A stretch of 64,000 nucleotides of DNA, taken from positions 9,815 through 73,814 of the forward strand of contig JBLNBS010000053.1 of assembly GCA_050260175.1 (NCBI GenBank). Reading direction: 5' to 3'. The DNA comes from Patescibacteria group bacterium (lineage in GTDB: Bacteria; Bacillota; UBA4882; JAAYXC01). The notes beneath the pieces were generated by a model. The model ran no database searches, was not told where the DNA came from, and was given only the letters and a program-made list of their open reading frames with translations. The position numbers were made by a program, and so were the translations under genes. Positions within the stretch are counted from its first letter, which is position 1. Each line of letters starts with the position of its first letter. Below are positions 1 to 64,000 of the stretch, in pieces.

Positions 1-487
1 ACAGAGTGAGACGGATCAGGCCGCCGGTCTCGGGCGCGATCCCGGAGAGTTCCGCCCCTTCCACGCCGGTAAGCAGGAGTTCCCCGCCGCAGTAAACCGC
101 TTCGGCCAGGTGCGCGGCGCCGCCCGCGTCCAGCCAGATCCTGGCCCAAAAACGGGCACCGGCCGTCACGGGCCGTATGGCCTGGGGGCATGCGGGCAGC
201 CCGTTGGCAAAGACGACGCTCCCCGGCGCCCAGGCGAAAACCAGCTCCACTCCCCCGCGCTCGAGCCGGCACGCCGTCTCGCCGACGGCCGCGACCTCGC
301 CCTCGATGGGCGAGAGCGGGCCGTATGCCGCTGCCAGACGATCCAAAACCTGCCCGGCCGGCGCCCGGGGCACCGAAAAGCACGAACCGTCCGCGGCCCT
401 GCCGGAGTGCCAGCCGAAGGCCGGGATCAGGGCCAGGATCAGGGCGAGCCGCAATGCCTGACGGGCGCACCGTGATACTTTTGACAC
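1..487 (-). CDS. Hypothetical secreted protein, partial (5' end of the gene; runs off the window start). Likely GTG start at 487 with TTG alternative at 454.
   Basis: Minus-strand frame with strongly GC-biased third positions over 1-487. N-terminus MSKVSRCARQALRLALILALIPAFGW looks like a signal peptide. AGGGGG lies about 10 nt upstream of the GTG. The plus-strand ORFs 110-475 and 177-461 are Arg/Pro-rich artefacts. Confidence 0.45.
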   Translation of the reverse strand, partial: MSKVSRCARQALRLALILALIPAFGWHSGRAADGSCFSVPRAPAGQVLDRLAAAYGPLSPIEGEVAAVGETACRLERGGVELVFAWAPGSVVFANGLPACPQAIRPVTAGARFWARIWLDAGGAAHLAEAVYCGGELLLTGVEGAELSGIAPETGGLIRLTL

Positions 488-708
488 GGACGTGCATCCC
501 CCTGTCACTACTTTCCAGTCTTGACGGGGGAGAGGCAAACTATACGCGGCCGGATACCGTCTACAGGCGTCTCCGCCAACCGGCTCCGTTCCTGCCTGAT
601 AAATCCTACTTTGAAACCCGCGCGGCACGGGCAGAGTATGGGTGGCACGAGAGCGAAACGTGCCAAAGAGCCGGTGCGGAGGGGGGTGAACGAAAAGAGA
701 TGGGTGAG

Positions 709-1173
709 ATGCTTTCCCGACGCCATATGGCGATTGCGTTGGTACTATCCTTTATTCTCACCGCGTTGGCTCCCGGGTGCAACCTGCTCAATCCACAAGC
801 GCCCCAGACGAGGCCCAGCCCCACGCGGCCGAGCCCCACGGGCAGGCGGACGAGGACGCCGCTACGCCCGGCGCCGACCAAGCGGTTACCGGGCCTGACG
901 GCGGCGGACACCAACACGCTCCGCCGGGCGGAGAGCAGATGCAGGACCGCCGTGAACGGGAACGACTGGGCCGCCGCCACCCGCGAGGCGAACAGCCTGG
1001 GCGGAGTCTGGACGCGTTTCAAGCCGCGCAAGACGGGCACGATGTCCGCGACGGAGATGGCAAGTTTTGATGCGAACTATGCCAAGCTGCAAAAGGATGT
1101 ACGGGCAAGGAACAAGAGCGGCTGCATACGCGATCTGAACGCTTTGAGGGATGCCATTGCCAAAATGAGATGA
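709..1173 (+). CDS. Hypothetical lipoprotein. Start is ambiguous (ATG at 700, 709 or 727).
   Basis: Signal peptide with lipobox (MAIALVLSFILTALAPGC). This frame has higher GC3 than the overlapping frames. Pro/Thr/Arg-rich linker followed by a normal-composition C-terminal domain. Confidence 0.45.
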   Translation: MLSRRHMAIALVLSFILTALAPGCNLLNPQAPQTRPSPTRPSPTGRRTRTPLRPAPTKRLPGLTAADTNTLRRAESRCRTAVNGNDWAAATREANSLGGVWTRFKPRKTGTMSATEMASFDANYAKLQKDVRARNKSGCIRDLNALRDAIAKMR

Positions 1174-1264
1174 GGCAGCGTCCCGGCACCGGCCGTAAAA
1201 TCACCCCCGGCTTCCTCCGGTGCGGTTCGCGCAATACGAACCGCCCCGAAGGAGGCCCTCCCCC

Positions 1265-2395
1265 TCATCCTTGAAGGGGAGAAAGGGGGTGATGTTTTTG
1301 CCCCCCTTGGGCTTTACCGCGCCGGCCCCGGCTGATTGGGACGGCCGCCAGCAGAAGGGCCAGAACGGGCACCGGCGTGCGGAGAAGGAGCATGCCCGCG
1401 TCATACCGCGCCTGGACAGGCTCCGGCCAGGGGCGGTATGCCCGACGCGGTTTGGCCCGCGCGGCCGCGGCCGACATCAAATAGCGCAGGCCGCGCGCTG
1501 TTTCGCGGCTCGAGCGCGGGTCTCCGGCCCGGGCGGCACTGGGCTCCCCCGCGGCAGCAAGGCCCCCAAAGAGCAAGCGAAAGTCCTCGGCGAAAGTCTC
1601 CTCGGAGGACCGGGCCCAGTCCTGGGTCTTGACCGGGCCGTCCTCGCGCCAGATGAGCCCCCGCAACTCGAGGTATTCGTCCCAGAGCCGCCTGCCTTTG
1701 GCGGTCTCGCGCGGCATGCCCGCGAGGTGCACGTAATGGCCGAACTCGTGCGTCAGCGTGACCTCGAGCTGGTTTTCGATCAGCCGCTCGTGGCGGGGTT
1801 CGGCCGCCAGGAATGTGTATCCCGGACCGCCCTGGCCGCTCACATCCCCCATGGCGAAAGGCAGCAGGAAGACCTTGTACCCCCGCAGGGCCGCGTCGGG
1901 CACGGGCAGGGCGCGCAGGACGGCGGCCGCCCGCCGCGCGTCGGGATATTTCTCCTCCTCCGTGGTGGTCAAGGCCTGGCCGCCTATGCTGTAGAGCTCG
2001 TCGAGCGAGGGGAGGCTTTCCGGACGCGCGGTGTCCAGGGCGGCCTCGTATAGGTTCCGTGCCCGGTCGAGCAGAAACAGCCGCAGGGTCGTCTCCGGGG
2101 AATAGATGACAAAACCGCGCGCCGGGTCCGTCGCGCCGCCGACCGCGGCCGCGTGGACCCCGGCTTCCGCCATGAGGCGCAGCCCCTCCCGGAGCCTGGC
2201 CGTCCGCCGGTGCGGCGTGGACATCAGCCGCACGACCTCGTCGCGCCGGCCGGCGAGCCAGGAACGGGCTCCCTCGGGCCCGGGAAGGCTGGAAAGGACC
2301 GCGAGGACACGGCTCTCCGGCACCCGTGCGATCTCCGCGGCGCGGCCGGGGAGACCGGCGGCGAGCAGGGCGAACAAGATGAAGAAGAAACGCAT
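1265..2395 (-). CDS. Secreted zinc-metalloprotease-like protein (HEXXH motif)
   Basis: ATG at 2395 is preceded by GGGGGAGGTGAACGCC. Signal peptide [30 protein letters not shown] matches a zincin HEXXH site. Hydrophobic stretch at the C-terminus. The tool's TTG at 2413 lies inside the RBS. Confidence 0.65.
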
Positions 2396-2557
2396 GGCGT
2401 TCACCTCCCCCAAAAGACGGGCCCGGGCCTCTTGTCAGAATCCGAGGTGGAAACGGGCCGGCCGATGTCAGGCGTGATATGTACGGCCCCGGATCTGCAG
2501 GAATATCCATCCTCCTGTCGAAAAAGACGGGAAGTGGCTCTGCGGGGAGGGGGATCC

Positions 2558-4153
2558 ATGGCAGATAACCCGATCTTGCGCCGCAACGAGGAACAGACCA
2601 ATCTGCTCCTGGCGCGCGTCATGCGCTATTGCATCGGCTTCTTCGTCCTGATACTGGTCGTGCGATTGCTGGGCTTTTTCAGCACTCCCATCGTCCAGTA
2701 TCTGGCTCCCTTTGGCGTGGCCAGCGTGCTGTTGGCCCTGCCGACCCTGCTCATCGCCCTGAATCGCACGGGGCCGTGGTTCAAGTACCTTATCGTCGCC
2801 GCCTGCCTCGCGGGGGTGACCGCTCTCTATATCAATTACTGGGAGATCGGCCGCTTCATCGAGTTCCTGTGGCTCTTTCCGGTCATCATCTCCTGCGCGT
2901 ACGTCACGCCAGAGCTGACGGGTTACGCCAGCCTGGCGGCGCTCGTGCTCATGGGCCTCTTGTATGCCCTGGCCATGCCCAACCGCCCGGTCAAATACAC
3001 GGAGTACGTCACCGTGCACAACCTGCTGGGCGACCTCATCTTCAGGGGCGTCAACCTCCTCGCCGTCACCGCGCCCCTCTTCGGCCTGACCATCCGTTTC
3101 CGCCGGGCCATGATCGATCTGGTCGGGGCGGAGGAACAGAACGCGATCCTTTCCCGCCTGGCAAAAATGATGGGTGAAACGACCAAGGCCGCCGGCGCGC
3201 TCGTTTCGACCGCCGGCCGCCTGAGCGGCTTGGCGGCCGTCTCAGAGCAGGTGGGTGTCAAGGCCGCGGAGGTCGGCGGGGGGCTGTCGCGCAACTCCGA
3301 CGAGAACTTGAACCAGATTCGCGAGGCTGTCCCCGTCATCGTCGGCATGGCGGAACAGATCCGCTCCCTGGCCGGCGAGGTCGGCGAAGTGGCGAGGGCC
3401 ACCGAGGAAATGGACCGCATCGGCCAGGCCGGCAAAGCGGCCTTGGCCCAAGCCGCCGGGCAGATGTCAATCATCGAGCGCGCTGCGGAGGAAAGCCGCG
3501 GCCTGCTGGCGAGCCTCAGCGAACAATCCATCGCCGTGGGCCAGATCGTCAAGGTCATCACGAATATCGCCCGGCAAACCAAGCTCCTGGCCCTTAACGC
3601 CTCGATCGAGGCGGCCCGCGCGGGCGAGGAGGGCCGCGGCTTCCAGATCGTCGCCCTCTCCGTCCGCGACCTGGCCACGCAGGCCACCCAGGCCGCCGAG
3701 AGCATCACCGCGCTGATCGCCGAGATCCAGGCGCAGACCGCCACCGCCGCATCCGCCGTCGAGCGGGGGGGTACGCAGGTGGCCGCGGGCCTTTCGGCCA
3801 TCGGCGAGGTTCACGAGGCGTTCACCCAATTCGCCGCCGCGGAGCAGGAAATACACGCGCATATCGCCGATATCGCCGGCACCCTGCAACGGTTGGCGCA
3901 GGGCAGCGACCTCGTCGTCGCCTCCGCCAACAACATTGAGGCCCGTAACACGGCGGGCGTGGCAGAAGCCCGGAACGCGGCCGCCGCCGTGGAGGATATG
4001 CTGGACAACCTGCACCGCATCCGCATGGAACTCGCGCAACTCCAGGAGACCGCCGCGGTTCTCCATGCCCTGGGCGGCAGCCCCGTTCCCCACCCGGCGG
4101 CGGAGACTGCGCCCGGCTTTACGCGGCCGGCGGCTGCTTCCCCCTCATTATAA
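2558..4153 (+). CDS. Methyl-accepting chemotaxis protein with a polytopic N-terminal membrane domain
   Basis: RBS GGGGAGGGGG then ATG at 2558. About 6 predicted TM helices at the N-terminus. The C-terminal MCP signalling domain includes the highly conserved segment [24 protein letters not shown]. Confidence 0.85.
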
Positions 4154-4249
4154 GAAGGGTATTTTGTTATGACAAGCTGAAACCTTTTACCATTTTTCCC
4201 CTGACAGGAAATGGACCATGGCCGCTGAAGCACTTCCCAACGAGAGGAT

Positions 4250-5560
4250 GTGCTGAATGCCATGGTCCGTTTGCTTGCCTGTCTGCTTTGCGTGCTGGCG
4301 ATCGCGGCCGCTGGGTGCGGGCCCGGGGTACCGGCCGCGGCAAGCGCGCGCGTGGAGGTGGACCTCGGCGCGATCGGGCGGGCCTTTGAACCCCGCCTGC
4401 GCGGGGTCATGGTGGGTTCATGGGAGAATCCGGCGTCGCTCTCGATCATGGCGGCGCATTGGCGCGATGCCGAGGTAACCTTTCTCGAATTCCCGGGAGG
4501 GCTGGAGGCGTCGGACGGGAGCTACGATTGGCAGGCGTCCCGGCCCTCGCAGATCGGCCCGGATCAATTCGCCGCCCTGGCAGACGCCGCCGGCGCCGCA
4601 GTGAGGATGTGCATCGCCGATTACGGCGCGAACGATCCGGCCAAAGCCGCGGCCTGGGTGGCGGCGAACCGCGAATGCGGCTGGGGTGCGGCCTACTGGG
4701 AGGTCGGCGACGAGGAATACGGCGCCTGGGCCGGCCACGCCGCTCCCGGAGAGTATGCCGCCCGTTTCCGCGCCTACCACCAGGCCATGAAAGCGGCGGA
4801 TCCCGCGATCAAGGTCGGGGCGCCGGTGACCGTCTATGATCCCTGGTGGACAAGGACCGTGTTGGCCTACATCGGCGATATCGTGGATTGGGTGGCACTC
4901 TCCTATTATCCCCAGGATCCCGGGGGGGAGAGCGACGCGGCCCTTCTCGCGGCCCCCGGCTGCCTGGGCGGGCTCATCGCCGATCTCCGCCAGTGGCTCG
5001 CCGAGGCCGCGCCCGGGCGTAAGGTGGAGATCATCATCACCGGCTGGGGCTCGGTCAGCTACAATCCCGGCCCGCAAACCCTTTCCGCAGTCAACGGGCT
5101 TTTTACGGCGGACGCCATCGGCGCCATGGCCGCGGCGGGAGTTGACGCGGCGGGGCTTTTTTGCTCGCAGATGGACGTCCTGTCCACGGGCGGCACATAC
5201 GGCCTCTTCGGCACCGGGGCGGATCCCGGCGCAGCGCGCCCGGCCTATTGGGGCCTCAAGGCTTGGGCCGGCGCCGCGGGAAACCTCGTCGCCTGCGCAA
5301 GCGACGCCCCTGAGCTTTCCTGCCGCGCCGTGGCCGGGGCGAACGGCATCCTGCTTGTGCTCATCAACCGGGATCCAGCGCGGCGCTTTACCGCCGATAT
5401 CGCGCTGGCCGGCTACGCGCCGCCGGCGGGGTGGATGACGGTTTCGCTCTACGGCCGGGACCAACCCGTTCTGGCCGAGACCGCCAGGAGGGCCCCGGCG
5501 GCGGAGTTTTGCCTGGATGTGCCTCCCCATACCCTGGCCGTGGTGCATATGCCGGGATGA
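4250..5560 (+). CDS. Lipoprotein, putative TIM-barrel glycoside-hydrolase-like enzyme; GH family uncertain. GTG at 4250 or ATG at 4262.
   Basis: Lipoprotein signal peptide (LAIAAAGCG) and a 436-aa Trp/Tyr/Gly-rich hydrolase-like body. Confidence 0.55.
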   Translation: MLNAMVRLLACLLCVLAIAAAGCGPGVPAAASARVEVDLGAIGRAFEPRLRGVMVGSWENPASLSIMAAHWRDAEVTFLEFPGGLEASDGSYDWQASRPSQIGPDQFAALADAAGAAVRMCIADYGANDPAKAAAWVAANRECGWGAAYWEVGDEEYGAWAGHAAPGEYAARFRAYHQAMKAADPAIKVGAPVTVYDPWWTRTVLAYIGDIVDWVALSYYPQDPGGESDAALLAAPGCLGGLIADLRQWLAEAAPGRKVEIIITGWGSVSYNPGPQTLSAVNGLFTADAIGAMAAAGVDAAGLFCSQMDVLSTGGTYGLFGTGADPGAARPAYWGLKAWAGAAGNLVACASDAPELSCRAVAGANGILLVLINRDPARRFTADIALAGYAPPAGWMTVSLYGRDQPVLAETARRAPAAEFCLDVPPHTLAVVHMPG

Positions 5561-5608
5561 GATGGATCATGTCACTGCCGGCCGGGGCCGATCCTTCCCT
5601 TTGGCCGG

Positions 5609-6049
5609 TCAGACCAGGTACCAGACAACAAGCTTGGCAAGCCAACAGAGCGCGGAAGCCGCGGCCATCTGGGGCAGGTTCGCCTGCACGCGGACAGCGA
5701 CCGCCCGCCCGGCCAGCGTGGCGCCGAGCATGACCAGGGTGAGGCCGGCGAGATAGAGATAGAAGGGCGCGCCCAGTGGATGGGCGAGCAGGGCAGGGAG
5801 CAGGCGGCCGTGGGCCATCAGGCTAAAGCTCGTGGTCATGCCGCAGGTGGGGCAGGGCACGGAGGTCAGCGTATAGAGCAGGCAGGGCGGCAGCAGGAGC
5901 TGGGTGTGCGTGCCCACCAGGGCCGGCTCGGGGCGCAAAAAAAAGGGCGCCAGCGTAGCAAGCGCCCCGAGGGCCAGGACGGTAAGCTGATCGGTGGTCG
6001 GGCGCCGGCGCCCGGGTATGAAGACGAGCCTGCACGGCCACCATGTCAT
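5609..6049 (-). CDS. DUF2752-family small membrane protein
   Basis: ATG at 6049 with GGGAGG 8 nt upstream. The CPTCGMT motif resembles the CPxCGxTR signature I recall for DUF2752. Several TM segments. Confidence 0.55.
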   Translation of the reverse strand: MTWWPCRLVFIPGRRRPTTDQLTVLALGALATLAPFFLRPEPALVGTHTQLLLPPCLLYTLTSVPCPTCGMTTSFSLMAHGRLLPALLAHPLGAPFYLYLAGLTLVMLGATLAGRAVAVRVQANLPQMAAASALCWLAKLVVWYLV

Positions 6050-6090
6050 GGGGAAAGCCTCCCGGAAGCCAGTAGGTCTGCCTCGCGCTC

Positions 6091-6687
6091 TCAGGCCTGC
6101 GCGGGTGTCGGCGGCGGCACGGCCCCGGCCGGCGCGGACAGCGTCCCGGTCATGTCCGCGTACAACACCGCCCCGGCCATCGTGGCGATGCTGGCCGTGA
6201 CGAGGACCCCGACGCAGCAGACGAGGATGCCCGAGATGCCGATCAAAAAGCTCAGGACGGAAAAGCCCAGGAATTTACCGTAATGCCTGCTGGCCGTCTG
6301 CCACGAGGCCGAGATGGCCTTGTCCCAGGAGAGGCCCCCGTCGATGACAAAAGCGTATGTAAGGACGAAGAACGGATAGAGAAAGAGCCCGGGCAGGAAG
6401 CAGAGGATGAAGGAGACACCCAGGATCAGGCTGACGATGAGCCCGGCCAGGAATGCGTCCACGAAACGGTCGAAACCGCGGAAGATGTCGCCGAACTCCG
6501 GCGCGGTGCCGCGCAGGGCCTTGAGCGTCACGAACATGATGCTGCACATCACCGGCCCGAGGAGCAGGCCCGATGCGGCGCTGGAGATCATGTTGACGAG
6601 GAAGACACCGAGGATGAAGACCAGAGGGTAGCGCCAGAGCAGATCCCAGGCCTTGCCGAAATAGGATCCGACGGTCATGAGAGACAT
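6091..6687 (-). CDS. Polytopic membrane protein (DUF975/YciC-like), upstream partner of the DUF2752 gene
   Basis: Start MSLMTVGSYFGKAWDLLW at ATG 6687; four or more TM helices. The tool's longer N-terminus (start 6723) is probably 5' leader. Sits 40 nt upstream of the DUF2752 gene on the same strand. Confidence 0.55.
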   Translation of the reverse strand: MSLMTVGSYFGKAWDLLWRYPLVFILGVFLVNMISSAASGLLLGPVMCSIMFVTLKALRGTAPEFGDIFRGFDRFVDAFLAGLIVSLILGVSFILCFLPGLFLYPFFVLTYAFVIDGGLSWDKAISASWQTASRHYGKFLGFSVLSFLIGISGILVCCVGVLVTASIATMAGAVLYADMTGTLSAPAGAVPPPTPAQA

Positions 6688-7027
6688 CACTCCCCTGGAG
6701 TCTGTGCAGCCGGCCCGATTCATGGTCCCGGAGCACTGACTCCGGTTATAAGTGCCACGCGTTCAGCTGTGTCCGGTGATCCATGGCGCTACAGGCGCAG
6801 GCTCCCTGGCGCCGGGATGTGAAGAAACTTGCCGCCCGCGGCGTGATTAACAGGACAATTATACCATGAGCCGGAGGGGCGGGCAACGCAAACTCCCGCT
6901 AGCGCCAGGTGGTTTTTTACTTTACGTGTCCGCACTGGAAAAGTTGTGATAAACTCACCCTTGTTCACACCGCCTCTACCGAAAGCGTCGGTAAAGACTC
7001 AAACCCCGGGCGGCGCGGCTCCGCGCC

Positions 7028-7057
7028 TTGACACGCGCGGCCGGCGCGTGCTAAAAT
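7028..7057 (+). promoter_or_regulatory. Sigma-70-type promoter for the tRNA-Ser genes
   Basis: TTGACA (7028-7033), 18-nt spacer, TAAAAT (7052-7057). Predicted transcription start about 11 nt before the tRNA 5' end. Confidence 0.5.
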
Positions 7058-7068
7058 GATTCTGCATC

Positions 7069-7156
7069 GGAGGGGTGTCCGAGCGGTTTAAGGAGACGGT
7101 CTTGAAAACCGTTAGGCTGCAAGGCCTCGTGGGTTCGAATCCCACCTCCTCCGCCA
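7069..7156 (+). tRNA. tRNA-Ser, anticodon TGA (UGA); CCA encoded
   Basis: GGAGGGG acceptor stem pairs with CCTCCTCC (one G-U pair). Anticodon loop CTTGAAA. Long variable arm. T arm GGGTTCGAATCCC. 3' CCA at 7154-7156. Confidence 0.85.
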
Positions 7157-7221
7157 AGGAGCCTGTGCGCGTAATGCCACGGACCACTAGATACAGTGGT
7201 ACCGCGTGGCACTTGATACCA

Positions 7222-7267
7222 GAGTTTGTGCTCCGGATGCCATTAATCAAGTTAGTCGCACAAACTC
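7222..7267 (+). other. Hairpin in the inter-tRNA spacer: GAGTTTGTGC, 26-nt loop, GCACAAACTC
   Basis: Perfect 10-bp inverted repeat. An additional hairpin at about 7186-7216 (GCCACGG ... CCACT AGATAC AGTGG ... CGTGGC). Confidence 0.4.
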
Positions 7268-7316
7268 CAGGGGAAAGAGTCAAAAAGTCGAAAAGTTATA
7301 AAGTCATGGTTTTTAC

Positions 7317-7408
7317 GGAGAGGTACCCAAGCCGGTCGAAGGGGACGGTTTGCTAAACCGTTAGTGGTCGTAAGGCCAGCGGGGGTTCGAATCCCCCCCT
7401 CTCCGCCA
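7317..7408 (+). tRNA. tRNA-Ser, anticodon GCT (GCU); CCA encoded
   Basis: GGAGAGG pairs perfectly with CCTCTCC. Anticodon loop TTGCTAA. Long variable arm. T arm GGGGGTTCGAATCCCCC. CCA at 7406-7408. Confidence 0.85.
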
Positions 7409-7416
7409 AAGATCAA

Positions 7417-7449
7417 CGGGGTGGTCAAGATGACCACCCCGTTTTTTTT
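7417..7449 (+). terminator. Rho-independent terminator after the tRNA pair
   Basis: CGGGGTGGTC, loop AAGAT, GACCACCCCG, followed by eight T residues. Confidence 0.75.
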
Positions 7450-7598
7450 CGATATCCTGGCGGCCGGCGCCCAATCGCGATCCTGGAGTGGGTCAAGGAC
7501 AAGGGAGCGCGAACGATGACGATACCCCTTCGTACGATTCAACTTTCTTGGCCCGAGTACAGCGGATGTAAATTGATCAACAAAAGCGCGCGGAATGG

Positions 7599-7607
7599 TG
7601 GTATAAT
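7599..7607 (+). promoter_or_regulatory. Extended -10 promoter element (TGgTATAAT) for the small HTH gene
   Basis: TGNTATAAT lies about 45 nt upstream of ATG 7652. The RBS GAAAGGTGG is 7 nt before the ATG. Confidence 0.4.
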
Positions 7608-7651
7608 ACCTGAAGAAGATCGTCTGTACTTTAAAGAAAGGTGGTATTCGG

Positions 7652-8077
7652 ATGCCAAGAGCGTACAGGACGGACCGGACCAAGTATGAAGGGGCGATTC
7701 GGGAGGCAAGAGTCAGCTACTTCAAGGATCTTTTGGCCCCCTATGTCAAGGAAGGTTATCTGGACACCAAGGCTCTGAAGGCCAAGAATCCAAAACTCTA
7801 CGAGGAATTCCGCATCGGCTTCAAGGGCATCAGGGCGGGATGCGCCGCTCTGAATCTCCCCACGTCCCAGGCGGCGATGCGGGCCAAGGTGGGCCCGGTG
7901 CGCAGGCAGATGAAGACGCTGGCCATCGCCTATATCGAGGAGAACGGCGCGGAGGCGGCGGCGGACAGAATGGGAACGAGCGTGGAACACGTACAGGAGC
8001 TGCTTACCGAGCTGAAAGCGCCGCCGAAACCCAGGACTTACAGGCGCAAGCCCGGAAGGCCGGCAAAGAAGAAGTAA
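7652..8077 (+). CDS. Small basic DNA-binding protein (HTH-like segment plus C-terminal AT-hook-like tail RRKPGRPAKKK)
   Basis: Strong RBS and its own promoter. GC is about 59%, lower than its neighbours. GRP core with a Lys/Arg tail. Confidence 0.6.
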   Translation: MPRAYRTDRTKYEGAIREARVSYFKDLLAPYVKEGYLDTKALKAKNPKLYEEFRIGFKGIRAGCAALNLPTSQAAMRAKVGPVRRQMKTLAIAYIEENGAEAAADRMGTSVEHVQELLTELKAPPKPRTYRRKPGRPAKKK

Positions 8078-8124
8078 ACAGGGCGGCGCGTCATCTACCT
8101 TCACATACCAAGACTCGAAAACCA

Positions 8125-8157
8125 GGAGGCACCTCACACCGGGGTGCCTCCGCTTTA
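8125..8157 (+). terminator. Stem-loop terminator after the HTH gene
   Basis: GGAGGCACC, 9-nt loop, GGTGCCTCC, then GCTTTA (weak U-tract). Confidence 0.4.
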
Positions 8158-8316
8158 TGAAATGGGCAATTTCAACGGTCGATTGGATACTGCCGGCGGA
8201 ATTTGGCTTGGCAAATCTGTGCAGGATTGCCAAAGAGCGGCGGCGAAGTATACCGCGCCCATTGCCAGGGTGGGCGAGTCTTTCGACGGAGCGGAGGACG
8301 GGGCGGGGTGGCCGTC

Positions 8317-9141
8317 ATGAATTGGCATCCCATGCGCGCGGGTGATCTTCTGGACGCGGCGTTTCGCGGCTACCGGCGGTTTTGGGGCCCCTCCCTGGCG
8401 GCGTACGGGTGTTTTTGCCTGCCCAGCGCTCTCGTCTCAGCGGGAGCTTCAGCCTTGGCGCAGGATGCGCGGGCCCCGTTCATAGTCCGGGTCGACCTCC
8501 TCCTGCTCGCCCTGGCGCTCACCCTTCTTTCCGCGCTCCCTCTTGCCTTGGCCGAGATCGTTTGCGCGCGCGCCGTATTGAACGCCGCCAGGGGCGAACC
8601 GGCCACGGCGGGAGCCGTCTTTGCCCGCCTGCGCGGGCACTGGTGGCGCCTTTTTACGGTCGCCCTGGCCAAGGACTTCCTGATCGGTTTGGGCCTCATG
8701 GCCTGCCTGGTGCCTGGGATCGTCCTGGCCGTCAATTACGCGGTGGCCGTACCGGCCGCGATGGACGAGAATCTGTGCGCGGGAGAGGCGCTGCGGCGCA
8801 GCCGCGCCCTGATCACGATCTCGTCCTCCAGGGGCAAGACATTATTGCTTCTCGTTCTCCTGAGCCTCATGGGTTACGTGGTTTCTCTAGCCATGAACGC
8901 CGCCATGGCGGGGGCTTCGGCCATCACCAGCGGCTTCGTAAATCTGAGCCCGGCAGTGCTTTTTACCGGGCCGGCAGGCCTCTGGCAGAACGCCCTGGCC
9001 GAGGCCGCAGACAGGCTCTTCATTCCCCTGGGCGGGCTTTTGTGGGCTTACTACTTTCTCGATCTCAAAGCGCGGCGGGAGGGCGCCGATCTCGTCATCA
9101 CCCTGGATGGATCCGCGGGCGGCGCCGGGGTGGGCCTATAG
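8317..9141 (+). CDS. Polytopic membrane protein (GPDPase-membrane-domain/DUF-like), paralog 1
   Basis: Start MNWHPMRAGDLLDAAFRGYRRFW. The tool's 38-aa N-terminal extension is likely leader. Six or more TM helices. The N-terminal motif (DAAFR-YRR) is shared with the next gene. Confidence 0.55.
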   Translation: MNWHPMRAGDLLDAAFRGYRRFWGPSLAAYGCFCLPSALVSAGASALAQDARAPFIVRVDLLLLALALTLLSALPLALAEIVCARAVLNAARGEPATAGAVFARLRGHWWRLFTVALAKDFLIGLGLMACLVPGIVLAVNYAVAVPAAMDENLCAGEALRRSRALITISSSRGKTLLLLVLLSLMGYVVSLAMNAAMAGASAITSGFVNLSPAVLFTGPAGLWQNALAEAADRLFIPLGGLLWAYYFLDLKARREGADLVITLDGSAGGAGVGL

Positions 9142-9171
9142 ATTGGTGATATCAGGCTCGTCGATAAAGGA

Positions 9172-10032
9172 GTGAACGGCGTGGCATATGAGTTCCGCCC
9201 CCGCGGCGTGGGCGAGATCGTGGACGCCGCCTTTAGAATCTATCGCAATCACTGGTGGACGCTGGTCAAGAGCGTGGGCGTCATCCTCCTTCCGCTCGGT
9301 TTCCTTCAGGCCGGGCTCCAGTCCCTGAGCCAGTACGCCCTCTTCCGCCTCGGCAACATGGGCGGGGACGCCAGTCCCGGCGCGGTCCTGGGCACCCTGG
9401 GCCTGACCCTCTTCGGCCAGGTGCCGGCCCTCCTCTTTGTCCTGGCCAACCTGGCCACCGAGGCCATCGTGACCAAGGAGGCCGCCATGGCCTGCCACGG
9501 CGAGGAGCCCACCCTCAACGCGGCCTGGGCCGCGGTCAAGGAGCGCCTGGGGCAGATCATCGGCGCCGGGCTCCTGTTTCTCATCATGACCGTACTCGGC
9601 TTCTGTTGCTGTTGTATCGGCGCGCCGGTGGTGATGGTCTTTTTCGCCCCCCTGACCGCCCTCATCCTGATCGAACGGGCCGGGGTCGGGCAGGCCATCC
9701 AGCGCAGCTTTAACCTGGTCAAGGCGGAGTTCTGGCGCGTGCTCGGCGTGATGCTCGTGCTCTTTCTGATCCTGGGCGTGGTGGGCGCGGCCCTCTGGCT
9801 CGTGGTCGGATTCGCGCTGGGTATGAGCGCCGGCAGGGATCTGCTCCGATTCATCTCGGCCATGAGCGGGGCGAATCCCCTGGTATATTTCCTCATCTCG
9901 TTTTTCACCACCATCTACAGTATCGTTCTAGCCCCGCTCTATCCCATCGGGCGGACGCTCATCTACTACGATCTGCGCGTGCGATTGGAGGGTTACGACC
10001 TCGAGCAAGCTACCGTCGGTACGGAATCCTGA
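9172..10032 (+). CDS. Polytopic membrane protein, paralog 2 of the preceding gene
   Basis: N-terminus EIVDAAFRIYRNHWW parallels GDLLDAAFRGYRRFW of the previous gene. Both end in a YYxxDL...EG motif. Confidence 0.6.
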   Translation: MNGVAYEFRPRGVGEIVDAAFRIYRNHWWTLVKSVGVILLPLGFLQAGLQSLSQYALFRLGNMGGDASPGAVLGTLGLTLFGQVPALLFVLANLATEAIVTKEAAMACHGEEPTLNAAWAAVKERLGQIIGAGLLFLIMTVLGFCCCCIGAPVVMVFFAPLTALILIERAGVGQAIQRSFNLVKAEFWRVLGVMLVLFLILGVVGAALWLVVGFALGMSAGRDLLRFISAMSGANPLVYFLISFFTTIYSIVLAPLYPIGRTLIYYDLRVRLEGYDLEQATVGTES

Positions 10033-10053
10033 TTCTGGGAGCTGTTTGCATAC

Positions 10054-11028
10054 TTGTACAGGGTCATGACGTTCATGGCCGCCCTTGCCCTGCTTTGGTG
10101 CCTCGGCGCCAGGCCGGCCGCGGCCGGCGACCGCGCCGCCGACTACCGGGCGTGGCTGGCCAGGGAGGAGCGGTTCGTCAGGCGGGCCGCGGACGCCTGC
10201 CGGCGGACGGGGGGCGCCTCCCTGGGGCCCCTGCGTCGGGCCGCGGCACTGGCCGCCTCGCCCGGGCCGGGGTTGTCACCCGAGGACACGGCCTGGCTCG
10301 CCAGGGACTGCGCCCGCATCCTGGAGGCCAAGCCGGCCGCGCGCCAAGGCATGCTCGCCGGCCTCATGGCCAGGATCGGGGCGTACCGGCGAGCCACGCT
10401 GATCCCGCCCCCGGGCGTCGATCCCGAGCGGGCACGGGCGGAACTGCGCCGCGTCTTTTCGCGGCCGGAGTTTGCCTGGCGCGTCCAGCGCCAGCCGTGG
10501 TGGCGCAAGCTGTGGCTGCGGATCATGGACCTGTTCAGGCGGTGGCTCAACGCCGTGTTCTCGGCTCCGGCGACCGGCAGGATCGTGGTGGCCGTGGCCG
10601 CCGTGGGCGCCGTGCTCCTTTTGGCCCTCGTTTTCCTCGCCATCCGGGGGCGGCCGCGCGGCACGGCCGAGACCGGCGCGGGGACGGACGCCGCGTCGCA
10701 GGCCGGCGGCCGGGGGGGGCGTAGGGAGGATCTGCGCCGCCGGGCCGAGGAGGCGGCCCGGGACGGGCGGTTCCGCGAGGCGGTGCGCCTGCTCTACGTG
10801 GCGCTCCTGCAGGAGCTGGACCGGATGGGCCTGATCAAGCTCGCCAAGGCCAAGACGAACTGGGACTACCGCCGCGAGATCGAGGCGGGCCACCGGCGGC
10901 TCTCCCCCGTCTTCCGGAGTTTTACGGATCTATACGAGCTCAAGTGGTACGGCCAGGACGACTGCCGGGCCGGCGACTACGAGCGCGCGCGCACACTCTT
11001 TGACGAGGCGAGGGGGGCGGCGCGGTGA
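10054..11028 (+). CDS. DUF4129 domain protein (transglutaminase-associated domain), N-terminal signal/TM
   Basis: The C-terminal region LLYVALLQELDRMGLIKLAKAKTNWDYRREIE...FTDLYELKWYG resembles DUF4129. The tool gives a TTG start. Confidence 0.65.
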   Translation: MYRVMTFMAALALLWCLGARPAAAGDRAADYRAWLAREERFVRRAADACRRTGGASLGPLRRAAALAASPGPGLSPEDTAWLARDCARILEAKPAARQGMLAGLMARIGAYRRATLIPPPGVDPERARAELRRVFSRPEFAWRVQRQPWWRKLWLRIMDLFRRWLNAVFSAPATGRIVVAVAAVGAVLLLALVFLAIRGRPRGTAETGAGTDAASQAGGRGGRREDLRRRAEEAARDGRFREAVRLLYVALLQELDRMGLIKLAKAKTNWDYRREIEAGHRRLSPVFRSFTDLYELKWYGQDDCRAGDYERARTLFDEARGAAR

Positions 11029-12191
11029 GCCGCAGGGGCGCGCTCTGGCTGATCCTCGTGGCCGTGCTGGCTATCGCCGCTTACGTGGCGCTCGCGCTGG
11101 GAACCAACCGCCGGAAGCCGGCCGCTCATTCCACCTACACCGCCGCGCCCAATGGCTGCAAGGCGGCCTACCTCTTCCTCGGCCACAGCGGGTTGCGGGT
11201 CAAAAGAAAAACGACCGCCTGGACAGAGCCGCCGCCCGCCGGGGGGCTCCTCGTGGTCACGGAACCCACGCGTGGTGTGACCTCGCGGGAAAGAATCGCC
11301 CTGCGCCGGTGGGTATTGAGCGGCGGCACAGTGCTAATCGCCGGCGCCAATCCCTGGGGCCTCTGGTCCGTGGGGGGCAAACCCGCCATCGGCGCCTCGA
11401 CGGTCGAGCCGTTCCGCCCCCTCGTACCGTGCGGCCTGACCGCGGGCGTGGAGCGCTTTCACATGGCCGCGCCGCTGCGCCGCGTGGGACCCTTCCGCGG
11501 CCTTACGCCGCCCGTGGCTTTGGCGGAGGACAGGTTCGGGGCCGCGCTCGTCCTGGCCGCATACGGACGGGGCCGGGTCGTCCTGGCGGCGGATCCCGCC
11601 TTCCTGACCAACGAGCGGCTGAAACTCCACCCGGATCACGCGCTCTTCCTGCTCAACCTGGCCAAGTCCAGCGGGGGAGGGCGGGTGGAATTCGACGAGT
11701 ACCACCTCGGTTTCGGCCGGGCGGCAAAAGCCGACGCGGCGCCGGCCGGCCTGCCGCCCATCATTTCGGCTGTCTGGTGGCAGCTGCTCCTCCTCGCGGC
11801 GGCCTATTTTTACATGACAGGCAGGCGGTTCGGCCGCCCGCTCGCCCTGCCGGAGACCGGGGGTCGCACGATCGCGGAGTACGTCAACTCCCTGGCCAAC
11901 CTCTACCTGCGCGTCCAGGCGGGCACGGCGGCCCTGGACCACCTCTACCACGGGCTCCTGGAGCGCCTCTACCTCCTGACCGGCCTCTCCGCGAGAACAG
12001 CCCCGGAGATCCTGGCCGGAGCGGCCGCGGCGCGCCTGGGCGCGGACGCGGAGGACCTGCGGGGGCTCCTCGCGCGGTGCCGGGCGGCCCTGGCCCGGGA
12101 ACGGATCGCCCCCGCCGAGCTCGCAGCCCTGGCAAAGCGCATCGACCACTACCGGAAGGAGCTTGAGAGATGGGTTACGTTGCCGAGCTAG
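11025..12191 (+). CDS. DUF4350 domain protein (N-terminal TM anchor)
   Basis: 4-nt ATGA overlap with the upstream gene. Characteristic position in MoxR/DUF58 clusters. Confidence 0.65.
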
Positions 12192-13120
12192 CCGCGGGTG
12201 TCCGCGCTGAGATGGCCAAGGTGATCGTGGGCCAGGACGAGGCGGTCGAGAGCCTCCTGATCGGCCTCCTGGCCGAGGGCCACCTCCTGCTGGAAGGCGT
12301 GCCCGGGGTGGCCAAGACGCTGATGGTCAAGGCCCTGGCCGGGATCGTCGGGGCGGATTTCAAGCGGGTGCAGTTCACGCCGGACCTGATGCCCGCCGAC
12401 GTCATCGGCACCAATATCTTCGACCTGCACGCCGGGGAGTTCCGCCTGCGCAAGGGGCCGATCTTTACCGACCTGTTGTTGGCGGACGAGATCAACCGGA
12501 CCCCGCCCAAGACCCAGGCGGCGCTCCTCGAGGCCATGGAGGAGCGGCAGGTGACCATCGACGGCGAACTGCATCCCCTGGGCGACCTTTTTACCGTCAT
12601 CGCCACGCAGAACCCCGTGGAGTACGAGGGCACCTATCCCCTGCCCGAGGCGGAGCTGGACCGGTTCATGTTCAAGGTGCTGATCCAATATCCCGGCGTG
12701 GAGGAGGAGGAAGACCTGCTCCGCCGCCACCAGCGCGGTTTTAGGCCCCGCGATCTCGCCACGGCGGGACTTGCGCGGATCGCGGATCGCGAGGCGATCG
12801 CTCGTTGCCGCGCGGAACTGCGCGCGGTGGTGGTGGAGGACGGCATCATCGGCTACCTCAACCAGATCGTGCGCACGACGCGGGCCTGGCCCCACGTAGC
12901 CCTCGGCGGCAGCCCTAGGGCCGCCGTCAACCTGCTCCTGGCGGCCAAGGGGGCGGCGGCCGTGGCCGGGCGGCAGTTCGTCGTCCCCGACGACGTGCAG
13001 CGCATGGCCTATCCCGTCCTGCGCCACCGGCTCATCCTGCGGCCCGAGGCCGAGATCGAGGGCCTGCGCGCGGACGACGCGATCAAGAGCATCATCGCAG
13101 AGATCAAAGTGCCGAGGTGA
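12170..13120 (+). CDS. MoxR-family AAA+ ATPase
   Basis: [33 protein letters not shown] (Walker A). Sensor and arginine regions are conserved. RBS AAGGAG. Confidence 0.9.
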
Positions 13121-14508
13121 CGGTCATGCCACCCCTGGCCCTGATCCTCGCCCCGGTCATCCTGGGCCTTGTCCTGCGCTCCCTTTTTACCTGGCGTTTC
13201 TTGGCCCTGGCCGGCCTGGGAGTGCCCTTTATCCTGCTCGGGGCCCGCGCGGGCCAGCCCCCCACCGCCCTGCTCCTGGCCTACGACGGCCTGCTCTTCT
13301 GCGCCTGCCTCCTGGATTATTTCCTCACTCCCCGGCCGCGCCGGTTCACCCTCACGCGCCGCGTGGACGGGGTGCTCTCGCTCGGCGAGCCCAACCGGGT
13401 GGCGGTGGAGGTGGAGTACCGCGCCGGCGCGCGCTCAGGATACCGGACCCGCCTCCTGGTCCGGGACGAGCCGCCGCCGGAGTTCGAGGCCGGGGACGGG
13501 GGCACGATGACGGCCGTGCTCGCCCCGGGCCGGACGGCGCTCCTCTCCTACACGGTGCGGCCGCCGCGGCGTGGGCTGCACCATTTCGGCCGCCTGCACC
13601 TGCGCTACCGCGGGCGGCTGGGCCTCATCGTCCGCCAGGCCCGCTACGAGGCGGCGGCCGCGGTCAAGGTCTACCCCGACGTGCTCATGGTGAAAAAGTT
13701 CGAGCTTTTGGCCCGGGCCGGCCGCCTGACCGCCATGGGCTTGAGAGCTGCCAGGCTGCGCGGCACGGGCACGAATTTCGAGAGCGTGCGGGAGTACGTG
13801 CCGGGCGACGAATACCGCTGGATCAACTGGAAGGCCACGGCCCGGCGCGGCCGGCCGCAGACCAACGAGTACCAGCTCGAGCAGGTGCAGAACGTCTTTC
13901 TGCTCTTTGACACCGGCAGGATGATGGTCACCCGGGCGCGCGGCATGGCCAGGCTGGACCACGCCATCAACGCCGGCCTCATGCTGGCCTACGTGGCGGC
14001 TGGCAAGGGCGACCGCGTGGGGGCCATGGCATTCGGCGAGGAGATCCTGGGCTACCTGGCGCCCGGCAAGGGCCGCGGCCAGGTGGCGCGCCTCACGGAG
14101 TTCCTCTACCCCCTGCAGGCGGAGATGGTCGAGTCCGACTACGCCAGGGCCTTCGCCCATTTTGCGGCCAAGAACCACAAGCGGGGCCTGGTCTGCGTCT
14201 TTACCGACCTCATCGACGAGGAGGTCTCAGGCCTGCTCCTGGCCCACATGGCCGCCCTGGCGCCGCGCCACATCCCCCTCTGCGTGGCGCTGCGCGACCC
14301 ATTGCTGGACGAGGCGGCGCGGGAGGAGATCGCCGAGGCCCGCACCATCTACACCAAGGCCGTGGCCGAGCAGGTCCTGGCCGACCGGGCACGGGCCAGG
14401 CGTTTTCTCGAGCGCCGCGGCGTGCTGGTCGTGGACGTGCCGCCCGAGGAGATGAGCGTGGCGGTGGTCAACAGGTATTTGGAGTTGAAGGAGCGGGGGA
14501 GGATCTAG
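13117..14508 (+). CDS. DUF58 protein (vWA-like partner of MoxR). Start GTG 13117 or ATG 13126.
   Basis: [42 protein letters not shown] is the DUF58 core. The 4-nt overlap with the MoxR gene indicates coupling. Confidence 0.85.
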
Positions 14509-14547
14509 GGCCGGGGGGACGGGGTGAAGGGGTGACTAGGTGAAGGG

Positions 14548-14596
14548 GTGAGAGAACCGAGCCGGCGGCGGCCTATAGACCGCCGCTATTCTCACC
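14548..14596. terminator. Bidirectional stem-loop between the convergent DUF58 and amidohydrolase genes
   Basis: GTGAGAGAA ... GCGGCGG CCTATAGA CCGCCGC ... TTCTCAC. Three copies of GAAGGGGTGA occur within 14520-14720. Confidence 0.4.
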
Positions 14597-14732
14597 AAGG
14601 ACCTTGAACGGCCCTAGGATCGGATGGCCGGCCCACCCAGGGATGGGTTTAGTGAGATTAGCCCCGAGTTTACTCCGGGGTGGAGGGCATTGGAGTTTTC
14701 GAGACGCTCCTGCCGGAAGGGGTGATAAGAGT

Positions 14733-15542
14733 TCACCCCGGCATGACCGAAAGCGCTCTCCCCAACATCCGCCCCGCGTTCCCCGCCAGGATCGCCTCCT
14801 CATCCGCCGCCGCCAATCCCAGCCCACGGATCTGCGCCACGGCCTCCCCCTGGTCCCCCCACGGCGAGTCGCTACCAAAGAGGATGCGGTCCGTCCCGTG
14901 AGCCAGGATGATCTCCCGCATGTCCTCGGCGCCGAGCTTGTGAAAGCAGTATGAGGTGTCGAGGTAAAGCGGCCGGCCGACGAGATGCTCCCGGGCTTCT
15001 TTCCAAAGGAGGTACCCGCCCAGGTGCGCGGCGATGAAGCGGCCGCCGGGGAAGGCGTCGATGGCGCGGCGCAGCCTGGCGGGCGTGCAGTGGCACGGCT
15101 CGGGGAGCCCCAGGTCCACGCCGGCGTGGAAGAGGATGGCAAGCCCCGCCTCGCACAGGGCCTCGTAGAGCGGGAAGACGGCCGGGTCGTCGACGAAGAA
15201 ATCCTGGTAGTCCGGGTGGAACTTGACGCCGAGGAGGCCCAGGTCTTTGAGGCGCGCGATCTCGCCGCGCCAATCCGGGGTGGCGGGGTGGATGCTGCCA
15301 AAGGCCAGGATCCTCGCCGAGCGGATGGACACGGCCCAGCCGTTGACGCTCCTCTCCTGGCCCGGCCGGGTGGCGATGGGCTGGACGACCGCGATGTCGA
15401 TCCCGGCCCTGTCCATGGACGCCGCCAGGGCGCCCAGGGTGCCGTCGAGCGCGGTCCCGATCCCCGCCCTTGCCGCCATGGCGGGCACCGCCCGCCGGGC
15501 GAGGTCGTCCGGGAAACAATGGACGTGGAAATCGAGGATCAA
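14733..15542 (-). CDS. Amidohydrolase-2 family metal-dependent hydrolase (TIM barrel); proposed TTG start
   Basis: AAAGGAG then 8 nt then TTG gives MILDFHVHCF, a canonical Amidohydro_2 N-terminus. The tool's upstream extension to 15728 is probably 5' leader. Confidence 0.7.
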   Translation of the reverse strand: MILDFHVHCFPDDLARRAVPAMAARAGIGTALDGTLGALAASMDRAGIDIAVVQPIATRPGQERSVNGWAVSIRSARILAFGSIHPATPDWRGEIARLKDLGLLGVKFHPDYQDFFVDDPAVFPLYEALCEAGLAILFHAGVDLGLPEPCHCTPARLRRAIDAFPGGRFIAAHLGGYLLWKEAREHLVGRPLYLDTSYCFHKLGAEDMREIILAHGTDRILFGSDSPWGDQGEAVAQIRGLGLAAADEEAILAGNAGRMLGRALSVMPG

Positions 15543-15922
15543 AGCTAGTACTCCTTTAGATCTGGCATTGGCGGGTACAATTCCACGCCGGATTGAGGAT
15601 ATCCTGCGTTGAATGATCCTGGTCGTTCCCCCTATCCCCGTGCGATCCGCTAAATTGTCCTGACGGAGGAGGGGTGCAATATATTGCGCCACTACACAGG
15701 ACCGATAGGTCGAAAACCTTTTCACCATTGGATCCTTGATCGGCTTTTAAGTCAACCGGTCTAGGCTTCATCGACCAACCCTTGCTCCCCCCGGGAGATA
15801 GAGGGCCTCTTCTTCGACCATCCCCAAGATCGGCGTGAACGTTTAGCCTCTCCGCCTCCCGATCCCCCGCCCGCTGCGCATACTACCTTTGCGAATCGAG
15901 ATCAAAAAGGAAGCGAAACGCC

Positions 15923-18001
<2,079 letters not shown>

Positions 18002-18157
18002 CCGGCTGCGATCTGGAAAAGCTTTGGGATCCTCCGTGAACCGACCTAACCCGGCATCCGTTACCATATGACCAGGGGATGCTCGCACGCGGCATAGCCG
18101 GGCGCGAACGGGCGGAGACTAGATGCGTCACGCGGCAGATGAAAGGAGGCAGGCAAA

Positions 18158-18340
18158 ATGGTGGATGTCAACCAGGTTCGCCAGGTCCTGACGCAGATCA
18201 ACCAGCTCTGCAACCAGATGTCCCAGTCGGAGCAGCAGAACGCCCAGATCCTGCAGCAAATCAGCCAGAAGGAAGCCCAGGCCCAGCAACAGCTGAACCA
18301 GTTGCAGCAGGTTACGAGCCAAATCCTCCAGCAGCTATAA
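18158..18340 (+). CDS. Small Gln-rich coiled-coil protein (60 aa)
   Basis: RBS AAAGGAGG 8 nt upstream of the ATG. 40% Gln. Local GC is lower than the flanks. Confidence 0.5.
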   Translation: MVDVNQVRQVLTQINQLCNQMSQSEQQNAQILQQISQKEAQAQQQLNQLQQVTSQILQQL

Positions 18341-18377
18341 AAACAACATGTGGGTCATACCGGTCTTTCGCAGGGGC

Positions 18378-18399
18378 GAGGCGAGGCATGCCTCGCCTC
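18378..18399. terminator. Perfect palindrome hairpin GAGGCGAGGC AT GCCTCGCCTC between convergent genes
   Basis: 10-bp stem with a 2-nt loop, no U-tract. Confidence 0.4.
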
Positions 18400-18476
18400 T
18401 GGGAATGAACCGGGGGATGCATATGCAACCATCACCAATGGGCCATACCCATCCCGCATGCGGTTCGGGAAAAGGA

Positions 18477-19043
18477 TCAACCGTCGCCCCTGGCCGGATC
18501 GGCCGCCCCGGCCAGGCCGGCGACGACCTGCGCCAGACCGAAGAGGGCAAGGCCGATCGCCGCGGCACGCAAAGCTGCCTTTAATACCATCATGATGGCG
18601 AGGGCATTCATCAACGTCCGCGGTGGCGATAGGGAAACCGCGGGAACTGTAGACATCCATATCCAGTCCGGGTGGGTGAAGAAGAACACGAGGTTCCAAA
18701 GGCCGATGACCAGACCTATGACCCCACCCCAAACGAGTTGCGGGGTGGCGGCGCTGTCGCCGGCTTTTGGCAATAATCGCTTGACCAGGAGAAGAATGAC
18801 GCCGAGCGCGCCATAGAGGACCGCTTTCATGACATCGGTCCAGAGGGAGGCTCCCGCGGACAGGATTAGATACCCGACCGGCTCGGGGCCCGGCACCCTC
18901 CGCGAGCTCTGCAGGATTTGCGCCCATCCCTCGACGAGGCCTGAGAGGATGCCTACAACGAGATAAGCGAGGCCGCATAAGACGAGCCATTTTTCCAGGC
19001 GCAGCCGGAAGATCAGGGGGGTCCGCCCGGCCATGGTCACCAC
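18477..19043 (-). CDS. Hypothetical membrane protein (about 5 TM helices). Start ATG 19034 or GTG 19043.
   Basis: Immediately follows, and is translationally coupled to, the zinc-ribbon gene. GC is about 60%. Confidence 0.5.
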   Translation of the reverse strand: MVTMAGRTPLIFRLRLEKWLVLCGLAYLVVGILSGLVEGWAQILQSSRRVPGPEPVGYLILSAGASLWTDVMKAVLYGALGVILLLVKRLLPKAGDSAATPQLVWGGVIGLVIGLWNLVFFFTHPDWIWMSTVPAVSLSPPRTLMNALAIMMVLKAALRAAAIGLALFGLAQVVAGLAGAADPARGDG

Positions 19044-19045
19044 CC

Positions 19046-19405
19046 CTACTTCGCCAGCTTTTTTAGCAAGCCGATGATCTCACCCACCCCGTAATAAAGC
19101 AGGCCCCACATGATCGCGGACAGGATGCCCGCGGCCCAGGTGTAGATCATCGTCCCGGGAGGTTGACCTTGCATGGTCCGCAGAAGGCCCGCGCCGTTTT
19201 TGCCGGCGATGACCGCCAGCGACTCCACGATGACGTAGACCACGGACCCGAGCTTCAGCCATCTCTCGACCGGCAGAGCCAGCAGGGTCTGCCGCCATCC
19301 CGCGCGCGGCCCGGCGGTGGGAAGCACCTCGACCAGGTCTGTGTCGCAGGAGGAGCAGCGCGTGCAGCCCTCCGCGTATTCCGCGCGGCAGCGGGGACAA
19401 TACAT
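19046..19405 (-). CDS. Zinc-ribbon domain protein with a C-terminal TM helix
   Basis: CPRCRAEY...CTRCSSC N-terminus and a hydrophobic C-terminus. Confidence 0.55.
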   Translation of the reverse strand: MYCPRCRAEYAEGCTRCSSCDTDLVEVLPTAGPRAGWRQTLLALPVERWLKLGSVVYVIVESLAVIAGKNGAGLLRTMQGQPPGTMIYTWAAGILSAIMWGLLYYGVGEIIGLLKKLAK

Positions 19406-19426
19406 GACGACACCCCCTCGGTATGA

Positions 19427-20212
19427 CTACTTCAAAGCTCTCAACCGCTTCGCGATGATCCCCCTGATCTTTTCGTACGAGGGCGGCGGGCCGGTGCGCA
19501 CGGGGCGCCCGTCCACGTAGAGCCCGTCCGCGATCCCCCACTCCGCAAAGACCGCCGGGTCCGAGGTGCGGTAGGCCTGGAACCTCACCCTCTCCCCCAG
19601 TTCCGCCGCGGCCCTGCGCGCCCGCTCGAAGACCATGTTCTGCGCCGGGCACCAGCCGTTGATGAAGGCCGAGACGGTGACCACCCCGGGCTCGGCGGCA
19701 GGCTTCTTTCTCCGTTTTACCCACTTCGGCTGCGCGGCTCCTTGGACAAAGGGCTTCCAGAGCAGTACGGCCATGCCGTCCCTGTCCGCCACGGCGTATC
19801 CGTGCCGCCTGAACCAGGAGGCCCGCATGAAAACGGGCAGCGCCAACCCCCAGGCGGCCATGCCCTCGGCGCCGAGCGCTCTGGCGTCCTCCTCCGCGGC
19901 ATGCAGGAGCGCCCCGCCCATGCCCCTGCCCCGGAAATCGCCCCTACCCTGCTTGTGGCCGTGCACCCAGATGCAGGGGATGAAATAGAGACCCCTGCCT
20001 GACACGTGCGTTTGCTCGATGGGGAGGTACTGGATCATGCCGCCGATCTCGCCTTTGTCGTCGCGTGCCAGCTTGACCCTGAGCCCCCGCCCCTTGTGCT
20101 CGTTGTACCAGGCCTCCTTGTGGCCGCCCGCCTCCCTGATCTCTTCGGACCAATCCTCCAGGCAGACAAAGTAAAGGGATTCGTGCCCGGGAGCGAGATC
20201 GATGATCTCCAC
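19427..20212 (-). CDS. GNAT-family acetyltransferase fused to a C-terminal thioredoxin-like domain
   Basis: GTG start with GAAGGGAGG 8 nt upstream. GNAT core (GRGLRVKLA...QGRGDFRGRGMGGALL). C-terminal WCPAQ thioredoxin-fold-like region. Confidence 0.7.
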   Translation of the reverse strand: MEIIDLAPGHESLYFVCLEDWSEEIREAGGHKEAWYNEHKGRGLRVKLARDDKGEIGGMIQYLPIEQTHVSGRGLYFIPCIWVHGHKQGRGDFRGRGMGGALLHAAEEDARALGAEGMAAWGLALPVFMRASWFRRHGYAVADRDGMAVLLWKPFVQGAAQPKWVKRRKKPAAEPGVVTVSAFINGWCPAQNMVFERARRAAAELGERVRFQAYRTSDPAVFAEWGIADGLYVDGRPVRTGPPPSYEKIRGIIAKRLRALK

Positions 20213-20312
20213 GGTTGGATCCTCCCTTCAGGTAAAAGGGATGTCGCTTGCAGGACGTCTTCCAGGGCGGGCGTAATGTATTGGGCCCCTACACGGGACC
20301 GGCTAAACGTGA

Positions 20313-21218
20313 TTACCCCAGCAGCTTCTCCACGGCCGCGATCGCCTCTTCGTCGCGGTCCGGGAGCTTAAAGCCCGCATGCAACGACCAGGACTCGGTG
20401 TGCGAGACGGTCTCGCCCGGCTCGACGAGGTAGAGCGGGGAGAGCGTCTCCAGCTCGAGGAAGCGCTCGCAGGCGTAGACCTCCACCGAGCAGCCCCCGT
20501 CGGGGTAGACCGCCTCGTCGTCGTAAGCGAACTCCTTGAGAAAGAGGTTGCCGTGGTTGGCATAGGCGCCCCAGCCCGCCGCCACGGACATGCCGTACTT
20601 GACCGGTCCCATGCTCTCGTCCTGGCGCAGGCGCACGAGGCCCCTGCCCCAGGTGATGCGGGGATCGGACATCTCGGTATAAGGCCAGAGCGTCAGGGTA
20701 CGGTTGGGGAGGAGCCCCTCCTCGTCGCGGTGCGTGGTCTGCGGCACCAGGCTGACGCCGCCCGGGGCCATGACCGAGAGGCACCAGACCGACAGCTCCA
20801 CGGGCCAGAGTCCCTCGTTCTTGAGGTAATGCTCCACGATGACCGCGGGTTTTTCCGGGTCCATGGTGAGGACGATGCTTTTTTTGATGCCGCTGCCCGC
20901 TTCCACCCGCTGCTCGGCCCTGAGACCCGCGGCCGTCATCTCCACCGCCACCGGGTCGTTGTCAGGCTGGTAGGTGCGGGCCCTGGTCTCCGGGCTGTGC
21001 CAGAGCCTGTGCCCTCCGTAGTTGACCCACTCCGAGCCCCCGGTCCTCCCCAGGTACTCCGGGAACTCGCAGAACTCGTTCGGCCCGCCCGCAAAGCCGA
21101 GGCGGATCACCCGCGGCCCCACGTCGGCGGTGACGATCAGCTCCAGGCGGCCGTTCGCCACCCGGTAGCAGTTCTGCCACCCCCCGTATGCCACCTTTTC
21201 CACCTTTACGGACATCTC
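20313..21218 (-). CDS. Hypothetical beta-sandwich protein (mutarotase/DUF4432-like?), divergent from the GH31 gene
   Basis: Start MSVKVEKVAYGGW with GGAGGG 5 nt upstream. The tool's upstream extension is unlikely to be coding. Confidence 0.55.
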   Translation of the reverse strand, partial: EMSVKVEKVAYGGWQNCYRVANGRLELIVTADVGPRVIRLGFAGGPNEFCEFPEYLGRTGGSEWVNYGGHRLWHSPETRARTYQPDNDPVAVEMTAAGLRAEQRVEAGSGIKKSIVLTMDPEKPAVIVEHYLKNEGLWPVELSVWCLSVMAPGGVSLVPQTTHRDEEGLLPNRTLTLWPYTEMSDPRITWGRGLVRLRQDESMGPVKYGMSVAAGWGAYANHGNLFLKEFAYDDEAVYPDGGCSVEVYACERFLELETLSPLYLVEPGETVSHTESWSLHAGFKLPDRDEEAIAAVEKLLG

Positions 21219-21340
21219 TTTCCCTCCATCAGGATGCTTTTGAGATCCACCGAGGGATTCGCCACCGGCCCCGGCCTGTCCTGCAGGGACACACGGCCCG
21301 GTGTCGAAATGCTGCCCCGATGCGAAGGGGGATGAAGACC

Positions 21341-23833
21341 ATGCCCGACAGCCCAACCGGGGAAGCCGTCAGCCGCCCGGGCCGCGTGCTCTCTGTCAGC
21401 CAGCTCGGCCGCGGCTGCCTCCTCATTTCCTGTGCCAACGGCTTCATCGCCCTGCGCGCCCTGTCGCCCGAGATCGTGCGCGTCACCCTGGATCCGGAAA
21501 AGCCGCCCGGTGGTGACTCCACCCACGGGATCGCGCCGGGGGCCTGGATGCCGGCGCTTTTGGCCGTGGAAGAGACCCGGGAGGAGATCATGGCCGCCAC
21601 GAGCGCGCTGGTGGTGAGGGTGGACAGGGCCACCGCCGCGCTGGCCTTTACCGATGCCTGCGGCGCGGTCATCAGCGCCGACGATCCCGAGGGCGGCATG
21701 GCCTGGCGCGGGGGAGAGGTTAGCTGCAAAAAAAAGCTCCGGGCGGACGAGCACCTGTATGGCCTGGGCGAACGCACGGGTTTCCTTGACAAGCGGGGCA
21801 AGCGCCACACCTGCTGGAACACGGACGAGAACGTCCACACCCCCATGGTGGACGCCCTCTACCAGTCGCAGCCCTTCGTCATCGGCCTGCACGGCGGCGT
21901 TGCCTACGGCCTCTATTTCGACAACACCTGGCGGTGCGTCTTCGACCTGGGGCGGACCGCGGCTGACGACCTCGTCTACACCGCGGACGGCGGCCGGTTG
22001 GATTACTATTTCATCCTCGGTCCCGGCCTGCCCGAGGTGGTCTCGCGCTACACGCTCCTCACCGGCCGCATGGAGCTGCCACCGCTCTGGGCCCTGGGTT
22101 ACCACCAGTGCCGGTGGAGCTATTACCCGCAGGAGCGGGTCCTGGCGCTGGGCCGCGAGTTCCGGGCGCGGGGCATCCCTTGCGACGCGATCTGGCTCGA
22201 TATCGACTACATGGATTCCTACCGGGTCTTCAGTGTGGACAGGGAGCGTTTTCCGGATTTCCAGGCCATGGCCCGGGAGTTGTCGGCCATGGGGATCAGG
22301 GTCGTGGCCATCGTCGATCCCGGCGTGGTCAGGGACGAAAAAGACGGGGTCTATGCCGAAGGCGCGGAGGGAGGGCATTTCGTCAGGCGCCCGGACGGCA
22401 CGGTATACCGGGGCAAGGTCTGGCCCGGGGAGACGGTCTGGCCGGACTTTTCCCGCTCCGCCACGCGGGCCTGGTGGGCGGATAAGCAGAGGGCCCTCCT
22501 CGACCTGGGCGTGGCCGGGATCTGGAACGACATGAACGAGCCGTCCGACCTGGGGAAATACCGCAAGCCCGAGTATTGGGAAGGCCCCACGCTCGATCCG
22601 GACGCGATCTTTGAGAATGACGGCCGGCCGGCATCCCACGCGGAGCTGCACAACATATACGGCCTGCTCATGGCCGAGGCCACGCGCGCGGGCCTCCTGG
22701 CCGCGCGGCCGGACGAACGCCCGTTCATCCTCACGCGCGCCGGGTTCGCGGGCATCCAGCGCTACGCCGCGGTCTGGACCGGGGACAACCACTCCTGGTG
22801 GGAGCATCTGGAGATGGCCCTGCCCATGCTGGCCAATGCCGGGCTCTCGGGCCTCGCCTTCATCGGCACGGATATTGGGGGCTTCTCCGGGGATTGCGAC
22901 GGCGAGCTGCTGGTGCGCTGGATGCAGTTCGGCGCCCTTTCGCCCTTCTGCCGCAACCACAACTGCGGCGCCGCGGATCAAGAGCCCTGGGCCTTCGGCC
23001 CGCGCTGCGAGGAAATCTGCCGCCGGTACATCGGGCTCCGTTACCGGCTGCTGCCCTATCTCTACGGGGTTTTCCGCGCCTGCGCCGAGACGGGGCTCCC
23101 CGTCCTGCGGCCCCTCGTCCTTGCCTACCAGGAGGACGAGGCCGTCCACGCCCTGCACGACCAGTTCCTCGTGGGACCCGACCTGATGGCCGCCCCGGTC
23201 TGCCGGCCGGGCGCCCGGCACCGCATGGTCTACCTGCCCGCCGGAACCTGGTTCGATTTTTGGACCGGGGAGAAAAAAAGTGGGCCCCTCCACTTTGCAG
23301 CCGAGGCGCCGCTCGAGATCCTCCCGCTCTACGTCCGGGCCGGCGCCGTCATCCCGTTTGCCGCGGAGGCCGCGCACGCGGAGGAGATCCTGGCGCAAAA
23401 GGAATTGGAGCTTCTCATCTATCCCGGCGCGGACGGCGTCTGTGATCTCTACGAGGACGACGGCAAGAGCTTTGCATATCACCGCGGGGTGTACCGCCTG
23501 CGCAAAGTGGACATGACCTGGCGCCCCGATCTGATCCGGGTCGCGATCGCGGAGGCGGCCGGCACTTACGCCACGGCCCGCGAGCGCCTGGCCCTCGTCT
23601 TCAAGTCCCAGGCTACGCCCCCGGCCGCGGTGCTCCTGAACGGGATCGAGCTGCACAAGGAGAAGGCCGGCGCCTTTTGGCGCTACGACCCGGTGGCGGG
23701 CGAGCTTTTGGTGTCCGTGCCCGACGACGGCGCCGCCGCGGTGGTGGAGGTGGGTTTTACGCCGCCTTCTTCTCCCCGGCAGCCCCAATCTCCACGCGGT
23801 CCAGCACCTTGCGCCCCGGGCCGCAGGCCGTGA
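21341..23833 (+). CDS. Glycoside hydrolase family 31 alpha-glucosidase or alpha-xylosidase
   Basis: GIWNDMNEP catalytic-nucleophile motif, WTGDNHSWWEHL and GIPCDAIWLDIDYMD. Start MPDSPTGE (ATG 21341) with a G-rich RBS. Confidence 0.9.
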   Translation: MPDSPTGEAVSRPGRVLSVSQLGRGCLLISCANGFIALRALSPEIVRVTLDPEKPPGGDSTHGIAPGAWMPALLAVEETREEIMAATSALVVRVDRATAALAFTDACGAVISADDPEGGMAWRGGEVSCKKKLRADEHLYGLGERTGFLDKRGKRHTCWNTDENVHTPMVDALYQSQPFVIGLHGGVAYGLYFDNTWRCVFDLGRTAADDLVYTADGGRLDYYFILGPGLPEVVSRYTLLTGRMELPPLWALGYHQCRWSYYPQERVLALGREFRARGIPCDAIWLDIDYMDSYRVFSVDRERFPDFQAMARELSAMGIRVVAIVDPGVVRDEKDGVYAEGAEGGHFVRRPDGTVYRGKVWPGETVWPDFSRSATRAWWADKQRALLDLGVAGIWNDMNEPSDLGKYRKPEYWEGPTLDPDAIFENDGRPASHAELHNIYGLLMAEATRAGLLAARPDERPFILTRAGFAGIQRYAAVWTGDNHSWWEHLEMALPMLANAGLSGLAFIGTDIGGFSGDCDGELLVRWMQFGALSPFCRNHNCGAADQEPWAFGPRCEEICRRYIGLRYRLLPYLYGVFRACAETGLPVLRPLVLAYQEDEAVHALHDQFLVGPDLMAAPVCRPGARHRMVYLPAGTWFDFWTGEKKSGPLHFAAEAPLEILPLYVRAGAVIPFAAEAAHAEEILAQKELELLIYPGADGVCDLYEDDGKSFAYHRGVYRLRKVDMTWRPDLIRVAIAEAAGTYATARERLALVFKSQATPPAAVLLNGIELHKEKAGAFWRYDPVAGELLVSVPDDGAAAVVEVGFTPPSSPRQPQSPRGPAPCAPGRRP

Positions 23834-23995
23834 TCTCCACGGCGTCCCCGTCCGGGTCCAGGATGTCCTCGAGCGGCGCCCCCGCGCTGCCCGTGCAGAT
23901 CTGGTGCAGGAACCGGGCCCCTCTGGCTCCGAGGCTATTCAGCCGCTGTCTTGCTGATCCACGAGCGACGAGCGGCCAGCGACGAGCTGCGAAAT

Positions 23996-26686
23996 CTACC
24001 TCCCCACCTGCTTCCGCAGATCGGCCAGGATCTGCTGCTGGCGCCTGATGGCGTCCTGCTGCGCCCGGATGCTCTGTTCGAGCTCCTCGAGCAGGCGGAC
24101 GAGCTGATCCCGGGTCAGGCCCTCCGTGACAGCCGCCTGGCCGGGGCCAGGACCGGCCGGCGTTGCCGGCGGCGCCGCCCCGGTAAGCTGCGCCAGGGCC
24201 TCCTGCAGGTTGCTGCCGTAGGCGATACTATTCTTGTAGACGAGGACCACGAGTTTCAGCTCGGGCTGCTGGCCCTGCTCGGAGACGATGTAGACCGGCT
24301 CCACGTAGAGAAAGTCCCCGGCAAAGGGCAGGACCAGGAGATTGCCGCGGATGACCGAGGACTGCTGCTGGCCCCAGAGCGTCATGAGCTTTGAGATCTC
24401 GGGGTTCTGGGCGATCCTGCCCTCCACCTGGATGGGGCCGTAGATGATGCGGTCCTTGGGCAGGAGATAGACCAGGACCTGTCCGTAGTTCTCCCCGTCA
24501 CAACGTGCCGCCATCCAGGCGATCATGTTCTTGCGCCTGGGCGCGCTGGGCTTAAGGGGTTCCATGAGCACGAACTCGGCGTCCGCCTCGCCCGGCAGGC
24601 GCAGCATGAGGTAGTAGGGAGCGAGTTCCTCCTCCTGGCCCATGTAGGTCTCGGTGGGCACGGCCCAGGCGTCCTCTTTTTGAAAGAACGTCTTGGTGTC
24701 CCGCATGTGGTAGAGGAGGAGCATGTCGCGCTGGATGGTGAAGAGCCGCTCGGGGTAGCGCAGGTGGTCCCGGATGCTCTGCGGCATCCTGTCCCCGGGT
24801 GTGAAGAGCCTGGGGAAGACGCGCTGCCAGACCCGGATGATCGGATCTTCCCGATCGACCACGTAAAAGGTGGCCGTGCCGTCGTAGGCGTCGACCACGG
24901 CCTTGACCGAGTTCCTGACATAATTGATCCCGGTCCCCGCGTGGCGGGCCGCGTAGGGGTAGTTGGCGCTGTAGGTGTAGGCGTCGATGAGCCAATAAAG
25001 CCGTCCGTCCGCCATCACGAGGTATGGATCGGGATCGTAGTCGAGAAAGGGGGCGAGCTTGCGGACGCGGTCGGCCACGCGGCGGTAGAGCTGCACCTTG
25101 CTCTCGGGCGTGATGTATTCGGAGAGGACGAATTTGAAATCCCCAAAACGCAGGGCAAAGAGCAGACGTACCCAGAACGAGTCAAGCGGCACGCCGTCCT
25201 TGCCGGTGTAATCCGTGGTGATGTTCTGTTCCGACTCTGTGGGGTAGTCGAACTCGTGCAGGGCGTTGGGGGCGATGGTGTACTCGTTCTGGATCTCGCC
25301 GAAATAAACCTGCGGGCGGGTGACGGGGGGGAGGCCGGTGCCCGGGGCCACGCGGGGCGGGATGTCGCTGACCAGAAAGACCGGCTGCCCCTCGGGATTG
25401 ACCTCGCTGACCCCGTTCAGGACCAGCCCGTAGCCGTGCGTGTAGGCGAGATGGAGATTCTCCCAGTTCTGCGCGTTCGCCTGCAGCTGGGACGTGTCCA
25501 GTTCCCTGGCGGCGAGCATGACCTCGCGCTTTTGGCCGCCGATGACGTAGCGGTCGATGTCCATGTCGTTAAAGGTGTAATACTGGCGCAGGGCCTGCAG
25601 TTGCTCGTAGGAGAGCTGCAGGGTCCGGAAATCCCAGAGCCGCATGTTGGTGATGGTGGGACTGTCCTGGCTGAGCGCTTCGGCGGTGCGGCCGAGCGGA
25701 TAATCCCTGGTCACAAAACGGTCGAGCCCGAACGCCTTGCGCGTCATCTCGATGTGCCGGGCGAGGTACGGCTTTTCCCTGATGTACCTGTTCGGCCCCA
25801 CGACCAGGGCGTTGACCACGCCCGGGGCGATGCTCCCCAGCACAAAGGAGGAGGCCAAAAGCAGCGCGACGCCGCCCAGGAGCAGTCTGGCGCCGCGGCG
25901 GAACAGCCCCACGCCAAGGACAGCCACGCACCCCGCGGCGATCCAGGAGAGGGCGGTATAGACCGGCAGGCGGACGTGGGCCGCCGTAAAGTCCACGCCG
26001 GTCACGAGCCCCGTCTCGGCGAGGAGCAGGCCCTGCCGCGCCAGGGCGTAGTCCCAGATCTTGGCGGCAAGGAGGAGGGCCGCCAGGATGGTGAGATGGA
26101 TCTTGGCCTGCGACCGGAGGATGAAAGTCCTGCCCTGGCGCCAGAAGGCCCGGGAAGCCCAGTAAACGAAGCCCGTGCCCAGGAGGGCCATCCAGAGCAG
26201 GGTTTGCAGCAGACGGTTGAGGCTCCGCCAGATCGGGAACTGGAAGAGATAGTAACTCACGTCGCGATGCAGGATCGGGTCGGCGACGCCCATGCGGACG
26301 GGATGCAGGAACTGCTGCACCGCAGCCCAGCCCGGGTTGAGCGCCGAACCGATCAGCAGGGCGAGGAGAGCGCTGACGGCGAGATTGGCCCAGCCCCAGG
26401 GGATCCTGTCAAGTTGCAACTGGCTCCAGACGCCGCCTTGCTCCTCCGCGGGGTGCGGGCCTCTCAGTGCCCGCAGCGCCAGGCTGAAATTGAGGAAGAA
26501 GAAGGTAAAGGTTACGGCCCACGCCAGGAGCCGCAGGATCCAGCCGGTGGCGAAGGCCGTCCAGAAGACCGCGGTCAAACCCATGCTCCGGAACCAGAGC
26601 CAGTCCGTGAAGAAACTCGTCCCGGCCATCAGGAGCACGAGGACCAGCACCGCCAGTCCGACCGCGAGCCAGATTACCTTGCGCAT
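23996..26686 (-). CDS. UPF0182-family large membrane protein
   Basis: 896 aa. N-terminal multi-TM region with a TDWLWF motif, followed by a large extracytoplasmic domain. Confidence 0.8.
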   Translation of the reverse strand: MRKVIWLAVGLAVLVLVLLMAGTSFFTDWLWFRSMGLTAVFWTAFATGWILRLLAWAVTFTFFFLNFSLALRALRGPHPAEEQGGVWSQLQLDRIPWGWANLAVSALLALLIGSALNPGWAAVQQFLHPVRMGVADPILHRDVSYYLFQFPIWRSLNRLLQTLLWMALLGTGFVYWASRAFWRQGRTFILRSQAKIHLTILAALLLAAKIWDYALARQGLLLAETGLVTGVDFTAAHVRLPVYTALSWIAAGCVAVLGVGLFRRGARLLLGGVALLLASSFVLGSIAPGVVNALVVGPNRYIREKPYLARHIEMTRKAFGLDRFVTRDYPLGRTAEALSQDSPTITNMRLWDFRTLQLSYEQLQALRQYYTFNDMDIDRYVIGGQKREVMLAARELDTSQLQANAQNWENLHLAYTHGYGLVLNGVSEVNPEGQPVFLVSDIPPRVAPGTGLPPVTRPQVYFGEIQNEYTIAPNALHEFDYPTESEQNITTDYTGKDGVPLDSFWVRLLFALRFGDFKFVLSEYITPESKVQLYRRVADRVRKLAPFLDYDPDPYLVMADGRLYWLIDAYTYSANYPYAARHAGTGINYVRNSVKAVVDAYDGTATFYVVDREDPIIRVWQRVFPRLFTPGDRMPQSIRDHLRYPERLFTIQRDMLLLYHMRDTKTFFQKEDAWAVPTETYMGQEEELAPYYLMLRLPGEADAEFVLMEPLKPSAPRRKNMIAWMAARCDGENYGQVLVYLLPKDRIIYGPIQVEGRIAQNPEISKLMTLWGQQQSSVIRGNLLVLPFAGDFLYVEPVYIVSEQGQQPELKLVVLVYKNSIAYGSNLQEALAQLTGAAPPATPAGPGPGQAAVTEGLTRDQLVRLLEELEQSIRAQQDAIRRQQQILADLRKQVGR

Positions 26687-26795
26687 CCGCGCCCGCCTCC
26701 CGTCCGGGCGCCCGCCTCGGACGCGGGCACCCGTTGTATCCGCTTTTCACACCGTTTTTGGAAGAGATGACGGATGGATGTTTTGGATTCGCCTC

Positions 26796-26825
26796 TTGAC
26801 CGAACACTAGTTCGCATGATATGAT
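26796..26825 (+). promoter_or_regulatory. Canonical sigma-70 promoter: TTGACC, 18-nt spacer, TATGAT
   Basis: Located 30 nt upstream of a GAGGAGG RBS and ATG 26857. Lies in the region divergent from the UPF0182 gene. Confidence 0.55.
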
Positions 26826-26856
26826 AGCGGTAGAAAGCATGCGAGGAGGATCGGTC

Positions 26857-27009
26857 ATGCACGAACGGGAGAGACTGGACAGGCTCTATACCGCTTTTGC
26901 CGAGGCATTGCCCGCGGACAGGGCGAGGATCCTGGCCGGCGTCGCCGGCGTTCTGTTGCGGCCGGCTGCCGGCGGCGGCGCCATACCGGCACCGCGGCTC
27001 ACCTGTTGA
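26857..27009 (+). CDS. Small ORF (50 aa), hypothetical
   Basis: Strong promoter and RBS GAGGAGG 6 nt before the ATG. Its 3' end overlaps the 3' end of the convergent PP-loop gene by 11 nt. Confidence 0.4.
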   Translation: MHERERLDRLYTAFAEALPADRARILAGVAGVLLRPAAGGGAIPAPRLTC

Positions 27010-28027
27010 CCCGCCAGGGTCCGATCAGCCCGGGCGGCACGGGATGCACGCTCAAAACCTCCTTGACGGGGCGGCCGCCTGCGGCGGAGAGGATCTTGAC
27101 CCGCGCCGCGGCACCGTCCGGCAGGTCCGCGTATCGCGCGGTCAGGCCGGCCGCGGCGCGCAGGTCCTCCTCGCCGGGCGCCCCGAGGACCAGGGTCAGA
27201 GGACCAGGCACGCCCGCCGCGTGCAGGAGCCGGCGGTCCAGGGGCCTCCGGCGGAAATGCCGGGCGAGCGCCGCGTTTTCCTCTTGGTTGCGGCCCACGA
27301 TGACGGATGCCCGCGCGCTTGGGCGAAAGTGCCTTCCCAGGGCGGCCAGGGGGATATCCTCCAGGGGCACGCGCCCCAAGAGATCGAGCAGGTTGCGGTA
27401 GCGGTCCGCGTACTCGCGGTACGTCAGGAGGCAGCCGCCGGCCGGCGCGGGATAGCTGAGCCCCCTGGCGCGCGCCATGGCCTCCTGCACCGTGCGCCCC
27501 CGTCCGGCCAGGTCCAGCAGGCGTTCGCGATCCACCCAGCCGCGCTGCTCGGGAATGGTCGGCGGCAGGAGGCGGGCGGAAAGAGGGCGCAGGACTAGAC
27601 CTTTCAGTCCGGCCTCGCGGTCGGTGATGAAAAGCGCTTCCCGCCTCTGCGACATGGGCCTCTGCCCCACGACCTCGCCCGTGGCCAAGAAGGACGCGCC
27701 GACGGCCGGCATCAGCCCGGCCGCTTTTTTTAACTGGTAGATCCGGCAGTCCTGGCAGGGATTGAAGTTCTTGCCATGCCCAAACTTGGGGTGGGCCACG
27801 ATCTCCGCCAGTTCCTCGCCGGGGGTCAGGATGTGCGGGGTCACGCCAAGTTGCGCCGCGGCGGCCCGGATCTCATCCAACCCTCCGCCCTTGGCGCTCT
27901 TGATGAAAGGCAGCGCCAGGTGGACCGCCTCGACCTCCACCCCCTGCTCCTGCAGGAGGACGATGGCCAGGAGGCTGTCCAGCCCGCCAGAGAAAAGCAC
28001 GAGCGCCTTGGGCCTCTCCGCTTGCAT
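26999..28027 (-). CDS. PP-loop superfamily ATP pyrophosphatase (tRNA-thiolation, LarE, ThiI or MnmA-like)
   Basis: KALVLFSGGLDS PP-loop and a downstream CQDCR motif. Start ATG 28027. The tool's longer N-terminus would translate the intergenic repeat. Confidence 0.7.
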   Translation of the reverse strand: MQAERPKALVLFSGGLDSLLAIVLLQEQGVEVEAVHLALPFIKSAKGGGLDEIRAAAAQLGVTPHILTPGEELAEIVAHPKFGHGKNFNPCQDCRIYQLKKAAGLMPAVGASFLATGEVVGQRPMSQRREALFITDREAGLKGLVLRPLSARLLPPTIPEQRGWVDRERLLDLAGRGRTVQEAMARARGLSYPAPAGGCLLTYREYADRYRNLLDLLGRVPLEDIPLAALGRHFRPSARASVIVGRNQEENAALARHFRRRPLDRRLLHAAGVPGPLTLVLGAPGEEDLRAAAGLTARYADLPDGAAARVKILSAAGGRPVKEVLSVHPVPPGLIGPWRVNR

Positions 28028-28040
28028 GCCGGGTCTTCCT

Positions 28041-28243
28041 TCCCATCCCCCGGAGGGGGCGACTGTCGTGTTTCCAAGAAACTTCCTCGAACATCCCTGC
28101 ACGGCCCAGAGAGGACCGTTCGGGCGGTGTCTCGGGTTTACCCCCTATCCCCCGGAGGGGCAACCGTCGTGTGTTTCCAAGAGACTTGCTCGAACATCCC
28201 TTGCTCCCTCCGGGAGATAGAGGGTTTCTTCTTCGCGAGACCC
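28041..28243. repeat. Tandem intergenic repeat of about 100 bp (units at about 28041 and 28141); its tail TTGCTCCCTCCGGGAGATAGAGGG-TCTTCTTCG is also present at 15778-15824
   Basis: ATCCCCCGGAGGGG, GTCGTGT(G)TTTCCAAGA-ACTT-CTCGAACATCCC repeated twice. Contains C5-GGA-G5 and CTCCC-TCC-GGGAG mini-hairpins. Confidence 0.55.
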
Positions 28244-28267
28244 AAGTCATTCTCCCGGATACTTTAC

Positions 28268-29554
28268 TCACGGTGACGCCGGGCTATTGGCACGGGCAAA
28301 ATCCGCCATCTCCACCACCCGGCCGGTCAGGCGTGACTCCTCGGCGGCAAAGGCCATGAGGTGGCTCTGCACCGAGACGGCCGCCGAGGTCAGCGCGGCC
28401 TCGGGCCGGCCCTCCCGCAGGGCCTCGGCAAAGGCGCGCATCAGGCCTCCGTCCCCGCCCGCATGCCCGCCTGCGGCGCCGGCCAAGGGAACGGTCTCCT
28501 CCCCGCCGCCGAAAACGCGCAGGACGATCTCGCCCTTTTCCATGTGGCCCGCGATCTCGCCGGCCGTGCCCATGATCTTGATCGTGCGCGAGATCTCCCG
28601 CGTCAATCCGCACATCGTGAACGCCGCCGTCGCGCCGTTCGTGAATTCGAGCACCGCGACCTGGTGGTCCACCACGTCGTTGTCGCAGGCAAAGACGCAG
28701 CGCCCGTAAGGCCCCTCACGCAGGGCCGCGGTCCTGGCCGCAAGCGAGGTGTCCAGGCTGATGACCGAGACGGGCCAGCCCGTGTTTTCTCCGAGGTAAA
28801 TGCGGCGCGCGGAGAAGGGGCAGTCCGGCTCGGCCCGGCAGCCGTCCAAGCAGCGCGCGGCCGCGCCGGGAGGCGCGTTCTCACGCTTGAAAAAAGAGAG
28901 GGAGCCGAATGAGGCCAGGCGCGCGCAGTCGGCGCCCGCCAGCCAGAGGAGGATGTCCATGTCGTGGCAGCTCTTTGCCAGGATCATGGGATTCGACTCA
29001 TCGCGCCGGCGCCAGTTGCCCCGGACGTAGCTGTGGGCCATGTGCCAGTAGCCCACGTTCTCGTTGTGCTGGATGGAAACGACCCGCCCGATGCGCCCCT
29101 CGTCGAGGAGCTTTTTGATGGCGGCAAAAAACGGGGTGTAGCGCAGTACGTGGCAGATCATGAGCAGGCGCCCTGCACGGGCCGCCGCCCCGGCCATGGC
29201 GACACACTCCGCCGCGGTCGGCGCCATAGGTTTTTCCAAGAGCACGCCGTAGCCCTGGGCGAGGGCGGCCATGACGGGATCGTAATGCATCCTGTCCTGG
29301 GTGGCGACGATCAAGCCCTCGGCCAGCCGGGGCCGGGAGAGGAGATCCTCCCAGGAGGCAAAGGTCATTTCGGGTGGTATGCCGTGCCGGGCCGCGAACG
29401 AATCCCGCCGGTCGCGGCGCGGCTCGGCCACGGCCGTAAAGCGGAACTCCCCGGGGTGGCCGAGGACGTACTCCCCGTACGCGTCGGCGCCGCGGTTGCC
29501 CGCTCCCAGCAGGGCCAGGGTCACCGGGCCTCTTTCCGCGCCCATGGTCATCAA
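28268..29554 (-). CDS. Gfo/Idh/MocA-family NAD(P)-dependent oxidoreductase
   Basis: N-terminal Rossmann fold (LALLGAGNRGADAY) and a C-terminal alpha/beta domain. 428 aa. Confidence 0.85.
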   Translation of the reverse strand: MMTMGAERGPVTLALLGAGNRGADAYGEYVLGHPGEFRFTAVAEPRRDRRDSFAARHGIPPEMTFASWEDLLSRPRLAEGLIVATQDRMHYDPVMAALAQGYGVLLEKPMAPTAAECVAMAGAAARAGRLLMICHVLRYTPFFAAIKKLLDEGRIGRVVSIQHNENVGYWHMAHSYVRGNWRRRDESNPMILAKSCHDMDILLWLAGADCARLASFGSLSFFKRENAPPGAAARCLDGCRAEPDCPFSARRIYLGENTGWPVSVISLDTSLAARTAALREGPYGRCVFACDNDVVDHQVAVLEFTNGATAAFTMCGLTREISRTIKIMGTAGEIAGHMEKGEIVLRVFGGGEETVPLAGAAGGHAGGDGGLMRAFAEALREGRPEAALTSAAVSVQSHLMAFAAEESRLTGRVVEMADFARANSPASP

Positions 29555-29918
29555 CTCCTATCCCAGATGTTTCTTTCCAGAGCATAACACAGCTCCCCGC
29601 CCCGGGCAAGGAGGCGCGAGGGGAGGCTTCGTTCCGCCCCGACCCGGCCGGGATAAAGACGGGGAAAATGGAATATGGTGTATCGTTCCACATTCAACAA
29701 CGACGAGGATTTACTCGGTTTTCATCTAGAACGGTACGAATTTGATCGCTGGCAGGCAGGATTATTGCCGGGGCCGGAGAACAAGATAGATGCTTTGATT
29801 GCGCCGCTACACCAGGATCCTGCATGTCCGCGTCATCAGGTGGAACGTTTTGGGACCGGGAAGGCTGCCGATCCCACCGGCATGGAATCCCTGCACCCGA
29901 TGCATCGAGGAAAGAGGT

Positions 29919-30962
29919 ATGAGCGTGGGCCGCATCACCATCCGCGAGATCGCCAAATCCGCCAATGTCTCGCCTTCCACGGTCTCCAACGTGATCAACA
30001 ACAACGAGAGACACGTCAGCCCCAAAACAGCCGAGCGCGTCCGCAGGCTCATCGAGGAGTCCGGCTTTACCCCGGATACCGTCGGGCGGAGCCTGCGGCG
30101 GCGCAGCACGGATTCGATCGGCGTGATCATCCTCAACGTTTCCGCCGGCCAGATCGCGGAACCCTGGATCGCGGTGCTCCTGTCGGGCATCTCCTCGGTG
30201 ATGAGCGCCTGCGGCAAGACCATCGTGGTGGACCTCTGGCAGACTGGAGCCGACGATCGCCAGCGATATCAGCGCATCTTTCATGGGAATCTCTTTGACG
30301 GGGCCATCCTGATTGGACCCAAGCGGAATGAGTGGATCCTTTCCGAGTTGGTCAGGGAGGGTTATCCCTTCGTGGCCATGGAATGGTCCGCGCCCGGTTA
30401 TAGTGTGAACAGCGTCTGCGCCAACGACTTCAACGGAGCATATATGGCCGTTACCCACCTCATCGAACGGGGGCACCGGCGCATAGGCATGATCAACGGC
30501 GACACCGGTTTCTTCTCAGCCGTGGAAAGACTCAACGGCTACAACCGGGCCCTGGCCGATCACGGCTTGGCCGCCCCCCCTGAACTGGCGGTCGTCGGCG
30601 AGTTTTCGGAGAGCGACGGATTCAAGCACGCCGTGGCCTTGATGGCCAAGAGCGATCCCCCGACCGCCATCTTTGCCGGGGATGACCTGCTGGCGATCGG
30701 CGCGATCAACGGCCTGCGCCACGCGGGCCTGGAAATACCGCGCGATGTCTCGGTGGTCGGTTTCGACGATATTCCCATGGCCAGGTACCTGACGCCGCCC
30801 CTGACCACCGTCAGGCTGCCCATGTGGGACATGGGCGTGGCCGCGGCCGAGCAGTTGCAGCGGATCCTCGCGCCGGGCAAGCGCCAGGCCCGGCAGATCA
30901 TCTTCGACGTGGAGTTGCTCGTGCGGGGTTCCACGGCTCAGGCGCCGGCCGGAAAGGCTTGA
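29919..30962 (+). CDS. LacI-family transcriptional regulator
   Basis: HTH ITIREIAKSANVSPSTVSNVIN and a periplasmic-binding-protein-like sugar-binding domain. Start ATG 29919 with RBS. Confidence 0.85.
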   Translation: MSVGRITIREIAKSANVSPSTVSNVINNNERHVSPKTAERVRRLIEESGFTPDTVGRSLRRRSTDSIGVIILNVSAGQIAEPWIAVLLSGISSVMSACGKTIVVDLWQTGADDRQRYQRIFHGNLFDGAILIGPKRNEWILSELVREGYPFVAMEWSAPGYSVNSVCANDFNGAYMAVTHLIERGHRRIGMINGDTGFFSAVERLNGYNRALADHGLAAPPELAVVGEFSESDGFKHAVALMAKSDPPTAIFAGDDLLAIGAINGLRHAGLEIPRDVSVVGFDDIPMARYLTPPLTTVRLPMWDMGVAAAEQLQRILAPGKRQARQIIFDVELLVRGSTAQAPAGKA

Positions 30963-31084
30963 CGATCCGCGCGTGCTGACGGCCATCCTGGCTGCCGCCG
31001 CGACGGGCGTGGCGGCCGGACCCAGTGCCGCGATGGCCGCGAACCGGGTAAAGGCATATATTCTCGCACTCCCGGCTGGGGGGG

Positions 31085-32014
31085 ATGGGCGTGGGCAAGG
31101 CCTTAATGGCTGGCTTGACACCGGCCCGGCGGCGCCGGAGAGGCCTCAATCGCACCGAACTCAGGTGGATCTTGCTCTTCATTGGCCCGACGGCGGCCGG
31201 CCTCATCCTCGGCTCGCTGGGTCCTGTCGTGGCCTCGCTTTGCATTAGTTTTACAAAATGGGATGTGATCGTGCCCGCGATCTACGTCGGCGGCAGGAAC
31301 TACGTCGAGCTGTTTCGCGATCCCCTCTTTACCAGGAGCATGCTCAACACCGTCTATTACACGGCGGTTTCCGTACCCGTGGGCACTTTTGCCTCGCTTC
31401 TCATCGCCCTGGCCATGAACCAAAAGGTCAAGGGCATCCTCGCCTACCGCACCGCTTTCTTCGCTCCCGTGGTCACCTCGGTGACCGCCATCGCCTTGGT
31501 CTGGTCCTGGATCTACAGCCCCGACTTCGGCCTCCTCAATTACGTCCTGGGCTGGTTCGGGGTCAGGGGGCCTGACTGGCTGTCCAGCACCGTCTGGGCC
31601 ATGCCGGCGGTCATCATCACCAGCATTTGGTGGGGCCTGGGCTACGACATGGTGATCTTCCTCGCGGGGCTGCAGGGCATCCCCGACATCTACTACGAGG
31701 CGGCCAAGATAGACGGAGCCGGAGCTTTCAGGCAGTTCACCCACGTGACCCTGCCTCTCATCACGCCCAGCATCTTCTTTGTCCTCGTCATGTCCCTCAT
31801 CGGCTCGCTGCAGGTCTTCGAGCAAACCTACATCATGACCAAGGGCGGCCCCGCCTACGCCACCACCACCATCTTCTACTACCTCTACCTTAACGGCTTC
31901 AAGTACTTTAAGATGGGCTACGCCTCGGCCATGTCCTACATCCTGTTCATCCTCATCTTCGTTTTGACCTGGATCTCCTTCAAGCTGCAGGATCGCTGGG
32001 TCGTCTACCAATGA
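31085..32014 (+). CDS. Sugar ABC transporter permease (MalF/UgpA-like). Start ATG 31085 or 31106.
   Basis: Six TM helices and the EAAKIDGAGAFRQFTHVTLPL EAA loop. Confidence 0.85.
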   Translation: MGVGKALMAGLTPARRRRRGLNRTELRWILLFIGPTAAGLILGSLGPVVASLCISFTKWDVIVPAIYVGGRNYVELFRDPLFTRSMLNTVYYTAVSVPVGTFASLLIALAMNQKVKGILAYRTAFFAPVVTSVTAIALVWSWIYSPDFGLLNYVLGWFGVRGPDWLSSTVWAMPAVIITSIWWGLGYDMVIFLAGLQGIPDIYYEAAKIDGAGAFRQFTHVTLPLITPSIFFVLVMSLIGSLQVFEQTYIMTKGGPAYATTTIFYYLYLNGFKYFKMGYASAMSYILFILIFVLTWISFKLQDRWVVYQ

Positions 32015-32026
32015 GGGGGTGATCCG

Positions 32027-32899
32027 ATGGGGATTCTACCATATGCGGCAGTGTCAAGGCGCGAACGACGCGATCGGGCGCGGCCGGCGCGGATCGTAAT
32101 CACCCATCTCGCCTTGGCCGCCGGGGCTTTCGTCATGATCGTGCCGTTTCTCTGGATGGCCTCCACCTCGCTCAAATCGCCGGACGAGGTCTTCGCCTTC
32201 CCGCCGGTCTGGATTCCGCGCCGGCTCATGTGGAGGAACTTCGCCGAGATGTGGAACGCCCTGCCGTTCGGCTTGTTCTTTTTGAACAGCACGAAACTGG
32301 CCGTGCTCAACACCGCGGGCACGCTCCTTAGTTGCTCCATGGCGGCGTTCGGCTTTTCCGTGCTGCGTTTCCGGGGGCGCAACGCGCTTTTCTTGATCCT
32401 GCTGGCCACCATGATGATCCCCTATCCCGTGGTCATGATCCCCACCTTCATCCTCTTCAAGTACATGCGCATGATCGACACGCATTACCCGCTCTGGCTC
32501 TTCAGCTTCCTCGGCGGCGCCTACGGGACCTTTCTCCTGCGGCAGTTCTTTCTCACCATCCCTCACGAACTTGTGGAAAGCGCCCGCATCGACGGGGCAA
32601 ACCCATGGCAGATCTACGCCCGTATCTTCCTGCCCTTGTCAGGACCCGCCCTGGCCACCCTGGGTATCTTCACCTTCATGAGCAGCTGGAACAACCTGCT
32701 CGGCCCCCTGATCTACCTGAACACCCTGGAAAAACTCACGCTCACCACGGGTCTGAGTTTCTTCCAATTCCAGTATACCGGGCGCTGGACGCTGATGATG
32801 GCCGGCGCCATGGTGAGCATCGTCCCGATCCTGGCGGTTTATGTCTTTGCCCAGCGTTACTTCATCAAGGGGATTGCCCTGACCGGCATCAAGGCATAA
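32027..32899 (+). CDS. Sugar ABC transporter permease (MalG/UgpE-like)
   Basis: EAA motif ESARIDGANPWQIYARIFLPL. RBS GAGGGGGTGA. Confidence 0.85.
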   Translation: MGILPYAAVSRRERRDRARPARIVITHLALAAGAFVMIVPFLWMASTSLKSPDEVFAFPPVWIPRRLMWRNFAEMWNALPFGLFFLNSTKLAVLNTAGTLLSCSMAAFGFSVLRFRGRNALFLILLATMMIPYPVVMIPTFILFKYMRMIDTHYPLWLFSFLGGAYGTFLLRQFFLTIPHELVESARIDGANPWQIYARIFLPLSGPALATLGIFTFMSSWNNLLGPLIYLNTLEKLTLTTGLSFFQFQYTGRWTLMMAGAMVSIVPILAVYVFAQRYFIKGIALTGIKA

Positions 32900-32985
32900 G
32901 CCGGACGGCTTTTTGGGGGGAGGTGGTTCGCCTCGCCGCTTTGGCCTGCGAATCCTGAACGAAAAACTTCAAAGGGGGTAGGAAC

Positions 32986-34239
32986 GTGAAGCGGTACCTG
33001 ATTCCAGGTTTGCTACTCCTGGCCCTGGCCGTCAGCGCCGTCTCGGTCCTGGGCGCCAAGGCCAACCTGAATTTCATGATGTGGGGCAGCCCGGATGAAC
33101 TCAAAGTCTACAAGCAGATCGTCGCCTCCTTCGAAAAGGCAAACAAGGACGTAAAGGTCAAGGTGACGGTGGTGGACTGGGATACCTACTGGAGCAAGCT
33201 CCAGGCCCAACTGGCCGGGGGCAATCCGCCGGATGTCTTCGCCATGGATGCGCCGCTCTACCCCGACTATTACTCCCGCGGCGTCCTGCTCAATCTTTCC
33301 CCGTTCATCGACAAGGAAAAGGGATTCCTGAGCGACTTCTATCCCGTCACGCTTTTGGCGTACAAGAAACCCGACGGGTATTTCGGCCTGCCCCGCGACT
33401 TCCAGACCATCGTCCTCTATTACAATAAGGATCGCTTCAAGGCGGCCGGGCTCAAGGAACCCGACGGGACCTGGACCTGGGAGACCTTCCGGCAGGCCTT
33501 GAAGAAACTCACCGTCGACGCCAACAAGGACGGCAAGCCGGAAAAATGGGGTGCCTGGCTGGACACCAGCGACATGGAGCTCATCTGGTCCTCGCTCGTC
33601 TGGCAAAACGGCGGTGAGATCCTCAACAAGGACTATACCAAATGCCTGCTTGACCAGGCTCCGGCCGTTGAGGCGCTGCAGTTCCTGGCGGATCTGATCT
33701 GGAAGGACAGGGTCATACCGGACGCCGGCCGCGTCTCCCAGTACGGCGACTCTTTCAAATCCGGCATCTCGGCCATGACCACCACGGGGCACTGGATGGT
33801 GCCGGAATACTCGCAGATCACGTCCTTTGCGTGGGACGTGGCGCCCCTGCCCAAGGGCAAGAACCGCGCCACGTCCGTCAACTGCGCGGGGCTCGTCATC
33901 GCCAAGGCCAGCAAGATCAAGGACGCATCCTGGCGATTCGTCAAGTACGTCTGCGGACCCGTGGGCCAGACCGAACTGACCAAGCTCGGTTTCGCCTGTC
34001 CGGTCCTGAAAAAGATCGCCAATAGCGACGTCTACCTAAAGCAGGCGACTCCGATCGCGCACGAGATCTTTATCGACGCTCTCCGATACGCCCACATCAA
34101 ACCCAGTTTCGAGGGTTTCGACCAGTTCAACACGACCCTCAATCAGGGCCTGGATCTGATCTGGTTGAACAAGAAGACGGCCCAGGCCGAGCTTGCGGTC
34201 CTCGTCCCCGAACTGAACAAGCTGCTCGCGGGCAAATAA
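32986..34239 (+). CDS. Extracellular solute-binding protein (family 1, sugar). Cleavable signal peptide without a lipobox cysteine.
   Basis: GTG start with AAGGGGGTAGG. MKRYLIPGLLLLALAVSAVSVLGAKA. Confidence 0.85.
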   Translation: MKRYLIPGLLLLALAVSAVSVLGAKANLNFMMWGSPDELKVYKQIVASFEKANKDVKVKVTVVDWDTYWSKLQAQLAGGNPPDVFAMDAPLYPDYYSRGVLLNLSPFIDKEKGFLSDFYPVTLLAYKKPDGYFGLPRDFQTIVLYYNKDRFKAAGLKEPDGTWTWETFRQALKKLTVDANKDGKPEKWGAWLDTSDMELIWSSLVWQNGGEILNKDYTKCLLDQAPAVEALQFLADLIWKDRVIPDAGRVSQYGDSFKSGISAMTTTGHWMVPEYSQITSFAWDVAPLPKGKNRATSVNCAGLVIAKASKIKDASWRFVKYVCGPVGQTELTKLGFACPVLKKIANSDVYLKQATPIAHEIFIDALRYAHIKPSFEGFDQFNTTLNQGLDLIWLNKKTAQAELAVLVPELNKLLAGK

Positions 34240-34329
34240 CCCGGTCTTTCGCCGGCGGAACCGCGGCGTTCGGCCGCGGTTCCGCTCTCTCATAACACGG
34301 GTGCCCGCGGCTCAAGGGAGGATTGGCTG

Positions 34330-35658
34330 ATGGCAAGGATCGTTTTCATCGGCGCCGGCAGCCTCGGCTTTACCAGAGGTTTGGTGCGCGATATCCTGAC
34401 CTTTCCCCTCCTGCGTGACTCCACGCTGATCCTGATGGACATCGACGCCGAACGGCTGGAGTTCGCCAGGAAGGCCGTGGAGCGCATCGTGGACATGGGA
34501 GGTTACCCGGCGAAAGTGGCGGCCACCATGGACCGGACGGAAGCCCTGCGGGGAGCGGACGCGGTCCTGTGCACGATTCTTGCGGGCGGAATCGGCGTCT
34601 GGCGCCACGACATCGAGATCCCCAAGCGCTACGGCGTGGACATCAATGTCGGCGACACCAGGGGCCCCTCGGGTATCTTCCGCGCCCTGCGCACCATCCC
34701 GGTCATGCTCGACATCTGCCGCGACATGGAGCGCCATTGCCCCGAGGCCTTCCTCCTCAACTACACCAACCCCATGGCCATGATCTGCCGGGCCATACAG
34801 AGGGAAACCTCCGTACGCGTGACCGGCCTCTGCCACAGTGTCCAGGGGACCGCCGAAATGCTGGCCGGCTGGATCGGAGCGCCCATGGAGGAGATCACCT
34901 ATACCTGCGCGGGCATCAATCATCAGGCCTGGTATCTTAGGTACGAATGGCAGGGGAAAGACGCTTATCCCTTGATCCGCAAGGCCGTCATGGAAAACCA
35001 GGATATATACAGGCAGGAGATCGTGCGCAATGAAATGTTCCTGCACCTCGACTACTATGTGACCGAGTCCAGCGGGCATAACTCCGAGTATAACCCCTGG
35101 TTCCGCAAGCGGCCCGATCTGATCGAAAAATACTGCACCCGCGGCACCGGTTGGAATCCCGGCGCATACGCCCACATCCTTAAGGAATATGAAAAAACCG
35201 AGCATACCTGGCGTGACGAGGCGAAGGAATGGTTCGCCGGGGAAGCCGCGCTCCCGCTCGCGCGCGGGCGCGAATACGCGGCATACATCATCAACGCCCT
35301 GCAGGGTGGAGAACCTTATGAATTCAACGGCAACGTCCCCAATGACGGCCTCATCACTAATCTGCCGCGGGACGCCTGCGTGGAGGTGCCGGTCTTTGCC
35401 AACCGCAAGGGCTTCAACGCAGTGCATGTCGGTGCTCTGCCGCCGCAATGCGCCGCTCTGACCAGCCTCAACGCATCCATCGAGGAGATGGCCGTGGAGG
35501 CGGCCATAGCCGGCAATCCGCGCCTCGTTTTCCAGGCAATCGCCAATGACCCGCTCACAGCCGCCGTTCTCAGCTTGGCCGAGATCAAGGAGATGGTCCA
35601 GACCATGCTGGACCAGAATCGCGACCACCTCCCGCAGTTCAAACACCTGAAAATTTAG
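34330..35658 (+). CDS. Glycoside hydrolase family 4 (NAD+/Mn2+-dependent alpha-glucosidase or alpha-galactosidase)
   Basis: [14 protein letters not shown] Rossmann N-terminus and the GH4 core (CHSVQG, NHQAW). Confidence 0.9.
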
Positions 35659-36009
35659 TGTCATCACCTGGATCTTTGTAGTTTTTCTGTCGCGGGTTAC
35701 AGTTTTTAGCATACTGATCTTATTAGTATCAACAAAATTTGTGATCGAAGCAGGATTTTGGGCACCGGTGGTCAAACGTTTTACCAAACAGCCGAACATC
35801 ACCTTGAGTCGCGGAAGTGCCCTTGTCCGTTATTTAGCCGCCGTGCAAGCCGGCGCCAAGGGCATGGCTAACTGCAGACAAGACGTTCACTTTCAAAATC
35901 CCTGTTCAAGCAGGGGGGTGATCGAGGCCGCTTGCGGAGACGGCGGCGGGGATCCTAGGGGATCCTATCTGCCCGGTGTGATTGTCCGGCAATAATGAAA
36001 GGGGAGACA

Positions 36010-37482
36010 ATGATGCGACTGACGATCTGGAGGGTAATCCCGGTAATCATGGCATTTGCGTTGATCTTCGGCGCCATGGCGACGATCCACGCCGCGGGGG
36101 TCTATTATGTCTCCACCACCGGCAATGACGGCAATCCGGGAACCCAAGCCCAGCCCTGGCGGACGATTCAGAAGGCCTGCAATACGCTGCAGCCGGGCGA
36201 CACCGTCTACATCATGGCGGGCACATATAACGAGAAAGTGGCGGTCAACGTCTCGGGCTCGGCCGCCGGCGGCTACATCACCATCCAGAACTACGGTACC
36301 GACCGGGTCGTCGTCAGCGGCGCGGGCCTGGCGGGGGACGACATCTTTTACATCAAGGACAAGAACTACCTTAAGGTCATCGGCCTCGAGGTCTGCGACA
36401 ACAACTACGGTTCTTTCCCCAAGGCCTTCTTCGTCACGGGTTTTGGGAGCTACATCGAGATCCGCGGCTGCAAGATCCACGACATCCGCTCCAGCCAGGA
36501 CGCTCACGGCATCGCCGTATACGGCACCAGCGCCGCTGCCTCGATTAACCACGTCATCATCGACGGCAACGAGATTTACAACTGTGAGCTCGGCACGAGC
36601 GAAGGGCTGGTGTTGAACGGCAACGTGGAGTTCTTCGAGGTCACGAACAACAACGTCCACGACGTGAACAACATCGGCATCGACTTCATCGGCGGCGAGG
36701 GCAAATGCCCCGACAAATCGCTGGACATTGCCAGGAACGGCCTCTGCAGCGGCAACACGGTTTGCCGGGCCCGGTCGAGCTACGGCGGGGGATGGGCCGG
36801 CGGCATCTACGTCGACGGCGGGTGCTACATCACCCTGGAGAGGAATATCAGCCATGAGAACGACCTCGGTCTCGAGGTGGGCTGCGAGAACAAGGGTTTT
36901 GTGACCACGGGGGTCATCGTCCGCGACAACCTCATCTATAACAACGACAAGGTGGGGCTCATCTTCGGCGGCTACAGCGGCAGCGTGGGCAAGGTCCGCA
37001 ACTGCCTCTTCCTGAACAACACCTGCTACAAGAATGACACCATGAACCAGGGCTACGGCGAACTCTCCGTCCAGGTCGCGGACAACTGCACGGTCAAAAA
37101 CAACATCTTTTATGCAACCGGCCAGAACGTCCTGTTGAGCTGCTTTTTCTCCTCGCGCCTCGTCTTTGCCAACACGATCGACTACAACACCTGGTATTGC
37201 GAGGCCGGAGTCACCGCGGCCAGGTTCACCTGGCTCAAGAAGACCTATACCGGCTTTGCGGCTTACAAGTCGGGCACGGGCAACGACGCAAACTCCGTCT
37301 TCGGCAACCCGCTCTTCGTGAACGGCGCCATGCCCGCACCCGACCTCCACATCCAGGCGGGCTCGGCCGCCATCAACGCCGGCGATCCATCCTTCATCCC
37401 CGGGACCGGCGAGACGGATATCGACGGCCAGGCGCGCGTGCTCGGCGGGCGCGTGGACTGCGGCGCGGACGAATGCCAGTAA
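36010..37482 (+). CDS. Secreted right-handed parallel beta-helix (pectin-lyase-fold) protein
   Basis: RBS AAAGGGGAG. Signal peptide. Repeated GxxNxxIxxN beta-helix rungs. GC is about 58%, against a flank of about 68%. Confidence 0.75.
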   Translation: MMRLTIWRVIPVIMAFALIFGAMATIHAAGVYYVSTTGNDGNPGTQAQPWRTIQKACNTLQPGDTVYIMAGTYNEKVAVNVSGSAAGGYITIQNYGTDRVVVSGAGLAGDDIFYIKDKNYLKVIGLEVCDNNYGSFPKAFFVTGFGSYIEIRGCKIHDIRSSQDAHGIAVYGTSAAASINHVIIDGNEIYNCELGTSEGLVLNGNVEFFEVTNNNVHDVNNIGIDFIGGEGKCPDKSLDIARNGLCSGNTVCRARSSYGGGWAGGIYVDGGCYITLERNISHENDLGLEVGCENKGFVTTGVIVRDNLIYNNDKVGLIFGGYSGSVGKVRNCLFLNNTCYKNDTMNQGYGELSVQVADNCTVKNNIFYATGQNVLLSCFFSSRLVFANTIDYNTWYCEAGVTAARFTWLKKTYTGFAAYKSGTGNDANSVFGNPLFVNGAMPAPDLHIQAGSAAINAGDPSFIPGTGETDIDGQARVLGGRVDCGADECQ

Positions 37483-37505
37483 GCTCCCACCCCTCCCCCA
37501 TCCCA

Positions 37506-37535
37506 CCCCCTCCTCGATTGGGAGGGGGTTTTTTT
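37506..37535 (+). terminator. Rho-independent terminator: CCCCCTCC, loop TCGATTG, GGAGGGGG, then seven T residues
   Basis: Lies 24 nt after the stop codon of the beta-helix gene. Confidence 0.75.
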
Positions 37536-37708
37536 ATGGGGGTATGGCTTTGCCGCATCGGGGCTTGTATCGCGCCTCCGGGATGGGCAATCGCACGACC
37601 GCTTCCAGAGGCGGATAAGGAACCGCGAAGCGCGGTTGAAGCCAGCAGGAAAACCTCTGGTTTGACAGAAAGCTATCGCAAGCGGAGGTTGCAAAGGAGG
37701 CTGCATAA

Positions 37709-38266
37709 ATGCCCATCCTCGTCCTGATCCTCGTCCTCGTCACCGTTGCCGTGCTCTGGTACATCGCGACCTACAACCGGCTCGTCCGGTCCAAGACCAT
37801 GCTCACCGAGGCCTGGAGCGGCATCGACGTGCAGCTCAAGCGCAGGCACGATCTCATCCCGAACCTGGTCGAGACCGTCAAGGGGTACAGCCGTCACGAA
37901 CAAAAGGTCTTTACGGACATCAGCGAACTGCGTAGCCGCTCCATCGCCGCGGGTGATGTCAAGGAACGGACGGCGGCGGAAACCGCCCTCACGGCGGGCC
38001 TGCGCACCCTGTTCGCCGTGGCCGAGGCCTATCCCGAGCTCAAGGCCAACACGAACTTCCTCGACCTCCAACAGCAGCTCGCGGGCATCGAGTCCGAGTT
38101 GCAGCTGGCCCGGCGCTACTACAACGGCACGGCGCGCGATTTCAACGTTCTGGTGGAATCTTTCCCGAGCCGCGTGGTGGCGGCCCAGAACGGCTTCCGC
38201 GCCGCTGACTTCTTCGAGCTGGAGTCCGCGACCGAGCGCGAGACGCCGGCCGTAAAGTTTGAATGA
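37709..38266 (+). CDS. LemA-family protein
   Basis: N-terminal TM helix and the LemA core (YNRLV...EAWSGIDVQLKRRHDLIPNLV). RBS AAAGGAGG. Confidence 0.9.
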   Translation: MPILVLILVLVTVAVLWYIATYNRLVRSKTMLTEAWSGIDVQLKRRHDLIPNLVETVKGYSRHEQKVFTDISELRSRSIAAGDVKERTAAETALTAGLRTLFAVAEAYPELKANTNFLDLQQQLAGIESELQLARRYYNGTARDFNVLVESFPSRVVAAQNGFRAADFFELESATERETPAVKFE

Positions 38267-38324
38267 CGGCGATGAGAGGGTATGTCGCGAAAGGCGGCGT
38301 ATACGTTCCACTTCTAGACTAGAA

Positions 38325-38385
38325 GGGGCGAGACGTCCGGACTACGCAGCCGCGGCTGCCACGGCGGAGCAAGCTGCCTCGCCCC
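38325..38385 (+). other. Long GC hairpin between the LemA and DUF2207 genes (GGGGCGAG ... GCAGCCGCGGCTGC ... CTCGCCCC)
   Basis: Nested perfect inverted repeats. Possible attenuator or processing site within the operon. Confidence 0.35.
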
Positions 38386-38459
38386 TGTAAAGGAACGGGC
38401 GCCTACATTTCTTTTCGTGGGGTTGTGGATCATGTCGACAATGAAGGCGGTGATCCTCC

Positions 38460-40187
38460 TTGAAAAAACCGCTCCTCTTCCCCGTCCTGCTCCTTCCCCT
38501 GCTCCTCGCCCTCGCCCCGCCCGCCGGCGCGGACGGCGGCGAGCGCATCCTGTCCTATCATAGCGAGATCGCGATCCAAAAGGACGCCTCCATGATCGTG
38601 CGCGAGACCATCCGGGTCCAGAGCGAGGGCATCGAGATCCGACGCGGCATCTACCGGGATTTCCCCACCCGCTACCGCGACCGGATGGGAAACCGTTACA
38701 TCGTGGACTTTCAGATGGTAGAGGCCCTGCGCGACGGCCAGCCCGAGCATTACCGCGTCACGGACCACGCGAACGGCAAGCGCGTCTATATCGGCCGGGA
38801 GGAGGTCATCCTGCCGCCGGGCCGGTACACCTACACCCTGACCTATCGCACAGACCGCCAGCTCGGTTTTTTTGACGATCACGACGAATTGTACTGGAAT
38901 GCCGTCGGTAACGGCTGGAGCTTTCCCATCGACGCGGCCACGGCCGTGGTGAGCGTGCCCGGGGCCACCCTGGACGACCTCATCTCGGCCTATGGCTACA
39001 CCGGGCCGCAGGGCTCGACCGTGCAAGACGTGCACTGCGCGCTCGAGGAGGGCGGCCGCGCCTCATACACCGCCACGACGTTCCTCGCGCCGTACGAGGG
39101 CCTGACCATCGTCCTCTCCTGGCGCAAGGGCCTCATCGCGCCGCCCGGCAACGCACGCAAGCTAGGCTGGCTGCTCAGGGACAATTTTGGCCTCGTCGTC
39201 GCCATCCTGGGCCTCGCGGGCATCCTGTTCTTTTACCTCGCGGCCTGGCGCAAGGTCGGGCGCGATCCGGCGCGCGGCACGATCATCCCCCGTTTCGCGC
39301 CGCCCGAGGGCTTCTCGCCCGCGTCCGTACGCTACGTCGCCAGGATGGGTTACGACCAAAAGATCATGGCCGCCACCATCATCAACATGGCCGTCAAGGG
39401 CTGCGCCACTATCCGCGAGGAGGACAAGGTCTTCACCGTCACCAGGGTGCCGGGCCGGGAGGACGCGCTCACCCCGGCCGAGGCCAAGGTGGCGGCGAGG
39501 CTCTTCCGGGACGGCGACGCCTTCAGCTTTACCCAGGCGAACCACGCGGCCGTGGCCGACGTCATCAACCAGCTCCGGAGCTACCTCAAGGCCAAGTTCC
39601 AAAAGACCCTCTTCAATACGAACAGCGGGTATTTCGGCCTGGGGATCCTGGCCTCGGCCCTCCTCTTCGTCTTCGGCCTCATGAGCATGTCCGCGGGCAC
39701 GCTGGCCGCCCCGTTCCTCTTCCTGGAGGCGGCCCTCCTCGCCGCCGTGAACATCGTTTTTTACCGCCTGCTCAAGGCGCCCACCCGGGCAGGGCGCCGG
39801 GTGATGGACGAGATCGAGGGCTTCAAAATGTATCTCTCCGTGGCGGAAAAGGACCGCCTGAACCTCCTGAATCCCCCCGAGGAGACGCCGGCGCTTTTCG
39901 AAAAATACCTCCCGTACGCGCTGGCCCTCGACGTGGAGCAGCGCTGGGCCGAACGCTTTGCCGGCGTGCTGGCCCGCTCCGCGGCCGGCGGGCGCGAATA
40001 CCAACCCGCGTGGTACTACGGCACCCGTTGGCACAGCGCGCGTCCCGGCGAGTTCGCCTCGTCCGTCGGCGGATCATTTGCCGGCGCCATCTCCGCCTCG
40101 TCGACACCGCCGGGCTCGTCGTCGGGCGGTGGAGGGGGCGGGTTTTCCGGCGGAGGAGGAGGCGGCGGGGGCGGCGGCGGATGGTAA
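38460..40187 (+). CDS. DUF2207 membrane protein (usual partner of LemA) with a Gly-rich C-terminal tail
   Basis: Signal peptide, large extracellular domain, TM helices. Tail [26 protein letters not shown] start with GGCGGTGA 6 nt upstream. Confidence 0.8.
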
Positions 40188-40217
40188 AGACTAAGGGCGA
40201 ATCGATGGGGTGATCCC

Positions 40218-42050
40218 TTGGTGACCGAGGCCGATCTCAGGGTCCTCCCGGCCAAGCCCGGCGTCTACCTCATGCGCAACGCGGAGGGGGACGTCATCTA
40301 CGTCGGCAAGGCCCGTTCCCTCCGAAGCAGGGTGCGTTCGTATTTCCAGGACTCCCGTCCCCTGGATCCCCGCATCCGTCTCATGGTCGGCCAGATCGAC
40401 CGTTTCGAGTTCATCGCCACCGCCTCCGAGGTGGAGGCATTGGCGCTCGAGTCGAACCTGATCAAGGAGCACCGCCCCAGGTACAACGTCAAGCTGCGCG
40501 ACGACAAGCAGTACCCTCTGCTTAAAGTGACCTGGCGGGACGATTTCCCCGAACTGCTCATCGTGAGGAGGGCCAAGGACGACGGGGCGCGCTACTTCGG
40601 CCCCTACACCGATTCCGGCGCGCTCCGCGACACGCTGCGGCTCCTGCGCCGGCTCTTCCCCATCCGTGGCTGCCGGCGCAGGATCGGCGTGGACAGGGTG
40701 GATAGGCCGTGTCTCAACCACCACATCCATCGCTGCCTGGCGCCCTGCGTGGGCGCTGTGTCAAAAGAGGAGTACCGGGCCATGATCGGGCAGGTCTGCC
40801 TCTTTTTGGACGGCAGGCAGGACGAGCTGGCCCGGCAGCTCGAGGACGAGATGGGGCGCGCCGCGGCAGCGCTCGACTACGAGCGGGCGGCGGCCGTCCG
40901 CGACCGCCTGGCCGACGTGCGCAAGGTGGCGGAGCGGCAAAAGGTGGTCTCACCCGGCGGCGAGGACTTTGACGTGCTGGGGCTGGCCGTGGGCGCCGAG
41001 GGCGCCCTGGTGCAGGTCTTCCCCGTCCGCCGGGGCAAGCTCCTGGGCCGCGAGCACTTCCTTCTCACCGAAGGGATCGGGACCGCCGCCGCCATCCTGC
41101 AGGCCTTCATCCTCCAGTACTACGCCTCCGTCCCCGAGATCCCGCCCACCCTGCTCCTGCCCGAACCCCTAGAGGACCGGGAGGCCGTCACGGCCTGGCT
41201 CGAGGCCAAAAGGGGGGGTAGGGTCCGCCTCCTCGTCCCCAAGCGCGGCGAAAAAAAGGCCCTGGTGCAGATGGCCATGGAGAATGCCGCCCTCCTGGAG
41301 GAGCAGGAGAGGGTCAGACGATCGTATGCCGGGGAACGCGCGGCAGCGGCCCTGTTGGAGTTGGCGCAAAAGCTGGATCTTCCCGGGCCGCCCCGCAGGA
41401 TCGAGGCGTTCGACATCAGCAACATCCAGGGCCAGCAGGCCGTGGCCTCCATGGCGGTCTTTCTCGACGGCAGGCCTGCGCCCGGGGAATACCGGCGGTT
41501 TCGCATCAGGACGGTGGAGGGGGCCAACGACTATGCCATGCTGCAGGAGGCCGTCATGAGGCGGTTCCGGCGCGGCGCGGCCTGCCGGGACGGGGGGGAA
41601 CGGAGCGGCTTTGCCGACTTTCCCGATCTCCTCCTGATCGACGGCGGCAAGGGCCAGCTCAACGCGGTACTGGACGCGCTGCGCGGCATCGGCGCGCAGC
41701 CCCATGCCATCGGTCTGGCCAAGGAGAACGAGGAGATCCATCTGCCCGGCCGGGCCGCGCCGCTCGTCCTGCCGCGGCAGTCCGAGGCGCTCCGCCTCGT
41801 GCAGCGCGTCAGGGACGAGGCGCATCGCTTTGCCCTGACCTATCACCGCGCGCTCCGGGACAGGCGGACCAGCGCCTCGGCCCTGGACGGGATCGGCGGC
41901 ATCGGCCCCAGGCGCAAGCAGGCCCTCCTGCGCCGGTTCGGCTCGGTGCAAAAGATCATGGAGGCGACGGTTGAGGAACTGGCGGAGGTCGAGGGTATGA
42001 CCAGGCAGGCGGCCCAGGCGGTCCACGATGGACTGCGCCGTGAAAGATGA
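40218..42050 (+). CDS. uvrC: Excinuclease ABC subunit C (UvrC)
   Basis: GIY-YIG N-terminus (PGVYLMRNAEGDVIYVGKA), UvrBC domain, RNase H-like and HhH domains. 610 aa. Confidence 0.95.
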   Translation: MVTEADLRVLPAKPGVYLMRNAEGDVIYVGKARSLRSRVRSYFQDSRPLDPRIRLMVGQIDRFEFIATASEVEALALESNLIKEHRPRYNVKLRDDKQYPLLKVTWRDDFPELLIVRRAKDDGARYFGPYTDSGALRDTLRLLRRLFPIRGCRRRIGVDRVDRPCLNHHIHRCLAPCVGAVSKEEYRAMIGQVCLFLDGRQDELARQLEDEMGRAAAALDYERAAAVRDRLADVRKVAERQKVVSPGGEDFDVLGLAVGAEGALVQVFPVRRGKLLGREHFLLTEGIGTAAAILQAFILQYYASVPEIPPTLLLPEPLEDREAVTAWLEAKRGGRVRLLVPKRGEKKALVQMAMENAALLEEQERVRRSYAGERAAAALLELAQKLDLPGPPRRIEAFDISNIQGQQAVASMAVFLDGRPAPGEYRRFRIRTVEGANDYAMLQEAVMRRFRRGAACRDGGERSGFADFPDLLLIDGGKGQLNAVLDALRGIGAQPHAIGLAKENEEIHLPGRAAPLVLPRQSEALRLVQRVRDEAHRFALTYHRALRDRRTSASALDGIGGIGPRRKQALLRRFGSVQKIMEATVEELAEVEGMTRQAAQAVHDGLRRER

Positions 42051-42081
42051 TTAGTTCGAGTTAAATATTCTTGATTTGGAG

Positions 42082-42110
42082 ATTGAAATTTTATCCCTGG
42101 GATGGTACAA
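42082..42110 (+). promoter_or_regulatory. Promoter: TTGAAA, 17-nt spacer, TGgTACAAT (extended -10), for the DUF2089 operon
   Basis: AT-rich island between the uvrC and DUF2089 genes. RBS GAGGAAGGGA before ATG 42135. Confidence 0.45.
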
Positions 42111-42134
42111 TGTTTTTGAGGAAGGGATCAGCCC

Positions 42135-42551
42135 ATGGCCGAGGAGAGTGCGCCCCAGGCCGCCGATCTGCGCGAGATGCCCAATCTCTGTCCGGCATGC
42201 AACCGCGAACCGGTCGTCACCGAGCTCGTCTGCCCGGCGTGCCAGGCGTCGATCAGGGGGCGGTTCGTCCTAGGACCCCTGGCCCGTCTGCCAAGGGACA
42301 TGCAGCGCTTCCTCCTCCTCTTTGTACGCTGCCGCGGCAACATCCGGGAGGCCGAGCGGGAATTGGGCCTTTCGTATCCCACGGTCAGGGCGCGCCTGGA
42401 TCAGCTTATCGCGGCCCTGGATTCGGACGGGCAAACCGGGGACCTTACCGCCGCGCGCCTGGCGATCCTGTCCCGCCTGGAAAAGGGCGAGATCGGCGCC
42501 GCCGAGGCGGCGGGGCTGATCAGGGATATAACCCGGCAGATGGGGAGGTAA
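42135..42551 (+). CDS. DUF2089 protein (zinc-ribbon plus HTH)
   Basis: CPAC...CPAC ribbon followed by GNIREAERELGLSYPTVRARLDQL. Confidence 0.7.
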   Translation: MAEESAPQAADLREMPNLCPACNREPVVTELVCPACQASIRGRFVLGPLARLPRDMQRFLLLFVRCRGNIREAERELGLSYPTVRARLDQLIAALDSDGQTGDLTAARLAILSRLEKGEIGAAEAAGLIRDITRQMGR

Positions 42552-42557
42552 TGCCGT

Positions 42558-43205
42558 ATGAGCCGCAGGATTGGCTTTGGCATCCTTTTGATTCTCGTGG
42601 GGCTTGGGCTGCTTTTTTTGCTCGCCTCCGGATACTCCTGGGACTGGGCAAGGATGTGGCCGCTCGTCCTCGTGCTTTTGGGGCTCCTCGACCTCATCGA
42701 GCACGGCTGGCGCGGCCTGCGCGGCGGGGGCGGTTTTCTCATCCTGGTCGGCATTTTTCTCCTCTTCTTCACCCTGCGGGTATTGCCCTGGTCTCTGCGC
42801 CAGGCCTGGCCCGCGGGGCTCATTCTGCTGGGCATTGTGAGCCTCTTTGGCGACGGCCCGAGCCTGCCCTGGGCGATCGTCCTCGTCGGCGGCGGGGGGT
42901 TCCTGCTCGCCCTGACCACGGGCAACCTGCCGGGAGGATGGCGCCAGTTCTGGCCCGTGGTGCTGATCCTGGCGGGCCTGGCGGCCTTGGTCGGGCGGGA
43001 TGACAGGTCGCCGCGCGTGGCCCGTGTGCCCGCGGCGGACCAGGCACCCTTCCGGCACGCGCAAACGGCCGGGGGGGACGAGAGGCTGGCCGTCCTGGCC
43101 CGGATCCGCGCCGGCGAGATCAGCGTCGAGGAAGGGGAGGCGATCCTGGACGGCCTCAAAAGCCGGCAAACCATGCGCAAGAGCGATTCCGGCCATGACG
43201 AATGA
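42558..43205 (+). CDS. Membrane protein with a LiaF/DUF2154-like N-terminal TM domain and a C-terminal SHOCT-like motif
   Basis: Four to six TM helices. C-terminal ERLAVLARIRAGEISVEEGEAILDGL. Confidence 0.6.
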   Translation: MSRRIGFGILLILVGLGLLFLLASGYSWDWARMWPLVLVLLGLLDLIEHGWRGLRGGGGFLILVGIFLLFFTLRVLPWSLRQAWPAGLILLGIVSLFGDGPSLPWAIVLVGGGGFLLALTTGNLPGGWRQFWPVVLILAGLAALVGRDDRSPRVARVPAADQAPFRHAQTAGGDERLAVLARIRAGEISVEEGEAILDGLKSRQTMRKSDSGHDE

Positions 43206-43332
43206 GGAGTCTGTTATTCGCAAAACACCGCGATATACACGAAAACGAATGCGATATATCACATGATTATCGGCAGCTGATTTGATCATGGCGCATCGGG
43301 ATTTACAGGATTCAGTAAAAGGAGTGTCCCGT

Positions 43333-44349
43333 ATGAAAGAGGAGCGCGAGGCGATCCTGCGCATGCTGGCGGAGGGCAAGATCACCCCGGAGGAGGCGGC
43401 GTCGCTCCTGGACGCCCTGGACGGCCCGGGGCCGGAGGCGGCCCGGGGGGCGGGCCAACGCGCCGGCGCCGGCAGCGGCTGGATCGACGGCATCACGGAT
43501 TTTGCCGGCCGGATGGCCTCCTGGGGCGCGGAGTTCGGCGCCAGGGTCTCCGAGGAGATCAGGGAGGGACGCGTGCCGGCCCTGCGCTGGCTCTCCGAGT
43601 GTTTTGACGGCCGCGAGACCGTGACCGAGCGCGCGGGCGGATTCGACCAGGACGAGGTGGAGGTGGCCTGCTCCTGCGAGGCGGGCTCGTTTTCGCTGCG
43701 CGGAGGAACGGAACAGGGATTCTCCGTCAGCGTCAGGCAGCGTTTCGGCGCCGAAGGGGGGCCGGCCATCGAGGCGGACGGCGGGCGGCTGCATGTCAGG
43801 GGCAACGGCATCGTGCGGGCGGAGATCGTCCTGCCTCGGGCCAGACGCTACCGGCTGAACCTGCGCTCCAACGCGGGCAGGCTGGAGATCGAGGGCCTGT
43901 CCGTGACCGGGGGGCGCCTGTCCACGGATGCGGGCAGCGTCAGGGCTAGGGACGTCGAGGCGGGCAGCCTGTCCATCGAGTCCGCCGCGGGCGCGGTGGA
44001 CCTGAGCGGCCTCGCCGCCGGGGATCTGCGGGTGAGGACCAACTGCGGCCGCATCCACCACCGGCCGGCGCCTGGCGCGGGCGGCAGCCACCGCCTGGAG
44101 ACGGATCTCGGCGCCATCAACGTCATCGTGCCCGCCGCTTCCGGCCTGGGATGCAGGCTGCGGGCCGAGGCGGGCCTCGGCAGCATCTCGTGCGGACCGG
44201 GTTTTGCCGTGCTGGAGGAGACGCGCGCCGTCGGACGGGGGTTCCTCTCCGCCGAGAGCCCCGGCTTTGCCGCGAGCACGCGGCGCCTCGAACTCGAGCT
44301 GCGCACGAACTGCGGTTCCATCAGGGTCGGCGAAGGCGCGGGCGCCTGA
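43333..44349 (+). CDS. SHOCT plus DUF4097 (YvlB-like putative adhesin/beta-helix) protein
   Basis: RBS AAAGGAG. N-terminal MKEEREAILRMLAEGKITPEEAASLLDAL (SHOCT). C-terminal repeated beta-strand units. Confidence 0.7.
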   Translation: MKEEREAILRMLAEGKITPEEAASLLDALDGPGPEAARGAGQRAGAGSGWIDGITDFAGRMASWGAEFGARVSEEIREGRVPALRWLSECFDGRETVTERAGGFDQDEVEVACSCEAGSFSLRGGTEQGFSVSVRQRFGAEGGPAIEADGGRLHVRGNGIVRAEIVLPRARRYRLNLRSNAGRLEIEGLSVTGGRLSTDAGSVRARDVEAGSLSIESAAGAVDLSGLAAGDLRVRTNCGRIHHRPAPGAGGSHRLETDLGAINVIVPAASGLGCRLRAEAGLGSISCGPGFAVLEETRAVGRGFLSAESPGFAASTRRLELELRTNCGSIRVGEGAGA

Positions 44350-44355
44350 GCGGAC

Positions 44356-45162
44356 ATGCCGATCAAGCTCCTCCTCGTGGATCTCGACGACACTCTGTTA
44401 GGCGGGGATCAGACGATCTCGCCCGCCAACCGCGAGGCCCTGCTGCTCGCGGCCGGGCGGGGGGTAATGGTCGCCCTCGCCACGGGCCGCATGTACCAAT
44501 CCGCGCGGCCGTATGCCGAGGAACTTGCGCTCACGCTCCCCGTGATCGCGTACAACGGCGCCCTAGCGCGGCCGCTGTCCGGCCCGCCACTCTGGCATCA
44601 GCCCCTGGCCAACGGCGTTGCCCGGGCACTCCTCGCCCGCCTGGCCCGGTACGACGTGACGGTCAACCTCTACCTCGAGGACGAGCTGTACGTGGCCCGT
44701 CTGGATGAGCGCGCCGCCGCGTACGCCGCCAACACCCGCGTGCGCGCGATCCCCGTCGGCGATCTCGGGGCGTTCCTGGGGAGGCGGCGGCCCACCAAGC
44801 TCCTGGCGATCGGCAGGCCCGAGACCGTAACGGCGCTCCGCCTCCGGCTCGGGGAGGAGTTCCGCGGGCGGGCGGAGATCGTTCCCTCCAAGCCCGCCTA
44901 CCTCGAGATCATGGCGCCCGGCGTCACCAAGGGGGCCGCTTTGGCCCGGCTCGCTTCCGGGCTCGGCATCGCCCGCGACGAAACCATGGCCGTGGGCGAC
45001 GGCCCGAACGACCTCGGAATGCTGGCCTGGGCCGGGATTGGGGTGGCGGTGGGCAATGCCGCCCCCGAGGTCCTGGCGGCCGCGGCGCGCGTGGTGGCGC
45101 CGAGCGGCCGCGACGGCGTGGCGGAGGCGGTCAGGAGGTTCATCCTGGAGGATAGAGGTTAG
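44356..45162 (+). CDS. Cof-type HAD-IIB phosphatase
   Basis: LLLVDLDDTLL motif I and C-terminal GDGPNDLGML. Confidence 0.85.
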   Translation: MPIKLLLVDLDDTLLGGDQTISPANREALLLAAGRGVMVALATGRMYQSARPYAEELALTLPVIAYNGALARPLSGPPLWHQPLANGVARALLARLARYDVTVNLYLEDELYVARLDERAAAYAANTRVRAIPVGDLGAFLGRRRPTKLLAIGRPETVTALRLRLGEEFRGRAEIVPSKPAYLEIMAPGVTKGAALARLASGLGIARDETMAVGDGPNDLGMLAWAGIGVAVGNAAPEVLAAAARVVAPSGRDGVAEAVRRFILEDRG

Positions 45163-45315
45163 AAGTTGGAGGTTGGAAGTTAGAAGAACCCATCCATGGA
45201 TGGAACCGATCCATCCAATCCCAGGGCCATGCATGGTCTTTCGTGAGATTAGCGGCGTCCTTTAGGGCGTCGTTGGCTATCCTCCAACCTCCATCTTCCA
45301 ACCTCTCAAACCCCT
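45146..45315. repeat. Palindromic repeat array: purine-rich GAGGTTrGAAGTT units, a central CCATCCATGGATGG palindrome, then the complementary pyrimidine-rich units
   Basis: The left arm overlaps the stop codon of the HAD gene. The right arm carries TCCAACCTCCA and CTTCCAACCTC. Confidence 0.5.
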
Positions 45316-45650
45316 TCCTCCCCTCCCACTATGTACAAACCCGTGTTTAGCAGGACTTTAGCTCGGGGGCGCGAACTATGCTGGCGTAACAAAGCGAGGA
45401 GCAAGCCGCTCCTCTCGCAGCGCTCGACCGCCTGCCAAGGCTCCGGTCACTGAGCCATGACGGGCTTGTATGCAGGGACGGGGAGAGAAAGGAGGTGAAT
45501 CCGGAAGATTTTTGCGTGCTTCCCAAGAGGAGGCGGATCCCGCGATCCGGCGGGCCGGGAAACGTAACTTGGCGTTGTTTCGCGGACGCGGACCGCCGGG
45601 CCGGCTCCTCCAAAGGCTCAACGCACAGAGCAAGAATCCAAGGAGGAAAC

Positions 45651-46643
45651 ATGTTGATGAAGAAGCACATCATCGCAGCAATGGTCGGCGTGATGATCCT
45701 GGCCGTGACGGCTCCGGCCTTCGCGGCGGCCAACGTCGGCGGCACCCTGAACTTCGGCTACTCCTACGACACGCCCAGCGTGTACGAGAACGCTTCCAGC
45801 GGTTGGGGCGTGAACCTGAACGGCAACGTCAGCGACGACGTCTCCTTCCGGCTCGGTTTCGAGCAGGATCCGGCGGCCGATGACGGTTACCTGCCGCCCG
45901 TTAAAACGAATGCCATGCCCGACCTGAGCGAGGCCTGGATCCAGGCCAAGAACACCCCGGTCGGCACCGTGAAGCTCGGCGCCTTCGACATGGCTTTCGG
46001 CGAGAGCAACGGCATCTACTGGGAAGGATTCAACAACGGCGACGAGGATCGCCCGATCAACGTCCAGATCGACAACGAGCTCGCGGGGATCAAACTCTCC
46101 GGCGGCATGCAGATGGAGAACGTGAGCGAGATCGCTGCCGTCGGCGCCTCCGCCAGCCTCAAGCCCATGGAGGGACTTGACGCCACGGTCGGCGTGGCGG
46201 CCGAGCGCGCGGCCGGATGGGATCCCGCCGTCGGCTACAGCGCGACCTATACCGGCATCGAGAACCTGGCCCTCGGCCTCAAGGGCAACCTGGCCTACGA
46301 CGAGATCGTCGGCAGCGCCGAGTACGAGATCATGCCCGGCATCAAGGTGAACGGCATGTACGGCCAGAACTACTGGGACGTTGACGACCTCGCGGTCGGC
46401 GAGATCAAGCAGGCCGGCGTCAGCGCCGCCTTTGGCAACCTGCACGGCGGCGCCTCCTACGAAATGGTGACCGATCGCGTCGAAAACGGCATCAACACTG
46501 GCGACCACACCGTCATCCGCGTGAACGGCGGCTACGACCTCGAGCTGACCAAGGGCCTCACCCTCGGTCTGAACGCCGGCTACAAGGTGGACAACGGCAA
46601 CCCCTACACCACCGTCGGCGCCACCGCCGGGATCAACTTCTAA
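45651..46643 (+). CDS. Outer-membrane beta-barrel (porin-like) protein with a C-terminal Phe
   Basis: RBS AAGGAGG. Signal peptide. Alternating hydrophobic beta-strand pattern. C-terminus ...TVGATAGINF. Confidence 0.65.
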   Translation: MLMKKHIIAAMVGVMILAVTAPAFAAANVGGTLNFGYSYDTPSVYENASSGWGVNLNGNVSDDVSFRLGFEQDPAADDGYLPPVKTNAMPDLSEAWIQAKNTPVGTVKLGAFDMAFGESNGIYWEGFNNGDEDRPINVQIDNELAGIKLSGGMQMENVSEIAAVGASASLKPMEGLDATVGVAAERAAGWDPAVGYSATYTGIENLALGLKGNLAYDEIVGSAEYEIMPGIKVNGMYGQNYWDVDDLAVGEIKQAGVSAAFGNLHGGASYEMVTDRVENGINTGDHTVIRVNGGYDLELTKGLTLGLNAGYKVDNGNPYTTVGATAGINF

Positions 46644-46832
46644 GCCACGGTTCCATGCGGGGGGCCCCCGCCCCTCGCGTACATAGGGCTCGCAGCTCGT
46701 CGTCGGTTTCTCGTCGCTTGATGGCTTCAAGACATCCGGTCTTCACAAACGAGGCACGTTTTTGCCCAAGGCGCCGGCATTGAACTCACCCGCCACTCTT
46801 GACCCGCTACCCGCGGCACATGACTCTAACCC

Positions 46833-46890
46833 CATGCCTCACGCCCTATGCTTCCACGCCTCACGCCTCATGCCTCACGCCTCCACGCCC
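46833..46890. repeat. Short tandem heptamer-like repeats (CACGCCT / CATGCCT) followed by a T-rich tract
   Basis: CCATGCCTCACGCC ... TCACGCC TCATGCC TCACGCC TCCACGCC. Confidence 0.4.
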
Positions 46891-46981
46891 CCTTTTTTGT
46901 TTTTGCAAAGAAGGAAATTACAGATTGACGTAGAAGAATAGGCTGTCGATCAATCCGGATCAAACCAAGGGAGGACGGGTT

Positions 46982-48085
<1,104 letters not shown>

Positions 48086-48104
48086 TCGCCCTTTCGCCGG
48101 GCAC

Positions 48105-48136
48105 GGGCGCGGGCCTTTGCGGCCCGCGCCTTTTTT
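48105..48136 (+). terminator. Rho-independent terminator: GGCGCGGGCC, loop TTTGC, GGCCCGCGCC, then six T residues
   Basis: Lies 20 nt after the msmK-type stop codon. Confidence 0.75.
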
Positions 48137-48237
48137 CCGGGATTTCAAAAGCACCTTCGAAAATTCCGGCACCGTTCCTTGTCGCCGCCCGCCCCCCGCC
48201 GCCATAGGATGATGCAGCGGGAGAGGGGGCGAGGGCA

Positions 48238-48615
48238 TTGCCGCAAGACGGAACATTGGAGCTATTAGTCCAAAATGCCTGGGTGGTCGAGACGCTCAAA
48301 GCCCTGGGGAGCGGCCACATGCTGCACCTTTCCTTTGCCCGCGACCAGGTGGAACCCGAGACCCTGGCCCTTCTTGTCTCCGGGGAACTTGGACCGGGCA
48401 CGCCGGGGGAGATCCTGACGGCAGGCCGTACCCTCAAGCGGGTGGCCGTCTTTGAGCTGCAAAAGGTGAACGACCTCAAGGGTTTCATCCGCCTGGACTT
48501 CAGGCTGCTATCCGTGACACCCTTCATCCGCGACGGTGTGCGGCATGACGGCCGCCGTTACCTCTGCTCCTACCGGCGCGAGCAGTCCGCGCCGCAGCCG
48601 CCGGAGCAGGAGTAG
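48238..48615 (+). CDS. Hypothetical protein. Start uncertain (TTG 48238 or ATG 48319).
   Basis: High GC3 and natural composition. No motif I can name. Confidence 0.35.
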   Translation: MPQDGTLELLVQNAWVVETLKALGSGHMLHLSFARDQVEPETLALLVSGELGPGTPGEILTAGRTLKRVAVFELQKVNDLKGFIRLDFRLLSVTPFIRDGVRHDGRRYLCSYRREQSAPQPPEQE

Positions 48616-49033
48616 GAGAGCCGGAGCCGCGTATCCTGTGTGGGTGAGCAATAGCCTACTCCGCCGTAGCAGCCGGGATGGCTGCGTAGGCTGGACATTG
48701 CGCCCTCCCCCACCGCGGCCGCCGGTACCCCGACCCCCGGCGCATCGGCACGGCGGGCGGGAAAAAGAGAGTCTAGCCCAGAACCATCGGCAAATGGCCG
48801 GTTTTTACCGGGAGGAGTTCGCCCCCCCCTGTCGAACTAGAGGCTGGAAGGCCGGCTGGAAACACCGGCGCCACGCGCCTCAGGGCGGAACAGGCATGGA
48901 TGATGCAGGGGTGGCATCGTACAGGCTCCCGGGCTCACGCCCGCGCCGGGAGCCTTGGCCGCCCATCCCGCAGGTTCAGCGGACAAGCCCCAGGGATCGT
49001 TCTTGAAATCTACGGCGACGGCGGTGTCGGCAT

Positions 49034-49720
49034 TTGATCCAGATGCACAATCTCTCCAAGATATACGGCAACGGGGTTGTGGCCCTGGCCAACGTGACGC
49101 TCTCCATCGCCAAGGGCGAGTTCGTCTTCCTGGTGGGGCCGAGCGGCGCCGGCAAGTCCACGTTCATCAAGATGGTGATCCGCTGGGAACTGCCCACGGA
49201 AGGCACGGTCATCGTCGGCCGCAGGAACGTCGCCCTTTTGCGGCAGCGCGAGATCCCATATTTCCGGCGCAATATCGGCGTCATCTTCCAGGATTACAAG
49301 CTTTTGCCCAACAAGACGGTGCACGAGAACATCGCCTTCGCGCTCGAGGCCACCGAGGCCTCCCAGCGCGAGATTTCACGGCAGGTACCGGCCGTGCTGG
49401 ACCTGGTGGGCCTGGCCGACCGGGCCAACCTGCGGCCGGCCGAGTTGTCAGGCGGCGAACAACAGCGGGTCTCCCTGGCCCGCGCCATCGTCAACCGGCC
49501 GCTGCTTCTTTTGGCCGACGAACCCACCGGCAACCTGGATCCGGACACTTCCTGGGGGATCATGGACCTGCTCCTCGAGATCAACAAGCGCGGCACGACG
49601 GTGGTCATGGCCACCCACAACAAGGAAATCGTCAACCGCATGCGGCGCCGGGTGATTGCGCTGGACGCGGGGCGCGTGGTCAGGGACGAACAGAAGGGAG
49701 TTTACGCGGTTGAGGGGTAG
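49034..49720 (+). CDS. ftsE: Cell-division ABC ATPase FtsE
   Basis: MIQMHNLSKIYGNG..., Walker A GPSGAGKST, signature LSGGEQQRVSLARA. Confidence 0.9.
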   Translation: MIQMHNLSKIYGNGVVALANVTLSIAKGEFVFLVGPSGAGKSTFIKMVIRWELPTEGTVIVGRRNVALLRQREIPYFRRNIGVIFQDYKLLPNKTVHENIAFALEATEASQREISRQVPAVLDLVGLADRANLRPAELSGGEQQRVSLARAIVNRPLLLLADEPTGNLDPDTSWGIMDLLLEINKRGTTVVMATHNKEIVNRMRRRVIALDAGRVVRDEQKGVYAVEG

Positions 49721-50597
49721 AACCTTCCTCTATTTCCTGCGTGAGGCGGGTAGGGGTTTGGGCCGAAACGGGCTCATGGCCCTGGCGGCCGCGTCCACGA
49801 TTCTCATCTCCCTTTTGATCATGGGGATCTTCATGATCCTCGTCACAAACCTGAACTACCTGGTGGAGAGGGCCAAGTCCGAGATCCAGCTCAGGATCTT
49901 TCTCTCCCCGGATACTTCGGTCGAAGAGGCCATGGGGCTGCGCGAGGAGATCGCGGGCTACCGGCGGCAGGGTGTGCGCCGGGTGAGGTTCGTCTCCAAG
50001 GAGGAGGCGGCCGCCCAGGTCGAGCGCACCTGGGATGTGCCAAAGCTCTTTTCCGGCCTGGGCGACAACCCGCTCCCCGATGCGCTCGTGGTGCAGCTTG
50101 ACAGGGGGGCGAGGATCGACAGCCTGATCAAAAAGTTGAACGCCCTGCCCGGGGTGGAGGAGGTCGTTTACCGCGACTTCATCCGCACCCTGGTCCTGGT
50201 GGCCCAGGTCTGCTGGGTGATCGGTGTCTCCCTCATCCTCGTGGTCTCGCTGGGCGTGCTCTACATCGTCGTCAATACCATCCGGCTGACTGTTTTTGCC
50301 AGGCGGCGCGAGATCGAGATCATGAAACTGGTCGGGGCGACCAACTGGTTTATACGCTGGCCATTCATTCTCGAGGGTTTGCTCTTGGGCCTGATCGGCG
50401 CATGCCTTGGCACAGCCGTGCTTTCCAAAGGGTATTACTTCCTCTTCAAATCAGTGCATCAGTTGGGGGTCATTCCCCTCGCCCCCGAGATGCGCGTCAA
50501 CGACCAGTTGCTCCTGACCATCTTCCCGGCGGGCGTCTTCTTTGGCCTGGCCGGGAGCCTGCTCTCCGTCAAGAAGTTCCTCCGCGAATATGCTTGA
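49710..50597 (+). CDS. ftsX: Cell-division permease-like protein FtsX (proposed TTG start overlapping the ftsE stop)
   Basis: (M)RGRTFLYFLREAGRGLGRNGLMA matches the canonical FtsX N-terminus. Four TM helices. The tool's start at 49656 would add an Arg-rich extension. Confidence 0.8.
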   Translation: MRGRTFLYFLREAGRGLGRNGLMALAAASTILISLLIMGIFMILVTNLNYLVERAKSEIQLRIFLSPDTSVEEAMGLREEIAGYRRQGVRRVRFVSKEEAAAQVERTWDVPKLFSGLGDNPLPDALVVQLDRGARIDSLIKKLNALPGVEEVVYRDFIRTLVLVAQVCWVIGVSLILVVSLGVLYIVVNTIRLTVFARRREIEIMKLVGATNWFIRWPFILEGLLLGLIGACLGTAVLSKGYYFLFKSVHQLGVIPLAPEMRVNDQLLLTIFPAGVFFGLAGSLLSVKKFLREYA

Positions 50598-50778
50598 TTC
50601 CTTATGTTCCCATGCCAAAGAGGCGCCGGCTGTATAAACTCCGGGGGTCTACTTGCGGGGAGGAGCCAATATTAATGACCGGGAATACGGTGCATCCCAC
50701 CGTCCGCGGCCCGCTTGCCATCCCGGCAGGACAACGCCGCGCCGGTTTTTGGGCCGCGCGCGGCCAAAGGGGGGCAGC

Positions 50779-52008
50779 ATGCTGAGGCGACATGGTCGGC
50801 GTTACCTGGTCCCCATTATCCTGCTCATCCTGACCTGCACGGCGATCGTCCTGATCGGCGCCGGCCGGCGATACAACCAGTTGGACCAGGCCATCCAAGT
50901 CCTGGCCCAGGTCAAACTCCGTTTCGTGGAACGCGTCTCGGCCGTGGATCTGTTCCGATCCTACCTGCGAACGGGCACCATCGACGGCATGCTCTCCGCC
51001 CTGCACGATCCCTACACGCGTTATCTGACCCCCCCCGAATACCGCGAGCTGCGCTCGCAGACCCAGGGCACCATGGGGGGCGTGGGTATCACCCTGAACA
51101 CGCAGGGCAAGTCCCTCGTGATCATGAAGGCGCTCAAGGGTTCCCCCGGAGAGGCAGCCGGCCTGCGCCGGGGTGACCGCATCATCAAGGTCAACGGCAG
51201 GCAGACGAGCAAGATGACCGTGGAGGAAGCGGTGGCCGCCATCAGGGGCCCCGCCGGGACATACGTGCGCCTGACCATCAGCCGCGGCGCGGGCAACGCG
51301 GCGCACCTTTTTGAGGTCAGGATCAAACGCGCCAACATCAGGCTGCCCAGCGTGGAATGGGAAATGGTGGAAGATTCCGAGGCCGGGCGGATCGAGATCA
51401 TCACCTTGTCGCAGTTCGCCGAACGGACCGCGGCCGAGCTCGAGGATGCCTTGCGGGATGCGGAGCGGAACGCCGTGCGCGGCCTGATCCTCGATCTGCG
51501 TTACAATCCCGGCGGCCTGTTGGATTCCGCCGTCTACGTGGCGGGCAAGTTCCTGGACGGAGGGGTGGTTCTGTACATGGTCAGGCGCGACGGGGATCGC
51601 AAGCCCTTTTACGCGCCCAAAAACCGCCTCCGGCGCTACCCGCTGGTCGTTCTCGTCAACGAGTGGTCCGCCAGCGCCTCGGAGATTGTAGCCGGCGCGC
51701 TCAAGGACCGGCACGCGGCGACGCTCGTCGGCACGAGGACATTCGGCAAGGGGGTCGTGCAGGAGATCGTGCCCATCAGCGGCGGTGCGGCCCTGTCCGT
51801 GACCATCGCCAAGTACCTGACGGCCGGCGGACGCTCCATCAACAAGGTCGGCGTGGAGCCCGACGTTGTGGTGGATCTCCCGGGAGCCATGGCGCGCGCG
51901 CTCAAGGAGGGCAGGCTGGAAGATCTGCAGCGTCTCGAGCGCCTCCAGCGCGAGCGGGCGATCGCGATCCTCCGCGCGCGGCTTGTGCGGGCCAAGACAG
52001 CTTCCTGA
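50779..52008 (+). CDS. Carboxyl-terminal processing protease (S41, CtpA-like)
   Basis: N-terminal TM helix, PDZ domain (GDRIIKVNG), S41 catalytic core (GLILDLRYNPGG, NEWSASASE, TFGKG). ATG 50779 with RBS. Confidence 0.85.
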   Translation: MLRRHGRRYLVPIILLILTCTAIVLIGAGRRYNQLDQAIQVLAQVKLRFVERVSAVDLFRSYLRTGTIDGMLSALHDPYTRYLTPPEYRELRSQTQGTMGGVGITLNTQGKSLVIMKALKGSPGEAAGLRRGDRIIKVNGRQTSKMTVEEAVAAIRGPAGTYVRLTISRGAGNAAHLFEVRIKRANIRLPSVEWEMVEDSEAGRIEIITLSQFAERTAAELEDALRDAERNAVRGLILDLRYNPGGLLDSAVYVAGKFLDGGVVLYMVRRDGDRKPFYAPKNRLRRYPLVVLVNEWSASASEIVAGALKDRHAATLVGTRTFGKGVVQEIVPISGGAALSVTIAKYLTAGGRSINKVGVEPDVVVDLPGAMARALKEGRLEDLQRLERLQRERAIAILRARLVRAKTAS

Positions 52009-52028
52009 GCAGTGGGGGTTATTGCTGG

Positions 52029-53246
52029 ATGAGTTTCTTTGCCACCGTGGCCCGCCTTGTCTTTGACGCGCTGCCGTTGGCCGTCATCCGCTCCCTAGTC
52101 TTCCTCGTCATCGTCTCGTTCCTCATCTCCCGCCGCCGCGCCGTGGAAAAGCGCATCCTCGGCCAGTGCCGGACACCCTTCTGGCGGGAGGTGGCCGGCA
52201 GCGCGATCGCAGGGATCCTCGCGGGCTACCTCGGGAGCTTCATCCTGCTTTTTCTAGGCATCTCCATCAATCCCCACGGTTTCATCTACGTCCTGTTCCT
52301 GGCGTTGCTCCTCACCCTCCTCGACCTGCGCTACCTCTGTCTTTCCTATGCCGGGGGATTGCTCGCCCTCGTCTCCCTGGCCACCGGCGTGCCAAAGATA
52401 CACGTCACCGGGCTGATGGCGCTGATCGGCGTCCTGCACGTCACGGAGAGCGTCCTGATCCTTTTGGACGGAGATCAACAGGCCCTGCCCGTTTATCTCC
52501 GCCGCCCGGAGGGGACCGTGGGAGGCTATCTCCTGCAGCGGATCTGGCCCGTGCCCCTCCTTTTGCTCACGATGATCGACGGTACCGGCATCACGGGCAA
52601 GACGTACGCCACCCCGGGCTGGTGGCCGCTGATCGCGGCCACTCTGGCCGGCGTACCCCCGGGGGTCCTGGTTGGGATCTACATCCCGGCGGCCGCCGCA
52701 CTGGGTTACGGCGATCTGGCGTTGACCGGCAGCCCCAGGGCAAAGGCCCTAAGAACGTCCGGGCTGCTCGCTCTCTACAGCGTCACGCTCATGGCGCTGG
52801 CGGTGGCCGCCGGCAGATATCCCGCCCTCGCCTGGGCCGCGGCGCTCTTTTCCCCCGCCGGCCACGAACTGGTTCTCTACCTTTCTCGCCGCATGGAGCT
52901 GTATGGCAAGCCGGCCTTTGGCAGCCATCCCGCGGGCGTGACGATCCTGGCGGTCATGCCCGGCTCGCGGGCGGCCGGGGCGGGGTTGCGCGCGGGGCAG
53001 GTCATCACCGCCGTCAACGGCCGCCAGGTCAGGTCCAAAGGCGAGCTCGTGGCCGCGCTCGACGAGGCTGCCGTGCTCGCCGAGATCACCACCTTGCCGC
53101 CGGCCGGGGGGCCCGAACGACGCCATGAAATGCGCGGCGGCGCGAACAGGTTGGGCATCATTCCCGCCCCGGACCCGGATGAGCCGGCCCAGGTCGATGT
53201 GGGTCCCTGGCACTTTTTGCCAAGACAGAGAACCATCCCGCCATGA
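52029..53246 (+). CDS. Polytopic membrane protein with a C-terminal PDZ domain
   Basis: Eight or more TM helices followed by GVTILAVMPGSRAAGAGLRAGQVITAVNGRQV. The tool ORF 51357-53246 merges it with an artefactual upstream extension. Confidence 0.6.
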   Translation: MSFFATVARLVFDALPLAVIRSLVFLVIVSFLISRRRAVEKRILGQCRTPFWREVAGSAIAGILAGYLGSFILLFLGISINPHGFIYVLFLALLLTLLDLRYLCLSYAGGLLALVSLATGVPKIHVTGLMALIGVLHVTESVLILLDGDQQALPVYLRRPEGTVGGYLLQRIWPVPLLLLTMIDGTGITGKTYATPGWWPLIAATLAGVPPGVLVGIYIPAAAALGYGDLALTGSPRAKALRTSGLLALYSVTLMALAVAAGRYPALAWAAALFSPAGHELVLYLSRRMELYGKPAFGSHPAGVTILAVMPGSRAAGAGLRAGQVITAVNGRQVRSKGELVAALDEAAVLAEITTLPPAGGPERRHEMRGGANRLGIIPAPDPDEPAQVDVGPWHFLPRQRTIPP

Positions 53247-54457
53247 ACCCGATGAACCGCGAAACGCGGCATCTCTTGGCCCTCTATCTGATCTTTCTCC
53301 TCTTTCTCTCCGCCACGGGCGTGCAGGATCGCCCGGTCGCGGCCGGCGGCGGGGTGCTGCGGCGGCATGTGTCGCCGGCTCCCCGATTGGCGCCGGCGCT
53401 GGGCGATGCCCTCCGGCGGCGCGGATTCGTCATGATCAGGCGGCCTTACAGCCTGTTCCCCACGGCACGGCACAGGAACACATCATCCTCTATCACCTGG
53501 CGTCTCGAGACGCCGGAGGGCCGTGCGGCGGCGCGCCTGCAAGAAGCCGCAACGGCGCTGGCCCTGCTGGCGCGGCGGCACGGTGCCGCCCTCCTCGGAT
53601 CGGCGTGGGAGTACCGCGGCAGGGACATCTACCTCATGCTACACTTTGGTGGAGAGGAAGGAGAGAACTGCCTCCTTGCGTTGGCCGCGAGCCCGCCCGC
53701 GCGCGGCCCGGCGGCCGCCAGGCCGAAGGCTGTCCTGCCCGCCCTGAAGCCTCCCCGGCCGCAACCGGCGCGCAGGCGCGCAAAACCCGGGCCATCGCGG
53801 CCGCGCGTGGCCATCGTGCTCGACGACGTGGGCACGCTGCCGGGGACGGAGGAGTTCTTTGCCCTTGACATACCGCTGACCGTGGCCATTCTCCCCTTTA
53901 CGCGCTACGCCCATGCTTATACCGGGCGGGCAAGAGCCGCCGGGCACGATGTCATCCTGCATCTGCCCCTGGAGGCGCGCGGGGGGGACGACCCGGGGCC
54001 GGGCGTGCTCCGCGGGGATTGGCCGGACGAGCGCATCGTCGCCCAGTTCGAGGCCGATCTGGCCGCCGTGCCCGGAGCGGTGGGGGTCAACAACCACATG
54101 GGTTCGCTCGGCACCGCGGATGAGGACCTGATGCGGCTCATCCTGGCCGTGCTCAAGCAAAGGGGCCTCTTCTTTCTCGACAGCCGCACCTGGCCCGGCT
54201 CGCAAGCCGGCAGGCTTGCCCGCCAGGCCGGCCTTGACTGCGCCGAGCGCGACGTCTTTCTCGATCCGGAGGGCGCGACGGTAGCTGAGATTCACGGCCT
54301 GCTGCGCCAGCTGATCCGCATGGCGCATGCGCGCGGACGCGCGGTGGGCATCTGCCACGCCAACCGCCCCAACACCCTGAAAGCCCTGCGGACCTTCCTG
54401 CCCGAGTTCGCCGCGGCCGGCGTGGAACTCGTCACCCTCACCGGGTTCTTTCACTGA
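53243..54457 (+). CDS. Divergent polysaccharide deacetylase (YibQ-like)
   Basis: ATGA overlap with the PDZ gene. N-terminal TM helix. VAIVLDDVG, NNHMGS and GICHAN motifs. Confidence 0.8.
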   Translation: MNPMNRETRHLLALYLIFLLFLSATGVQDRPVAAGGGVLRRHVSPAPRLAPALGDALRRRGFVMIRRPYSLFPTARHRNTSSSITWRLETPEGRAAARLQEAATALALLARRHGAALLGSAWEYRGRDIYLMLHFGGEEGENCLLALAASPPARGPAAARPKAVLPALKPPRPQPARRRAKPGPSRPRVAIVLDDVGTLPGTEEFFALDIPLTVAILPFTRYAHAYTGRARAAGHDVILHLPLEARGGDDPGPGVLRGDWPDERIVAQFEADLAAVPGAVGVNNHMGSLGTADEDLMRLILAVLKQRGLFFLDSRTWPGSQAGRLARQAGLDCAERDVFLDPEGATVAEIHGLLRQLIRMAHARGRAVGICHANRPNTLKALRTFLPEFAAAGVELVTLTGFFH

Positions 54458-54666
54458 TACCCCGTATAGACATACAAGCGATCCTTTCCCGCGCGAAAAA
54501 GAACGCAACTACAAATCTGTTCTTGCCGCGGCTTTGCATGAGCCATCTTCACGCCGGGCAAAGCGATATACCCTCGCCCCTCCGTGCCATAAGCCCCCTG
54601 CGCGCTGAATCCGGCCGGATGCGCCGGACGAACGGGATGCATATGGTAGTTTTGGAGGGGTTTGAG

Positions 54667-54996
54667 ATGGCCGCCCGTGAACCCGAGTATGCTCCCTTCG
54701 ATCCATCCATGCTGCTGGACCAGGGCCTGGATACCCTCCTGGCCGTGCTCCTCTTGAGCAAAAGGTTGCACGTGGAGGATTTTTCCCTGGCAGGGTCTAG
54801 GCATGCCAAGATCGAGGTGAGCGGCGAGGCCATTGAATACGGCCTGGCATCCCTCGTGCAGATTCTCACCCTGATGCCTCCGGACGGGGGGGGGAGGGAA
54901 CGGAGCGAACAGCAGGAGACCGCGGCCGGGACTTCTTTCTGGCAGAGCCTGAAGGATTTCGTCCTGCCGCCGATCAAACCGCCGCACAAGAGATAG
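54667..54996 (+). CDS. Hypothetical small protein (109 aa)
   Basis: RBS GGAGGGG 6 nt before the ATG. The tool's N-terminal extension lies in lower-GC leader. Confidence 0.45.
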   Translation: MAAREPEYAPFDPSMLLDQGLDTLLAVLLLSKRLHVEDFSLAGSRHAKIEVSGEAIEYGLASLVQILTLMPPDGGGRERSEQQETAAGTSFWQSLKDFVLPPIKPPHKR

Positions 54997-55100
54997 CCTC
55001 GCGAAGAAAACACCCGTCATGCCTCGGTAGCTTTTGCATATCGCCATGAACGGCCGCGCATGATTCAGGATGGCCCGTGACAGGAGGGGTATCCTGTGTT

Positions 55101-55123
55101 ATTATTTAACATAGTAAAATAAT
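55101..55123 (+). promoter_or_regulatory. Candidate MarR operator: ATTATTTAAC ata GTAAAATAAT (imperfect inverted repeat) within an AT-rich promoter
   Basis: Overlaps the first in-frame ATG (55122). RBS TGAGGTG precedes the second ATG (55134). Confidence 0.35.
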
Positions 55124-55133
55124 GAGGTGCAAG

Positions 55134-55661
55134 ATGAACTCACGCCAAGATCAAAGGATCATCTGGCTCTTCGCCCGGGCGGTCGACCTGCTCCTCGCGG
55201 CGGCGCCGGGCGATCTATCCCTTTCACCGGTGCAATACTTTACCCTGCGCTTCATCGGCCTGCACGAGGAACCGACGCCGGGAGCCCTGGCGGAGGCGCT
55301 GAACGTCAGCAATGCCGCGGCCACCAAGCTCATCGACCGCCTGGTCCGCAAGGGCCTGGTCGGCAGGACGGCCGGCACGGCCGACCGCCGGGAAAAAAAG
55401 CTTACCCTGACGCGCGAGGGGGAGAGACTGCTGGCCGCGGCCGATGCCGGCCGCGAGGAAGCGCTGGGCCGCGTTCTTGCCCGCCTGACAGAACGCGAGC
55501 GGGAGGATTTGCACCGTGCGTTGGATTCTTTCCTCGCGGCCGCCCTGCATGATCCGGGAGCGTTGAAAAAGATCTGCCTCTACTGCGGCAGGCTGCACGA
55601 ACCGGCCTGCCCCGGGGAGCAGCTCTACCGGCGTCTGGGAGGCCCGCCCAGGCAGGTTTGA
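55134..55661 (+). CDS. MarR-family transcriptional regulator with a Cys-rich C-terminal tail (CLYCGRLHEPACPGE)
   Basis: Winged-helix core (ALAEALNVSNAAATKLIDRLVRKGLV). C-terminal Cx2C...Cx6C not typical of MarR. Confidence 0.8.
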   Translation: MNSRQDQRIIWLFARAVDLLLAAAPGDLSLSPVQYFTLRFIGLHEEPTPGALAEALNVSNAAATKLIDRLVRKGLVGRTAGTADRREKKLTLTREGERLLAAADAGREEALGRVLARLTEREREDLHRALDSFLAAALHDPGALKKICLYCGRLHEPACPGEQLYRRLGGPPRQV

Positions 55662-55758
55662 GCCGGAAACCGCCTGAGTCCCCACGATCATGGCCGGTGC
55701 ATTGTCTCGTGACCCCCTGGCATACAGGGTAAAGATAAAAAAAAGGAGTCGATCGAGC

Positions 55759-56292
55759 ATGGATCTCAAGGGCAGCAGGACCGAAGCCAATCTGCGGCAG
55801 GCATTCGCCGGCGAGTCGCAGGCCAGGAACAGGTATACCTATTTTGCCGGCGCGGCCAGGAAAGAAGGGTTTGAGCAGATCGCCGGGGTATTTTTGGAAA
55901 CCGCGGACAACGAGAAGGAACACGCCAAGGTGGTCCTGAAATTCCTGGGCGGCATCGGCGACACCGCCGCCAACCTCGCGGAGGCCGCGGCCGGGGAAAA
56001 GCAGGAATGGACCGCCATGTACAAGGATTTCGAACGCATGGCCCGCGAGGAAGGATTTCACGAGATCGCGGCTTTCTTTCACGGCGTGGCCTCCGTCGAG
56101 GCGGAGCACGAGGCCCGCTACCGCGAGCTGTTGCGCCGGGTCGAGGAGGGCACCGTCTTTAGCCGCGCCGAGGAAAAAAAGTGGCACTGCCGTAACTGCG
56201 GCTACGTGCATGCCGGCAAGGAGCCGCCGGAGAAATGCCCGGTTTGCGCCCACCCCAGGGCTTTCTTCGAACCGCGCGGGGAAGCTCTCTGA
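55759..56292 (+). CDS. Rubrerythrin (ferritin-like diiron domain plus C-terminal rubredoxin-like CxxC...CxxC)
   Basis: RBS AAGGAG. EANLRQAFAGESQARNRY, the EKEHAK motif, and C-terminal CRNCGY...CPVCAHP. Confidence 0.9.
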   Translation: MDLKGSRTEANLRQAFAGESQARNRYTYFAGAARKEGFEQIAGVFLETADNEKEHAKVVLKFLGGIGDTAANLAEAAAGEKQEWTAMYKDFERMAREEGFHEIAAFFHGVASVEAEHEARYRELLRRVEEGTVFSRAEEKKWHCRNCGYVHAGKEPPEKCPVCAHPRAFFEPRGEAL

Positions 56293-56313
56293 TCTTGGAA
56301 AGGGTGTTGGACG

Positions 56314-56649
56314 ATGAAGAAATGGCGCTGCGGTGTCTGCGGGTACGTCCATGACGGCGACGCCCCTCCCGACCGCTGTCCCAAGTGCGGGGCGGCAAAG
56401 GAGATGTTCGCCGAGCTCCAGGCGGAGGCGGCGGCCCTCTTGGCGCGGGCCAGGTTCGCCAACTCCCTCCACATGCGGCTCCACGCGCTCATGAACGAGG
56501 TGGGCGAGATCGGCCGGCAGGGTGTGGAGGATAACCTGGATCCCGGCTGCGCGGCTCTATTCAAAAACGCGCTCGAGCACGCCGCCGTGATCCAGGGCAT
56601 GATCAAGGCCGAGATCGCGGGCCACCAGGGCAAGGGGAAATGGGGATGA
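56314..56649 (+). CDS. Rubredoxin-like zinc-ribbon protein with a helical C-terminal domain
   Basis: WRCGVCGYVHDG...RCPKCGA followed by an approximately 70-aa helical region. Confidence 0.55.
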   Translation: MKKWRCGVCGYVHDGDAPPDRCPKCGAAKEMFAELQAEAAALLARARFANSLHMRLHALMNEVGEIGRQGVEDNLDPGCAALFKNALEHAAVIQGMIKAEIAGHQGKGKWG

Positions 56650-57638
56650 GCGAGAAAAGATACGTTCTGGAGACGGGCGATTTCGACGGAGAGGCCACGG
56701 TGGGGCTGGCGGATCGGGCTGCCGGCCTCACCGCCGTCATCGTGCCGGGCGTGGGGAGCAACCTGATCTCGTTTCGCGATACGGCGGGCGGGGTCGAGTA
56801 TCTGCACAAGCCCCGTGCCCTGGCGGAACTCATCTCAGCGCCCGTGGGCTACGGCAATCCCGTGCTGCTGCCGCCCAACCGCATCCGGCATGGGCGTTTC
56901 ACTTACGCCGGCGCGGCCTACGACCTGCCGATCAACAGCCCGCCGCATCACATCCACGGCCTGGTTCACAGCCTCCCCTGGCGCGTCGGCGGCCGGGGGG
57001 CGAGTGAAGCCGAGGGGGCGTGGGTGCGCACGATCATGGCCGGCCGCGAGCACCCCGGCTTTAGCCGGGTCTTTCCCCACGACTTCAGCCTGGCCCTCAC
57101 CTTCAGGCTGCGCGGGGGGACCCTCTCCATCCTGGCCGAAGCGGAAAACGGGGGCCCGGGGCCTTTTCCCTTCGGTCTGGGGTACCACACCTATTTCCGC
57201 CTGCCGATCTCGGATGGGGCGGTAAAGGAGGATTACCGCCTGAGCCTGCCCGCGGCGGCCAGATGGGAATTGGAGGAGCGTTTTCCCACCGGCCGCCTGC
57301 TGCCCCTGTCCGGCACGGACCGGCTCGAGGCCAGCCCCGTCGCGGATCTCGGGCTGGATGACATCTATACCGATCTGGCGCCTGGCGCGGCTGAGATCGC
57401 GGCCCGGCTGTGGCACGGCAAATCCGGCCGCGGCGTGGAATTCGCCTCGGATCGCTCCTTTATGCACTGGGTGGTCTGGAGCGGCCCCGGGCCCGGCGCC
57501 CCATACATCTGTCTCGAACCCTACACCTGCCTCACCGACGCGCCCAACCTGCCGCTCCCCCGGGAGCGGACCGGGCTTTTGGATCTGGCCCCAGGCGGGA
57601 CCTGGCGGGGGTGGATCGAGTTCCGGCCCTTGCGATGA
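56640..57638 (+). CDS. Aldose 1-epimerase (mutarotase) family protein
   Basis: HHIHGLVHSLPW and GLGYHTYF motifs of galactose-mutarotase-like proteins. Overlaps the upstream gene by 10 nt. Confidence 0.8.
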   Translation: MGMSEKRYVLETGDFDGEATVGLADRAAGLTAVIVPGVGSNLISFRDTAGGVEYLHKPRALAELISAPVGYGNPVLLPPNRIRHGRFTYAGAAYDLPINSPPHHIHGLVHSLPWRVGGRGASEAEGAWVRTIMAGREHPGFSRVFPHDFSLALTFRLRGGTLSILAEAENGGPGPFPFGLGYHTYFRLPISDGAVKEDYRLSLPAAARWELEERFPTGRLLPLSGTDRLEASPVADLGLDDIYTDLAPGAAEIAARLWHGKSGRGVEFASDRSFMHWVVWSGPGPGAPYICLEPYTCLTDAPNLPLPRERTGLLDLAPGGTWRGWIEFRPLR

Positions 57639-57820
57639 CGGTTCTAAAACCGATGCCTGTACGAAGGCGGCGCGCCAGTTCCAGCCGGAGTCGCCGCATC
57701 CCTCCGGCGGCCTGTTCTTGCCGCGGTCCACGGCTCCTAAGCCCGCGGCGGGAAGTCAGGAGACGGATGCGGCACCCAAGAACGACAACCCGATGCAATT
57801 CTGTAAGGGGGCAGACCAGC

Positions 57821-58552
57821 GTGTGGGAGGCGGAATCAGCCCTGGCGGGGCTCGTGGCGTGGCTGGGGGATCAGGTACGCCAGGCGGGCAGGGAGGGCGT
57901 GGTCTTTGGCATGAGCGGCGGGCTGGACTCCGCCGTGGTGGCCGGGCTTTGCCGGAGGTGCTTCGCGGATCGCGCCCGGGGGCTTTTTCTGGATTGCGAG
58001 AGCGATCCGGCGGATCTGGCGGACGCGGAGGCAGCGGCCGAGGCGGTCGGGCTCCCGCTTTTGCGCCTCGACCTGACGCAGGTTTACCGGGGCCTCCTGC
58101 AGGCGGCCTTCGGCCCCGACGCCTGGGCCCTGCCCCGCGTCGTCACGGCCAACGTCAAATCGCGCCTGCGCATGGTCACGCTTTATGCCTGGGCCAACAA
58201 GTTGAACTACCTGGTGGTGGGCACGGGCAACCTGGACGAGCTTACCGTGGGCTATTTCACGAAATACGGCGACAGCGGGGTCGATCTCCTGCCCCTGGGC
58301 GCGCTCACCAAGGGGAGGGTGCGCGAGTTGGGCAGGGCGCTCGGCCTGCCCGCCAGGGTGCTCGACAAGCCGCCCTCGGCCGGGCTCTGGCCCGGCCAGA
58401 CCGACGAGCGCGAACTGGGCCTGTCGTACGAGACCATCGACCGCTACCTCCTCGGGGCCGAGGTCGAACCAGAGGCCGCCGCCCGCATCGAGCGGCTCAG
58501 GCAGGCGAGCGGGCACAAACGCGCGATGCCGCCGATCGCGCCGCTCGCATGA
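57821..58552 (+). CDS. nadE: NH3-dependent NAD+ synthetase NadE (proposed GTG start)
   Basis: AAGGGGG 8 nt before GTG 57821. LVAWLGDQVRQAGREGVVFGMSGGLDSAVVAGL is the NadE PP-loop. The tool's start at 57410 adds about 137 Arg/Pro-rich residues. Confidence 0.85.
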   Translation: MWEAESALAGLVAWLGDQVRQAGREGVVFGMSGGLDSAVVAGLCRRCFADRARGLFLDCESDPADLADAEAAAEAVGLPLLRLDLTQVYRGLLQAAFGPDAWALPRVVTANVKSRLRMVTLYAWANKLNYLVVGTGNLDELTVGYFTKYGDSGVDLLPLGALTKGRVRELGRALGLPARVLDKPPSAGLWPGQTDERELGLSYETIDRYLLGAEVEPEAAARIERLRQASGHKRAMPPIAPLA

Positions 58553-59331
58553 AACAAGCCGTCTTGCCAAAGCTGGCCCGCGCCGCCGGGCCGCCGGCCG
58601 TGCCCCTCGTTCTCCTCGCGGCCTGGGCCATCGCGGCCGGGCGTGCCGGGGACGCCTTCCTCCTGCCGGGGCCGGCGGATGTCTGGCGGGCCCTGCTGGA
58701 ACTCGCGCGGAGCGGCCGCCTGGCCGGGGGGCTCCTGCTCAGCCTGGCCCGGGTCTGCGCGGGTTTCCTCCTGGCCGCGGCTTGCGGCGTGCCTCTGGGA
58801 ATCCTGGCCGGCAGATCGGCCTGGTTCACCCGGGCCAGCCGCGGCACGCTGGATTTTTTCCGCCAGGTGCCCGCGGTGGCGCTGGTGCCGCTCTTCATCC
58901 TCTGGTTCGGCCTTGGCGAAGCATCCAAGTTGGTGGTGATCTTCTACGCCTCGTTCTTCCCGGTCTTCCTCGCGGCGGAACTCGGCGCGGAGCAGGCCGA
59001 TCCCCTGCTCGTCGAGGCCGGCCGGCTGTATTTGCGCAAGCCCGGGGCGGTTTTGCGCCGTGTGATCCTGCCCTCCGCCCTGCCCGCTCTCATGACAGGG
59101 CTCAGGCTGGGCGTGGGTTACGGCTGGCGATCCCTGGTGGTCGCGGAGATGCTGGCCGCCGCCAGGGGTCTGGGAGCCCTGATCGTCGAGGCGCGCGGGT
59201 TCGGCCGGACCGACGCTATGCTGGCCGGCGTGCTCTGCATCGGCGCGGCGGGTATCCTGCTCGACCGGGCGCTCTCGGCTGCGGAGAGGGCCGTGCCCTG
59301 GGCCCGGCGGCAGGAGGCAAGCCGTGGTTAG
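58549..59331 (+). CDS. ABC transporter permease, NitT/TauT (SsuC/TauC) family
   Basis: ATGA overlap with the nadE stop codon. Six TM helices and an EAA-like loop. Confidence 0.85.
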   Translation: MKQAVLPKLARAAGPPAVPLVLLAAWAIAAGRAGDAFLLPGPADVWRALLELARSGRLAGGLLLSLARVCAGFLLAAACGVPLGILAGRSAWFTRASRGTLDFFRQVPAVALVPLFILWFGLGEASKLVVIFYASFFPVFLAAELGAEQADPLLVEAGRLYLRKPGAVLRRVILPSALPALMTGLRLGVGYGWRSLVVAEMLAAARGLGALIVEARGFGRTDAMLAGVLCIGAAGILLDRALSAAERAVPWARRQEASRG

Positions 59332-60079
59332 CCTGCGTTTCGCCGGGGTCAGCCACGGTTTCGGCAGGCTCCCCGTGCTCGCGGCGCTCGACCTCGCGGT
59401 GGCGCCGGGTGAGGTCGTGGCGATCCTGGGACCGAGCGGCTGCGGCAAGACGACGCTCCTCCGCCTGGCGGCGGGGCTGCTCGCGCCCGCCTCCGGCAGG
59501 ATCGAGCGCCCGTCGCGCGTGGGCATGGCGTTTCAGGAGCCGCGGCTCCTGCCCTGGCGGGACTGCCTGGGGAACGTGCTTTTTGGCGTGGACGGCCCGG
59601 TCACGGCCGCGCACCGGGCGCGGGCCGGCGAATTACTGGCAGCCCTGGGGCTTTTGGGATTCGAATCGTACCGGCCCGCCGCCCTCTCGGGCGGTATGGC
59701 ACACCGCGTCTCGCTTGCCCGCGCCCTGATCGGCCGGCCGGAGCTGCTCTTGCTGGATGAGCCGCTGGCCGGCATGGATTATTTCGGCCGCACGGACCTG
59801 GAGGAACGCCTGGCGTCGCTCTGGCGCGAGGAACAGCCGGCGGTGCTGCTCGTTACCCACGATCCCGACGAAGCACTCTACCTGGCCGATCGCATCCTGA
59901 TCCTCTCGCCGCGCCCCGGCAGGATCGTGGCGGAACAGCGGGTGGCGGCGGCCCGGCCGCGCGACCGGCTCGCGCCGGACGCAGCCGCGGCCAGGGCGGT
60001 GTTACTGGCCGCTCTGAGACGCGCCCGGGAATCCTCCGCTCCGGATCCGGGCGACGCGATCTCCACGTCTCAACCCTGA
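59324..60079 (+). CDS. ABC transporter ATP-binding protein, NitT/TauT (SsuB-like) family
   Basis: Walker A GPSGCGKTT, signature LSGGMAHRVSLARA, Walker B LLLLDEPLAGMD. Confidence 0.9.
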   Translation: MVSLRFAGVSHGFGRLPVLAALDLAVAPGEVVAILGPSGCGKTTLLRLAAGLLAPASGRIERPSRVGMAFQEPRLLPWRDCLGNVLFGVDGPVTAAHRARAGELLAALGLLGFESYRPAALSGGMAHRVSLARALIGRPELLLLDEPLAGMDYFGRTDLEERLASLWREEQPAVLLVTHDPDEALYLADRILILSPRPGRIVAEQRVAAARPRDRLAPDAAAARAVLLAALRRARESSAPDPGDAISTSQP

Positions 60080-60110
60080 TGCACTACGCAAAAGCTCGGG
60101 AGGTTTTGAT

Positions 60111-61058
60111 ATGCGCAAGGGTGTGTTCTTTAGCCTGCTTCTTTTCGCGCTCCCGGCCCTGGCCGGCCTGTGCCTGGCAGGCCGTGCGCAGGTCCTGAGA
60201 GTCTCGTACAACCCCATGCCCCTGAATCTGCCGTCCATCATCCTGCGGCGGCGGGGTTATCTGGAGGAAGCCGCGGCAGCCCTTGGCTGGCGGGTGGAGT
60301 GGGTCTCCAACCTGCAGACCGGCCCCCTGATGTCCGAGGCCATGGCCGCCGGCGCGCTGGATATCGCCGCGGTCATGGGCGAAACGTCCGCAGTGGTGGC
60401 AAAAGCCGCAGGCAACGACCTGGTCGTCGTGGCGCCTTACAGCGTGGCTCCGGGTGCCTTTGCCCTCGTCGTGCCGGCAACCGGCGGAGCAACCGGCGCG
60501 GCGGGCCTGGCCGGGAAGAGGATCGGTCTGCCGGTGGGGACCACGGCCCATTATCTCCTGGCGCGTTTTTTGGCTACGGAGGGCCTGTCCTTGGCTAAAC
60601 TGGAAGTGGTGAACATGGCCGTGCCGGACGCGGCCGCCGCCGTCGCCGCCGGTCGGCTGGACGGGGCGGTCCTGGTCGAGCCGGTGCTCAGCAGGGTTTT
60701 GGCCGGGGGCAAGGTGCGGCTGCTCAGGGACGGCACGGGCCTGATCGGCGGTTTGACGGTGACGAGCGTGCGCGGTGAGCTGTGGCGCGGGGAGCCGGCC
60801 CTTGTCCGGGCCTTCCTTGGCGCGGTCTCCCGCGCCGGGCGCTACCTGGCGGAGCACATGGACGAGGCCGTAGACGAAGCCGCCGGGGAAACCGGCCTCC
60901 CGCCCGAACTGGTGCGCAAGATCGCGGCCAAGTACCGGTTCCTGGAGATCCCCGCCACGGAGATGCGCCGCGAGCTGGGCGCAGTCATCAGCTTTCTCGC
61001 GGAACAGAAGCTGATCGCCAGGCGGCCGGCCCTGGCCGATCTCGTGGTCGAGCCGTGA
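60111..61058 (+). CDS. ABC substrate-binding protein, NitT/TauT (SsuA/NMT1-like) family. Signal peptide without a lipobox.
   Basis: RBS GGGAGG. Signal peptide MRKGVFFSLLLFALPALAGLCLAG followed by the periplasmic-binding fold. Confidence 0.8.
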   Translation: MRKGVFFSLLLFALPALAGLCLAGRAQVLRVSYNPMPLNLPSIILRRRGYLEEAAAALGWRVEWVSNLQTGPLMSEAMAAGALDIAAVMGETSAVVAKAAGNDLVVVAPYSVAPGAFALVVPATGGATGAAGLAGKRIGLPVGTTAHYLLARFLATEGLSLAKLEVVNMAVPDAAAAVAAGRLDGAVLVEPVLSRVLAGGKVRLLRDGTGLIGGLTVTSVRGELWRGEPALVRAFLGAVSRAGRYLAEHMDEAVDEAAGETGLPPELVRKIAAKYRFLEIPATEMRRELGAVISFLAEQKLIARRPALADLVVEP

Positions 61059-61077
61059 CCCCTCACCCCCAACCCTT

Positions 61078-61157
61078 CTCCCATGGAGCCCATGGGGAGA
61101 GGGGAGCCCTTGGGCTTTAGACCCCGTTGGTTTTGCCCTCTCCCACCGGGAGAGGGC
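61078..61157 (+). terminator. Two GC-rich perfect hairpins with 3-nt loops (CTCCCATGG-AGC-CCATGGGAG and GCCCTCTCCC-ACC-GGGAGAGGGC)
   Basis: Directly downstream of the substrate-binding-protein stop codon. No U-tract. Same hairpin style as the intergenic repeat family. Confidence 0.4.
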
Positions 61158-61239
61158 GGCGCGAATGGTGAGGTCCGGAACAGGGATTCAGACTTTTTCA
61201 CAACGCATCTAATGAGAACCGCGGCATGGAGGTACGCGC

Positions 61240-61701
61240 ATGAACGAACAGCTACGTAAACACACCTCGGGACCCATCCTGGTCAGCGCCTGCCTGCTGG
61301 GCGAGGCCTGCCGCTACGACAGGAGCCACTGCCGGCATGAAGGCGTGGCCAGGCTCGCGGCCGAAGGCCGTGCGATCCCGGTCTGCCCGGAAATGCTGGG
61401 GGGCCTCGGCGCGCCGCGGCCGCCGGCGGAGATCGTGGGGGGCGACGGCGCGGCCGTCCTGAACGGCCGGGCAAAGGTCGTCGACCGGGAGGGGCGCGAC
61501 CTGACCGGAGCTTTCGTCTACGGTGCCGAACTGGCGCTGGCCGAGGCCAAGCGGCACGGCGCCGCCGCCGCTTTGCTAAAAGAGGGGAGCCCCTCCTGCG
61601 GCGTGCGGCGGATCAACGGGGGAACCCCCGGCAAGGGCGTGACCGCGGCCCTGCTGGAGCTGGAGGGGTTGGCTGTCTACAGCGAGGAGGATGTGGACTG
61701 A
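61240..61701 (+). CDS. DUF523 (YbbK/TudS-like) protein
   Basis: PILVSACLLGEACRYD and the downstream Cys residues are conserved in DUF523. RBS GGAGGT. Confidence 0.7.
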   Translation: MNEQLRKHTSGPILVSACLLGEACRYDRSHCRHEGVARLAAEGRAIPVCPEMLGGLGAPRPPAEIVGGDGAAVLNGRAKVVDREGRDLTGAFVYGAELALAEAKRHGAAAALLKEGSPSCGVRRINGGTPGKGVTAALLELEGLAVYSEEDVD

Positions 61702-61869
61702 CTGCCATTGACCGATCGATCGCACCGCTTGCAGTTGTTCGTATTCACCAGACTCCGGAAGGATTTTTGGGTTGCGGCAAGAATTTGGGTAGCGAGCGGT
61801 CACAGTTGATGTGGATGCTCTCTGTCCAAAGATCGCTCAAAATTTAATAATTATAAAGGAGATTATGTT

Positions 61870-62814
61870 ATGAAACGTTATTTATTCCTCATTCCCCTGA
61901 TGTTTCTCCTTTCGCTGACATTATTGGCGGCGGAATCGAATTTCGGCGTCAAAGATCCGGGTTTACTCAATTTGAAAGGCTTGATTTACTACCTGCCCGA
62001 AGAAACCTACGAGATGCCCGCCGATCTCGAGCAACAAGAGCCCCGGGGCGTCATCTACACGAAAAAACTGGATATTCCCGCCCGTGATTTCACAGAGGGA
62101 TTTCCGGGCGTCACGGATCGGTTCGAGTGGTTCGGCCTGATCTACACGGGCACGTTTGAGATCACAAAACCCGGCCTGTACCAATGGCGGCTCGAGTCCG
62201 ACGACGGCAGCCGCCTGTGGATCGATAACGAGGAGATCATCAATAACGACGGCGTCCACGACATGACCTCCGCCGATGCCGAGCAGCAACTGGGCAAGGG
62301 CCGGCACACCATCAAGGTTTGGTATTTCCAGGGACCGGCCACCGAGGTCGGCTTGCGGCTCTTTATCAAGGCGCCCGGGGAAAAGGAGAAGATCTTCTCC
62401 CTGGATGATTTCTCCGTCGGTGTCTCCGCGGCGTTGAACAGCGTCAGCGCAAAGGCGACGCGGGATGGGATCCTCGTCCAGTTGGACGCGCAACTCCTGT
62501 TCGATTCCAACAAGTTCGAGATCAAGCCCGCGGCCGCGCAGAGCATCAAGAACACGGCCGAGATCATCGCCATGTACCCGGGCTGCCTGGTCCGCATCGA
62601 GGGGCACACGGACAATATCGGAAGCGAGCAGGACAACCAAAAGCTGTCGGAGAACCGCGCCCGCGCCGTCAAGGAGGCGCTCGTCAAGGCGAATGTGCCC
62701 AGGAACACCCGCTTTGAAGTCATCGGTTACGGGGAAACCCGGCCCGTGGCGGATAATGGTACGGAAGCGGGGCGGGCCAAGAACCGGCGGGTGGAGATCC
62801 TGATCGTGCCGTGA
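61870..62814 (+). CDS. Secreted PA14-domain protein with a C-terminal OmpA-like peptidoglycan-binding domain
   Basis: RBS AAAGGAG. Signal peptide. PA14 core (YQWRLESDDGSRLWIDNEEIINNDGVH). OmpA core (RIEGHTDNIGS...NRRVEI). The 5' end is AT-rich. Confidence 0.8.
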   Translation: MKRYLFLIPLMFLLSLTLLAAESNFGVKDPGLLNLKGLIYYLPEETYEMPADLEQQEPRGVIYTKKLDIPARDFTEGFPGVTDRFEWFGLIYTGTFEITKPGLYQWRLESDDGSRLWIDNEEIINNDGVHDMTSADAEQQLGKGRHTIKVWYFQGPATEVGLRLFIKAPGEKEKIFSLDDFSVGVSAALNSVSAKATRDGILVQLDAQLLFDSNKFEIKPAAAQSIKNTAEIIAMYPGCLVRIEGHTDNIGSEQDNQKLSENRARAVKEALVKANVPRNTRFEVIGYGETRPVADNGTEAGRAKNRRVEILIVP

Positions 62815-62889
62815 CCACGCTCATCCATCAGCGCGTCGAGGCGGCCGGGGCCGGCACGAATCCCACCGGTGCATATACCAGGAAAGCTC

Positions 62890-63178
62890 GTGATTACGCG
62901 ATGTTTCGGCCCGCGTATGCACCGCAAGCCATTGATGCCCTCCTGAAGCTCACCGGCCTCGACTCAACCTGGGCCGTCGCGGATCGTAGAGACGATGACC
63001 GGATCTTGATCTCGGTCGCCGATGACGGAGTGGGCTTCGATCCCGCCAAGCTCGCGGCGGGCCGGTCCGCTTTCGGGCTGGAGGTGATGCGGGAGCGCGC
63101 CGCGCAGATCGGCGGCGAGGTCCGGATCGAGACTGCGCCGGGGCGGGGCACCACGGTGGCGGTGGCCGTTGCTGTATA
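62890..63178 (+). pseudogene. Remnant of a sensor histidine kinase (C-terminal HATPase_c of NarX/LiaS type only)
   Basis: ILISVADDGVGFDP...FGLEVMRERAAQIGGEVRIETAPGRGTTVAVAV. No HisKA or sensor domain upstream. The sequence upstream belongs to the OmpA gene. Confidence 0.55.
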
Positions 63179-63290
63179 TCAGCGAACGGACGGTCAAATA
63201 CCAGATGGCCGAGATCCTGCGCCAGCTCCAGCTCGAAACCCGCCGTCAGGCCATTGCATACGCCCGCAAAGCGGGATTGGGCAAGGAGGA
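63178..63290 (+). pseudogene. Remnant of a LuxR/NarL-type response regulator (last approximately 35 aa of the HTH only), in a different frame and directly abutting the kinase remnant
   Basis: ISERTVKYQMAEILRQLQLETRRQAIAYARKAGL is a recognition-helix and C-terminal segment. No receiver domain is present. Confidence 0.5.
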
Positions 63291-63387
63291 CGAGCGGCGG
63301 GGATTGAAGGTCTCAGCCGGCCGCGTCGTATGGCAAAGGTCGAATCACAAAAGGAAAATGCGAAATGCGCGAAAGCGGGAGGCAAAA

Positions 63388-64000
63388 GTGGCAATCAGAA
63401 AGGCGATCTCGCTGAACCCCACCAACGTATTCTGGGCGGCATTGCTGATCGTACTCCTGGCCTATCTCTCATTTGTCGCATCCATCGCTCTTCGCTCCAG
63501 CGGCGACAGGCAATACTCCCTCCCGGAAGAATCCATCACCAATCGTCTTGAAGCGCGTATTCCCGTTTTGATGAAAACCTACGGTATTCCAGGAGTCAGC
63601 CTGGCCCTCATCCAGCAAGGCAAGACGGTCTGGTCCCAGGCTTACGGCTACGCCGACCTCGGGACAAGGAGAAAAATGACCGTCGATACCCATTGCCGGG
63701 TGGAGTCCATCTCCAAATCGGTCACCGCCTGGGGTATCATGAAACTGGTTGAGCAAGGCCAGATAGAGCTGGACAAGCCGGTGGGAACGTACATAAAAAA
63801 CTGGGTCTTCCCGGAATCGCGGTTCTCGGCGGAGAACGTGACCGTCAGGCGGCTGCTCAGTCACAACGCCGGCATGCCCCTGGGGACGATCGGCGTACGC
63901 TACGCGCCGGGGGGAGAGATCCCTTCCCTGGAGGAGAGTTTGACCAAGGAAGCCGTGCTCCGGCAGGAGCCCGGCTCGTCGTTTTCCTATTCCAACACGG
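63388..64000 (+). CDS. Beta-lactamase-family serine hydrolase (class-C/PBP4*-like), partial (runs off the window end)
   Basis: GGGAGG 5 nt before GTG 63388. N-terminal TM/signal segment. The SISKS (S-x-x-K) active-site motif lies in ESISKSVTAWGIMKLV. Confidence 0.7.
   Translation, partial: MAIRKAISLNPTNVFWAALLIVLLAYLSFVASIALRSSGDRQYSLPEESITNRLEARIPVLMKTYGIPGVSLALIQQGKTVWSQAYGYADLGTRRKMTVDTHCRVESISKSVTAWGIMKLVEQGQIELDKPVGTYIKNWVFPESRFSAENVTVRRLLSHNAGMPLGTIGVRYAPGGEIPSLEESLTKEAVLRQEPGSSFSYSNT

Follow-up and report, generated by a model that had tools for sequence, protein, structure and literature searches.

Genes for nucleoid proteins such as Lsr2, HU and IHF are known to pass from hosts into phages, and the 3'ETS-leuZ sponge of E. 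coli is an RNA derived from the spacer of a tRNA precursor. Temperate phages also carry morons, extra genes that are independently transcribed (PMC6469090), Lsr2 genes occur in actinobacteriophages (PMC8612146, PMC7074111), and CgpS, encoded by a prophage of Corynebacterium glutamicum, is a xenogeneic silencer of the Lsr2 type (PMC5137423). Here, we describe a locus in a 64-kb window (the whole stretch of DNA analysed, 64,000 nucleotides) that holds two serine tRNA genes and, beyond their terminator, a small gene for a basic protein (Table 1). We read it as a normal tRNA operon beside an independent, phage-related and domesticated gene for a putative DNA-binding protein, and give this reading about an even chance of being right.

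Table 1. Features of the tRNA-Ser operon and of the small gene beyond it, in window positions.
Feature	Positions	Strand	Basis or property
Sigma-70-type promoter of the tRNA-Ser operon, TTGACA-18-TAAAAT	7028..7057	+	11/12 positions matched
tRNA-Ser(UGA), CCA encoded	7069..7156	+	ARAGORN; Rfam RF00005, 55.8 bits
Inter-tRNA spacer, 160 nt	7157..7316	+	hairpins A and B, then A-rich tail
Hairpin A of the spacer	7176-7210	+	z -4.0
Hairpin B of the spacer, perfect 10-bp stem, 26-nt loop	7222-7267	+	z -3.0
tRNA-Ser(GCU), CCA encoded	7317..7408	+	ARAGORN; Rfam RF00005, 58.5 bits
Intrinsic terminator of the tRNA operon, 13-bp stem, 3-nt loop, T8	7415..7449	+	fold -24.5 kcal/mol, z -6.0
Conserved upstream motif AAATTGATCAACAA	7570..7583	+	conserved in six loci
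Extended -10 promoter of the small gene, TGGTATAAT	7599..7607	+	sequence; close-clade alignment
Shine-Dalgarno AAAGGTGGT, 6 nt ahead of ATG	7637..7645	+	sequence; GAAAGG(T/C)GGTA invariant in alignment
Gene for 141-aa basic protein (pI 10.1), predicted all-helical	7652..8077	+	ORF, structure models
Hairpin past the small gene, 11-bp stem, then GCTTTATG	8125..8151	+	-22.9 kcal/mol, z -4.8

The two-gene serine-tRNA operon is ordinary and routine. ARAGORN reports Ser(tga) with 88 nt and Ser(gct) with 92 nt, both with long variable arms, and both exceed the Rfam RF00005 gathering score of 29; a gathering search of the entire window against Rfam returned these two tRNAs and nothing else. A TG precedes the -10 of the operon promoter. 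The promoter scan of the region gave 3 promoter-like sites against 0.7 expected, with no internal promoter for the second tRNA. The terminator stem occupies 7415-7443, and the T8 run follows it directly. From the sigma-70-type promoter the operon would be read as a single precursor of tRNA-Ser(UGA), spacer and tRNA-Ser(GCU), ending at the strong intrinsic terminator. The preliminary description of this DNA had named the same tandem pair behind a TTGACA-18-TAAAAT promoter; the pair is borne out by ARAGORN and the Rfam tRNA model, and the promoter is present. The perfect inverted repeat that it had marked in the spacer is likewise there, and its second hairpin exists as hairpin A, which adjoins hairpin B rather than being nested with it.

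The arms of hairpin B are GAGTTTGTGC at 7222-7231 and GCACAAACTC at 7258-7267, 26 nt apart. When the spacer was shuffled 5000 times with its dinucleotides kept, only 0.12% of the shuffles had a perfect inverted repeat of at least 10 bp, and about 13 comparable ones occur across the 64-kb window. Folded in full, the 160-nt spacer has a z of only -1.4; its 5' 114 nt, a segment picked after the fact, reach z -3.9 against shuffles, and its last 47 nt (7270-7316) are A-rich and unstructured. A search of the spacer against Rfam, proposed earlier as a check, matched no family, with only the tRNAs and sub-threshold tRNA-overlapping matches at E up to 10. Among plasmids and fetched loci the spacer had no match, and the arrangement of a tRNA-Ser(UGA) 3' end, 140-170 nt and a tRNA-Ser(GCU) 5' end had 0 matches in a metagenome scan. 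The hairpins in the 5' two-thirds of the spacer may serve as elements of precursor processing or stability. Like 3'ETS-leuZ, the spacer would be a stably folding segment inside a tRNA precursor; it differs in having no Rfam match.

The small gene has the make-up of a self-contained cassette, which would consist of the extended -10, a strong ribosome-binding site, the 141-aa ORF and the hairpin. Among the aligned close-clade loci TGnTATAAT is invariant, and TGATATAAT is also found in two phage copies (L016 and L017). A third phage copy (L014) has a canonical TTGCAT-17-TATAAT promoter, and the -10 boxes of L019 and L013 are less exact. The upstream motif takes the form A(A/G)AT(T/A/C)G(G/A)T(C/T)AACA in six loci and is kept despite dS > 1; it includes the palindromic TTGATCAA and could be a candidate operator or a poorly spaced -35. 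The hairpin past the gene is probably a terminator with a weak U tract, and is not homologous to the terminator common to L001, L009, L010 and L021. By consensus matches, a single-gene unit with its own promoter and terminator is found in the window and in L001, L003, L014, L016 and L017. A TGgTATAAT promoter, a terminator of the gene's own and a 141-aa basic ORF with the tail RRKPGRPAKKK had all been described earlier, and all are present, with the ribosome-binding site besides.

Structure models of the 141-aa protein (pLDDT 80 and 83) are all-helical with a disordered tail, PPKPRTYRRKPGRPAKKK, that has a GRP core. Helices 100-107 and 111-122 form a putative helix-turn-helix: a PDB sequence search matched residues 97-120 to a designed HTH repeat (the sole match, to the HTH motif), one family member matched Sigma70_r4 at E 0.0056, short of the threshold, and sigma region 4, Fis and HTH proteins of the LuxR type recur among the weak fold matches, none of which is significant. 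The protein and all 14 family members gave nothing above threshold in Pfam, NCBIfam, PHROG and PADLOC. The core of RRKPGRPAKKK is PGRP, versus the canonical RGRP, and lies in a low-pLDDT segment; the Pfam AT_hook model has no match in the protein, and other family members have GKP, GRR, RGRK or GRKR in place of the GRP core. The anatomy described earlier is upheld: the protein is basic, its tail has a GRP core, and a putative helix-turn-helix is seen in weak matches. We infer DNA binding and a regulatory role: the helix-turn-helix may bind in the major groove, the basic tail may enter the minor groove of AT-rich DNA, and the protein may regulate or silence transcription.

The family is unannotated and extremely rare. 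About 15 clusters were found among 5.8 billion proteins (8 by single-sequence search, 15 by profile search), and 6 credible matches among 1.84 billion representatives; at E up to 0.001 there were 8 matches, two of them to repetitive proteins of 737 and 796 aa in which the match is broken into many short stretches. Scans of genome and metagenome collections yielded just two more loci, L013 and L018. No family member occurs in 50,697 sequenced phages (INPHARED, tblastn), in PLSDB plasmids (tblastn) or in IMG/VR (four scans). The homology searches that had been suggested for the protein place it in a rare family with phage and chromosomal homologues and in no named family. Close relatives (70-82% identity) are single chromosomal genes, and the window has no second copy. 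Values of dN/dS for these near members are 0.05-0.19, with dS from 0.4 to above 3, and indicate strong purifying selection.

These values bear on the idea, raised earlier, that the gene is a regulator left behind by a decayed integrated element. Were it a recent, decaying remnant of an element at tRNA-Ser(GCU), the regulator would have stayed behind without serving the host. Its place directly downstream of a tRNA, the lower GC of the surrounding region and a homologue beside an integrase in L017 speak for this. However, no integrase-like ORF was found at 7409-8308 or nearby, nor an integrase fragment or any phage gene within 20 kb of the small gene. A second copy of the tRNA 3' end, looked for as an attR, was not found in the window at up to 3 mismatches, and neither the tRNA 3' end nor the terminator has an att-like duplication; local alignment of one flank to the other at the window locus is at chance level (236/300 shuffles score at least as high). 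The earlier remark that no integrase or att-like duplicated tRNA 3' end is visible therefore holds. Purifying selection against eight homologues (dN/dS about 0.06-0.19 at dS > 1) points to long-term function and largely refutes the recent remnant, which we rate as very unlikely. The gene has the look of a phage gene domesticated long ago, not of something newly left by an inserted element.

Base composition had also been put forward, as about 59% GC in the gene against a background of about 68%. The gene is indeed lower in GC (0.60), against a window value of 0.66 rather than 68%. Its GC3 of 0.77 ranks near the 10th percentile among 45 putative genes, whose mean is 0.84 (sd 0.05), and so is only some 1.4 sd under the window mean; the deficit lies mainly in codon positions 1 and 2 because the composition is rich in Lys, Arg and Ala. 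With GC3 no clear outlier and the first two codon positions accounting for most of the deficit, low GC was rejected as a sign of recent transfer, and is weak evidence of foreign origin for the gene.

What would point to a mobile element comes from comparison with other loci. Conservation is confined to the CDS, its terminator and a stretch of about 100 nt that covers the promoter and 5'UTR. The flanks are unrelated, and the neighbourhood differs in each close-relative lineage. The gene lies directly behind tRNA-Ser in the window, tRNA-Glu/Val/Asp/Phe in L001 and tRNA-Thr in L003, with 243-320 nt between the start codon and these three different upstream tRNAs. In L013 it sits among six tRNAs, and L009/L018/L021 and L010/L011 have no tRNA beside it. 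A same-strand tRNA is directly upstream in 3 of about 6 informative contexts, a small sample, against about 1% estimated for random placement. In L003 a 53-nt direct repeat stands on both sides of the cassette (score 38; the best of 300 shuffles reached 27), which is the tRNA-Thr terminator and not a tRNA 3' end and which encloses a unit of about 790 bp; it is the one locus of 6 tested with flanking repeats. L010 and L011 diverge completely about 25 nt past the cassette terminator.

The window neighbours are chromosomal (MCP, DUF2752, UPF0259-like, DUF4129, DUF4350, MoxR, DUF58 and others). L022 keeps the synteny of the operon that follows the window gene, but there the operon comes after EamA and HAD genes and has neither a tRNA nor the small gene ahead of it. 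Given dS > 1, loss of synteny alone could explain the differing neighbourhoods. The comparison with relatives proposed in the preliminary description gave a divided answer: neighbourhoods differ and L003 has its repeats, while the window itself is free of insertion marks. So too with the decayed-element proposal, for which the phage homologues, the three tRNA contexts and the L003 repeats speak from other loci, while the missing att, integrase and phage genes, a GC3 that is no clear outlier and the strong purifying selection argue against a recent remnant in the window.

The distant homologues, at 35-41% identity, are found in phage contigs, where each stands alone and has its own promoter and terminator. 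In L014/L015 the order is portal, large terminase, PAPS reductase, homologue (on the opposite strand), sigma factor and RuvC; in L016 it is portal, large terminase and homologue; and in L017 it is excisionase-like HTH, repressor, tyrosine integrase and homologue. None of these contexts has a tRNA. No family members diverge more than these phage homologues, which belong to low-GC phages of different hosts. Because INPHARED, PLSDB and IMG/VR are without the family, the phage link rests on three metagenomic contigs. A role as small terminase subunit was rejected for the phage copies, which lie on the strand opposite the large terminase and have their own terminator, and a role as excisionase was rejected for the L017 copy, beside which there is a separate excisionase-like HTH gene.

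Could the unit itself move? It may be a miniature mobile cassette of about 0.8 kb that lacks an integrase, depends on a phage integrase in trans to place it close behind tRNA genes and uses the tRNA terminator as attachment site. The conserved block bounded exactly by promoter and terminator fits this, as do the three different tRNAs 243-320 nt ahead of the start codon, the L003 tRNA-Thr terminator repeat around its unit and the parting of L010 and L011 at the 3' cassette edge. Flanking repeats at one locus in six, however, the want of common conserved terminal sequences among the loci, one copy per contig, and dS > 1 between copies, which argues against recent movement, leave it only a slim chance. 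A stronger version, in which the cassette is mobile and shared by temperate phages and high-GC Bacillota, and its product is a new AT-hook-plus-HTH nucleoid protein or silencer kept by the host, seems improbable to us; if it were true, the host might use the protein to repress incoming AT-rich or phage DNA.

Recurrent tRNA proximity and a basic protein could suggest an action on RNA or tRNA instead of DNA, with the proximity functional. The tRNA identity differs each time, though, half of the loci and the phage contexts are without a tRNA, and the HTH signature and the GRP tail point to DNA, so that we see the faintest of chances for it.

More serious is the alternative of a lineage-specific, vertically inherited nucleoid-associated protein or global regulator of the host, abundant and basic with a predicted HTH and AT-hook-like tail, whose phage copies are captured host genes; its neighbourhoods and tRNA proximity would then come from long divergence with rearrangement around tRNA loci, or from a tendency to sit where expression is high. 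A strong promoter, a ribosome-binding site and a terminator whose nucleotide sequences are conserved despite dS > 1, very low dN/dS, a single copy in the window, GC3 inside the host range, close members all in chromosomal contexts and the absence of the family from sequenced phages and IMG/VR agree with it. Against it, the neighbourhoods all differ, yet the adjacent MoxR-type operon is syntenic at only 48-77% protein identity; the same-strand upstream tRNAs are far above the random estimate; L003 has its flanking direct repeat; and the phage homologues are the most divergent and in low-GC phages of different hosts. We hold it to be possible, and on balance doubtful.

Under the reading we favour, of an old phage-related gene beside an ordinary operon, the gene most probably reached tRNA-proximal sites long ago, carried there by integrating phage-like elements, the direction of transfer being the one we infer. 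The gene would then have been retained and domesticated, and the rest of the element lost or moved away. Members of the family occur both in temperate phages of low-GC Firmicutes and on the chromosomes of uncultured high-GC Bacillota-like bacteria. If they are nucleoid-associated or silencing proteins, the few DNA-organising proteins known from Gram-positive bacteria would be joined by a new family that phages share, and if the tRNA-adjacent placement reflects insertion, the locus would show in minimal form how a gene is delivered to tRNA loci. At present the small gene is no surprise, and is a well-delimited candidate for biochemical testing.

Compared with known systems, the locus resembles tRNA-targeting integrative elements in that the window gene is directly downstream of a tRNA gene, the L017 homologue is beside a tyrosine integrase and the L003 gene is surrounded by direct repeats; it differs in that the window has no integrase or duplicated tRNA 3' end, the cargo is one gene, and the L003 repeat is a tRNA terminator. 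Phage morons are closer in build. The cassette is self-contained, with promoter, gene and intrinsic terminator of its own, and the homologue in L014 and L016 is a lone gene of the opposite strand that separates the early or regulatory genes from the packaging module, while that in L017 is outermost in a repressor-integrase module. Unlike morons, the window copy and its close relatives are outside any prophage, and the family has no PHROG match. With Lsr2-type silencers the protein would share small size and basic charge in a high-GC Gram-positive lineage, a helical N-terminal part, a C-terminal DNA-binding part (predicted here), a GR-containing AT-hook-like motif, and a family common to host chromosomes and phages. 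The comparison is an analogy only: Lsr2, H-NS, MvaT and Rok gave no Pfam or NCBIfam match in the protein and are absent from its fold matches, and its DNA-binding part is a predicted helix-turn-helix. In that part the protein would resemble Fis, sigma-70 region 4 and LuxR-type proteins, with a long helix followed by a C-terminal helix-turn-helix, as the weak fold and motif matches suggest.

The gene downstream of the two tRNA-Ser genes encodes a basic protein (pI 10.1; 16 Lys, 15 Arg and 20 Ala residues), and the extended -10 promoter and downstream hairpin ascribed to it in the preliminary description were all located (see table). The protein has no matches in Pfam, NCBIfam, PHROG or PADLOC. 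AlphaFold models with confident secondary structure (pLDDT 79.7 and 83.4) have seven helices followed by a disordered basic tail, and show the last two helices (residues 100-107 and 111-122) forming a predicted helix-turn-helix. The tail, at first likened to an AT-hook, does hold a GRP core (RKPGRPAKK), which is replaced by GKP, GRR, RGRK or GRKR in relatives; the term AT-hook-like suits it better than canonical AT-hook. Pairwise comparisons of homologues (Nei-Gojobori) gave dN/dS values between 0.05 and 0.19 (dS, 0.4 to >3), indicating that the gene is old in its lineages and strongly constrained, and its promoter and ribosome-binding site are nearly invariant although synonymous sites are saturated. 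A motif AAATTGATCAACAA (7570-7583), which contains the palindrome TTGATCAA and precedes the extended -10 by about 20 nt, recurs at homologous positions in five related loci with saturated synonymous sites (L001, L003, L009, L010 and L018), and may be a candidate operator for autoregulation.

Features of the window and gene contexts of homologues of the 141-aa protein
Feature or locus	Position	Strand	Details
tRNA operon promoter, TTGACA-18-TAAAAT	7028-7057		Promoter scan; 11/12 positions matched, TG ahead of -10
tRNA-Ser(tga)	7069-7156	+	ARAGORN; Rfam 55.8 bits (gathering score 29)
tRNA-Ser(gct)	7317-7408	+	ARAGORN; Rfam 58.5 bits (gathering score 29)
tRNA operon terminator	7415-7443		13-bp stem, then eight T; fold z -6.0
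Small gene promoter, TGGTATAAT	7599-7607		From sequence
Small gene ribosome-binding site, AAAGGTGGT	7637-7645		From sequence
Small gene	7652-8077	+	141 aa; 243 nt after tRNA-Ser(GCU)
Hairpin 3' of small gene	8125-8151		z -4.8
Operon directly 3' of small gene	8308-14508		UPF0259-like, GPDPase_memb-like membrane protein, DUF4129, DUF4350, MoxR AAA+ ATPase, DUF58
L001			294 nt after tRNA-Glu/Val/Asp/Phe cluster
L003 (same contig as L012)			320 nt after tRNA-Thr
L009, L018, L021			Divergent AlkZ-like gene upstream; no tRNA
L010, L011			No tRNA
L019, L020			Upstream sequence limited to 236 nt
L013			57% identity, Bacillota MAG; among six tRNAs, nearest ~900 nt off on other strand
L026			Flanking sequence too short to judge context
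L014/L015 (48.6-kb contig)			Portal, large terminase and PAPS reductase, followed by a lone homologue in the opposite orientation and then metallophosphoesterase, sigma factor, RuvC, MerR, ParA
L016			Portal, large terminase, then homologue on opposite strand
L017			Excisionase-like HTH, cI-type repressor, tyrosine integrase (PHROG 1, E 2e-73); homologue outermost gene

A single-sequence search of 5.8 billion clusters returned 8 proteins of the family, a profile search of 1.84 billion representatives yielded 6 credible members, and a profile search of the first, larger collection yielded 15; the family was not found in 50,697 phage records, PLSDB or IMG/VR. Two more matches among the 1.84 billion representatives (E up to 0.001) were long repetitive proteins and were set aside. 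The distant homologues, with 35-41% identity and profile E-values of 1e-44 to 1e-53, all lie on phage-like contigs, where each copy comes with a separate sigma-70-type promoter (TTGCAT-17-TATAAT in L014; TGATATAAT in L016 and L017) and a separate intrinsic terminator, the classic layout of phage morons. Close-clade members, which share 70-82% identity with the protein of the window, are chromosomal single genes in eight independent contexts (the window gene and the table rows from L001 to L026), with different downstream neighbors in each. Across these loci, nucleotide conservation is confined to approximately 100 nt of promoter and 5'UTR, the coding sequence and a terminator, with unrelated flanks. 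In 3 of the approximately 6 contexts that are informative, a tRNA gene on the same strand precedes the small gene by no more than 350 nt, versus a rough expectation of ~1% for a random gene (our own estimate, assuming ~25-30 tRNA loci per roughly 3000 genes), and short Logan contigs with the window, L001 and L003 genes mostly end inside or just past the upstream tRNA.

Two of these loci have further features. In L001, the tRNA cluster in front of the gene is itself preceded, at a distance of about 340 nt, by a non-coding segment of ~1.05 kb (3908-4961) with 42-nt terminal inverted repeats (83% complementary) and further inverted repeats inside, one of them a perfect 21-bp palindrome (4427-4469); the segment looks like a MITE or non-autonomous insertion element. 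On the 8.7-kb L013 contig, with six tRNA genes in total, overlapping reverse-strand ORFs examined by eye suggest a fragmented (frameshifted) ABC-transporter gene (3170-4300) downstream of the homologue, between it and tRNA-Leu.

Signs of insertion differ among loci. In L003 (GCA_050260415.1, JBLNCE010000204.1), a 53-nt imperfect direct repeat (5685-5737 and 6473-6522; ~79% identity), formed by the terminator hairpin of tRNA-Thr and its duplicate past the gene, flanks a cassette of ~790 bp; its local alignment score of 38 was reached by none of 300 shuffles (maximum 27), and it looks like an insertion scar or att-like pair. The same test was negative in the window, L001, L009, L010 and L013, and in the window the tRNA 3' end is not duplicated, as had been noted at the outset. 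L010 (3780-3966) and L011 (2730-2960) are identical across gene and terminator and fully diverged ~25 nt past the T run, pointing to a structural breakpoint at the cassette's 3' edge or else to chimeric assembly. The genes near the small gene in the window are ordinary chromosomal genes, and the order of the six-gene operon is kept in L022, a distant relative (48-77% protein identity), where EamA and HAD genes precede it without a tRNA or the small gene, placing a synteny break exactly at the boundary between small gene and operon. The lower G+C content of the gene was confirmed (0.60), with a window background of 0.66 rather than the 68% first given. Its GC3 of 0.77 is at about the 10th percentile of 45 putative window genes (mean 0.84, sd 0.05) and its GC1 and GC2 are low because of amino-acid composition; low G+C is thus weak evidence for foreign origin.

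We give an even chance to the reading that the gene is a phage-related, self-contained cassette for a DNA-binding protein, delivered long ago and retained by the host: integrating elements would have carried it to tRNA-proximal sites, and the host would afterwards have kept it. The main rival, a lineage-specific host nucleoid protein captured by phages, seems to us less likely. Of the origins proposed initially, the fresh leftover of a decayed element is unsupported for the window, and the broad link to phages or mobile elements, or a nucleoid protein, survives.

The tRNA operon itself is ordinary, with both tRNA genes, the promoter and the terminator recovered as described previously; inside the operon, the promoter scan detected none that would serve the second tRNA. 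An ARAGORN call of tRNA-Lys(ttt) elsewhere in the window (24826-24905, minus strand; 80 nt, anticodon position 39) is almost certainly a false positive: it has no Rfam support at the gathering score and falls within the gene for an 896-aa UPF0182 protein (23996-26686; GC3 0.88, Pfam E 3e-267). Within the 160-nt spacer between the tRNA-Ser genes, the perfect 10-bp inverted repeat GAGTTTGTGC/GCACAAACTC was recovered (arms 7222-7231 and 7258-7267, 26-nt loop), and the second hairpin (7176-7210) is present, adjoining the first rather than nested in it. The whole spacer folds unremarkably (z -1.4); structure sits in its 5' 114 nt (7157-7270, z -3.9), with z -4.0 for the upstream and -3.0 for the downstream hairpin, somewhat flattering values as these sub-windows were picked after inspection of the fold. 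The A-rich final 47 nt are unfolded. Of dinucleotide-shuffled spacers, 0.12% contain a perfect inverted repeat of at least 10 bp (loop no longer than 40 nt), and the 64-kb window has about 13 such repeats. The 3' arm GCACAAACTCC (7258-7268) can pair with 7221-7231 or 7158-7169, through two similar upstream partners (GGAGCCTGTGCG or GGAGTTTGTGC), giving two competing, mutually exclusive folds. The spacer has no Rfam match with E up to 10 allowed and no match among the fetched loci and plasmids, and a metagenome pattern scan returned no related tRNA-Ser/tRNA-Ser locus. Spacer structure exceeds chance, and our working reading is that it would act in processing or stabilizing the tRNA precursor.

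The source MAGs of P0001, P0004 and L012 go under the names 'Patescibacteria group bacterium' and 'Bacteroidota bacterium', labels that look wrong and that the 66% G+C content, chemotaxis receptor gene and CCA-encoding tRNAs of the window do not fit. Among relatives, L022 carries SpoIIM and L013 is labelled Bacillota; a high-GC Bacillota group is the probable placement of the lineage.

The outcome is a modest one: a well-delimited, very rare and uncharacterized protein family whose placement in genomes is interesting. No homology of the protein to Lsr2-type silencers was detected; prophage-encoded silencers of that type, such as CgpS (PMC5137423, PMC8612146, PMC7074111), are its closest functional analogy, a resemblance in kind only.

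Follow-up and report, generated by a model that had tools for sequence, protein, structure and literature searches.

A six-gene MoxR-DUF58 operon with two membrane protein paralogs appears to be a local version of a widespread conserved gene cluster

Six genes lie on the plus strand of the window, the whole 64-kb stretch of DNA analyzed here, and their order and common strand, as given in a preliminary description of the locus, were borne out by the open reading frames at 8317-14508 and by Pfam. The first two encode polytopic membrane proteins: P1, an extra divergent copy (8317-9141, 274 aa, or 9 nt longer at the 5' end in the pipeline gene call, which begins at GTG 8308), and P2, the canonical copy (9181-10032, 283 aa), whose GTG start at 9181 lies 7 nt 3' of an AAGGAG in a frame open from 9172. 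These are followed by genes for a DUF4129 protein (10054-11028, likely starting at ATG 10066 or 10075), a DUF4350 protein (11025-12191), a MoxR-family AAA+ ATPase (12170-13120, with GGAAGGAG just before its ATG) and a DUF58 protein (13117-14508, alternative ATG at 13126). The Pfam HMM check placed DUF4129, DUF4350, AAA_3 and DUF58 all above their gathering scores.

The preliminary description put the number of overlapping junctions at four, with overlaps of 4 to 22 nt, and took all six genes to be translationally coupled. We observed overlaps at only three of the five: 4 nt at DUF4129/DUF4350 (11025-11028), 22 nt at DUF4350/moxR (12170-12191) and 4 nt at moxR/DUF58 (13117-13120), with a GTGA overlapping the upstream stop at the first and last of these. 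Such start/stop overlaps are also kept in homologous loci. The P1/P2 and P2/DUF4129 junctions are gaps of 30-39 nt and 21-42 nt, respectively, and neither the P2 nor the DUF4129 gene has an earlier in-frame start that would close them; coupling throughout was not confirmed. Upstream of the set, a GC-rich hairpin followed by GCUUUAU (8125-8151, plus strand; RNA fold -22.9 kcal/mol, z -4.8, equaled by 0 of 200 shuffles) comes after an unrelated 141-aa ORF (7652-8077). Downstream, a second plus-strand hairpin (14547-14596; RNA fold -25.5 kcal/mol, z -2.6) sits between the DUF58 gene and a convergent amidohydrolase gene (14733-15728, minus strand; Amidohydro_2, 4.8e-25). Terminator-like matches within the operon numbered 7 against 4.2 +/- 2.3 in shuffles and had weak stems of 5-7 bp, and a sigma-70 promoter scan found none upstream of P1. 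With three overlapping junctions, gaps of no more than 42 nt at the other two, a strong hairpin on either side and a convergent gene downstream, the set reads as a single operon.

P1 and P2 are indeed paralogs, as first described, albeit distant ones (26% identity, E 3e-13, BLASTP), and their shared terminal motifs are present and kept across the family as D..F[RK].YR at the N-terminus and Y.D.R.R.EG.DL at the C-terminus. A third, remote and shorter family member, P3 (6091-6723, minus strand), lies beyond two tRNA-Ser genes and is probably outside the operon; it was recovered from P1 and P2 by jackhmmer at 3.5e-17 and reached a best phmmer value of 2e-8 against family representatives, with no Pfam match and no C-terminal motif. 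P1 gave only sub-threshold Pfam and NCBIfam matches to UPF0259/YciC (Pfam UPF0259, 13.8 bits), and P2 fell below the Pfam cut-offs for DUF7847 (20.9 bits, cut-off 29.6) and GPDPase_memb (15.9-16.2 bits, cut-off 28.7). The DUF7847 cut-off is passed by the homologs P0078 and P0143 and the GPDPase_memb cut-off by P0143 and P0170, and among 24 cluster-linked P proteins we found GPDPase_memb matches in 10 (best 1.5e-8) and DUF7847 matches in five. By transitive membership through these homologs, P1 and P2 would belong to the DUF7847/GPDPase_memb superfamily, a very large family with 44,700 cluster representatives at E up to 0.001. Its long members offered no informative domain fusions, only zinc ribbons and low-complexity tails.

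Structural superposition assigned P a CysZ/CTL (SLC44)-like fold. At the sequence level, a profile of 24 P proteins retrieved no such PDB chain at E up to 1, and the P proteins had no EI24, CysZ or Choline_transpo Pfam match. The modeled fold fits a conduit or core subunit as well as a chaperone substrate. In a rival reading, P would be a permease of the CysZ kind that carries an anion or another small solute, with the DUF4350 outside domain binding or presenting the ligand and MoxR-DUF58 acting only as an assembly or gating factor. We regard transport as unlikely: P is without sequence similarity to CysZ, the same fold occurs in CTL/PNS1, for which a transport role is challenged by a 2026 study and the function of the fold is disputed (PMC13160678), nothing points to a substrate, and some loci are entirely without P.

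We next consider the two proteins that follow P, for which topology was read from a crude hydropathy scan rather than a dedicated predictor. The N-terminal TM or signal segment previously noted for both was found in each as a hydrophobic stretch, and each also carries an internal TM absent from that account. The DUF4129 protein (PF13559, 3.9e-10, 40.1 bits against a cut-off of 24.8, residues 247-316) has a predicted layout of a signal-like N-terminus, an outside domain of ~140 aa, one TM at about residues 168-192 (about 160-194 as the wider hydrophobic span), supported by hydropathy and positive-inside pattern, and a cytoplasmic DUF4129 domain; across 49 homologs the outside part is short, helical and poorly conserved. 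The DUF4350 protein (PF14258, 1.9e-22, 80.8 bits against a cut-off of 30.4) is predicted to comprise an N-terminal TM, an outside alpha/beta domain ending in an invariant FDEYH.G, a second TM with GRRFGRP directly after it, and a cytoplasmic helical tail. In a predicted model of only moderate confidence (pLDDT 66.7), its outside domain looks ThuA/GIFT/GATase1-like and resembles the scaffold domains of OST48 and IFT52.

The MRP-like MoxR protein matched AAA_3 (8.5e-64, 213.8 bits, cut-off 27) and AAA_lid_2 (2.2e-20, 72.6 bits, cut-off 22.7), and its translation shows intact Walker A (GVPGVAKT), Walker B (LLADEINR) and sensor 1 (ATQNP) motifs; the solved structure nearest to it, 2r44 (1.5e-78), has just 'Uncharacterized protein' as its PDB name. 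The DUF58 protein (PF01882, 9.5e-28, 97.3 bits against a cut-off of 23.4) is predicted to have an N-terminal TM hairpin region, six K/R just after its last TM, and then a cytoplasmic DUF58/vWA-like part. Its VWA_2 match was insignificant (0.039, 15 bits against a cut-off of 27), and the MIDAS motif DxSxS is absent, with D-T-G-R-M at that position and 'DaGR.M' in 22 homologs. Lacking the canonical vWA metal site, DUF58 may not conform directly to the usual MoxR-vWA picture. The DUF4350 and DUF4129 proteins likewise have stretches rich in K/R after their final TM, and such stretches also flank P; conserved parts of four membrane proteins are predicted on the cytoplasmic face, accessible to the cytoplasmic MoxR.

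A secondary bpMoxR match of the ATPase (2.4e-11, 43.6 bits), together with the MoxR-vWA ternary conflict systems of Kaur et al. 2020, as cited in PMC12067865, could be taken to place the module among MoxR-vWA-type systems for phage defense or conflict. However, AAA_3 outscores bpMoxR by far, there is no beta-propeller or effector gene, the gene order is kept with housekeeping flanks in distant phyla, and PADLOC matched none of the six proteins. Given the lack of a PADLOC match the defense reading was rejected, and we consider it highly improbable.

Homolog searches limited by k-mers returned few relatives (15 for P2, 2 for P1 and 11 for DUF4350); recurrence was counted by scanning genome and metagenome contigs for patterns and by an exhaustive profile search. 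DUF4350 relatives are encoded in 446 species genomes, and among the 47 DUF4350-anchored loci with an adjacent DUF4129 gene, drawn from at least 10 phylum-level labels, P lies directly upstream of DUF4129 in 38. When anchored on P and counted over loci with enough downstream sequence, DUF4129 was present in 63 of 63, DUF4350 in 44 of 44, MoxR in 31 of 33, DUF58 in 22 of 28 and SpoIIM in 17 of 23, in loci that are not phylogenetically independent and from a metagenome scan whose narrow alignment biased the sample to P2-like proteins with RVR[HLR]EGYD[LI]. These co-occurrence counts show an association far beyond chance. The preliminary description had offered the joint occurrence of the membrane family and MoxR/DUF58 in other genomes as its check, and since P proved near-obligatory with DUF4129-DUF4350-MoxR-DUF58, that proposal was not refuted. 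Unrelated neighbors that merely resemble a unit would suit the two of five junctions that are short gaps; the comparative data contradict this account, with the same order in dozens of loci from many phyla and DUF4129 and DUF4350 downstream of P in every locus counted, and we give it virtually no credence.

The five core genes occur in the same order in L002, L003, L008, L030, L045, L051, L073, L085, L086, L090, L093-L098 and other loci. In many loci DUF58 is followed by a divergent SpoIIM-like gene and an RDD gene, and precomputed Pfam labels place the full seven-gene form in L003, L004, L090 and L091; L003 shows housekeeping synteny around the cluster (smc, ftsY, rnc, plsX). Variants include Desulfomonilaceae-type loci without P, many Acidobacteriota loci with no DUF58 beside MoxR and an inserted TauE-like gene, and Blastocatellia with DUF4350 and no MoxR at all. 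In the window, jackhmmer found neither a SpoIIM-like nor an RDD gene anywhere in the 64 kb. Two paralogous heads did not hold up as a trait of the system: nearly all loci are single-copy, P1 orthologs were found only in L006, L007, P0017 and P0032, and outside this window P1 was found only in two short metagenome contigs. This additional membrane protein gene is specific to the lineage and is what chiefly sets the window copy apart. Judged by gene content and order, the window carries a local form of a cluster that is conserved and widespread, not a new combination. Our literature search found no paper naming DUF4129 together with DUF4350 or with MoxR; a Geobacter cobalt paper and an M. smegmatis sigF paper list only single genes in expression tables.

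In another rival reading, the cluster would encode an envelope assembly, secretion or remodeling machine for wall growth or division: its membrane proteins would place or export some component of the envelope, and MoxR would drive the assembly. The full cluster includes a SpoIIM-like gene, Rv3694c and Rv3695 were among the M. tuberculosis proteins recovered by co-immunoprecipitation of the divisome protein Rv0954 (PMC8093794), the modeled DUF4350 outside domain resembles scaffold domains, and Makarova, Galperin and Koonin (2015) predicted a secretion or membrane-remodeling complex for the archaeal clusters of arCOG01314 (DUF4350), MoxR and vWA (PMC5898192). Against this, no cargo gene is kept beside the cluster, SpoIIM-like and RDD genes are missing from the window copy, the Rv0954 co-immunoprecipitation list is long and unvalidated (PMC8093794), and Pfam showed none of the archaeal version's Ig-like and S-layer partners among the six window proteins. 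We consider this role unlikely.

We lean, with moderate confidence, toward the following reading: the locus is one operon of the conserved P-DUF4129-DUF4350-MoxR-DUF58 cluster, and its products form a MoxR-assembled inner-membrane complex. That a complex forms, and in which direction MoxR acts on it, we infer solely from how the genes are linked and how their products are predicted to sit in the membrane. All products would join one inner-membrane complex with P as its polytopic core and P1 as a lineage-specific extra core subunit. The DUF4129 and DUF4350 proteins would span the membrane, each with one domain outside and one conserved domain inside, offering as handles the DUF4129 domain and the GRRFGRP motif plus helical tail, respectively. 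Membrane-tethered DUF58, its vWA-like part in the cytoplasm, would recruit the MoxR hexamer, which would use ATP to assemble, activate or reset the complex via these handles, with the useful work done at the outer surface or by way of P and most likely concerned with the cell envelope. The preliminary idea of one membrane-embedded MoxR system is reasonable because co-occurrence is near-obligatory and conserved parts of the membrane proteins are predicted to be cytoplasmic, but its two-paralog head is not general.

MoxR-DUF58 pairs are among the commonest bacterial AAA+ modules without an assigned client, and in this cluster one such pair is linked with a constant group of at least four membrane partners across many phyla; by annotation, Rv3689-Rv3695 of M. 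tuberculosis is one such locus. To this picture the window contributes little more than a membrane subunit duplicated within one lineage. More speculatively, and with low expectation on our part, DUF7847/GPDPase_memb-type proteins could be the CysZ/CTL-fold core of an ancient envelope machine of many phyla, assembled or gated by MoxR-DUF58 via the cytoplasmic DUF4129 domain and DUF4350 tail. If true, this would provide the first defined client for MoxR-DUF58 and a bacterial working context for the CysZ/CTL fold.

Among known systems, the mycobacterial MoxR2 locus Rv3689-Rv3695 (M. chelonae BB28_RS01875-RS01900) has by annotation the same gene order as the window: membrane protein Rv3689, [Rv3690], DUF4350 Rv3691, MoxR Rv3692, DUF58 Rv3693, SpoIIM-like Rv3694c and RDD Rv3695, genes that shift expression together in one data set (PMC8191103). 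Rv3689 is placed in the P family by position and annotation only, and the window differs in its tandem pair of P genes and in its lack of SpoIIM-like and RDD genes. The predicted archaeal arCOG01314 complex described in PMC5898192 has the same three core families linked in operons and is predicted to be membrane-bound; its DUF4350 protein combines an outside flavodoxin-like/GldG-like domain with a signal segment and a C-terminal TM. That description pairs it with Ig-like/S-layer-type partners (arCOG02884 and relatives), which have no Pfam counterpart among the window's six proteins; the paper makes no mention of DUF4129, and its section on the complex describes no P-type membrane protein.

The Bat operon of Bacteroides, the mycobacterial moxR1 locus and the bifidobacterial PFNA cluster likewise have a MoxR gene, of the MRP subfamily, followed directly by DUF58. 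The window lacks their BatA/BatB-type vWA, TPR, transglutaminase, FN3 and kinase genes and instead pairs MoxR-DUF58 with P, DUF4129 and DUF4350; Bat-operon and PFNA readings were rejected, their defining partner genes being absent. Compared with the CysZ sulfate permease and CTL/SLC44-type proteins (PNS1, CTL1), P shows no detectable sequence similarity and has conserved cytoplasmic motifs of its own. TgpA-type transglutaminase membrane proteins carry a C-terminal DUF4129 and are encoded beside MoxR-DUF58. The window's DUF4129 protein has no transglutaminase domain by Pfam; it resembles the TgpA type in its predicted cytoplasmic DUF4129 domain after a TM and in sharing an operon with MoxR and DUF58. 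This likeness suggests that DUF4129 is the recurring link to the MoxR-DUF58 ATPase pair.

Six consecutive open reading frames run from 8317 to 14508 on the forward strand according to the ORF table and its translation, and a Pfam search placed each of the last four products above the curated cut-offs: DUF4129 (40.1 bits), DUF4350 (80.8 bits), MoxR-type AAA_3 (213.8 bits, with AAA_lid_2 at 72.6 bits) and DUF58 (97.3 bits), in agreement with the families assigned in the preliminary description. The two leading membrane proteins, P1 (8317-9141, + strand) and P2 (9181-10032, + strand, with the ORF opening at 9172), gave only sub-threshold Pfam/NCBIfam matches, to GPDPase_memb, DUF7847 and UPF0259/YciC. 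As read from the translation, the Walker A, Walker B and sensor 1 motifs of MoxR are all intact; at the position of the vWA metal site (DxSxS), DUF58 proteins of the clade to which the window protein belongs carry D-[AT]-G-R-x-M.

The DUF4129/DUF4350 and MoxR/DUF58 junctions are GTGA overlaps (11025-11028 and 13117-13120), and MoxR starts at an ATG (12170) after GGAAGGAG, 22 nt inside the DUF4350 gene. Gaps of 30-39 nt and 21-42 nt separate P1 from P2 and P2 from DUF4129, respectively, and the ORF table offers no earlier start for P2 or the DUF4129 gene. The claim of four overlaps and translational coupling throughout was therefore overstated: there are three overlaps and two short gaps. The unit has a boundary at each end. 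Upstream of it lie two tRNA-Ser genes (anticodon TGA, 7069-7156, and anticodon GCT, 7317-7408, both + strand), the second followed by a terminator with a 13-bp stem and T-run (7415-7443, +), then an unrelated 141-aa ORF (7652-8077, +), annotated by the public assembly as a gene, without a Pfam match and absent from the syntenic homologous locus L002, and finally a strong hairpin (8125-8151, +; RNA fold -22.9 kcal/mol, z -4.8). The downstream boundary is formed by a hairpin from RNA folding (14547-14596, +) and a convergent amidohydrolase gene downstream of the DUF58 gene. No sigma-70-like promoter came up ahead of P1 in a simple scan, which inside the operon detected only weak terminator-like stems at about the background rate. 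Just past the amidohydrolase gene is a 692-aa thioredoxin-like DUF255 (Thioredox_DsbH) protein (15923-18001, +), whose gene is unlinked to the cluster in other loci. Further along, ARAGORN called an 80-nt tRNA-Lys (TTT, anticodon at position 39; 24826-24905, - strand) that the Rfam tRNA model did not report at its gathering score.

P1 and P2, described earlier as paralogs sharing N- and C-terminal motifs, are indeed homologous over nearly their full length (BLASTP, 26% identity, E 3e-13), and both motifs are real and conserved across the P family, with consensus L.P.G.GD.LD..FRLYR.NF and LLY.D.R[VI]R.EG[YF]DLE alongside a central motif, E..G...A..RS..L. The family is very large: of 1.84 billion representatives searched with a profile, 44,700 matched with an E-value of 0.001 or less and 4,389 with one no higher than 1e-30. 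Because P-family members pass the Pfam cut-offs for DUF7847 and GPDPase_memb, P1 and P2 are, on sequence grounds, divergent members of the DUF7847/GPDPase_memb superfamily. P2 residues of about 9-46 align with 168-205, pairing the N-terminal with the central motif region (GVGE.VDA.FR.YR versus GVGQAIQRSFNLVK), and this self-alignment suggests an internal two-repeat architecture for the family.

The linkage of P to the other four genes was evaluated from several anchors. Every P2 homolog on a sufficiently long contig (L002, L003, L004/L005, L090/L091) is followed directly by DUF4129, DUF4350, MoxR and DUF58. Scanning a genome collection with the invariant DUF4350 motif FDEYH[HL]G[FY] identified relatives in 446 species genomes. 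DUF4129 adjoins DUF4350 in 47 of the best 80 DUF4350 loci, and a P-family gene lies immediately upstream in 38 of these 47, about 2 kb upstream in 2 more and downstream in 1; taxonomic labels among the loci include Acidobacteriota, Armatimonadota, Vulcanimicrobiota, Verrucomicrobiota, Planctomycetota, Poribacteria, Chloroflexi, Symbiobacterium, Deltaproteobacteria and others. A metagenome scan with the P motif RVR[HLR]EGYD[LI] recovered 516 relatives; in the best 80, with each tally restricted to loci whose downstream sequence was long enough, P was followed by DUF4129 (63/63), DUF4350 (44/44), MoxR (31/33), DUF58 (22/28) and a divergent SpoIIM-like gene (17/23), where the loci of both scans are phylogenetically non-independent and the P-anchored scan is biased to P2-like sequences. 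Both anchors show that the association of P with DUF4129-DUF4350-MoxR-DUF58 is real and leaves no room for chance, and the outcome that the preliminary description named as refuting, a lack of co-occurrence with MoxR/DUF58 in related genomes, did not arise.

Topology was predicted from a hydropathy scan and the positive-inside rule. P is predicted to have about six TM helices with conserved charged motifs (D15, E165/R175/S176 and Y262-D273) at their cytoplasmic ends. The predicted DUF4129 protein has a signal-like N-terminus and an outside region, connected through one TM to the DUF4129 domain in the cytoplasm. The predicted DUF4350 protein starts with a TM and has an outside domain that leads into a second TM, after which come the conserved GRRFGRP and a helical tail in the cytoplasm. 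DUF58 is predicted to begin with a TM hairpin region, with the body of the protein cytoplasmic. By this predicted topology all four membrane proteins would present conserved elements on the MoxR face, from which we infer that all products may form one inner-membrane complex. DUF58 would recruit a MoxR hexamer, ATP hydrolysis would assemble, activate or reset the P/DUF4129/DUF4350 assembly, and the functional output would lie outside the membrane or pass through P. The observations in the preliminary description were largely right, and its interpretation as a membrane-embedded MoxR chaperone system is plausible without being particular to this window. One specific reading, a CysZ-like transporter with accessory factors, we give a low probability. 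The predicted fold of P is CysZ/CTL-like, the P profile linked no solved structure in the PDB to the family by sequence, and the function of the CysZ/CTL fold is debated, with a 2026 study favouring a non-transport role for CTL proteins (PMC13160678). A role in defence is unlikely, since the cluster proteins had no PADLOC match, the AAA_3 score far exceeds that of bpMoxR, and distant relatives are flanked by housekeeping genes.

Variation among loci limits the one-complex model. Desulfomonilaceae-type loci are without P. In a Pyrinomonadaceae/Acidobacteriota variant (L052 6354-13028; also L054, L056, L057, L063, L074, L083, L084), a sigma-54 response regulator precedes P, a gene for a TauE/SafE-type membrane protein separates DUF4350 from MoxR, and no DUF58 adjoins MoxR. 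In many Blastocatellia loci DUF4350 directly adjoins an upstream secreted protein of approximately 800 aa without DUF4129, MoxR or DUF58; this second DUF4350 context, mostly Blastocatellia (L009-L029, L037-L039, L043, L044, L046, L048, L064, L066, L068), supplies some of the closest matches to the window DUF4350 (29-33% identity).

The window differs in carrying two tandem P genes, where its nearest longer relatives, L002 and L008, have one. P2, clearly orthologous to the genes upstream of DUF4129 in both relatives, is the canonical copy; P1 is a divergent extra copy with orthologs only in two short metagenome contigs, both with the tandem pair. The P family has a third member in the window, remote and shorter (6091-6723, - strand; multi-TM, 210 aa, no Pfam match, without the C-terminal motif), flanked by a DUF2752 gene (5609-6049) on one side and by the tRNA-Ser genes on the other; the syntenic L002 has the DUF2752 gene but no counterpart of this member. 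The window is about 66% G+C with the NCBI source label 'Patescibacteria group bacterium' (ACM3X6_04670/04675, on a 79.8-kb contig), its closest DUF4350 relative is labelled 'Bacteroidota', and both labels look unreliable.

In its full form the cluster continues after P, DUF4129, DUF4350, MoxR and DUF58 with a SpoIIM-like gene, transcribed divergently, and an RDD gene, seven genes in all; jackhmmer found neither of these two additions in the whole 64-kb window. A Mycobacterium chelonae expression table lists genes in the cluster order with M. tuberculosis counterparts Rv3689 (membrane protein), Rv3691 (DUF4350), Rv3692 (MoxR), Rv3693 (DUF58), Rv3694c (SpoIIM-like) and Rv3695 (RDD), and all those listed shifted expression together in that data set (PMC8191103). 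Co-immunoprecipitation linked Rv3694c and Rv3695 to the divisome protein Rv0954 (PMC8093794), and Rv3691 was reported necessary for BCG slow growth (PMC2685279); an envelope assembly and division-linked machine is another specific reading, to which we give a low probability. Where Makarova and colleagues (2015) treat an archaeal DUF4350-MoxR-vWA neighbourhood, a secretion or membrane-remodelling complex is predicted (PMC5898192). Our literature search found no paper combining DUF4129 with DUF4350 or with MoxR, and no function assignment for the cluster. The window system is a new member of this known, widespread and uncharacterised gene cluster, to which the present analysis adds the near-obligatory linkage of P, its predicted CysZ/CTL-like fold, a degenerate DUF58 metal site and a clade-specific duplication of P.

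What the first reader, a model, noticed from the sequence alone, without database searches (positions are those of the whole stretch)
26796..27009. Near-consensus promoter and strong RBS driving a 50-aa ORF that runs into the 3' end of the convergent PP-loop gene
TTGACC-18-TATGAT followed by GAGGAGG 6 nt before the ATG is the strongest expression signal in the window, yet it serves only a 50-aa ORF (MHERERLDRLYTAFAEALPADRARILAGVAGVLLRPAAGGGAIPAPRLTC). Its stop codon lies 11 nt inside the 3' end of the oppositely oriented PP-loop ATPase gene. The transcript would therefore read antisense into that gene. This could be a genuine small protein, a cis-antisense regulator of the PP-loop gene, or both. 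It is not in the tool's list of larger genes and would be missed by standard annotation.
Basis: seen in the sequence. Interest (0 to 1): 0.5.

Follow-up and report, generated by a model that had tools for sequence, protein, structure and literature searches.

The report
Conserved small protein gene, LexA-type promoter
The 50-codon reading frame is a real, conserved but unannotated small-protein gene, and its strong promoter carries a conserved sequence that looks like a binding site for LexA, the DNA-damage repressor, so it is probably switched on by DNA damage.

Summary
TTGACC-18-TATGAT (with TGn), GAGGAGG, the ATG at 26857, a 50-aa ORF and an 11-nt overlap with the convergent PP-loop gene are all present. 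Two details are off: the SD-ATG spacing is 7 nt, not 6, and the promoter is not the best in the window.

The ORF is a genuine gene. An exhaustive protein search and neighbourhood mining found homologues of 43-55 aa in seven lineages. They share a 34-residue core (RLDRLYxxFxEAxPxDRxKVLAGxAGLLL) and have variable tails. dN/dS is about 0.2 while synonymous sites are near saturation. AlphaFold2 predicts a helical hairpin with a disordered tail. There is no transmembrane segment and no match in Pfam, NCBIfam or PHROGs.

The new point is the promoter. In every lineage the spacer holds C[A/G]AAC-N4-GTT[C/T]G, the LexA (Cheo) box of Firmicutes and Clostridia. The window's copy is a perfect CGAAC-N4-GTTCG. 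Most relatives also have a second, weaker box before the SD.

I read it as an SOS-repressed small cytosolic protein of unknown target. LexA binding is inferred, not shown. The gene is always convergent with the ThiI-like/NFACT-R gene. However, the overlap varies from +46 nt to an 82-nt gap, and three sister lineages lack the gene. Antisense control is therefore at most a secondary effect.

The parts
26796..26801 (+). -35 hexamer TTGACC
   Evidence: It is invariant in all 8 aligned promoters.
26801..26814 (+). Operator O1, CGAACACTAGTTCG. This is a perfect CGAAC-N4-GTTCG palindrome (LexA/Cheo-box type) filling the promoter spacer and sharing its first base with the -35 hexamer.
   Evidence: It is the only perfect match in the 64-kb window and the only full GAAC-N4-GTTY site in intergenic DNA. 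C[AG]AAC-N4-GTT[CT]G is conserved in all seven lineages, while the upstream DNA and the N4 bases vary. The composite TTGACCRAACNNNNGTTYG occurs once in each locus that carries the small gene and nowhere else in the 178 loci held at the time of that count. It is 12-13 of 14 identical to tested C. difficile uvrB/recA/lexA operators.
26817..26825 (+). Extended -10 element, TGaTATGAT
   Evidence: TAT.AT is invariant in the alignment.
26832..26845 (+). Position of a second operator (O2). In the window it is degenerate (AGAAAGCATGCGAG; 4 of 8 core bases).
   Evidence: Relatives carry RGAAC-N4-nTTCG at this position, 31-35 nt from O1 measured start to start. This matches the GAACnnnnnTTC form used for clostridial LexA boxes. 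It is weak in the window itself.
26843..26849 (+). Shine-Dalgarno sequence GAGGAGG, 7 nt before the ATG
   Evidence: GGAGG-like SD sequences sit at the same place in relatives.
26857..27009 (+). Small-protein gene (50 aa plus stop). Codons 1-34 (26857-26958) are the conserved helical-hairpin core. Codons 35-50 are a variable Pro/Ala/Gly/Arg-rich tail.
   Evidence: Homologues were found by exhaustive phmmer and confirmed by profile searches. dN/dS is 0.20-0.25. The core has GC1/GC2/GC3 of 0.68/0.47/0.79, like the window's genes. AlphaFold2 predicts helices 2-16 and 19-34, with pLDDT 88-95 over residues 1-30.
26999..28102 (-). Convergent neighbour: a ThiI-like PP-loop ATPase fused to NFACT-R_2 (DUF814). 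The true start is probably the ATG at 28027 (342 aa).
   Evidence: Pfam matches NFACT-R_2 at 1.9e-16, plus tRNA_Me_trans and ThiI. The 98% relative is called at 342 aa. This is the only neighbour shared by all loci with the small gene.
27703..27733 (+). Possible end of the small-gene transcript: the hairpin CGGCCGGCATCAGCCCGGCCG followed by CTTTTTTT, lying antisense inside the PP-loop gene.
   Evidence: It is the top-ranked terminator-like site in 20000-34000. The T-run is made from the rare codons TTA AAA AAA (TTA is 1% of Leu codons, AAA 24% of Lys). It is shared only with the 98% relative L001 and is not at the homologous place in L165, L174, L175 or L177.

Best explanation
This is a stand-alone gene for a 50-aa basic cytosolic protein. 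The protein is a 34-residue helical hairpin with a disordered tail. It is transcribed from a strong sigma-A promoter that is most likely kept shut by the SOS repressor LexA.

Proposed mechanism:
1. A LexA dimer on O1 (CGAAC-N4-GTTCG, between -35 and -10) blocks RNA polymerase. In most relatives a second dimer on O2, over the transcription start and 5' UTR about three helical turns away, would add to this.
2. After DNA damage, RecA-stimulated LexA self-cleavage frees the promoter.
3. The extended -10 and the 7-nt SD then give a burst of the small protein.
4. The protein probably acts by binding a larger protein, as other small checkpoint proteins do. Its target is unknown.
5. Transcription has no terminator before the convergent ThiI-like gene, so it must run into that gene's 3' end. 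This may lower its expression as a side effect.

Shown: the gene is real and under purifying selection, and the promoter and operator-like palindrome are conserved and found only with this gene.

Inferred: LexA is the binding factor, the gene is induced by damage, the protein acts by binding another protein, and any antisense effect.

My confidence by part: real protein-coding gene about 0.9; LexA/SOS control about 0.55-0.6; a functionally relevant antisense effect about 0.2-0.25.
For: Gene reality:
- Exhaustive phmmer found three small homologues, confirmed by profile.
- Further members are in L174, L175/176 (uncalled) and L177.
- The alignment shows a conserved core of residues 1-34.
- Pairwise dN/dS is 0.20-0.25 with pS about 0.6. 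Variable columns by codon position are 17/12/26.
- Codon-position GC resembles real genes.
- AlphaFold2 predicts a confident two-helix hairpin.

Promoter and operator:
- In the alignment of 8 promoters, conservation starts exactly at TTGACC and runs through [AG]AAC-N4-GTT[CT]G to TATnAT. Nothing is conserved upstream.
- The window's box is a perfect CGAAC-N4-GTTCG and is unique in 64 kb.
- The composite motif co-occurs one-to-one with the small gene across the 178 loci held at the time of that count.
- GAAC-N4-GTTC is the reported LexA motif of Firmicutes and Actinobacteria (PMC4951493).
- Clostridial lexA and recA operators are GAAC-N4-GTTT (PMC4234289). O1 is 10-13 of 14 identical to those tested operators.
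- The 5' neighbour differs in every lineage: UPF0182, MFS, ECF sigma, or a 290-aa unknown protein. The factor that reads the conserved operator must therefore be encoded elsewhere, as a global regulator would be.
- The best-named homologues of the neighbouring gene are from Bacillota/Clostridia.
Against: - No lexA, recA or other core SOS gene is in the window or in any related contig. I therefore could not check that the same motif sits upstream of lexA or recA in this lineage.
- uvrC is in the window (40218-42050) and has no such box.
- In six of seven lineages the left half-site is CAAAC rather than CGAAC. In L165 both halves deviate (6 of 8 core bases).
- O2 is degenerate in the window itself.
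- The taxon is not established. One related contig is labelled Bacteroidota by its submitter, a phylum I recall using a different LexA motif.
- The protein has no detectable relationship to any known SOS effector. The fold search gave nothing significant.
Confidence: 0.55

Rival explanations
1. The main product is an antisense transcript. The strong promoter exists to drive convergent transcription into the ThiI-like/NFACT-R gene. This would silence the gene by transcriptional interference or RNA duplex formation, and the ORF would be incidental or secondary (a dual-function RNA).
For: - The small gene is convergent with the PP-loop gene in all seven lineages, although the neighbour on its other side differs each time.
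- The coding regions overlap in five lineages.
- No terminator-like site lies between the ORF stop and the PP-loop coding region in any lineage.
- In the window a strong terminator-like hairpin built from rare codons lies 700 nt inside the PP-loop gene on the antisense strand.
Against: - Selection acts on the amino-acid sequence (dN/dS about 0.2), so the peptide is a functional product.
- The overlap is not conserved; there are gaps of 52 and 82 nt in L175 and L177.
- The antisense terminator is found only in the window and its 98% relative.
- PP-loop orthologues at 66-71% identity (L171, L173, L178) and the 52% outgroup lack the small gene.
- The upstream GFO/IDH/MocA-PP-loop pair is kept about as often, so the adjacency may be plain inherited synteny.
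- The 5' part of the transcript shows no unusual RNA structure (z = -0.89).
Confidence: 0.2
2. It is a real small-protein gene, but the conserved palindrome is the operator of a repressor other than LexA. That could be another global regulator or the small protein itself, so the gene would have nothing to do with DNA damage.
For: - LexA binding is inferred from motif similarity alone.
- CAAAC left half-sites deviate from the canonical GAAC.
- There is no SOS gene context.
- The window's uvrC lacks the motif.
Against: - The 5-4-5 geometry and sequence are those of the Gram-positive LexA box.
- Identity to tested clostridial lexA, recA and uvrB operators is 10-13 of 14.
- No regulator gene is consistently adjacent.
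- From my own knowledge, no other widespread Bacillota regulator recognises GAAC-N4-GTTC. The CtsR, HrcA, Rex, Fur/PerR and NrdR consensus sequences do not fit.
- A 34-residue helical hairpin with no helix-turn-helix or ribbon-helix-helix signature is an unlikely sequence-specific autoregulator.
Confidence: 0.25
3. Chance: a fortuitous promoter-like site followed by one of the many open frames that a 66% G+C genome produces.
For: - One promoter-like hit in 14 kb is within chance expectation.
- High-GC DNA is full of long spurious ORFs.
- The tail of the ORF has non-coding-like codon-position GC.
Against: - Homologues with the same start, the same SD position and the same promoter occur in seven lineages whose synonymous sites are saturated.
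- There is a profile E-value gap between family members (5e-17 or better for six lineages, 1.3e-09 for the divergent L177) and the best non-member (0.18 or worse).
Confidence: 0.03

Closest known systems
SOS-induced small checkpoint proteins of Gram-positive bacteria (B. subtilis YneA, S. aureus SosA; also Caulobacter SidA)
   Same: They are short proteins expressed from promoters carrying LexA boxes. They are silent until DNA damage and then made in a burst (PMC6851548, PMC6051672, listed; YneA details are from my own knowledge).
   Different: Those proteins are membrane-anchored; YneA also has a LysM domain, and yneA and sosA sit next to lexA. Here there is no transmembrane segment (maximum KD19 1.56, longest uncharged run 12 residues or fewer), no Pfam domain and no lexA nearby. 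There is no sequence similarity.
Sda, the 46-aa replication/DNA-damage checkpoint inhibitor of sporulation kinases in Bacillus
   Same: Similar size and architecture: a monomeric two-helix hairpin that acts by binding a larger protein (PMC10730256). Like this protein, it is cytosolic and made in response to replication or DNA stress. The disordered C-terminal tail of Sda is from my own knowledge.
   Different: The sda promoter is controlled through DnaA boxes, not LexA. There is no Pfam Sda hit, and Foldseek did not retrieve Sda. This is an analogy only.
SOS-induced type I toxins and dual-function or antisense loci (E. coli tisB/istR, dinQ/agrB, symE; excludon-type convergent pairs)
   Same: They are LexA-controlled very small ORFs in loci where overlapping antisense transcription matters. 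This locus likewise has convergent transcription into a neighbouring gene.
   Different: Type I toxins are hydrophobic membrane peptides controlled by a dedicated antisense sRNA. This protein is basic, amphipathic and not membrane-spanning. No sRNA family was detected. The partner here is a full-length enzyme gene.
ThiI+DUF814 (NFACT-R) PP-loop enzymes, the neighbouring gene
   Same: The convergent gene has the domain pair that Burroughs and Aravind proposed as the tRNA 4-thiouridine synthase in organisms lacking THUMP-ThiI (PMC4075521; Pfam result).
   Different: That paper does not describe an associated small protein. The small gene is absent next to this enzyme outside one narrow clade.

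Membership tests
LexA (SOS) regulon of Firmicutes/Clostridia type | A GAAC-N4-GTT[C/T] palindrome in or next to the promoter | tested here: met
   The window has CGAACACTAGTTCG at 26801-26814, inside the spacer. The site is conserved in seven lineages with 6-8 of 8 core bases, and is 10-13 of 14 identical to tested C. difficile operators.
LexA (SOS) regulon of Firmicutes/Clostridia type | The same motif upstream of lexA, recA or uvrB in the same genome | not testable with these tools
   No lexA or recA is in the window or the fetched loci. The window's uvrC has no box, but uvrC is not a universal SOS gene.
LexA (SOS) regulon of Firmicutes/Clostridia type | LexA binding and DNA-damage induction | not testable with these tools
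   This needs EMSA or ChIP, and expression data with and without mitomycin C or UV.
YneA/SosA/SidA-type SOS cell-division inhibitors | A membrane anchor (one transmembrane helix) | tested here: not met
   The maximum 19-residue Kyte-Doolittle mean is 0.85-1.56. The longest run without a charged residue is 6-12 aa. L164 and L174 carry an Asp inside the hydrophobic helix.
YneA/SosA/SidA-type SOS cell-division inhibitors | A LysM domain (YneA), or divergent placement next to lexA | tested here: not met
   There is no Pfam domain at E up to 10 in seven members. No lexA is in the window. The 5' neighbours are UPF0182, MFS, ECF sigma or an unknown protein.
Sda (PF08970) sporulation-kinase inhibitor | Sequence or profile similarity to Sda | tested here: not met
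   There is no Pfam hit.
Sda (PF08970) sporulation-kinase inhibitor | A two-helix hairpin of about 35 residues with a flexible C-terminal tail | tested here: met
   AlphaFold2 predicts helices 2-16 and 19-34 with pLDDT 88-95, and a tail with pLDDT 51-69. This is a resemblance in shape only.
Type I toxin-antitoxin (SOS-induced, TisB/DinQ-like) | A hydrophobic membrane-inserting peptide with a dedicated antisense sRNA | tested here: not met
   The protein is not hydrophobic enough and has net charge +2 to +4. There is no Rfam hit in 26300-27400 at E up to 10 beyond chance-level matches.
cis-antisense / excludon-type regulation of the convergent gene | A transcript that extends across the convergent gene, conserved among relatives | tested here: inconclusive
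   No terminator lies before the PP-loop coding region, and the coding regions overlap in five of seven lineages. However, the overlap and the antisense terminator are not conserved. Transcript ends need RNA-seq.

The most novel reading that the evidence does not exclude
The locus may be a DNA-damage switch acting on tRNA thiolation. SOS induction would fire a strong promoter whose transcript runs antisense into the ThiI-type s4U synthase gene. Its 50-aa product might also bind that enzyme or its tRNA substrate. Together these would lower tRNA 4-thiouridine after UV or DNA damage. From my own knowledge, s4U8 is the classical near-UV photosensor of bacterial tRNA. If this reading is right, it would be a previously unknown link between the SOS response and the tRNA photosensor.
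Probability: 0.08. Interest if true: 0.7.

Novelty: new member of a known kind. Interest (0 to 1): 0.42.

Why it matters
The locus adds an unannotated, conserved small-protein family from an uncultured high-GC, probably Bacillota, lineage. The family has no Pfam, NCBIfam or PHROG model, and a gene caller missed it in at least one lineage.

It also gives a specific, testable regulatory hypothesis. A canonical LexA-type operator is embedded in a near-consensus promoter, which would make this gene a lineage-specific SOS effector. Such effectors are the least conserved and least understood part of SOS regulons. They include checkpoint proteins, toxins and RecA modulators, and they are usually found only by experiment. 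Here comparative sequence analysis alone picks one out.

It is also a useful example for annotation. In 66% G+C DNA, a 50-codon ORF cannot be told from noise without its promoter, its SD and its homologues.

Tried and rejected
- Known RNA element. Rfam on 26300-27400 at E up to 10 gave only chance-level hits, and the whole window at gathering score gave only two tRNAs. Folding of 26832-27140 is unremarkable (z = -0.89). Rejected.
- Longer 62-aa form starting at 26821. That ATG lies inside the -10 box, and all homologues align from the ATG at 26857 with an SD upstream. Rejected.
- Remnant of a larger gene. The exhaustive search found only proteins of similar length. The two long hits (P0003, P0006) are low-complexity repeats. 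Rejected.
- Homologues beside distant PP-loop genes. tblastn and a core HMM over six-frame translations of the 161 loci then held found none outside the clade. There were also none in viral contigs.
- Closest UPF0182 relative. L131 (59% identity) has no synteny and no small ORF.
- Organism and SOS context. The window's PP-loop protein is not on record. The genome-contig scan gave only relatives at 48% identity or less. There is no lexA or recA in the window. Pfam annotation of about 45 window genes found only uvrC as a repair gene, and it has no box.
- Fold and sequence matches for the protein. Foldseek against PDB gave nothing below E = 4. The profile against PDB sequences gave only a 17-residue match to the class A beta-lactamase omega-loop at E = 0.09, which I take as chance. 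Sda was not related by hhalign.
- Conserved antisense terminator in the PP-loop gene. It is present only in the window and L001. The weak hairpins in L165 and L174 sit on the NPCQDC codons and are by-products of coding.
- MerR-type promoter (palindrome in an overlong spacer). The spacers are 17-18 nt, not 19-20, and most have an extended -10. Rejected.
- 156-nt extra segment in L001. It is not a repeat of anything in the window or the loci.

Full report
**1. The observation**

- TTGACC at 26796-26801, an 18-nt spacer, and TATGAT at 26820-26825 preceded by TG (an extended -10);
- GAGGAGG at 26843-26849;
- ATG at 26857 and a 50-codon frame ending at 27009;
- the PP-loop gene on the minus strand ending at 26999, so the two coding regions overlap by 11 nt.

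Two details need correcting. The SD-ATG distance is 7 nt, not 6. The promoter is not the best in the window: a scan of all 64 kb on both strands gives eight promoter-like sites, six of them at 10/12 or better, and the tRNA-Ser promoter at 7028 scores 11/12. One such site per 14 kb is within chance, so the single sequence proves nothing. The case rests on comparison with relatives.

**2. The ORF is a real gene**

The word-indexed search found only a 98% identical 50-aa protein, P0001. Its contig L001 has the same gene order.

An exhaustive phmmer scan of 1.8 billion representatives found three more small proteins with 56-67% identity: P0002 (47 aa), P0004 (43 aa) and P0005 (55 aa). All align from residue 2-3.

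I then took PP-loop orthologues at 66-72% identity and searched their contigs with a core HMM. This added:
- a TTG-initiated member in L174;
- an uncalled member in L175/L176;
- a more divergent member in L177.

That makes seven lineages. They share the core M-x4-RLDRLYxxFxEAxPxDRxKVLAGxAGLLL and have unrelated tails rich in Pro, Ala and Arg.

Evidence for coding selection over the 34-codon core:
- pS is about 0.6, close to saturation, and pN is about 0.22-0.26, giving dN/dS of 0.20-0.25.
- Variable columns by codon position are 17/12/26.
- Conserved Arg and Leu residues are written with different codons in different lineages.
- The core has the codon-position GC of the window's genes, 0.68/0.47/0.79.

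Family members score E of 5e-17 or better against the core HMM in six lineages, and 1.3e-09 for the divergent L177. The best non-member scores 0.18 or worse.

**3. The protein**

- AlphaFold2 with the five-sequence alignment gives two helices (2-16 and 19-34) with pLDDT 88-95, and a low-confidence tail.
- No member has a membrane-spanning segment, and the net charge is +2 to +4.
- There are no hits in Pfam at E up to 10, in NCBIfam, or in viral contigs, and only a chance-level match (E = 0.24) in PHROGs.
- Foldseek against the PDB gives nothing below E = 4.
- The profile search of PDB sequences gives only a 17-residue resemblance to the class A beta-lactamase omega-loop at E = 0.09, which I treat as chance.

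**4. The promoter carries a conserved operator**

I aligned the 90-110 nt upstream of the start codon in eight loci. There is no conservation until the -35 hexamer. From there a block runs TTGACC-[A/G]AAC-N4-GTT[C/T]G-(t)at(g)n-TATnAT.

The spacer of a promoter is normally free to vary. Here ten of its positions are held while synonymous sites in the adjacent gene have turned over.

The block contains a 5-4-5 palindrome:
- The window's copy, CGAACACTAGTTCG (26801-26814), is a perfect CGAAC-N4-GTTCG.
- It is the only perfect copy in the window.
- It is the only full GAAC-N4-GTTY site in intergenic DNA.
- The composite TTGACCRAACNNNNGTTYG occurs exactly once in every locus that has the small gene and in none of the other 164 loci held at the time of that count.

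[quoted passage not shown] In Clostridia the lexA and recA operators read GAAC-N4-GTTT (PMC4234289). Read on the other strand, the relatives' CAAAC-N4-GTTCG is exactly that form. Across lineages O1 is 10-13 of 14 identical to the C. difficile operators that were tested for LexA binding. In L177 it is CGAACAAATGTTTG, against GGAACAAATGTTTG at lexA and AGAACAAATGTTTG at recA.

Five of the seven lineages have a second site, RGAAC-N4-nTTCG, between the -10 and the SD, 32-35 nt from the first (6-7 of 8 core bases). At that position L177 is weaker (6 of 8, with its left half reading GAAA) and the window's copy is degenerate (4 of 8).

The gene on the promoter side differs in every lineage (UPF0182, MFS transporter, ECF sigma factor, a 290-aa unknown). 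The factor that reads the operator must therefore be encoded elsewhere, which fits a global repressor.

**5. What I could not do**

- No lexA, recA or other core SOS gene lies in the window or the fetched contigs.
- The window's uvrC has no box.
- The taxon is not established. The best-named homologues of the neighbouring gene are Bacillota/Clostridia, but one related contig is labelled Bacteroidota by its submitter.

LexA control is therefore an inference. I put it at about 0.55-0.6.

**6. The convergent neighbour and the antisense idea**

The neighbour is a ThiI-like PP-loop domain fused to NFACT-R_2/DUF814. Burroughs and Aravind proposed this architecture as the tRNA 4-thiouridine synthase of organisms without THUMP-ThiI (PMC4075521).

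In favour of a link:
- The small gene is tail-to-tail with this gene in all seven lineages.
- No terminator-like site lies before the PP-loop coding region, so read-through into its 3' end is likely.
- In the window a strong hairpin plus T7 at 27703-27733 lies antisense within the PP-loop gene. It is made by the rare codons TTA AAA AAA and would give a transcript of about 900 nt.

Against antisense regulation as the reason the locus exists:
- The overlap ranges from +46 nt to gaps of 52 and 82 nt.
- The overlapping tails are the least conserved parts of both proteins.
- The antisense terminator is shared only with the 98% relative.
- Three sister lineages (L171/172, L173, L178) and the 52% outgroup (L179-181) keep the enzyme gene without the small gene.
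- The GFO/IDH/MocA gene on the other side of the enzyme gene is kept about as often, so inherited synteny is enough to explain the adjacency.

I keep antisense interference as a possible side effect, at about 0.2.

**7. Comparison with known systems**

In logic it resembles the SOS-induced small checkpoint proteins YneA, SosA and SidA. It fails their defining features: no membrane anchor, no LysM domain and no placement next to lexA.

In shape it resembles Sda, a 46-aa helical hairpin that inhibits sporulation kinases (PMC10730256). But sda is controlled through DnaA boxes, and there is no sequence or profile similarity.

It is not a type I toxin.

I file it as a new small-protein family that is probably a lineage-specific member of a LexA regulon. 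It is a new member of a known kind, not a new kind.

**8. Verdict**

- The small-protein reading is supported.
- The antisense reading is neither proven nor needed.
- The main addition is the conserved LexA-type operator.
- Interest is moderate. A specialist would find this a neat, testable SOS candidate in an uncultured lineage rather than a surprise.

Noticed in passing
window 27703-27733 (+), inside the PP-loop gene: This is the best terminator-like hairpin of the 20-34 kb region (7 G-C pairs followed by T7). It lies on the antisense strand of a coding region, and its T-run is written with the rare codons TTA AAA AAA (TTA is 1% of Leu codons). It is shared only with the 98% relative L001.
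   Followed up: partly
window 26769/26770 versus L001 2823-2978: The 98% relative has 156 extra bases between the UPF0182 start and the small-gene promoter. The segment is unique, with no copy in the window or any locus, so it is an indel of unknown origin just upstream of the -35.
   Followed up: partly
window 26932-26949 (+), inside the small ORF: The codons for the conserved AGVAG motif (GCCGGCGTCGCCGGC) form a perfect hairpin. It is followed by T-rich rare codons (GTT CTG TTG). The scan flags this as terminator-like in the window and, at the same place, in L175. It is probably a by-product of GCC/GGC codons, but it could attenuate transcription.
   Followed up: no
small protein residues 5-21 (window 26869-26919): The family profile gives a weak match (E = 0.09) to the omega-loop segment RLDRxxxxLNEAxPGD of class A beta-lactamases (TEM, SHV, PenP). 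This is probably chance.
   Followed up: partly
window 24826-24905 (-): ARAGORN calls a tRNA-Lys(ttt) inside the UPF0182 coding region. Rfam at gathering score does not find it, so it is probably a false positive.
   Followed up: no
window 26999-28102 (-): The mechanical ORF starts at GTG 28102 (367 aa). The 98% relative is called at 342 aa, and orthologues align from about residue 30. The true start is probably the ATG at 28027.
   Followed up: partly
L171 11300-12400 (also L172): In this sister lineage, the position downstream of the PP-loop gene where the small gene would lie is occupied by about 1.1 kb of very AT-rich DNA that looks foreign. It sits a few genes from a Cas6 gene.
   Followed up: no
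window 40218-42050 (+): This is uvrC (GIY-YIG, UvrC RNase H and HhH domains). It starts only 30 nt after a DUF2207 membrane-protein gene and has no LexA-type box upstream. It is the only DNA-repair gene I found in the window.
   Followed up: partly
window 45337-45348 (+): An intergenic AAACCCGTGTTT (AAAC-N4-GTTT) lies about 150 nt upstream of a 382-aa gene with no Pfam match. No promoter-like hexamers surround it, so it may be chance.
   Followed up: no
window 28268-29554 (-) and L165, L173, L174, L175: A GFO/IDH/MocA-family oxidoreductase gene sits directly upstream of the ThiI-like/NFACT-R gene in five lineages. This may be an operon linking the two.
   Followed up: no

Follow-up and report, generated by a model that had tools for sequence, protein, structure and literature searches.

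Inverted GC-rich hairpin doublets in a Bacillota-like genome match the arms of DUF559 endonuclease cassettes and may be their relics

A repeated element between two minus-strand genes

What kind of element fills the 240-nt spacer (28028-28267) between two minus-strand genes of a 66% GC, Bacillota-like genome, and how might it have arrived there? The spacer lies within a 64-kb stretch of DNA (64,000 nucleotides, hereafter the window) and separates the following genes.

28268-29554, minus strand: GFO/IDH/MocA oxidoreductase
26999-28027, minus strand: PP-loop ATPase with a C-terminal NFACT-R_2 RNA-binding domain

The original prediction placed two tandem 100-bp units between these genes, with a near-identical copy of their tail 12 kb away, and could not assign the family. 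All of the repeat sequences that it quoted were recovered at the expected positions. It had also held the repeat responsible for a false N-terminal extension of the PP-loop ORF, and this proved correct: 12 close homologs are 336-355 aa long and two independent gene calls give 342 aa, which supports the ATG at 28027 and marks the 367-aa ORF reaching 28102 as a spurious extension.

Self-BLASTN of the 64 kb returned two best matches outside the tRNAs, both with an E value of 3e-9. The first pairs 28147-28201 with 28045-28098 (56 nt, 87.5% identity). The second pairs 28190-28235 with 15771-15816 (46 nt, 89% identity) and bears out the predicted tail copy 12 kb away; by local alignment, this homology stretches to 66 nt (28181-28246 versus 15763-15828). 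Searched as degenerate patterns, the unit and the tail each have two exact matches in the window, with none expected from 100 dinucleotide-preserving shuffles. The direct repeat is thus real, but its unit is ≈55 nt with a period of 102 nt. The 5′ halves of the supposed 100-bp units show no significant similarity (in local alignment, 1287 of 2000 shuffles do at least as well), and the 100-nt tandem unit was therefore dropped.

An inverted repeat of 20 nt (28140-28159 and 28206-28225) identifies the unit ends and the "tail" as one module in opposite orientations. The core of this module is GC-rich, is 21-25 nt long (≈23 nt), and has the form C5-YCC-G5-ATAG-G5; on the minus strand, it reads GCCCCC-TCC-GGGGG-ATAG-GGGGC. 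Four to five arms are present in the 64 kb, at two loci, near 28.2 kb and 15.7 kb, and separate Logan assemblies of run SRR24035586 reproduce the two exactly.

Architecture of the repeat doublets

At each locus, two inverted arms enclose an interior. We refer to these structures as doublet A (28.2 kb) and doublet C (15.7 kb); unit B lies beside doublet A. The scores are those of R1, a covariance model described below, and its E values are rough.

28226-28246, minus strand: outer flank common to the 15.7-kb copy in the 66-nt local alignment (CTTGGGTCTCGCGAAGAAGAA)
28203-28225, minus strand: doublet A left (5′) arm (ACCCTCTATCTCCCGGAGGGAGC), an inverted repeat; top R1 match, 25.1 bits, rough E 4.5e-4
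28162-28202, minus strand: doublet A interior, 41 nt, the body of direct-repeat unit A; starts AAGGGATG
28140-28161, minus strand: doublet A right (3′) arm (GCCCCTCCGGGGGATAGGGGGT), with an exact cassette-arm 20-mer; R1 24.1 bits, rough E 7.9e-4
28099-28139, minus strand: nonrepeated spacer between units A and B, not significantly similar to the sequence that precedes unit A
28061-28098, minus strand: unit B body, a copy of the doublet A interior
28038-28060, minus strand: unit B degenerate arm (GCCCCCTCCGGGGGATGGGAAGG); R1 15.8 bits, rough E 0.11
15784-15806, minus strand: doublet C left arm (GCCCTCTATCTCCCGGGGGGAGC); R1 21.2 bits, rough E 4.5e-3
15681-15783, minus strand: doublet C interior, its first ≈21 nt (15783-15763) homologous to the doublet A interior and the rest unrelated
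15627-15680, minus strand: doublet C right arm, CCCCCTATCCCC and GGAGGAGGGGTGCAA split by a loop insertion of ≈25 nt (by eye)

Read on the minus strand, the left arm of doublet A is the reverse-complement copy of the module and the right arm is the direct copy. The segment 28038-28098 is a local duplication of the doublet A interior and right arm, and the PP-loop gene has its Shine-Dalgarno region in the 3′ end of the unit B arm. Doublet C is flanked by an amidohydrolase gene on the minus strand and a DUF255 gene in divergent orientation; within it, the unrelated stretch is followed by GGGGATAGGGGG (15639-15628). The recurrence of CCCCCTATCCCC at 15628, which had been taken for a further repeat copy, is not significant on its own; it is instead the base-pairing partner of the 15784-15806 arm. 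Within this right arm, GGGGAUAGGGGG pairs with the left arm over 12 bp on the minus strand, including two G.U pairs.

The C/G mini-hairpins with 3-nt loops that had been predicted are present, a 3-nt loop closing the 5-bp C/G stem of the module, and folding of the minus-strand RNA also produces longer stems of 12-24 bp at both loci. Doublet A forms a 24-bp stem at −52.8 kcal/mol, and the fold of the whole 28028-28267 spacer has a z of −3.15 relative to shuffles. The left arms form a hairpin of the type CUCCC-loop-GGGAG, with a compensated C-G to U-A pair in the 5-bp stem. Every mismatch between arms is G.U when read on the minus strand (the sense strand for the adjacent genes) and A.C when read on the opposite one. 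A promoter scan found no sigma-70-like promoters at the elements of any of the three loci, that at 61 kb (see below) included, and a terminator scan called no intrinsic terminators there. The elements lack a U-tract, no T-rich sequence comes after the stems on the sense strand, and a true terminator in the window (37505-37537) is unlike the doublets.

The repeats are noncoding and lineage-specific

Each unit contains a GGAGG-like site followed by an ATG, and the first nine codons of the resulting small ORFs (MFEQVSWKHTTVAPPGDRG and MFEEVSWKH...) are alike in units A and B; they might encode leader or bioactive peptides. Comparison with L006, a locus whose PP-loop protein is 98% identical, makes this explanation hardly credible. 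Relative to L006, the candidate mini-ORFs carry indels, of 1 nt in unit A and of 2 nt in unit B, and we rejected the mini-ORF (MFEQVSWKH...) because of these differences between strains. In addition, all three substitutions in the unit A ORF are nonsynonymous, units A and B are out of frame with each other past codon 9, and the 15.7-kb copy runs into a stop after five codons. The repeats are noncoding.

The spacer as a whole is 95.7% identical to that of L006, compared with 94-98% for third codon positions of the flanking genes. The arms show no significant extra conservation between the window and L006 (1 change in 68 nt versus 10 in 172 nt). The original prediction had proposed a comparison with relatives, and the orthologous sites of L007, L010, and L011 do not contain the element. 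The L010 versions of the oxidoreductase and PP-loop genes (71% identity) overlap by ATGA; at the orthologous site of L011, the spacer is 158 nt long and unrelated in sequence; and L007 has another neighboring gene. The motif is absent from the 11-15 kb available around these orthologous loci, whose proteins are 66-72% identical. The element is accordingly a lineage-specific insertion and does not represent a conserved leader of the PP-loop gene. No direct repeat that could represent a target-site duplication flanks doublet A or C.

The same comparison bears on whether the element is a duplicated cis-regulatory RNA, such as a riboswitch, attenuator, or thermosensor, in the PP-loop 5′ leader. 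Its place on the sense strand immediately before the PP-loop gene, the contact between the unit B arm and the Shine-Dalgarno sequence, a fold more stable than that of shuffles, and wobble pairs suited to the sense strand would all agree with such a role. However, orthologs of 66-72% identity lack the element upstream, and in one of them there is no spacer; the module also occurs upstream of the unrelated amidohydrolase gene; and divergence between strains is near neutral. Moreover, Rfam searches of the whole window at gathering thresholds, of 27950-28350 at permissive thresholds, and of 14 metagenomic loci at gathering thresholds returned only tRNAs and noise. We regard a regulatory RNA as very unlikely.

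The insertion probably gives the minus-strand transcript of the oxidoreductase and PP-loop genes a strong stem-loop, the 24-bp stem of doublet A. Because this gene pair overlaps in L010, the insertion probably uncouples the two genes and acts like a REP/BIME stem-loop, either as a barrier to mRNA decay or as a partial terminator.

Related modules bracket DUF559 genes in other genomes

A scan of metagenome contigs with the strand-symmetric 20-nt arm pattern yielded 46 loci. Approximately 24 of these were set aside as two conserved coding motifs (..WFTLYPPEGLLFRDL.. and ..NTLYLPEGKKPL..), and a few more as poly-G/C artifacts. The exact 23-mer GCCCCCTCCGGGGGATAGGGGGC occurs in ≈10 independent, unrelated, AT-rich contexts, and a second, inverted copy of the module lies 30-425 nt away at L017, L023, L025, L034, L037, L040, and L052. 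All of these inverted pairs have the polarity seen in doublets A and C, with the extra C-run and the 3-nt spacer on the outside. Among GTDB representative genomes, the 21-nt pattern CTCCCNCCGGGAGATAGAGGG gave only four chance matches, in coding DNA of unrelated taxa, and a scan of viral contigs and a blastn search of plasmids returned nothing.

The content of these inverted pairs gives the module a genetic context. The doublet at L034 encloses a 122-aa DUF559 ORF (PF04480, Pfam E 3.5e-31) that starts 28 nt past the left arm and stops 5 nt short of the right arm. L034 is syntenic with L012, L014, and L042: one side has 55 nt of identical flank plus arm in common, and the opposite side a 1.5-kb stretch of 86% identity. 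Where L034 has arm, gene, and arm, the other three have a solo arm. The cassette is thus polymorphic for presence and absence. A deletion series accompanies this polymorphism: L052 has an L034-type DUF559 gene with an internal deletion, and in L040 the interior is reduced to 74 nt consisting of the 5′UTR, the first codons, and the last codons.

The L034 protein has >1000 homologs, the closest named ones labeled Spirochaetota. Three homologs that are 70-84% identical to it (L069-L071) reside in three unrelated neighborhoods, and each gene is bracketed by arms in the same way, so that DUF559 cassettes with module arms are seen in four different genomic contexts. The 3-nt spacer covaries between the two arms of a given cassette (TGT/ACA, TGA/TCA), and no further arms were found within 10 kb on either side of the L069-L071 genes. 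The 20-mer carried by the right arm of doublet A recurs without mismatch in the L069 right arm.

We built the covariance model R1 solely from the six arms of the L069-L071 cassettes. In the 128 kb searched (64-kb window), the four best matches of this model are the four arms of the window listed above. The family that the original prediction could not assign therefore has a match in the terminal arms of DUF559 endonuclease cassettes, through both R1 and the exact 20-mer.

A Pfam search in all frames found no DUF559 relic inside doublet A or C, and tblastn with eight DUF559 proteins gave noise. The doublet A interior begins with AAGGGATG, which is similar to the 5′UTR and start codon located after the left arm of DUF559 cassettes. 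Two further interior resemblances are hints only: AGCAAGGGATG versus CACGCAAAGGGAAATTATG, and FEQVSWKH versus EERVLWTH. The ≈55 window ORFs scanned with Pfam include neither a DUF559 gene nor any transposase.

Hairpins accompany DUF559 genes in other phyla

DUF559 is one of the most common nuclease families of "unknown function." A tblastn search of PLSDB with the L034 protein found DUF559 genes in 36 replicons. We inspected ten replicons of Cyanobacteriota, Pseudomonadota, and Deinococcota, namely those of Picosynechococcus, Synechocystis, Pseudanabaena, Sphingobium, Sphingomonas, Azospirillum, Methylobacterium, Neisseria, and two Deinococcus, and by eye all ten have C-run/G-run hairpin sequences beside the gene. 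Under a fixed hairpin criterion, nine of the ten have at least one hairpin within 150 nt of the DUF559 gene, the adjacent hairpins of Neisseria being imperfect. By the same criterion, 22 hairpins lie within 150 nt of a DUF559 gene versus five farther away in an equal amount of sequence; the background in the window is 14 hairpins, or 0.22 per kb. The hairpins often form inverted repeats on both sides of the gene; the one in Pseudanabaena measures 40 nt, that of D. psychrotolerans is perfect over 45 nt, and that of Sphingomonas spans 23 nt. Two cyanobacterial modules, TTCCCC-GATTC-GGGG-GCTAG-GGGGC and GTCCCCC-AGAATT-GGGGG-ATTTAG-GGGGC, have the same layout as the window module. The proline/glycine-rich extensions often annotated on DUF559 proteins are really translations of these hairpins.

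The hairpin module associated with DUF559 is apparently undescribed. In the collection of papers searched, DUF559 is absent from the titles and abstracts of those that mention the family, and the passages devoted to DUF559 in PMC3424549, PMC9881135, and PMC1189080 do not describe flanking hairpins. Those in PMC9881135 do report it as one of the families with the strongest enrichment for inverted repeats at their flanks, and those in PMC3424549 class it with Vsr and a Vsr-fold homing endonuclease.

The window contains a third set of hairpins, which the original prediction had grouped with the repeats. These two strong stem-loops (61074-61112 and 61135-61157) follow the stop codon of an NMT1-type binding-protein gene, in a region that folds at −60 kcal/mol. 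They do exist and have the same general design of C-run, 3-nt loop, and G-run, but the R1 arm model does not match them, and they are therefore not of the same sequence family as the window arms. The first of them (CCTCACCCCCAACCCTTCTCCC...GGGGAGAGGGGAGCC) has the three-run layout and is similar to the module (CCTCACCCCTAGCCCCCTCTCC...GAGGGGGAAC) that precedes the DUF559 gene of Synechocystis, and a weak tblastn match links it to the C-terminal extension annotated on the protein of that gene.

Such hairpins raise the question of whether any mobile family is needed, or whether slipped duplication and ordinary GC-rich, terminator-like hairpins could have produced the repeats by local turnover only. 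Just two loci are known, GC-rich genomes are rich in C/G hairpins (the 14 counted in the window among them), and the 61-kb hairpins look like plain post-stop stem-loops. Local turnover does not readily explain a 66-nt match across 12 kb, arms that are the top four matches of a model built from foreign cassette arms, or a doublet polarity equal to that of the cassette doublets; the hairpins also lack U-tracts and are not called as terminators. We judge this explanation to be quite improbable.

Comparison with known palindromic elements

REP sequences have a conserved GTAG (or CGTC) head beside the palindrome and are normally lineage-specific. The REP/BIME/REPIN-RAYT systems of Enterobacteria and Pseudomonas resemble the elements described here in that they consist of imperfect palindromes of 20-40 nt, form inverted doublets whose two units, a short distance apart, pair into one long hairpin in ssDNA or RNA, occupy intergenic sites where they are transcribed along with neighboring genes, and have an associated gene that itself lies between inverted copies of the repeat. 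A REP/REPIN family mobilized by a RAYT (a Y1 HUH transposase), with DUF559 genes merely frequent neighbors, is accordingly one alternative. The short imperfect palindromes, inverted doublets, long hairpins, and intergenic sites fit the definition of a REPIN as two REP units inverted with a spacer and forming a long hairpin (PMC3337134), and solo arms in other contigs would fit as well. Nevertheless, neither the window nor the cassette module has a GTAG or CGTC head; the corresponding tetranucleotide is CTAT/ATAG in the window and varies to CTGT and CTGA in cassette arms. None of the ≈55 window ORFs scanned encodes a Y1 transposase, and the associated gene, where present, encodes a PD-(D/E)XK Vsr-like endonuclease (DUF559) instead of an HUH enzyme. 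The module is common to distant taxa rather than lineage-private, with the 20-mer occurring in distant AT-rich genomes, and across 20 kb around each of the L069-L071 genes, arms are confined to the two gene ends. REP sequences number tens to hundreds of copies per genome; the arms known so far here number 4-5, in 64 kb. We find mobilization by a RAYT unlikely. The description of the repeats as REP- or MITE-like holds insofar as they are noncoding, palindromic, intergenic, arranged as inverted doublets, and absent at orthologous sites; assignment to REP/RAYT is not supported, given the missing head and the lack of a Y1 transposase among the window ORFs scanned.

Bacterial MITEs (Correia/NEMIS, ERIC/IRU, RUP, Nezha) likewise have terminal inverted repeats around a short noncoding interior and insert in intergenic and intercistronic positions with effects on mRNA. 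MITEs also arise as internal-deletion derivatives of a gene-bearing parent; in other organisms, the ends seen here bracket DUF559 genes, with a deletion series from L034 through L052 to L040, and no parent was found in the organism of the window. Unlike MITEs, the window doublets show no target-site duplication, the parental cassette has no recognized transposase, and each "terminal inverted repeat" is itself a hairpin with a third, competing C-run.

According to the passages on the family in PMC3424549, the cassette protein belongs to the same fold family as the Vsr mismatch endonuclease and the Vsr-fold homing endonuclease I-Bth0305I. DUF559 cassettes share with Vsr-fold homing endonucleases a selfish presence/absence distribution, but they are free-standing, not located in introns or inteins, and are bounded by inverted hairpin modules. 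Integron attC sites are also imperfect palindromes that bound small mobile gene cassettes and fold into single-stranded hairpins; in contrast, there is here no integrase, no R-box (GTTRRRY), and no array, and one gene has two inverted arms in place of one attC per cassette. With intercistronic or post-stop GC stem-loops and terminators, the doublets share GC-rich stems just past a stop codon on the sense strand and a likely effect on mRNA 3′-end stability or read-through. They differ from intrinsic terminators in the lack of a U-tract and in long-range pairing between two modules. Measured against the DUF559 cassette itself, the window arms match (the top four R1 hits and the exact 20-mer) and the polarity matches, whereas neither an enclosed PF04480 ORF nor a recognizable remnant of one was found.

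A model for the origin of the doublets

The explanation that we favor, with some caution, is that the window repeats are empty, nonautonomous relics of a DUF559 endonuclease cassette that fold as intercistronic hairpins. The full cassette would comprise a DUF559 gene for a Vsr-like PD-(D/E)XK nuclease between inverted GC modules of ≈23 nt, each laid out as C-run, 3 nt, C-run, 3-nt loop, and G-run. Each window doublet could then have arisen by insertion of a cassette followed by deletion of the gene, or by copying of the arms alone; the L034, L052, and L040 series illustrates such gene loss elsewhere. We infer that a DUF559 nuclease mobilized the window copies. That nuclease would have to be supplied in trans and would act either on the extruded hairpin or on G.T mismatches of the paired arms.

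Several observations weigh against this relic explanation. Neither doublet contains a detectable DUF559 remnant, the window ORFs scanned include no DUF559 gene or transposase, neither a target-site duplication nor an empty site in a close strain was seen, and the spacer diverges from that of L006 about as much as third codon positions do. Near-identical arms are tied to one DUF559 clade only, and the closest labeled relatives of that clade are Spirochaetota of 37-52% GC, compared with the 66% GC, Bacillota-like genome of the window. The module is of low complexity, composed of C and G runs, and convergence may therefore account for the likeness. Furthermore, the 66 nt shared by the two window loci extend beyond the arm, and nothing in the cassettes corresponds to the outer part (CTTGGG..CGAAGAAGA).

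More tentatively, and with doubts of our own, we raise the possibility that DUF559 genes with inverted "three-run" GC hairpin arms constitute a widespread class of selfish mobile cassette that spawns REPIN/MITE-like empty doublets and solo arms. Such a class would pair a nuclease with a palindrome much as RAYT is paired with REP, though with an enzyme of another fold, and the nuclease might act on G.T-mismatched or extruded arms. Candidate members occur in Spirochaetota-like contigs, Cyanobacteriota, Deinococcota, and Pseudomonadota, with putative relics in the Bacillota-like window.

Implications

For the locus itself, the weight of the finding is small: the insertion accounts for a mis-called gene start and for a 240-nt spacer that splits a gene pair overlapping in L010. 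For the DUF559 family, the consequences could be broader. If the DUF559 gene and its arms are a mobile unit that leaves REP-like debris, DUF559 would gain a biological role, and a class of GC hairpin repeats found in many genomes would be accounted for. The paradigm established by REP and RAYT, in which palindromic repeats are kept by a dedicated nuclease, would then have a second enzyme class.

Stem-loops, terminator and arm copies

The hairpins of the finding carry no U-tract, in contrast to a textbook intrinsic terminator situated 3′ of a DUF1565 gene. Two strong GC stem-loops that directly follow the stop of an NMT1-type binding-protein gene likewise lack a U-tract.

37505-37537, plus strand: intrinsic terminator, ACCCCCTCC-TCGATTG-GGAGGGGGT then T7
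61074-61112: GC stem-loop
61135-61157: GC stem-loop

The stem-loop at 61074-61112 consists of CCTCACCCC, a C-run, a loop and a G-run, the same layout that is typical of the DUF559-flanking modules of Synechocystis. Model R1, the covariance model built from six DUF559-cassette arms, matched neither of the two stem-loops.

Outside the window, the arm, a GC module of ≈23 nt, is present in two direct copies, at 177 and 363, on the metagenome contig L031 (14.9 kb, 34% GC). Eleven tRNA genes are found on this contig, which may represent an organelle, phage or tRNA-island context. The window has two long-arm tRNA genes of its own.

7069-7153: long-arm tRNA gene
7317-7405: long-arm tRNA gene

An 86-nt inverted similarity (6728-6811 versus 7152-7236, 77% identity) surrounds these genes, and a 29-nt near-palindrome lies just downstream, at 7415-7443. 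Self-BLAST of the window additionally returned perfect palindromes of 22 nt (18378-18399) and 18 nt (59534-59551).

Surroundings of the PP-loop gene

A second indel polymorphism adjoins the finding. The locus of the strain with a 98%-identical PP-loop protein (L006) carries 156 extra nucleotides, at 2292-2447, that are missing from the window at the following site.

About 26771-26772: indel site, intergenic, PP-loop to UPF0182

The extra segment contains neither the arm motif nor obvious inverted ends. In the relative at 70% identity (L007, 13407-14402), a Cas6 gene is about 2 kb away from the PP-loop gene. The window shows no CRISPR features near its PP-loop gene.

Gene calls and taxonomic label

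Annotated DUF559 proteins at two further loci (L060, 495-962; L067, 321-857) and the protein P0241 are extended at the N or C terminus by stretches rich in proline and glycine, among them ..LLPSPVGEGPGVRP.. and ..PLPQPLPPAGGEP... These extensions are the flanking GC hairpins in translation and therefore look like systematic over-extension of the gene calls.

A protein identical to P0121 is held by a single NCBI record, whose label reads “MAG: Patescibacteria group bacterium.” All close homologs of the window proteins are labelled Bacillota, Firmicutes or Clostridia (for the PP-loop protein, Capillibacterium, for example). These labels, the gene content and the 66% GC content of the window point to a Bacillota-like source; the Patescibacteria bin label is probably wrong.
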